NCBI GenBank assembly: GCA_016906335.1
Contig: JADEYG010000002.1
Span: 1,667,659 to 1,687,658 of the forward strand
Reading direction: 5' to 3'
Length of the DNA stretch: 20,000 nt
From: Novakomyces olei
Lineage: Eukaryota
Below are positions 1-20,000 of this stretch, in pieces. Both the position numbers and the translations under genes were made by a program. Below the pieces are notes generated by a model. That model worked only from the letters and a program-made list of their open reading frames with translations, was not told where the DNA came from and did no database searches. Numbering within the stretch: position 1 is the stretch's first letter; each line of letters begins with the position of its first letter.

Positions 1-77
1 GTTTAATCGTTCATCTCACATCCATACATAATTTTTATGCGGGATAACCGCGCAGGAAATGATAGACAAATACGTCT

Positions 78-92
78 GCGGGATATCACCGC
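78..92. promoter_or_regulatory. GCGG-N7-CCG inverted-CGG motif (putative Zn2Cys6 site) upstream of the cupin
   Basis: GCGGGATATCACCGC. A related N5 copy, GCGGGATAACCGC, is at 39-51. Confidence 0.55.
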
Positions 93-232
93 AAACGCGC
101 CACAAATAAATTGATAATAATATTAAAAGTAAAGATAAATTGTAGAAAGGAAGCATAATAAAACTAAAAAAAAAAATTAAAACTCAAATAACACTCGAGC
201 AAAGGGTAGTTTGCACGCATTTTAGCTGAATC

Positions 233-583
233 ATGGAGCATCTGCATAATTGCCTTGCTCGTCCAATTAAAGGAACATCATATTTGGCTGCTGCTGACAT
301 GAAATTTAAGCTAATTAAGCCCGGGTATTGGAGTGCAGGACTGATGGAGGATAGCCCGAACTTTAAATCTATGCTCATGAAAATTGAGCCTGGAGCTCAG
401 GGCGAAAGGCACTGGCACGCTGGGTTATACGAACATATTTATGTTCTGGATGGTGAATTTTCAGACACAGAGAACAAATACAAAAAGGGAGACTATGTCG
501 TTCGTGAACCAGGCTACCCACACCAAACTAAATCGGCGGAAGGCGCAACAATACTAGTTGTCCTCACTTCGGGACCGTTATAA
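233..583 (+). CDS. Small cupin-barrel protein, ChrR-like/cupin_7 type (116 aa)
   Basis: ATG-to-TAA ORF with cupin motif 1 (PGAQGERHWHAGLYEHIYVLDG) and motif 2 (GDYVVREPGYPH), giving a His/His/Glu/His metal-ligand pattern. Confidence 0.85.
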   Translation: MEHLHNCLARPIKGTSYLAAADMKFKLIKPGYWSAGLMEDSPNFKSMLMKIEPGAQGERHWHAGLYEHIYVLDGEFSDTENKYKKGDYVVREPGYPHQTKSAEGATILVVLTSGPL

Positions 584-1504
584 TTTCTCAACTCGGGAAA
601 TATGAAGGCGCTCCTCGGTTTACCAATAACAATATCGCGTGGGATTCTGGAGTTTCATAATCTATACCTATTTCGCATAGCATAAACTATACTCGGATAG
701 AAATAGAACAATTCGCTGCAGTATTAATCAATTCACATTCGCATTCCAAAAAGAAGTCCACGCCCAGGAGCCACTCAATTCGTCAGACTGAGAGTGTTAG
801 ATAGCACCTGATTAATGACTCGTGCTGTACCATTGCTTATCGCATCCAAATCATGATCTCCAGTTGCTATATCAGGCTTTGACGCCTATTATGCCAGTTT
901 GGGCGCCCGCTTTAGCCGCCTCCCACGCAAGATATCAGCTAAAAACAATATCACACTAAAAACCCTAGGGTGAAAAGTATGAAGATAACGCACAAGTGCA
1001 CCACAAATGCTTCATATTACTTCATAATTCTTGATACCAGCAGGCTCTCACAAGCTAAATGAGCGTGAAATCTAACGACTGGTTAATTCTTCGAATTGTA
1101 TCAATGCTAGAAATTCTGAACACTGTTTCAAATTCAACAATTACGCACGTACAAATGCAAATATGCTCTACGATGTTGGATTTGGCCTTATCCTTGATAG
1201 GGGAGTCGTTTTTGTTAAGAGGTTTGGTAGGCGATATCTGCCCCCAGTGCGTGCTTGATCTCGCTCGTTGGCAGCAAGACCACGACTACACAGTGTGGTT
1301 GTGAAATTCTGTTACCGCGTCGTATTCAATAAAGCAAAAAGTTGCACTATAAAGAAAAGCATACATACAAGTTTATAATTAATTGTCGCTAGTATGATAA
1401 AAACAATTCCTATTGCCGTCTAAATTTAAAACCAATCTAACGTTAACATAACGATACTTGGCCAATTTGAGACCATCTAAACTGCAATAAAGCTATATAG
1501 GGAA

Positions 1505-2269
1505 CTATGCCTGTGAAATCTGGCTTCGAGGCAACTTGCGTAATTCTGCGTTTACGTCCGGACCATAGCGGACACGGGTCAGACCACTGTAAAAAAATTC
1601 AGCCAGCGTGTTCGCGTCAAACACAGGCAAGCCAGTTGCGTCCTGAATAGCCAAAGCATACGGTGGCAATTGCGTGCATTCGAGAAGAATAGCACCAATG
1701 TTTCCATGCTCACGAATTAGAGTGTTGGCCAGGCCTACAAGCTCTTTAGCTCCCTCTTCATAGTCAATGGGGCCAGAGTCTTTAATTTGAGTTGAAATTG
1801 CACCTCCATAGGGGACTCCAATGACTGGCGTACTCGGATCTCCGTGGACGGCATCAAAGTGCACCTTTGAAAGAGATTCTGCACGATAAGTAATAATGCC
1901 CACTTGCTTACTGCGTGGGATAAAAGTCCTGATGAGCGGTAGTTGCTGTAAACTGCTTGTTATGACGGGAACAGATAGTGCGTCTGCCAAATATGGCTGA
2001 ATCTGTGCCAAAAATCCACATGATGTATAAATTCCGATGCATCCGTCCTTCTCCACCATTTCTTTTGCAAGAGCGACAAATTCGTTAACAAATTCTTGAT
2101 CAAACTTATTTGGGTTAACCACCGCTTTAACAGATGCATTCTTTAATGCTCTTGTGACAATAGGGAAGTCGAACGTAGCCTGAGTCCCAGTATCACCAGG
2201 GATTCTATGAATGTTGATGTTCAACGTGATTATGCCTAATGGGCCAGACGCAAAACCCGCGCGAGTCAT
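1505..2269 (-). CDS. Asp/Glu/hydantoin racemase superfamily protein (254 aa)
   Basis: Uninterrupted ORF with the two-cysteine motifs TSCGFL and LECTQLPPY, and an N-terminal LGII...RIPGD.G...TF.FP segment that I recognise from a mainly bacterial subfamily. Confidence 0.85.
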   Translation of the reverse strand: MTRAGFASGPLGIITLNINIHRIPGDTGTQATFDFPIVTRALKNASVKAVVNPNKFDQEFVNEFVALAKEMVEKDGCIGIYTSCGFLAQIQPYLADALSVPVITSSLQQLPLIRTFIPRSKQVGIITYRAESLSKVHFDAVHGDPSTPVIGVPYGGAISTQIKDSGPIDYEEGAKELVGLANTLIREHGNIGAILLECTQLPPYALAIQDATGLPVFDANTLAEFFYSGLTRVRYGPDVNAELRKLPRSQISQA

Positions 2270-2453
2270 AAGGGATTGTTATATTTGACTTTTATGGCGT
2301 GCAAAAGCTGAATGCCGAAAAACCACTTGTCAGGGCAACCAAAGTTTCGATTTAAACGACACTGGCTCTATTGAGGCAGCAATTAAGCCCACATTTATAT
2401 GATATAAAACTATGCCAAGCAGGCGTTTTATCGCAATTCTTATCATCACGAAT

Positions 2454-2467
2454 GCGGCGAATCACCG
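2454..2467. promoter_or_regulatory. GCGG-N7-CCG motif upstream of the racemase-like gene
   Basis: GCGGCGAATCACCG, about 190 bp upstream of the ATG. Nearby are GATAA sites (about 2428, 2439, 2484, 2579) and a minus-strand TATAAA at 2394-2399. Confidence 0.5.
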
Positions 2468-3019
2468 AATTCTCAGTGTGTGTGATAACAGTATAATGGG
2501 GTAGGAATTATTATTATGCTACATGAATATCGTAACAGAAACGGAAATAAATTTATGTACCATGAATATATTGAGGACTTATCGTATAACGGATAGTTCT
2601 GAGGAAAATGTCTTCTGAAAAAGCTCTGACGGAAATGCTTTTAATGAAAACATTTTGGTTTGTCGGATCTCGTAAAAAAATTACTCAATGCCGTGATTTT
2701 TTCGTCATCATTGTTGATCGGACTCTGTCCCGATGTTCATCTATATCTATTATCAGAAATCTGTCCCCAATGCTACTTGTAGTTTTATGGCTATGTCCTT
2801 GAGGTGCAGCACATGATCTCCAAACATTATATCCGCTGACGTTGTAATTATTCTGTCAGCGCACAGATGCCGCTAAGTCGTAAAAATCAGACAAAAGATG
2901 TATGATGGGATTCACAAAGTGGAAAGCTATATTGCGAATTCCACACTTTTTTAGCAAAAATGCTTGTTATTCTACGAACCACAAATACTTTAACGTTGCT
3001 AATTCGAACTGTATATCGG

Positions 3020-4450
3020 CTAAAGTCGAGATGGTATTTCATTTAACACTTTTTCTCTTGGCTGATTGTGCAAAATGCGACTGGTAGAAAGAGGCTCCCC
3101 AATTTTGTTTTTGACTTTTTCTGCCTGCGTGTAGGATCGCCACTTGTATTTTTTTGTGAAAATTGTCTCCTTTCCCTCCAGCACATCAACAACATGCCGA
3201 CCAACCAGTGGGAAAAAAGAAAAGCCCCGACCGGAGTCGCCGGTAGCCACAAGTAGACCATGAAAATTCGGAACCCAGTCGATAAGAAATTCATCGTCCA
3301 TAGAGTCTGCATACCAGCAAAGTCGTGTTTTGACAAGCTTCACATCCGGCGAACAAAGCTCCGGCAGATTATCACGTAAAAAATTGTGGATGTAAGAAAG
3401 GCTTTTATCAGGAATCTCTTTGATGGCGGGAACAGTAGATTGTGTACACGGCGTCGACACCAAGTTACCGTTACTTCCGTTTTGTGGGTTGAGCCATTTT
3501 ATCCCCTTGTACCCAATTTTGACACGGCCGTCTTTTGTACGAGGGAATCCATAAAGTGCACCAGTTTCGCCTTCCCGGTAGCGATAAGTAAAGGGCGGGA
3601 AGTTGTCTGAGCTGAACCGATTCCAAAGATCTCTTCGTGATTTGGGGAGCTGGAAAATGCAAACTGAGCCACCAGTTGCTTCCACACACTCATTCATGCT
3701 CACAACAGATGGCGTCCAGGCCCCCAGGCAACAAATAATGGTTGATGCCTGATGGCACTGGCCATCAGCTGTCCGGATGCCCACTATTTGACGACGGCCG
3801 CGACTATCGGAAGCGGCATCAAACAAAAACTCCGCGAATTCTCCCCTTTTAGAACCCATAATTGTACGTGCTCCGCCCTTGCGGACGAGATACAGGGCAA
3901 ATGTGCAAGAATCGCTTGCCATTGAGACGCCGCCCGACAAATCTAGCAATCCATTTTGTGGGAAATTGCGCTTTCGGCGAGTTAGTGGATCCGTTTTCAT
4001 TGGGTTAATGCCGTCTGCCAAAGCACGGCTAAGGTCATCCTTGCTGGAAAGATCGTATACGTTTGAGCGTTTGTGGGACAAAATATCCAAATCTTCGGGG
4101 GGCAGATCTTTGTCGCTGATAATGGCCGTTCCACACTCAACCAAAAGCTTTGTATCCTGCGTCAGAGGCGACGGTAGGTCATGATATTTAGGAATGTCGC
4201 TATTCCACTTTCTCCAAGCGTTCAAACACTGCATACCAAAGTCGCGATAGATTTCTTGTGTCTGACTTTCAGCACGGAAAAGCTTATTATAGTCGCTTGA
4301 GGCACTATCTGCACCCTTGTCAAAATCATAATGGTCGAATCGATCAAAGATCGTAACGTTCTTGTAGCCACGCTCGATCAAATGCAATGCTGTACTAAGC
4401 CCAAACACGCCGGCTCCAAGAATAATGATAGACGTATCTTTACCCTCCAT
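3020..4450 (-). CDS. FAD-dependent oxidoreductase, sarcosine/L-pipecolate/fructosyl-amino-acid oxidase (MSOX/MTOX) family, about 476 aa
   Basis: Rossmann motif IILGAGVFGLSTA, plus ASSDYNKLFR, RLCWYAD (covalent-FAD Cys) and ATGDSG..F..FP. The start is placed at the ATG at 4450 (MEGKDT), not the upstream GTG of the ORF track. TATAAA lies on the minus strand at 4531-4536. Confidence 0.9.
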   Translation of the reverse strand: MEGKDTSIIILGAGVFGLSTALHLIERGYKNVTIFDRFDHYDFDKGADSASSDYNKLFRAESQTQEIYRDFGMQCLNAWRKWNSDIPKYHDLPSPLTQDTKLLVECGTAIISDKDLPPEDLDILSHKRSNVYDLSSKDDLSRALADGINPMKTDPLTRRKRNFPQNGLLDLSGGVSMASDSCTFALYLVRKGGARTIMGSKRGEFAEFLFDAASDSRGRRQIVGIRTADGQCHQASTIICCLGAWTPSVVSMNECVEATGGSVCIFQLPKSRRDLWNRFSSDNFPPFTYRYREGETGALYGFPRTKDGRVKIGYKGIKWLNPQNGSNGNLVSTPCTQSTVPAIKEIPDKSLSYIHNFLRDNLPELCSPDVKLVKTRLCWYADSMDDEFLIDWVPNFHGLLVATGDSGRGFSFFPLVGRHVVDVLEGKETIFTKKYKWRSYTQAEKVKNKIGEPLSTSRILHNQPREKVLNEIPSRL

Positions 4451-4626
4451 AAGGAAGAATTTATCCGAGCGCACGCCTTCTAAAGTCGATGTAAACTGTT
4501 TGTCTTGACAAGCATGAAGTCGTACATCTTTTTATAATGGTTAGAATATAATGCTAAAATACAAATGCTTACAAGTTTAGACTACATATCTTATCGGAGA
4601 TTTTGTGTGTTGCGTGGGCCATTTGC

Positions 4627-4641
4627 GCGGGATAATACCGC
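4627..4641. promoter_or_regulatory. GCGG-N7-CCG motif upstream of the oxidase gene
   Basis: GCGGGATAATACCGC, about 180 bp upstream of the ATG at 4450. Confidence 0.55.
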
Positions 4642-4810
4642 AATTTGTATGTGGCGAAATTAACCACTTAGCAATACAGCTGCTATGTATACGTTAAACT
4701 TATTAAATTATAAATTTAGATATTTATGAAACACAGTTATATTTTTCAATTTGTGCACAAGAATTCTATCCGTTAAAATGCTATTTAAATGCGTATGCTT
4801 ATGCTATAAT

Positions 4811-4975
4811 TTATGCTTTTCTCTTCTTTCCATCTTTTCCGTCGCCTCCTGAACCTTGACTGGGAGAAAGCTCGAGCTTCGCAATGCTCTCCTTAATGAT
4901 GTTTCCCATTTCGTCGTATAGGTCTTCTCCTTTTCCCTCAAGATATGTAGAAAGCACGTATAACACTTTCTCAAA
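4811..4975 (-). pseudogene. Relic C-terminus resembling the neighbouring FunK1 kinase tail
   Basis: Manual translation FEKVLYVLSTYLEGKGEDLYDEMGNIIKESIAKLELSPSQGSGGDGKDGKKRKA* aligns with the kinase segment MEKLRIALF...EQGEELYDKILNILSTEVERLE..RQGAQGGG. Confidence 0.55.
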
Positions 4976-4982
4976 ACGAGAG

Positions 4983-5500
4983 CCAAATTACGAATATGTC
5001 TAGTCGGAGCTATCGCCACGAGCATATCGGTCAAACACAATTCCGTAAACTATTCCAATGCCTTCCCAGAATTGCGAGACATTGGCCCGTGTTTATATTC
5101 AATGTAGGTATTCTGTCGTCAGCTCCGTTTATACAAATATCACCGGCGACATTGAGGCACTTTATACTTCCTCCGTGACCTGGTCTGAGTTTACGGCTCC
5201 CGGCGACTGTTCAGATTCCAGACGCGGAGTCCACCTTGCTAGGAGCTCGGAATAGCCATAATTTAATCCTTCATATTGACTCAAAGCACTTGGGATGTAA
5301 GTGCATACATCACATGGCGGCTGTTTCCTGTATCAAGGTTCCAGGCACCAATGTTTTGCCTCGCGCTATGCGCATAAGAATCGGGTATGAGATAAAAGTT
5401 GCCTTCCTGGTCTGAGCATCATGAATCAGCCAGTCCACCTGATCAGTGGCAGGTCAAAACGATGGACGGATGCCGGCACTCGAAAGCAACCCGCTCTTAC
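4983..5500 (-). pseudogene. Degenerate WD40-repeat gene fragment (Cdc4/Fbw7-like F-box/WD40 propeller)
   Basis: Manual translation across stops and frameshifts: IGAWNLDTGNSRHVMYALTSQVL*VNMKD*IMAIPSS*QGGLRVWNLNS / GHGGSIKCLNVAGDICINGADDR..LNINTGQCLAILG.H / IVYGIVFD..LVA..SSD*TIRIW. This gives three to four GH...WN/WD-type repeats. The 5' limit is uncertain. Confidence 0.7.
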
Positions 5501-5822
5501 ATCGTTTCTTTCGTCTAAAGCCTAATTCCAGCTAAAACGCCATTCCAACAAATAATGCTGTATCAGTCACGACTTCCCCTCACTGTCGACATATTTATTG
5601 CCACCTATCGTCGCCATGTCACCGCCACTGCCACAGCCATCTCTATATTACTCCAGCGCTCATACAGTCCCTTCGCCACTGGTACTGCCAGGCGACGGAG
5701 TTGGAATCGCCAGCAGTAACTGGAATTGTGGAGGCAGGGACTCCGTCAAAATATATTACTTGATTTCTGTCCGTTCAATACGCGAGGCTCTTGATTGCAC
5801 ATGATGGGTTGTTTCGCTATTG

Positions 5823-5860
5823 GTGAATTAATGGAATCAATAGTGAATTAATGGAATCAA
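5823..5860. repeat. 18-bp direct duplication GTGAATTAATGGAATCAA
   Basis: Exact copies at 5823-5840 and 5843-5860, downstream of the kinase stop. Confidence 0.9.
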
Positions 5861-5984
5861 AATAAAAACGCCAACAATATGCTAAACAATGCAATTTAAA
5901 TATGCCCAATAATATGCCATAACTATGCCAGACTTTAAAGCCTGGATGAAAATGAAAGGGTATTATATATCATTGGCCCCCGGC

Positions 5985-8698
5985 CTACTTGACCCTTCTT
6001 GCCTTTTTCTTCGGGACTCCCTGGCCTTCATGAATTTCTTCGTCCTCCTGACCATCCTGATCCCCATGGTCTCTACGGTTTCCATATTCTCTCTGGACTT
6101 TATTGCTGCCATAGGCTTCGTGGCCCTTCTGGCTCCCTCGCTCTCGTAACCTCAGTGACCTAAGTGACCTCCGTGGCCCCTCTGGCTTCCCTGCCTCCTG
6201 GCCTCTCTGACTGACCGGATTGACCTGGCCTCCCTGGAGTTCACCGCCTCCTTGGGCCCCCTGTCGTTGCAGATTTTCCAGCCGCTCCACTTCGGTGCTC
6301 AATATATTGAGAATTTTGTCATACAATTCTTCACCTTGTTCGATACGTACGCCTCTTGAATCTTTCATGAACAATGCAATGCGAAGCTTTTCCATGCATC
6401 CCATCAAAGGCTTATGGTCATTAGTGAAATTTTCCGACATTTCGCGCCTAAAAATAACGGGATTATCAACGATTTTTGATTTATACGCCGAGACCTTTGA
6501 CATACTGGCATAGTCCCAATCGTCATACGGAGAATTCCGATTAATAGTCTGTCCATTTCGAAAATAGTGAGTAAAAATCCAGTAAGCCACCCAAAAGTGC
6601 GACTCAATGTCATGCATCATGGTATGATCTTCTCCGTCTAGTAAAGGTATCGCCATAAACGGCCTCGTGCCTGTTCTCTCCATCGCGCCTGACAGACCAG
6701 CTTGGCTGATCCTGATCGCAAACTCAAGATCAATAAGAAATGCCCGCCGAGACCCTGGATTTTCAGACCCCTCATTCATCATCAAGTTCCCGATCGAAAT
6801 GTCCCGGTGCAGAATATCATTCTTCACAAGCGACCGGTGGCCCTCAAGACATCCCATTATCCCTTTCAGTAGCTCTATGTGTGAACTTGCCTTGTACAAT
6901 GGCTTCCCGTAGTCCAACACAACGACTCGTCGATGGACTCGGTTTTTGATTTTCGCATCCAAAGAATCAATCTGCTTTGCTGGCGACGACTCTCCGGACC
7001 TCTCCTCCGCATTCTCCTCTATATTCCATAATGGAGATTTCGCTGACCGAGTACTGCTTCGCCGCATGTCAAGTGCTGAAGTGCCCGATCCGGTCGATCC
7101 TCTCGACCATCTTGCTCCAAGATCCGGAATTGCCTTTTTTAGAGCTCCGGTCATGTCTAATCCATTCCGCACATTGCTCATAAGATCGTCTTCCTTGCCA
7201 TCAATGTGAACCACCTCATGGTGATAATATCGCGAAATATTCTCGACACCACGAGTACCCGCTAGCTTAAGCAGCTCCCCTTCTTCCCTTCGCTCCGGCT
7301 CCTGCCACGAGTCTTTGATCACTCTGACTGCGCTCTTATCCCCTTCTCGGTGCGCCAGCCATACCGTCGTGCCTCTGCACGCAATTCCGCTCGAAGTCTT
7401 CAACACTTTGTCAATTATAAGTCGCTCACGCGTCCGCCCTCGTTTAATATCGATATATCTATCTTCCTCTCTACTGACAATTGTCGGATCGTAACCCAAC
7501 TCTTTCTCTCCCATCGTAAGGAAAAACAGCATCACGTAGACTATCAGGCCTGTTGCTTTGTTAATGTCGAATGCTTTTGATGCTATCGCCCCACATCGAT
7601 CATATTTCCACACCCTCATCGACGAGTCGCAAAGCGTAAATCCCAAAACATATCGACGGTTATCCTGCGCTCGAAATATTTCCTTTATATACTTTGCAAG
7701 GCCAAGCCATGCTTGTGCAGGGCTATCGGCCTTACGACTGCTTTTTAGCTCTCCCACAACCAAGACGTTGTTCCATTGTTTATCAGCATTTCGCTTTATG
7801 AAGAAAATGTCAGGTTTGCGTGCGAACTTTCCAGGGAGAGGTTTATTCGCCGCAGACATTGTAGTTCGCCGCACCTCTGTGCCTTTAATTCGCTTGTAAA
7901 TGTTGCTTATTTGCGTTACAAAACTCTTGAGCCAATCTAGCACCGCTGCCTCCTTCGCTGATTTAGGCCAATTCTTCAATTTACCGTTTTTGAAGAGTAA
8001 GTTTTCTTGGTTTGCCTCTTTTACCACTCTCGCCGATAGTTTATTGAGCGATTTTTTCCGAGTGGACAAAATATCCTCCACCTCAAAGTTGATATAGAAA
8101 AATTTAAGTTCAGCTTTGATTTGCTCTTCGACCTCTATTAATCGTTCGCTAGAATTGTACGCAATAGAATTAATATTGAGTGGCGTCCCAGGAGCTTGTT
8201 TTGGTGGCTCTTCCTTCGTTTGGCTTTGAGCTTGCCTTAATCGCTCGACCTTCCTTTGGCTTTCCGCTACAACATCGTTCAGTTTCTCCCAAATCTCTAA
8301 GTCGTTATCATGTTTAAATGCAGCCGTCAGGACTGGGGCAATGTCATGATAGTAAAGCCGGATATCAGAGGCAATGTCGTTAACTAGTTCACTTATAGCA
8401 GGTTGAACATCCTCCGCCACAATACTCAACTGCAGAAGCAAGATTCTAGCCAGCCTAAAATAGTCTATAGATGTTAGGCATAAAGAAAAATCGACGAGAC
8501 CCAATCGTTACCTTTTTCATGGAGCAAAAGAGCATTATACTGTCCTGAAGAAGGGTCTCTATAGCCTGCTTTGTCAATCCGACGTAGATTTTCGTAAAAG
8601 TAATATAAATGCGGTGTAAAGGGATTATCGTTCAGCATTCGTCGAATTCCATCGTTTATCTCGATCGAACCGGGCTCTGGCCTTAAAGGTTCCGCCAT
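5985..8698 (-). CDS. Fungal-specific protein kinase (FunK1/Pkinase_fungal family), two exons 8698-8512 and 8464-5985, 888 aa
   Basis: Motifs CRGTTVW, VIKDSW, HRDISIGN, LIDLEFA, RTGTRPFMA and HDIESHFW. A 47-nt intron joins the 8474-8713 ORF in frame (G|AC = Asp, then YFRL). The protein ends in the NLS-like PKKKARRVK. Confidence 0.88.
8465..8511 (-). other. 47-nt spliceosomal intron of the kinase gene
   Basis: GTAACG donor, CTAAC branch point and TAG acceptor. Removing it restores the reading frame. Confidence 0.85.
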
Positions 8699-8753
8699 CG
8701 CCGCTGCGGTCAAGGTAGGAACGCGACTCGAACCAATGAATGCATGTTGGATA

Positions 8754-9094
8754 TGAAAGGGCTTAATCCCAACATGGTGTTATGATAACCCAACATTTGG
8801 CTATCGCCAGTTTATCGCCTTGTAGCCATTTAAACCACTAACCTAAAGGGATTCTTATAGAAAATGACCTTCAAAGGGACTGGAGGATGCATTTGCTCGA
8901 CCACCCGTGGTCTATAAATAGGGACCCATTCGTTCATAGTTCTACGTAGTTTAATATTAATCTTAGTGCTTGAAATCAAACAGCCTCAGGACGCCGTTAT
9001 CCTATAGCTCCGCCTATTATTATAACAGCGCGCTGCTATCTTGGGATAGTTAGGTTACTTAAATTATATATATATATTGGTTTGAGTCCTAACA
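8754..9094 (+). repeat. Element A 5' LTR (341 bp)
   Basis: TGAAAGG...CCTAACA with TATAAATA at 8913-8920. No differences from the 3' copy seen by eye. Confidence 0.97.
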
Positions 9095-9101
9095 GGTAAT
9101 T

Positions 9102-9116
9102 TTAATATTAAACTAC
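9102..9116 (+). other. Element A putative self-priming primer-binding site
   Basis: TTAATATTAAACTAC is the exact reverse complement of LTR positions 8946-8960. There is no tRNA-type TGG PBS. Confidence 0.75.
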
Positions 9117-9219
9117 CCGTAGTCTACAAAGAGACTGCTACGTGAAAAAACACCTCTTTACAGAAATTCCGGTCTTTACTAATTACGGTAATCTCCATTA
9201 ACGGAAATAATTTACAACA

Positions 9220-12200
9220 ATGTCTGGAGCTAGTGGAAGAGCGATTAAGAACATAGCTCCCGAGTTGAGAAGTCCAAGGTCGACGAGAAGAGTCTCTTCG
9301 AAAGGAGAAGGTGAAGTTGAAGGTCTAGCAGAAACACCGAGTCTTCAGAAACTAGAGGGAGACGATGATGACGATGAAAACCCATTATCCCAAGATGTTC
9401 GGGAACTGAAACAAACATTAAAGGAGCAGAGTGAAGCTATCATTGCTCTTACTCAGCTTATGAACGAATTAACGCAAGGGCGCAATATTCAAAGCGAAGG
9501 CACGAAACACGTACCGGCCAGAGGAGAAGATACAGTGAGTGAGGAGATGCTCAGTGCGACCGATAGGGCCAGTGTGCGAGAGTTAGCAGCCAGTTTAGCT
9601 GAACAGCAGCTCAAATTTACCGGGCAGTACGGAGAATCTGTGTCAAAGTTTTTGAGACTAGTAAGAATGACAGCGAGAACAATGGGTGTCAGAGAGGATC
9701 TAATCCCCCGCGCGGCCTGGAGCAGGTTGAAGGGAATGGCAGAAACATGGCTACTGTCTACCTACGAGAGACATCCAATTATTTTATCAAATATGCCAGA
9801 ATTCGAGGCGGCATTGAAAGAGGACTTCATAGAGCCTGACACTCGCTATGAAAGCGAAAAGGAGCTGCATCGGCTCATTGCAAGCCGATTACCAATGCGT
9901 GAATATACAGCACGCTTTATGGATCTGATTCGCGAGTGTGATTTGGACGATGGTCCACAATTGGCAGAAACTTATCGTGCAGGATTGCAACCATTCGTTG
10001 CACGAACTCTGAACAAAGGCTTCACAAACTTGCAAGAAATTGTGGCGGCAGCAAGTCCCTATGAGCACTTTATGGGAAACAATTACCAGTCAAATACGAA
10101 AAGGCAGACACCTAGCTATCGACGGAATGAGTACACAAGCTACAGAACAGAGCGCCCCAGAGAAGTTAGGGGATATCAAGCGAATGATAAAGGAAATAAT
10201 TATTCACAGACAGACCGTTCTAAAACAATGAATCCGGCGATAACGTGCTATCAATGCGGTGAAAAAGGACACATTGCAACGACATGTCCCGAAAGGAAAA
10301 TAAAATTGCTCCAAGCTAGTCAGGACAAGCCTTCTGGACTGGGCAAAGAAGATGATCTGACCAAGGAAGAAGAAGCGAAAATCATGAATATGGACATGGA
10401 AAACATTACGAAAATAGAGCAGCTCGAAACTATTGATATCACGTTGGATACAAACGGACATCCCACGTATGCGGCCGTCATAGATACAGGGGCTACGGTC
10501 AATGCTATATCAAAAAAGGTGGCATATACAACGGGCTTGGATATTATAGAAGATCCAACTATATGGATTTCTAATATAGCGGGTTACAAAACCAAAGGCA
10601 AGTACCTAAACTTAAGGTTTAACGTTAATGATGCGAACTTTACCGCACGTTTCTACGTCATTGACATGGGACCGGAAATTATATTGGGTATCGGATGGGT
10701 GAAAAGGTATCCAAAGTGCCTAGAGAAGATTGCAAATGGGCAGATAAATATGGTCGTTTCCGAACTTAAGGACGTTCCACTACAGTACCATGATCTAGCA
10801 AAAGTATTTTCAGAAACCGAAGCAAACATGCTCCCGGCCCGGCGACCTTATGATCATAAAATCGAATTGGAGCCAGAGAATGCTATTCCCCCTCACATGC
10901 CAATCTATCGTTTGTCAAGCGGTGAGATGGAAGCACTTCGAAATTACATAAACGAGAATTTAAAGCGAGGTTTTATTAGAGAATCGAAGTCGCCAGCAGG
11001 GGCTCCCATACGGTTTGTGAAGAAGAAATCTGGAGATCTAAGGTTATGTATTGATTACAGACGTTTAAACGACATGACAAAAAAGAACCGAATGACATTA
11101 CCCCTAATCGCCGATCTTCTAGATCAACTGAAAGAGGCAACTATCTTCACGACGCTGGATCTTCGATCAGCGTATTACCAGATCAGAATTGCCGAGGGAG
11201 ATGAATGGAAAACTGCGTTTCGCAGTCGGTATGGACATTATGAATATTTGGTTATGCCATTCGGGTTAACTAATGCCCCGGCTACATTTCAGCAAGCCAT
11301 AAACAGCGTACTATCGGATACAATTGACGTCTATACGATTGTATACTTAGATGACATATTAATTTATTCTAAGACAAAAGCCGAACACGAAAAACACGTA
11401 CGCAATGTCCTCACACGACTCTATGATAACAAGTTTTATGTCAATCCTACGAAGTCCAGGTTTAACCAAACCGAAGTGGAGTTCTTAGGCCACATAGTCT
11501 CGCCAGGACTTATCAAAATGGACCCATCAAAGGTGAACGCAATTCACAATTGGGCTACTCCAACAACAGTAAAACAAGTTCAATCGTTTCTCGGATTTAC
11601 AAATTATTACAGACGATTTATTGCAGGCTTCAGTAGTCTGGCTAAGCCTCTGCGAGAAGTAATTAAGGAACCATCAAGATTCAAATGGCTTACGGAACAT
11701 CAAGAAACGTTCGACAAAATAAAAGACGCATTTTCGAAAAGTATAGTTCAAAGACATTTTAAGCCAAACAATGAAACCGTCGTACAGACCGACGCTTCGA
11801 ATACAACGGTCGCTGGAGCACTACTCCAGAAGGAAAATAAGCGTTGGGAGCCTATCGCATTCTTCAGCAGATCATTAAAACCTGCTGAAATAAATTACAC
11901 AACGGGCGAAAAAGAACTATTGGCAATTATCGAGTGCCTTAAGCAGTGGAGACACTATCTGTTGACACAATCTTTTGAAGTCAAAACGGATCATGCAAAT
12001 CTTCTACATCGAAAGGAACCCGCAATTCTTAAACCTCGCCACGCACGATGGGCCGAGTTCTTAAGCGACTACGATTTTAAAGTCACTCACGTTAAAGGAA
12101 ACAAAAATCACGTGGACCAGTTAACAAGGACGGTAAAATCAATTGCAATACTCGAAACCACGCAAGAAGTTCAGGTATTTAAACAAAATCTTGCAGAGCA

Positions 12201-13551
12201 AGGGAACGCGGATGCTCATGACGGGAAAATACATTTAAATAAAAACAACACCGTCGCGACTCAGAGTATCATTCAAATGTGTCACGATCTGCCTCGCGCA
12301 GGACACTACGGTGGTCGGAAAACGTACGAGTTAGTCAAGAGACACTATATTTGGAACGGAATGAAACATGATATACAATCTTACGTAAAAAATTGCAAAG
12401 TCTGCGCATTGGCAAAGCCGAGACGAAGCCTTCCTCCGGCTCCGCTTTTGCCATTACCAATTCCAGAAAGAATTGGCCAAAGCTATTCATTAGACATCGT
12501 CTCAGGCCTTCCAGACTCAGGCAATTCGAACGCGATACTAGTGGTAGTCGAAAGACTTTCCAAGTTTTCTAGATTTCTACCGATTCAGTACACTATCTCA
12601 ACTCGAGCGATAATACTGCTCTTAGAAGAAGAGGTTTTCCGACTAACAGGTTTTCCTGAAAACCTCATATCGGATCGAGACGTACGATTCGACAATCAAT
12701 TATGGAAAAGATTACTCGCACGGCACAACATACACCCAATGCTAACAACGGCATACCACCCGCAAGGTGATGGCCAAAGCGAGCGGACAATTCAATCTAT
12801 TGTACATTATTTGCGCCTAAACTGTAATCAAAACTCGAGTAACTGGGCTCAATATTTGGCAGAAGGAGAATTTGCTTATAATAATGCTACGCATTCGGCA
12901 ACGGGAATATCTCCGTATCAACTGCTATGGCAATTTCAACCGGAGCCACCTTTTGACGTCCTACCACCAAACACTACACCGACACCGACCCATGAGGCGA
13001 TCCTCAAAGTTCGACAACGACTCAGGAATGCCGCCGAGGCATCGAAGCGATTCTACGACAGAAGACGGAAGCCTACAGAAAACATTCAGCCGGGCGACAA
13101 AGTTCTGATACGCGCAAATCCTATCATCTACAGAAACAAATTGAACTCGTTATATACCGGACCTTACACCGTTCTTAGAAATATTAACGAATTCACACAC
13201 GTCATACGAATCAATGACAACGACGTCACTCTACATGGGTCTCGAGTTTTACGGGCTAATGACTATCACACGGAACCGAACGTGTCAAACACGCCGAACG
13301 AATCATATCATTATTACTTTCCGCCGGTTATTCAACGAACAAATACAAGAGGATCAATGATAAAATTCCCAGGACGACCACCCAGGTATATCACCCACCG
13401 CATCAGCGAAGGATACGCCACGATTCAAAGCTCTGGGACAGAGCACAGAGGGGAGGACCAGTGTCAGGAGCTGACATGTGCCTGGCACAGAAGTTGCACT
13501 CGTGCAATTAGTGTGCAGGCATTAGTTTTTAGTATAGAATATTCTAGATAG
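9220..13551 (+). CDS. Element A single-frame Gag-PR-RT-RNaseH-IN polyprotein; the last 29 aa come from the element B LTR
   Basis: Zn knuckle CYQCGEKGHIATTC, protease AVIDTGA, RT YLDDIL, RNase H TDAS...EKELLA, integrase HDLPRAGH...CKVC, and GPY motif YTGPY. No recognisable chromodomain. Confidence 0.95.
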   Translation: MSGASGRAIKNIAPELRSPRSTRRVSSKGEGEVEGLAETPSLQKLEGDDDDDENPLSQDVRELKQTLKEQSEAIIALTQLMNELTQGRNIQSEGTKHVPARGEDTVSEEMLSATDRASVRELAASLAEQQLKFTGQYGESVSKFLRLVRMTARTMGVREDLIPRAAWSRLKGMAETWLLSTYERHPIILSNMPEFEAALKEDFIEPDTRYESEKELHRLIASRLPMREYTARFMDLIRECDLDDGPQLAETYRAGLQPFVARTLNKGFTNLQEIVAAASPYEHFMGNNYQSNTKRQTPSYRRNEYTSYRTERPREVRGYQANDKGNNYSQTDRSKTMNPAITCYQCGEKGHIATTCPERKIKLLQASQDKPSGLGKEDDLTKEEEAKIMNMDMENITKIEQLETIDITLDTNGHPTYAAVIDTGATVNAISKKVAYTTGLDIIEDPTIWISNIAGYKTKGKYLNLRFNVNDANFTARFYVIDMGPEIILGIGWVKRYPKCLEKIANGQINMVVSELKDVPLQYHDLAKVFSETEANMLPARRPYDHKIELEPENAIPPHMPIYRLSSGEMEALRNYINENLKRGFIRESKSPAGAPIRFVKKKSGDLRLCIDYRRLNDMTKKNRMTLPLIADLLDQLKEATIFTTLDLRSAYYQIRIAEGDEWKTAFRSRYGHYEYLVMPFGLTNAPATFQQAINSVLSDTIDVYTIVYLDDILIYSKTKAEHEKHVRNVLTRLYDNKFYVNPTKSRFNQTEVEFLGHIVSPGLIKMDPSKVNAIHNWATPTTVKQVQSFLGFTNYYRRFIAGFSSLAKPLREVIKEPSRFKWLTEHQETFDKIKDAFSKSIVQRHFKPNNETVVQTDASNTTVAGALLQKENKRWEPIAFFSRSLKPAEINYTTGEKELLAIIECLKQWRHYLLTQSFEVKTDHANLLHRKEPAILKPRHARWAEFLSDYDFKVTHVKGNKNHVDQLTRTVKSIAILETTQEVQVFKQNLAEQGNADAHDGKIHLNKNNTVATQSIIQMCHDLPRAGHYGGRKTYELVKRHYIWNGMKHDIQSYVKNCKVCALAKPRRSLPPAPLLPLPIPERIGQSYSLDIVSGLPDSGNSNAILVVVERLSKFSRFLPIQYTISTRAIILLLEEEVFRLTGFPENLISDRDVRFDNQLWKRLLARHNIHPMLTTAYHPQGDGQSERTIQSIVHYLRLNCNQNSSNWAQYLAEGEFAYNNATHSATGISPYQLLWQFQPEPPFDVLPPNTTPTPTHEAILKVRQRLRNAAEASKRFYDRRRKPTENIQPGDKVLIRANPIIYRNKLNSLYTGPYTVLRNINEFTHVIRINDNDVTLHGSRVLRANDYHTEPNVSNTPNESYHYYFPPVIQRTNTRGSMIKFPGRPPRYITHRISEGYATIQSSGTEHRGEDQCQELTCAWHRSCTRAISVQALVFSIEYSR
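13447..13457 (+). other. Element A polypurine tract, now separated from its 3' LTR
   Basis: AGAGGGGAGGA. The reconstructed pre-insertion junction is AGAGGGGAGGACCAGCA|TGAAAGG. Confidence 0.8.
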
Positions 13552-13758
13552 TTTTGCTTAGTAATTTAGAACGCTAAGCGGAAGTATAAGTAGGGCCTTC
13601 TGGTATCTACTTTACTTACGCTTAGCCAACTAGTGAATATAACTGTTGTGCAATTATTCTATTGTATTCTCCTTTTTCCCGCTAGCCGTTACGATAAGCG
13701 GCGTGCAATTAAGCAGTTGTACTCAGGCGTCGAGGTTCGCCTGTGACACGCACTGACA
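13462..13758 (+). repeat. Element B 5' LTR (297 bp)
   Basis: 6-bp terminal inverted repeat and TATAAGTA at 13585-13592. No differences from the 3' copy seen by eye. Confidence 0.97.
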
Positions 13759-13760
13759 GT

Positions 13761-13769
13761 GCTAAGCGT
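13761..13769 (+). other. Element B putative self-priming primer-binding site
   Basis: GCTAAGCGT, 2 nt after the LTR, is the reverse complement of ACGCTTAGC at 13618-13626. Confidence 0.7.
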
Positions 13770-13810
13770 CCGTTTTAGTGGGACTAGGAAGAACATTTAC
13801 GGTGGGAACG

Positions 13811-14716
13811 ATGGACCCCGCGAGTATGGAGGAGTTACAAAAGTTTTGCTCACAAGTGACCGACAGGCTGAAGTTCTTGGAACAAAAGAACACAGCGCTG
13901 ACGGAGAGACTAGCAAGAGTGACTAGTGATGAGAACAGCACACGTGTGTCTGCCGGCCGCGAGCCGAAGATGGCGCCTCCGCCATTATTTTCCGGAGAGC
14001 GAGGGAAACTGAATGAATTTATCATGCAGACGAAAATGATAACCGATGTGCAGAGAGAAAGATACACGACCGAGAGACAAAAGGTTCTGTTTGCAGCATC
14101 GTACTTGCGTGGGGCCGCTTTTCGTTGGTGGGAGCCGCATATTTTGCGAGAGGATGGAGAACTACTCGACGATTTTTCGCTGTTTTGCAACGAGCTACAA
14201 CGCATGTTCGGAGATAGAGACATGAAGCGAACGGCACAGAGACAGCTTAGGCAGTTGAAACAAAAAAGCTCAGCATCGCATTATGCAGCTGAATTTGAAA
14301 GACTGAGCGCCTTTCTTGCGTGGAACGACGAGGCTCTAGCAGCGCAGTATTATGAGGGCCTTAAGGACAGTGTCAAGGATGAACTGGCACGAGCAGAATC
14401 GCCTAGAGATTTGAAAGCCCTTGTCGATGTGAGCATTAGAATCGACAACAGGCTGTTTGAGAGAAACCGCGACCGAGCCAGAATCTACAGAAGAGAACCA
14501 TCGCCGGGAACAAGAGAGATGCCAATGGAAATCGACGTTATGAGAACACCGACATTGTCAAGAGACGGCGAGAGAAAGTTCAAGCACGAAAAGCCTGTCG
14601 AGTGCTATAGATGCCACAAAAAGGGGCATATAGCAAAGCATTGCCGCGAAGAGACGCGGACTGGAACAACGAAGAAATTTGAAACAAGGGACGACTCGGA
14701 AAAAGCAAACGCCTAA
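13811..14716 (+). CDS. gag: Element B Gag (301 aa from first ATG)
   Basis: Sushi/PEG10-like capsid (PPLFSGER, LRGAAFRWW, LKQKSSASHYAAEF), PMEID motif and Zn knuckle CYRCHKKGHIAKHC. Confidence 0.93.
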   Translation: MDPASMEELQKFCSQVTDRLKFLEQKNTALTERLARVTSDENSTRVSAGREPKMAPPPLFSGERGKLNEFIMQTKMITDVQRERYTTERQKVLFAASYLRGAAFRWWEPHILREDGELLDDFSLFCNELQRMFGDRDMKRTAQRQLRQLKQKSSASHYAAEFERLSAFLAWNDEALAAQYYEGLKDSVKDELARAESPRDLKALVDVSIRIDNRLFERNRDRARIYRREPSPGTREMPMEIDVMRTPTLSRDGERKFKHEKPVECYRCHKKGHIAKHCREETRTGTTKKFETRDDSEKANA

Positions 14717-14724
14717 TCCAGGAG

Positions 14725-17700
14725 ATGGCTGCATTGGGCACAAATGACGAGAAACCCATCAGAAAGGACAACAAACAAATTGAGGTGACAGCCGAACTGT
14801 GCGGAATAAGTTTCAGAGCATTGGTGGACTCTGGTGCACACCTGAACTTTATTAACCCGCGGGTTGTCAATAAACTAAACATCGACATGAAGCAAATCAA
14901 AGAGCCAATCTTTGTACAGGTGGTGGACGGACGGCCATTGCCAGGAGGACCTGTCATACTTACAACGGGAGACCTTTCTTTGATAATAGACGACCGTCTT
15001 ATGCCTACAAAATTCTACATGGCCGATATCGGGCGTCATGATATCATTCTTGGTATACAGTGGTTGCACGACAACAACCCTTCGATTGATTGGAGAAAAG
15101 GAGCAATGTCGTTCAAAGAGGACGAAAGTACAGAGGAGATGTTGGAAATAAATCTTACGGAAACAAGAGAAAAGCAAGACGATATCCCGGAAGAATACAA
15201 GGACTACAAGGAAATATTTGCTAAAGAAAAGGCAGATTCGCTTCCTGAACATGGATTATACGACCACGAGATAAGGCTGGTCGAAGGAGCCCAGATACCC
15301 TTTGGGCCAATTTACAGCATTAGCCACGAAGAACAAGAAGAACTGAGAGAATACATTGAAAAGAATCTTGCGAGAGGATTCATACGCAGGTCTAAATCAC
15401 CTGCTGGGGCCCCGATACTATTCGTTAAAAAGAAGGACGGAAGTCTGAGACTTTGCGTGGATTATCGCCAATTGAATGCGATTACAATCAAAAACAAGTA
15501 TCCGTTACCAAGAATCGATGACCTAATCGACAAGATCGCAGGATCTCAGTATTTTACAAAACTCGATTTGAGAGGAGCGTATAACTTGGTGAGGATAAAG
15601 CGTGGCGACGAGTGGAAAACAGCGTTTCGGACGCGTTTCGGACACTTTGAGTATTTAGTAATGCCCTTTGGATTGACTAATGCGCCGGCCACCTTCCAGG
15701 ATTTGATGAACGATGTGTTCCGCGATATCCTAGACCGAAAGGTCCTAGTTTACCTGGACGATGTTCTTATTTACTCAAAGTCATTGGAGGAACATACCGA
15801 AGACGTCAAAGAAGTGCTGGGACGACTTCAAAGGCGAGGACTTTGTGTCAAGGGAGAAAAGTGTGAGTTTCACAAAGAACAGGTTGAATTTTTGGGCTAT
15901 GCAATATCGACTAAGGGAGTTAGTATGAGCCAAGATAAAACAGAAACAATCCGCAAATGGCCGAAGTTGAAATCAATCCACGACGTACAGAGTTTCTTGG
16001 GACTTTGTAACTATTACAGACGCTTCATACAAGGATTCTCGAAGCTAGCACGACCACTCACGGCTCTTTTATCAAAGAACAAACCATTTGAATGGACGAC
16101 TGTGCAAGAAGATGCGTTTCGTACACTAAAATTGCAATTTGAAAAGAACGTTCTATTGGACCACTACGACCCCGAGAAGCAATGCATCATCGAGACAGAT
16201 GCTTCCGATTTTGCGCTGGGAGCAGTGCTCACGCAAATTACTCCTGAAGGACTCAAGCCAATATCATTTATCAGCCGAAAGCTGAGCATGGCCGAAATAA
16301 ACTATGATATTCATGATAAAGAGCTGCTAGCCATTATCTGGGCCCTTAGAACATGGAGACACTACGTACAAGGGCAAAAACAGCCAACATTGATCTATAC
16401 GGACCACAAGAATTTAATCCCCTTTACTACCACGAAACAGCTCACTAGGCGGCAAGCCCGATGGTCGGAACTGCTTGCCGACTATGACATTAATATTACA
16501 TACCGCAAGGGGCAATTTAACGGTGCAGCCGACGCACTTAGCCGGAGACCAGATTTGAACGACTTATCTACAGAACCATACCGAAAACACCAGGAGCAGA
16601 TATTACTAAAACCCGAGATATTCGTGAATCAGTTGGAAGCAGCAACAAGCACTGTACCCACCGAAGAAGAGAGAAAAAGGATATTGAGCGACCACCACGA
16701 TCACCCGCTGGCGGGACACTTCGGATCGTCGCGAACATTGGAGTTAATCAAACGCCACTATGAATGGCCAGGCCTACGAAAGGACGTGGAGGATTATATA
16801 CAGGGGTGCCCCACCTGCAAGAGAAATAAAATACCGAGAAGATCACCGTCAGGAGAATTGCATTCCCTGCAAATACCAGAAAAACCGTGGGAATCAGTGT
16901 CTATTGATTTCATAGTGCAGCTACCGAAATCGAAGAACCAGGATTCTATTTTAGTGGTTGTGGACCGTTTGACAAAAATGTGCCATTTGATCCCATGTGA
17001 TACTAGGATCACAGCACAGGGAACCGCACAGTTGTTTATACAGCACGTGTTTAGGTACCACGGACTGCCCAAAGAAATTATTTCCGACAGAGACCCGAGG
17101 TTTGTAAGTCATTTTTGGAAGGGTCTGACTACAGGACTCGGAATCAAGCTATGCCAGTCAACTAGTCACCACCCGCAGACCAACGGACAAACGGAACGAA
17201 CGAATCAGTCCTTGGAACAGTACTTACGATGCTACGCCAACTACAACCAGGACAATTGGGTCGACCTGTTGCCATTTGCAGAATTTGCCTTAAATAATGC
17301 GGTGAACGCCAGTACAAAATTGTCCCCATTTTATGCAAATTACGGCTTCCATCCCACAACGTTTACAGTGGGCAACAGGGAAACACAAACCCCCGCTGCC
17401 GACAACTGTTTGAAGAATTGGAACGAGGTCTTTAAAGGAATCCGAGAAGCGCTGGACACAGCCAACAAACGTATGGCAATTTACTACAATCGAAAGAGAC
17501 GAATCGGACGAGAATATAGCGTTGGAGATTTTGTTTGGATACAACCTAAATACATCAATAGCGACCGACCGAGTCCCAAGCTCGATCACAAAAGAATTGG
17601 GCCATTTAAGATTGTTGAAAGAATTGGCGTGTCAGCTTATCGCGTCGACTTACCTACGAATATCCAAATACATAATGTCTTCAACGAATCACAATTAGAA

Positions 17701-17940
17701 TTGAGCAAAGGCGACCGATTTAACAGAGATCATACGGAGACTACAGTACCGGATATACTACACGATCTCAAAGAGTACGAGGTCGAATATATATGCGGAC
17801 ATCGCGGACGAGGAGCTGGCAAACGCTACCTCGTCCACTGGAAAGGCTACAATGAAGAGGACAGAACATGGGAAAGCGCAGCCAACTTGACAAACGCGCA
17901 AGAAACCTTAGACGACTACAACAGAAAACTACGCTCATGA
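14725..17940 (+). CDS. pol: Element B Pol (PR-RT-RNaseH-IN-chromodomain), in the -1 frame relative to gag
   Basis: ALVDSGA, YLDDVL, TDASDF, HDHPLAGH...CPTC, IGPF, and chromodomain YEVEYI...YLVHWKGY.....TWE. The frame is open from 14683 and so overlaps gag. Confidence 0.96.
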   Translation: MAALGTNDEKPIRKDNKQIEVTAELCGISFRALVDSGAHLNFINPRVVNKLNIDMKQIKEPIFVQVVDGRPLPGGPVILTTGDLSLIIDDRLMPTKFYMADIGRHDIILGIQWLHDNNPSIDWRKGAMSFKEDESTEEMLEINLTETREKQDDIPEEYKDYKEIFAKEKADSLPEHGLYDHEIRLVEGAQIPFGPIYSISHEEQEELREYIEKNLARGFIRRSKSPAGAPILFVKKKDGSLRLCVDYRQLNAITIKNKYPLPRIDDLIDKIAGSQYFTKLDLRGAYNLVRIKRGDEWKTAFRTRFGHFEYLVMPFGLTNAPATFQDLMNDVFRDILDRKVLVYLDDVLIYSKSLEEHTEDVKEVLGRLQRRGLCVKGEKCEFHKEQVEFLGYAISTKGVSMSQDKTETIRKWPKLKSIHDVQSFLGLCNYYRRFIQGFSKLARPLTALLSKNKPFEWTTVQEDAFRTLKLQFEKNVLLDHYDPEKQCIIETDASDFALGAVLTQITPEGLKPISFISRKLSMAEINYDIHDKELLAIIWALRTWRHYVQGQKQPTLIYTDHKNLIPFTTTKQLTRRQARWSELLADYDINITYRKGQFNGAADALSRRPDLNDLSTEPYRKHQEQILLKPEIFVNQLEAATSTVPTEEERKRILSDHHDHPLAGHFGSSRTLELIKRHYEWPGLRKDVEDYIQGCPTCKRNKIPRRSPSGELHSLQIPEKPWESVSIDFIVQLPKSKNQDSILVVVDRLTKMCHLIPCDTRITAQGTAQLFIQHVFRYHGLPKEIISDRDPRFVSHFWKGLTTGLGIKLCQSTSHHPQTNGQTERTNQSLEQYLRCYANYNQDNWVDLLPFAEFALNNAVNASTKLSPFYANYGFHPTTFTVGNRETQTPAADNCLKNWNEVFKGIREALDTANKRMAIYYNRKRRIGREYSVGDFVWIQPKYINSDRPSPKLDHKRIGPFKIVERIGVSAYRVDLPTNIQIHNVFNESQLELSKGDRFNRDHTETTVPDILHDLKEYEVEYICGHRGRGAGKRYLVHWKGYNEEDRTWESAANLTNAQETLDDYNRKLRS

Positions 17941-18014
17941 ACTCACGTATTTCTTTATTTGTTCTTTAGATCTTATTTAATTCTTACCTATACGTGTCCT
18001 TATTCTATTGCCCT

Positions 18015-18184
18015 AGTATTATATATATATACTATGTGTGCTTACTTTACTACTTGAGCATTATTCATATATATATATATATATACATACTATGTGTCAG
18101 TATTATATATATATACTATGTGTGCTTACTTTATTACTTGAGTATTATATATATATACAATATATATATATACATAAAGGCAAA

Positions 18185-18271
<87 letters not shown>

Positions 18272-18287
18272 AAAAAAAAAAAAAAAA
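18015..18287. repeat. Low-complexity 3' UTR of element B: 44-bp duplication, (TA)n runs, (AAT)25 and A28
   Basis: Near-identical copies at 18015-18058 and 18099-18142 (1 mismatch). AAT tract at 18185-18259 and poly-A at 18260-18287. Confidence 0.92.
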
Positions 18288-18366
18288 CAAAAACACATAT
18301 ACATGCCTTACACTGCACATAGTACTACATCTATTGCAGGACGTTTTAACCTTTGAAGGGGGGTAA

Positions 18367-18663
18367 TGTCAGGAGCTGACATGTGCCTGGCACAGAAGTT
18401 GCACTCGTGCAATTAGTGTGCAGGCATTAGTTTTTAGTATAGAATATTCTAGATAGTTTTGCTTAGTAATTTAGAACGCTAAGCGGAAGTATAAGTAGGG
18501 CCTTCTGGTATCTACTTTACTTACGCTTAGCCAACTAGTGAATATAACTGTTGTGCAATTATTCTATTGTATTCTCCTTTTTCCCGCTAGCCGTTACGAT
18601 AAGCGGCGTGCAATTAAGCAGTTGTACTCAGGCGTCGAGGTTCGCCTGTGACACGCACTGACA
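18367..18663 (+). repeat. Element B 3' LTR
   Basis: Direct repeat of 13462-13758. Confidence 0.97.
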
Positions 18664-18670
18664 ACCAGCA

Positions 18671-19011
18671 TGAAAGGGCTTAATCCCAACATGGTGTTAT
18701 GATAACCCAACATTTGGCTATCGCCAGTTTATCGCCTTGTAGCCATTTAAACCACTAACCTAAAGGGATTCTTATAGAAAATGACCTTCAAAGGGACTGG
18801 AGGATGCATTTGCTCGACCACCCGTGGTCTATAAATAGGGACCCATTCGTTCATAGTTCTACGTAGTTTAATATTAATCTTAGTGCTTGAAATCAAACAG
18901 CCTCAGGACGCCGTTATCCTATAGCTCCGCCTATTATTATAACAGCGCGCTGCTATCTTGGGATAGTTAGGTTACTTAAATTATATATATATATTGGTTT
19001 GAGTCCTAACA
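18671..19011 (+). repeat. Element A 3' LTR
   Basis: Direct repeat of 8754-9094. Confidence 0.97.
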
Positions 19012-19049
19012 GGATATACACTAGCTATTGTTAGTAGCGACATTTCGAC

Positions 19050-19160
19050 GAAAAGTCGTATGGTATAATAATGTGGGTTTAAAAAATTGTATGGTGAAAA
19101 ATTGTACGGTAAAAAATTGTATGGAGGAATAATGTATGGGGATTAATGTATAGGGATTAA
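19050..19160. repeat. Degenerate tandem array of about seven 15-bp units (AAAAATTGTATGGTR-like)
   Basis: GTATGG-like cores at 19058, 19073, 19089, 19104, 19119, 19134 and 19148. Confidence 0.8.
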
Positions 19161-19187
19161 TTTAAACAATTAACGCTTAAAAAGATG

Positions 19188-19200
19188 TGAGTCACGTGAC
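19188..19200. promoter_or_regulatory. Overlapping TGAGTCA (AP-1/Gcn4-type) and GTCACGTGAC (Cbf1/bHLH E-box) motifs
   Basis: Sequence TGAGTCACGTGAC. Motif match only. Confidence 0.4.
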
Positions 19201-19233
19201 CATATACAATCTCATATCGTGTTCATTGCAAAC

Positions 19234-19866
19234 TGTTGGAATAATCAAAATAATACTGACGATTGATCTACGTGTAGTGATATAGGTAGAAAACTATATA
19301 AATACTGTTGAACTTTTGTGTTAAATTTACTAATTCTAGCTACAACCTATATAAATAATTGTATGTGAGTATAGGCTTCATAAGCAATAGTGTGTATAAG
19401 TTGCATAAATAATAATTAGGTTTGGCCCATATTTAGATGTATTTCAACATATTCCAACACACCCTCCCAGGCGGCGGGCACGGTAAGCCTGTATGCGCGG
19501 ATCACGTGGTAAGGTTACTTACTTTATTCGCTCACTCCAACTAACTTTGTAAAGTTTTTAAACAGTAGCTTGCGGAGCGGTTTTGTAAGGCCGTCAGCTG
19601 CCATACGAGCGGTTGGTATGTACTTGATTTTTATTCTTTCTGACTCCGTTAGCTCACGGACAAAGTGCCATCGGATGGCTACATGTTTTGTCCTTCGGTG
19701 AAATTGCGGGTTCTTGGCGAGGGCGATAGCGCCTTGGTTGTCCTCCAGGACAATCATAGGCAATCTGTCGTCCTCATTGTAGTTCAGTTCCAAGAGGAGC
19801 TGTTGGGCCCACAGCACCTCTTGGCCACTGATCGACAAGCCAACATACTCGGCATCAGTGGAGGAG
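19234..19866 (-). mobile_element. 5'-truncated Ty1/Copia element (RNase H end, PPT and 3' LTR)
   Basis: 226-bp LTR at 19234-19459 with perfect 10-bp termini TGTTGGAATA...TATTCCAACA. Minus-strand PPT GGGAGGGTG at 19460-19468 abuts the LTR. An RNase H ORF lies upstream. Confidence 0.92.
19524..19865 (-). pseudogene. Copia-type RNase H C-terminal fragment
   Basis: SSTDAEYVGLS...EDNQGAIALAKNPQFHRRTKHVAIRWHFVRE...MAADGLTKPL. The frame has no stops up to the telomere junction. Confidence 0.92.
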
Positions 19867-20000
19867 TTAGGGTTAGTTAGGGTTAGTTAGGGTTAGTTAG
19901 GGTTAGTTAGGGTTATCAGGGTTAGTTAGGGTTATCAGGGTTAGTTAGGGTTAGTCAGGGTTAGTCAGGGTTAGTTAGGGTTAGTTAGGGTTAGTTAGGG
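19865..20000 (+). repeat. Telomeric tract, G-rich strand pointing outward
   Basis: A partial AGTTAGGG unit followed by 9 x TTAGTTAGGG, 2 x TTATCAGGG and 2 x TTAGTCAGGG, running to the window end. Confidence 0.93.

Follow-up and report, generated by a model that had tools for sequence, protein, structure and literature searches.

Yeast catabolic clusters, such as GAL, DAL and similar systems, are served by a pathway-specific regulator, and the DAL genes are additionally subject to GATA-type nitrogen control. CGG triplets are spaced by 10 bp in the sites of Put3 and by 6 bp in those of Ppr1. The rule for zinc-cluster activators, as given in one source (PMC10954478), is an inverted CGG-Nx-CCG site whose spacing is specific to the factor, with the N11 site of Gal4 serving as an example. 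A further point of comparison is provided by the AcuK/AcuM (Rds2/Ert1-type) site of Aspergillus, CCGN7CCG, which is described in another source (PMC12719309) as a direct repeat associated with gluconeogenic genes.

The locus studied here is a trio of adjacent intronless genes within a 20 kb stretch of DNA, hereafter called the window. These genes encode a cupin (positions 233-583, forward strand), a racemase-family protein (1505-2269, reverse strand) and an FAD oxidase (3020-4450, reverse strand). The window contains exactly three copies of GCGG-N6-ACCG, whose core is CGG-N7-CCG. Each gene has one of them upstream, and all three inverted-CGG sites named in the original prediction are present. 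The distance between the nearest motif base and the ATG ranges from 141 to 185 bp, which confines the sites to a 44-nt band. Site 1, GCGGGATATCACCGC (78-92), precedes the cupin ATG (233, forward strand) by 141 nt; its 14-mer GCGGGATATCACCG covers 78-91, and the C at base 92 makes the site a near-palindromic GCGG-N7-CCGC. Site 2, GCGGCGAATCACCG (2454-2467), stands 185 nt ahead of the racemase-family ATG (2269, reverse strand) and is the most divergent of the three, having no GATA core and being followed by A rather than C (CCGA versus CCGC). Site 3, GCGGGATAATACCGC (4627-4641), is found 177 nt before the oxidase ATG (4450, reverse strand) and is made up of the 14-mer GCGGGATAATACCG (4627-4640) and the adjoining C at 4641. 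The coordinates first proposed were accurate for the second and third sites (2454-2467 and 4627-4640), but not for the first (78-92), whose 14-mer stops at 91. In the consensus of the three sites, KGCGG-N6-ACCGM, the CGG/CCG triplets never vary, nor does one flanking base on each side, and the asymmetry of the flanks gives the motif an orientation relative to the cupin gene that is opposite to its orientation relative to the other two. An extra related dyad, GCGGGATAACCGC (CGG-N5-CCG), was read from the sequence at 39-51 in the cupin promoter. Its half-sites are those of the N7 sites, its spacer is shorter, and it was left out of the statistics.

The 7-bp spacing differs from that of the sites for Gal4 (N11), Put3 (N10) and Ppr1 (N6), whereas the presence of two CGG triplets, inverted and separated by a constant distance, some 140-190 bp before the ATG, is as in zinc-cluster activator sites. 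The zinc-cluster signature originally proposed agrees with the architecture laid out in PMC10954478. The AcuK/AcuM site has the same seven-base triplet spacing, but its triplets are direct and those of the window are inverted; none of the three promoters contains the direct form CCG-N7-CCG, whose three matches in the window all fall within coding regions. A text search of the literature for an inverted CGG-N7-CCG site found no paper, and variant spellings returned direct-repeat forms only. The locus is also like GAL/DAL-type clusters in that adjacent, apparently functionally linked genes are accompanied by a common upstream element and GATA-type sites, whereas the combination of genes is different and a regulator gene was not seen. 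Specifically, no Zn2Cys6 domain is encoded within the 20 kb window.

We tentatively favour the explanation that the trio is a small accessory nitrogen-catabolic unit co-regulated by one Zn2Cys6-type activator acting through the dyads, and we consider its chances to be slightly short of even. The three promoters together hold seven HGATAR sites versus 2.54 expected, a number reached in seven of 1000 shuffles, in line with the several GATAA sites pointed out at the outset. Three of these are found in the cupin promoter on the forward strand (TGATAG at 60-65, TGATAA at 112-117 and AGATAA at 133-138), three in the racemase-family promoter (2428-2433, 2440-2445 and 2483-2488) and one in the oxidase promoter on the reverse strand (CGATAA, 4591-4596). 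The same enrichment lends weight to an unlikely alternative, namely that the motif is a site for a sequence-specific factor of a different class or a composite, for example a GATA-type nitrogen regulator site flanked by GC-rich DNA, and that co-regulation would be achieved by general nitrogen control instead of a pathway-specific zinc-cluster activator. Furthermore, GGGATA(A/T) is central in three of the four dyads (39-51, 78-92 and 4627-4641). However, the racemase-side site has kept both CGG triplets and their spacing despite its missing GATA core, and invariant triplets with one flank base per side are the pattern of zinc-cluster sites in PMC10954478.

The trio is situated about 15-20 kb from a chromosome end. 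The window terminates in telomere repeats (19865-20000, forward strand) made of 10-nt units, GGGTTAGTTA / GGGTTAGTCA, which are of the TTAGTYAGGG type and correspond to the Yarrowia-clade-type repeats of a yeast, and the locus was therefore rightly called subtelomeric. Retroelements and kinase-gene remnants surround the trio. Contig identity and summed depth reveal the start of a repeated (multi-copy) subtelomeric block (4619-5984) beside the oxidase promoter. Specifically, a single-copy contig spans 1-4648, and a second contig is identical over 4624-4653 and then, as far as 4792, shows 13 differing letters and 7 gap letters. Towards 5000 the summed depth climbs about 2x, 4x and 6x, and 1-4509 is represented by one contig only at single-copy depth. 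On the reverse strand, 4807-4987 carries a weak protein-kinase-like remnant, which tblastn matches weakly to the neighbouring kinase (E 0.045). Site 3 is positioned 9 nt inside this block, which begins near 4619 and has a second genomic copy, and its independence as a third observation is weakened as a result. A duplicated copy of the motif exists away from the oxidase gene and may belong to a repeat.

It is quite unlikely that the motif is simply a general or subtelomere-associated element that is common in the genome and carries no pathway meaning, for instance the edge of a repeat family or the site of an abundant regulatory or boundary factor. Such an element would fit the oxidase-side copy, given that its block has at least one further copy and that copy number grows rightward, and it would fit a locus amid retroelements and kinase-gene remnants at this distance from the telomere. 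However, the other two or three sites reside in the single-contig, single-copy-depth DNA (1-4509), and the exact pattern is found nowhere else in the 20 kb, including the kinase promoter and the rest of the repeat-rich 15 kb. The motif is likewise absent from both LTRs, and comparison of these with the promoters gave no match longer than 13 nt among the matches listed. Moreover, the boundary near 4619 is equally well explained by a segmental duplication that broke in the oxidase promoter.

Taken alone, the core CGG-N7-CCG shows no enrichment across the window (4 matches versus 2.31 expected, with 40 of 200 shuffles reaching 4), and the one match beyond the three promoter sites, at 13954, falls within a retroelement ORF. 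For the extended form GCGG-N6-ACCG, a pattern picked after seeing the data, the count is 3 versus 0.34 expected, and 2 of 200 shuffles reach 3. Correction for post hoc pattern choice is provided by a de novo dyad test, in which every k1-N(0-15)-k2 dyad common to the three 232-bp promoters is scored by composition and compared with dinucleotide shuffles, which do not model real promoter composition. By this measure, 12 of 300 shuffles scored as high as the 3+3 core; for the 4+3 dyad the figure was 1 of 1500, and for the 4+4 dyad it was 0 of 1500. The significance of the motif rests on the flanking G and A, which were chosen from the data, and within the window the sharing of the motif exceeds chance. 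When the promoters are aligned with one another, the best match is the 17-nt motif itself (78-94 versus 4627-4643) and nothing longer is common to them, so the sharing does not reflect promoter duplication. The least probable account, which we regard as very doubtful, is coincidence, whereby three functionless GC-rich matches of eight positions were found post hoc in short AT-rich promoters: the pattern was read off the data, its 3+3 core is unremarkable alone, and there are three promoters without independent replication in relatives, but the choice-corrected search, the narrow band of ATG distances and the fourth related site in the cupin promoter all speak against it.

All three ORFs are full length compared to their homologues, and the gene families originally assigned prove right at family level by Pfam, NCBIfam and solved relatives. 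The oxidase (476 aa; PF01266, 3.3e-24) belongs to the MSOX / fructosyl-amine / pipecolate-oxidase family and ends in -SRL, a putative PTS1 signal. Its best solved relatives are fructosyl-amine oxidases (1.6e-29), and its best homologues are fungal proteins of the 'sarcosine/L-pipecolate/saccharopine oxidase' type. It has the DAO fold, as do the fungal PIPOX / fructosyl-amine oxidase / saccharopine oxidase (MSOX) enzymes, whereas its identity to any protein found is at most 42%, the value for these homologues. Scores fall far under the NCBIfam cut-offs for N-methyltryptophan oxidase (79 versus 257) and monomeric sarcosine oxidase (75 versus 480). The substrates of this family are broad and include sarcosine, pipecolate, N-methyl amino acids and both L- and D-proline, and the family is expanded in Brettanomyces, according to PMC7052964.

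The racemase-family protein (254 aa; PF01177, 8.8e-09) is of the PRK07475 type within the Asp/Glu/hydantoin racemase superfamily, which it resembles in Pfam match, fold and both thiol positions. It scores 226.7 bits against NCBIfam NF005679 (cut-off 231), and its two conserved cysteines, C84 and C198, show no variation across 25 sequences. The structure model (pLDDT 92.8) folds like arylmalonate decarboxylase, glutamate racemase and hydantoin racemase (TM about 0.6, 14-22% identity). PRK07475/NF005679 is an uncharacterised subfamily that NCBI names 'hypothetical protein', and a sequence search for a solved structure within it gave 0 phmmer matches, the best profile match being Pyrococcus hydantoin racemase (1.6e-06).

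Prokaryotic members of this subfamily often adjoin DAO-type amine oxidases, or Liv-type amino-acid ABC transporters and a GntR regulator. The survey covered 160 mostly prokaryotic loci that carry a PRK07475 homologue (80 genome contigs and 80 metagenome contigs). DAO-family HSPs of 180 aa or more occur in the flanks of 32 of them, and in 15 a DAO-family amine oxidase lies no more than 600 bp away on the same strand. Ten such neighbours were scanned, of which three score as AmaA-type pipecolate-oxidase-like (369-460 bits, under the cut-off of 600), four score highest as SoxB-like, and the remaining three match other models best (glycine oxidase ThiO, TIGR03364). This recurrent adjacency supports a racemase-oxidase pair. 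The trio's synteny was found at none of the 160 loci, and the window's own oxidase type stands beside a racemase homologue in 0 of 160.

The cupin is a monocupin of 116 aa (Pfam Cupin_7, 2.1e-13; Cupin_2, 1.3e-10) with both cupin motifs and an intact 3His-1Glu metal site, whose residues H60, H62, E67 and H97 do not vary among 28 sequences. Its structure model (pLDDT 95) is closest to the solved structures of the TM1459 Mn-cupin and KdgF (TM 0.73-0.78). Searches found no close relative (best 35% identity), and none of the 160 PRK07475 loci includes a cupin relative. Only adjacency and the motif give this protein its putative place in the pathway. The regulon reading of the original prediction is supported in part, by the motif, the GATA sites, the gene families and the telomere, and is weakened by a cupin lacking close relatives and by the location of site 3 in a duplicated block.

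If the trio is indeed an accessory nitrogen-catabolic unit, one pathway-specific Zn2Cys6 activator is predicted to bind each dyad as a homodimer and, when the substrate is present, would switch on all three genes together, with the enriched GATA sites adding general nitrogen control. The two-cysteine protein of the racemase superfamily would interconvert stereoisomers of an amino-acid-like compound, and the MSOX/pipecolate-oxidase-type flavoenzyme, which is probably peroxisomal, would oxidise a secondary-amine C-N bond with release of H2O2. The small metal cupin may then act on the product or a side-product. That the substrate is an N-substituted or D-form amino acid, as suggested earlier, would fit an oxidase from a secondary-amine oxidase family, and would fit the bacterial PRK07475 homologues that recur beside pipecolate-oxidase-like or SoxB-like DAO genes. 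Accessory genes of this kind would probably serve the use of an imino acid or N-alkyl amino acid (of the pipecolate, proline or sarcosine type), possibly in its D-form.

The three adjacent genes at the left end of the window, which code for a cupin, a racemase-family protein and a DAO-fold oxidase, are each preceded by one copy of an inverted CGG dyad of the form GCGG-N6-ACCG. The dyad lies at 78-91 in the cupin promoter (GCGGGATATCACCG, with a C at base 92 that extends it to GCGG-N7-CCGC), at 2454-2467 in the promoter of the racemase-family gene (GCGGCGAATCACCG) and at 4627-4640 in that of the oxidase gene (GCGGGATAATACCG, then C). The orientation is inverted (CGG...CCG) at all three promoter sites and the spacing is N7 at all three, and the cupin promoter carries one additional, related dyad with a 5-nt spacer (N5) at 39-51 (GCGGGATAACCGC). 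All three sites listed in the original prediction are in the sequence, although the end assigned to the first, base 92, is one position too far for a 14-mer. The similar distance from each ATG that had been claimed also holds, since the nearest motif base lies 141 nt from the start codon of the cupin gene, 185 nt from that of the racemase-family gene and 177 nt from that of the oxidase gene.

The best-supported interpretation of the dyad is that it serves as a shared upstream activating element, putatively bound by one zinc-cluster factor. Proteins of this type recognize CGG triplets in inverted, direct or everted arrangement with factor-specific spacing, as set out in PMC10954478, and we favour a zinc-cluster factor because inverted triplets with such spacing are a described mode of recognition. 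The dyads have the same form as the inverted sites of Gal4 type, and the spacing here is N7. In contrast, the N7 site known for AcuK/AcuM has its triplets in direct repeat (PMC12719309), and direct-repeat sites of AcuK/AcuM type are absent from the three promoters. Literature searches with exact strings for an inverted CGG-N7-CCG site found none, and variant spellings returned direct-repeat forms only.

The extended pattern GCGG-N6-ACCG, which was taken from the data, occurs three times in the window against 0.34 expected, and 2 of 200 shuffles reach that number. A de novo search, which corrects for the choice of pattern, considered every dyad of two words separated by 0-15 nt, on both strands, that is common to all three 232-bp stretches upstream of the ATGs; dyads were scored by composition, and the best score was compared with those from dinucleotide-preserving shuffles. 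The score of the 3+3 core was attained by 12 of 300 shuffled sets, that of the 4+3 dyad by 1 of 1500 and that of the 4+4 dyad by none of 1500. We consider the observation of a shared motif confirmed, with the proviso that shuffled sequence mimics real promoters imperfectly and that only three promoters exist.

Other readings of the dyad can be weighed against that of a zinc-cluster site. One is that it represents a GATA-centred site or some other site bound by a different kind of protein. GATA sites act in general nitrogen control, and their presence in these promoters, also noted earlier, is borne out by seven HGATAR sites (2.54 expected) even when the GGATA inside the dyads is excluded, a number reached in 7 of 1000 shuffles. 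Regulators of the zinc-cluster class are often encoded close to their targets; the Zn2Cys6 pattern CX2CX6CX5-12CX2CX6-8C is absent from all six frames of the window, and the inverted CGG triplets themselves are the feature that points to a zinc-cluster protein.

A second alternative is that the dyad is a general or repeat-associated element, and here the oxidase promoter deserves particular attention. Two public DNA runs, and no listed RNA run, contain the stretch. In one of them, which is possibly the source, a 51,009-nt contig covers 1-4648 and extends about 46 kb leftward, and two parallel contigs run rightward from 4624. One of these reproduces the window sequence exactly. The other matches it without change as far as 4653, and between there and 4792 it has 13 differing letters and 7 gap letters (about 92% alike). 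Each parallel contig has approximately single-copy depth, and the summed depth is about 2x, rising to about 4x and 6x by 5000, while no second contig was found for 1-4509 in the same run. The second contig and the rising depth indicate that a multi-copy subtelomeric block starts near 4619, which places the oxidase-side motif (4627-4640) just inside it. The site may have been copied by a segmental duplication with its breakpoint in the oxidase promoter, or it may be part of the repeat itself, and this ambiguity is the chief reservation about treating the three sites as independent. The second DNA run, from another study, shows no difference from the window in 191-4648 and is therefore uninformative on conservation; two further runs of that study gave no match to the stretch, which is not proof of absence. 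The longest similarity between promoters is a 17-nt alignment that corresponds to the motif itself, and no match of more than 13 nt to either LTR was present among the matches listed. These alignments give no support to an origin of the motif by promoter duplication or, among the matches listed, from an LTR. Coincidence, the weakest of the alternatives, would suit the bare core CGG-N7-CCG, which is not enriched (4 matches in the window, the fourth within a retroelement open reading frame, against 2.31 expected, with at least 4 in 40 of 200 shuffles), and fits poorly with the longer dyads of the de novo search.

The description of the locus as subtelomeric proves correct, given that telomere repeats at 19865-20000 end the window and thereby place the three genes about 15-20 kb from the chromosome end. 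These repeats consist of 10-nt GGGTTAGTTA units together with GGGTTAGTCA and 9-nt GGGTTATCA variants. PMC6746865 reports a 10-bp TTNNNNAGGG telomere unit from the Yarrowia clade, and we regard the TTNNNNAGGG-type repeat of the window as a hint to a lineage of that clade and nothing more. The multi-copy block includes an intact fungal-type protein kinase gene (5985-7859, minus strand; PF17667, 3.6e-127) as well as a kinase remnant that adjoins the oxidase promoter (4807-4987, minus strand) and weakly resembles the C-terminus of that kinase (E 0.045). Two Ty3/gypsy-type elements, apparently nested, occupy 8753-18969. One is bounded by LTRs of 300 nt at 8753-9052 and 18670-18969, and the other by LTRs of 297 nt at 13462-13758 and 18367-18663; both pairs are 100% identical, and we therefore consider the insertions recent. 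The inner element codes for a Pol with a chromodomain, and between it and its 3' LTR lies a long (ATA)n microsatellite that gives way to a poly-A run (18186-18296). Near the end, a 114-codon open frame on the minus strand (19527-19868) runs directly into the telomere repeats. It matches no Pfam family, and we take it to resemble the C-terminus of a Ty1/copia-type Pol; if so, a new telomere would have capped a truncated element.

The cupin, racemase and flavin oxidase assignments of the original prediction agree with family profiles (Cupin_7, PF01177 and PF01266). The racemase-family gene (1505-2269, minus strand, ATG at 2269) codes for a 254-aa protein of the Asp/Glu racemase superfamily and PRK07475 type. 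It scores 35.9 bits against PF01177 (cut-off 31) and narrowly misses the cut-off of NF005679 (PRK07475), a model built for prokaryotes, with 226.7 bits versus 231 over 229 of 246 profile positions. Among 25 sequences, C84 (in SCGF) and C198 (in LEC) are invariant, and motif context suggests that they form the catalytic pair, one per domain. The structural model (pLDDT 92.8) is nearest in fold to arylmalonate decarboxylase, glutamate racemase and hydantoin racemase (Foldseek probability 1.00, 14-22% identity), and a sequence search of solved structures found none, the best profile match being 1.6e-06. Its best homologues, at 43% identity, come from yeasts (Wickerhamomyces, Pichia and Ogataea) and Pezizomycotina, and bacterial proteins are almost as close. 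The protein ends in -SQA, which is not a tripeptide of the peroxisomal-targeting type.

The oxidase gene (3020-4450, minus strand, ATG at 4450) codes for a 476-aa DAO-fold flavoenzyme (PF01266, 86.5 bits) whose N-terminus carries GAGVFG, matching the GxGxxG of a DAO-type FAD domain. Among solved structures it is closest to fungal fructosyl-amine/peptide oxidases (1.6e-29, with 3djd matched over residues 4-438), followed by monomeric sarcosine oxidase and N-methyltryptophan oxidase. Its best homologues are fungal, are at most 42% identical and are named sarcosine, L-pipecolate or L-saccharopine oxidase at source. By sequence, then, the protein belongs to the MSOX / fructosyl-amine / pipecolate oxidase family. 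Alignment to 3djd places LCWYAD opposite ICWCAD, such that one of the two candidate cysteines for covalent flavin attachment is kept. The protein ends in -SRL (3020-3031), presumably a PTS1-type signal for the peroxisome, where an oxidase that forms H2O2 would be expected. Three metagenomic oxidase homologues of 710-723 aa (P0138, P0142 and P0144) have N-terminal extensions of about 250 aa with fragmentary FAD-family matches only; as candidates for a Rosetta-stone fusion of racemase and oxidase they were rejected, because they contain no racemase domain.

The cupin gene (233-583, plus strand) codes for a 116-aa protein that matches Cupin_7 (2.1e-13) and Cupin_2 (1.3e-10). Both cupin motifs are recovered by pattern search, G(x)5HxH(x)3-4E(x)6G as motif 1 and, as motif 2, the one that carries the third His. 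Across 28 aligned sequences, H60, H62, E67 and H97 do not vary. The model (pLDDT 95) fits TM1459 and KdgF, small metal cupins of unknown or diverse function, and its beta-barrel fold together with the motifs identifies the predicted product as a metal-binding monocupin. We rejected assignment as a ChrR anti-sigma factor (TIGR02451): the score is 41 bits against a cut-off of 124.5, only the cupin part matches (profile positions 112-189 of 216) and the protein is just 116 aa long. Among 1.84 billion representatives the best match has 35% identity and an E value of 2e-19, with 1e-10 attained by 21 proteins. Relatives in the representative library and the Atlas are distant and mostly bacterial or metagenomic; the sole cluster with named members among ten looked up is bacterial, as are the nearest Atlas clusters. 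Judged by these searches, the cupin is nearly an orphan. Its C-terminus, -GPL, is not of the peroxisomal-targeting type.

The genomic company of the racemase-family protein elsewhere was surveyed in 80 prokaryotic genome loci and 80 metagenome loci carrying a PRK07475 homologue, 139 of which have at least 1.5 kb on one side. Neither the cupin of the window nor any of 21 of its nearest relatives occurs in the 160 loci, with tblastn of the cupin giving no real match in either set. By tblastn, the window's own type of oxidase is likewise found in none, apart from two chance-level matches of 32-38 aa to the FAD-binding start. When two bacterial DAO neighbours served as queries, a DAO-family gene was detected in the flanks of 32 of the 160 loci, and in 15 it shares the strand of the racemase homologue and is no more than 600 bp away from it (L007, L012, L020, L021, L026, L036, L044, L049, L082, L090, L095, L099, L105, L107 and L126). 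These neighbours belong to other subfamilies than the window's oxidase. Among 10 of them scanned, 3 are AmaA L-pipecolate-oxidase-like (369-460 bits, below the cut-off of 600), 4 match best as SoxB-like (sarcosine-oxidase beta subunit) and for 3 the top-scoring model is a different one (glycine oxidase ThiO, TIGR03364). A tally of eight neighbours from the 15 close pairs gives two that are AmaA-like, five that match best as SoxB-like and one that matches best as ThiO. In other loci the racemase homologue is accompanied by a GntR regulator and a Liv-type amino-acid ABC transporter. These counts lead us to regard a racemase-superfamily enzyme beside a secondary-amine flavin oxidase as a recurrent pair, the enrichment being a judgement on raw counts and not a statistic. 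The 15 close pairs look like an uncharacterized two-gene module, present for example in Synergistaceae and Desulfobacterales.

On the preferred reading, one zinc-cluster factor would bind the common upstream element of the three genes, and general nitrogen control would act through the enriched GATA sites. The two-thiol enzyme may epimerize or racemize an amino-acid-like substrate, the PIPOX-like oxidase would then oxidize the secondary-amine C-N bond, and the cupin would carry out a metal-dependent step. The oxidase family and the bacterial neighbours are the reasons for proposing imino or N-alkyl amino acids, possibly D-forms, as the substrate class; PIPOX-type enzymes have a wide substrate range, according to PMC7052964. 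In its most far-reaching form, which is a long shot, the three genes of a Yarrowia-clade-type yeast would constitute a pathway not described before, serving an imino or N-alkyl amino acid, perhaps in its D-form, and proceeding from an uncharacterized PRK07475 epimerase through a peroxisomal PIPOX-like oxidase to a metal cupin. Epimerase and oxidase would form an old module also found as operons in amino-acid-fermenting bacteria, and control would lie with a zinc-cluster factor of undescribed inverted CGG-N7-CCG specificity.

A text search of the literature did not find this gene combination. We regard the locus as a candidate for a small catabolic cluster of fungal type whose pathway-specific site is putative, rather than as a system of a new kind, and it would leave the understanding of such clusters unchanged; a shared zinc-cluster site combined with GATA control is already familiar among them. 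If the scheme is true, however, it would provide the first functional handle on the PRK07475 branch, which has neither a solved structure nor a known reaction. It would also add a zinc-cluster site of new spacing, and would be a further case in which accessory genes for nitrogen catabolism are kept at the ends of chromosomes.
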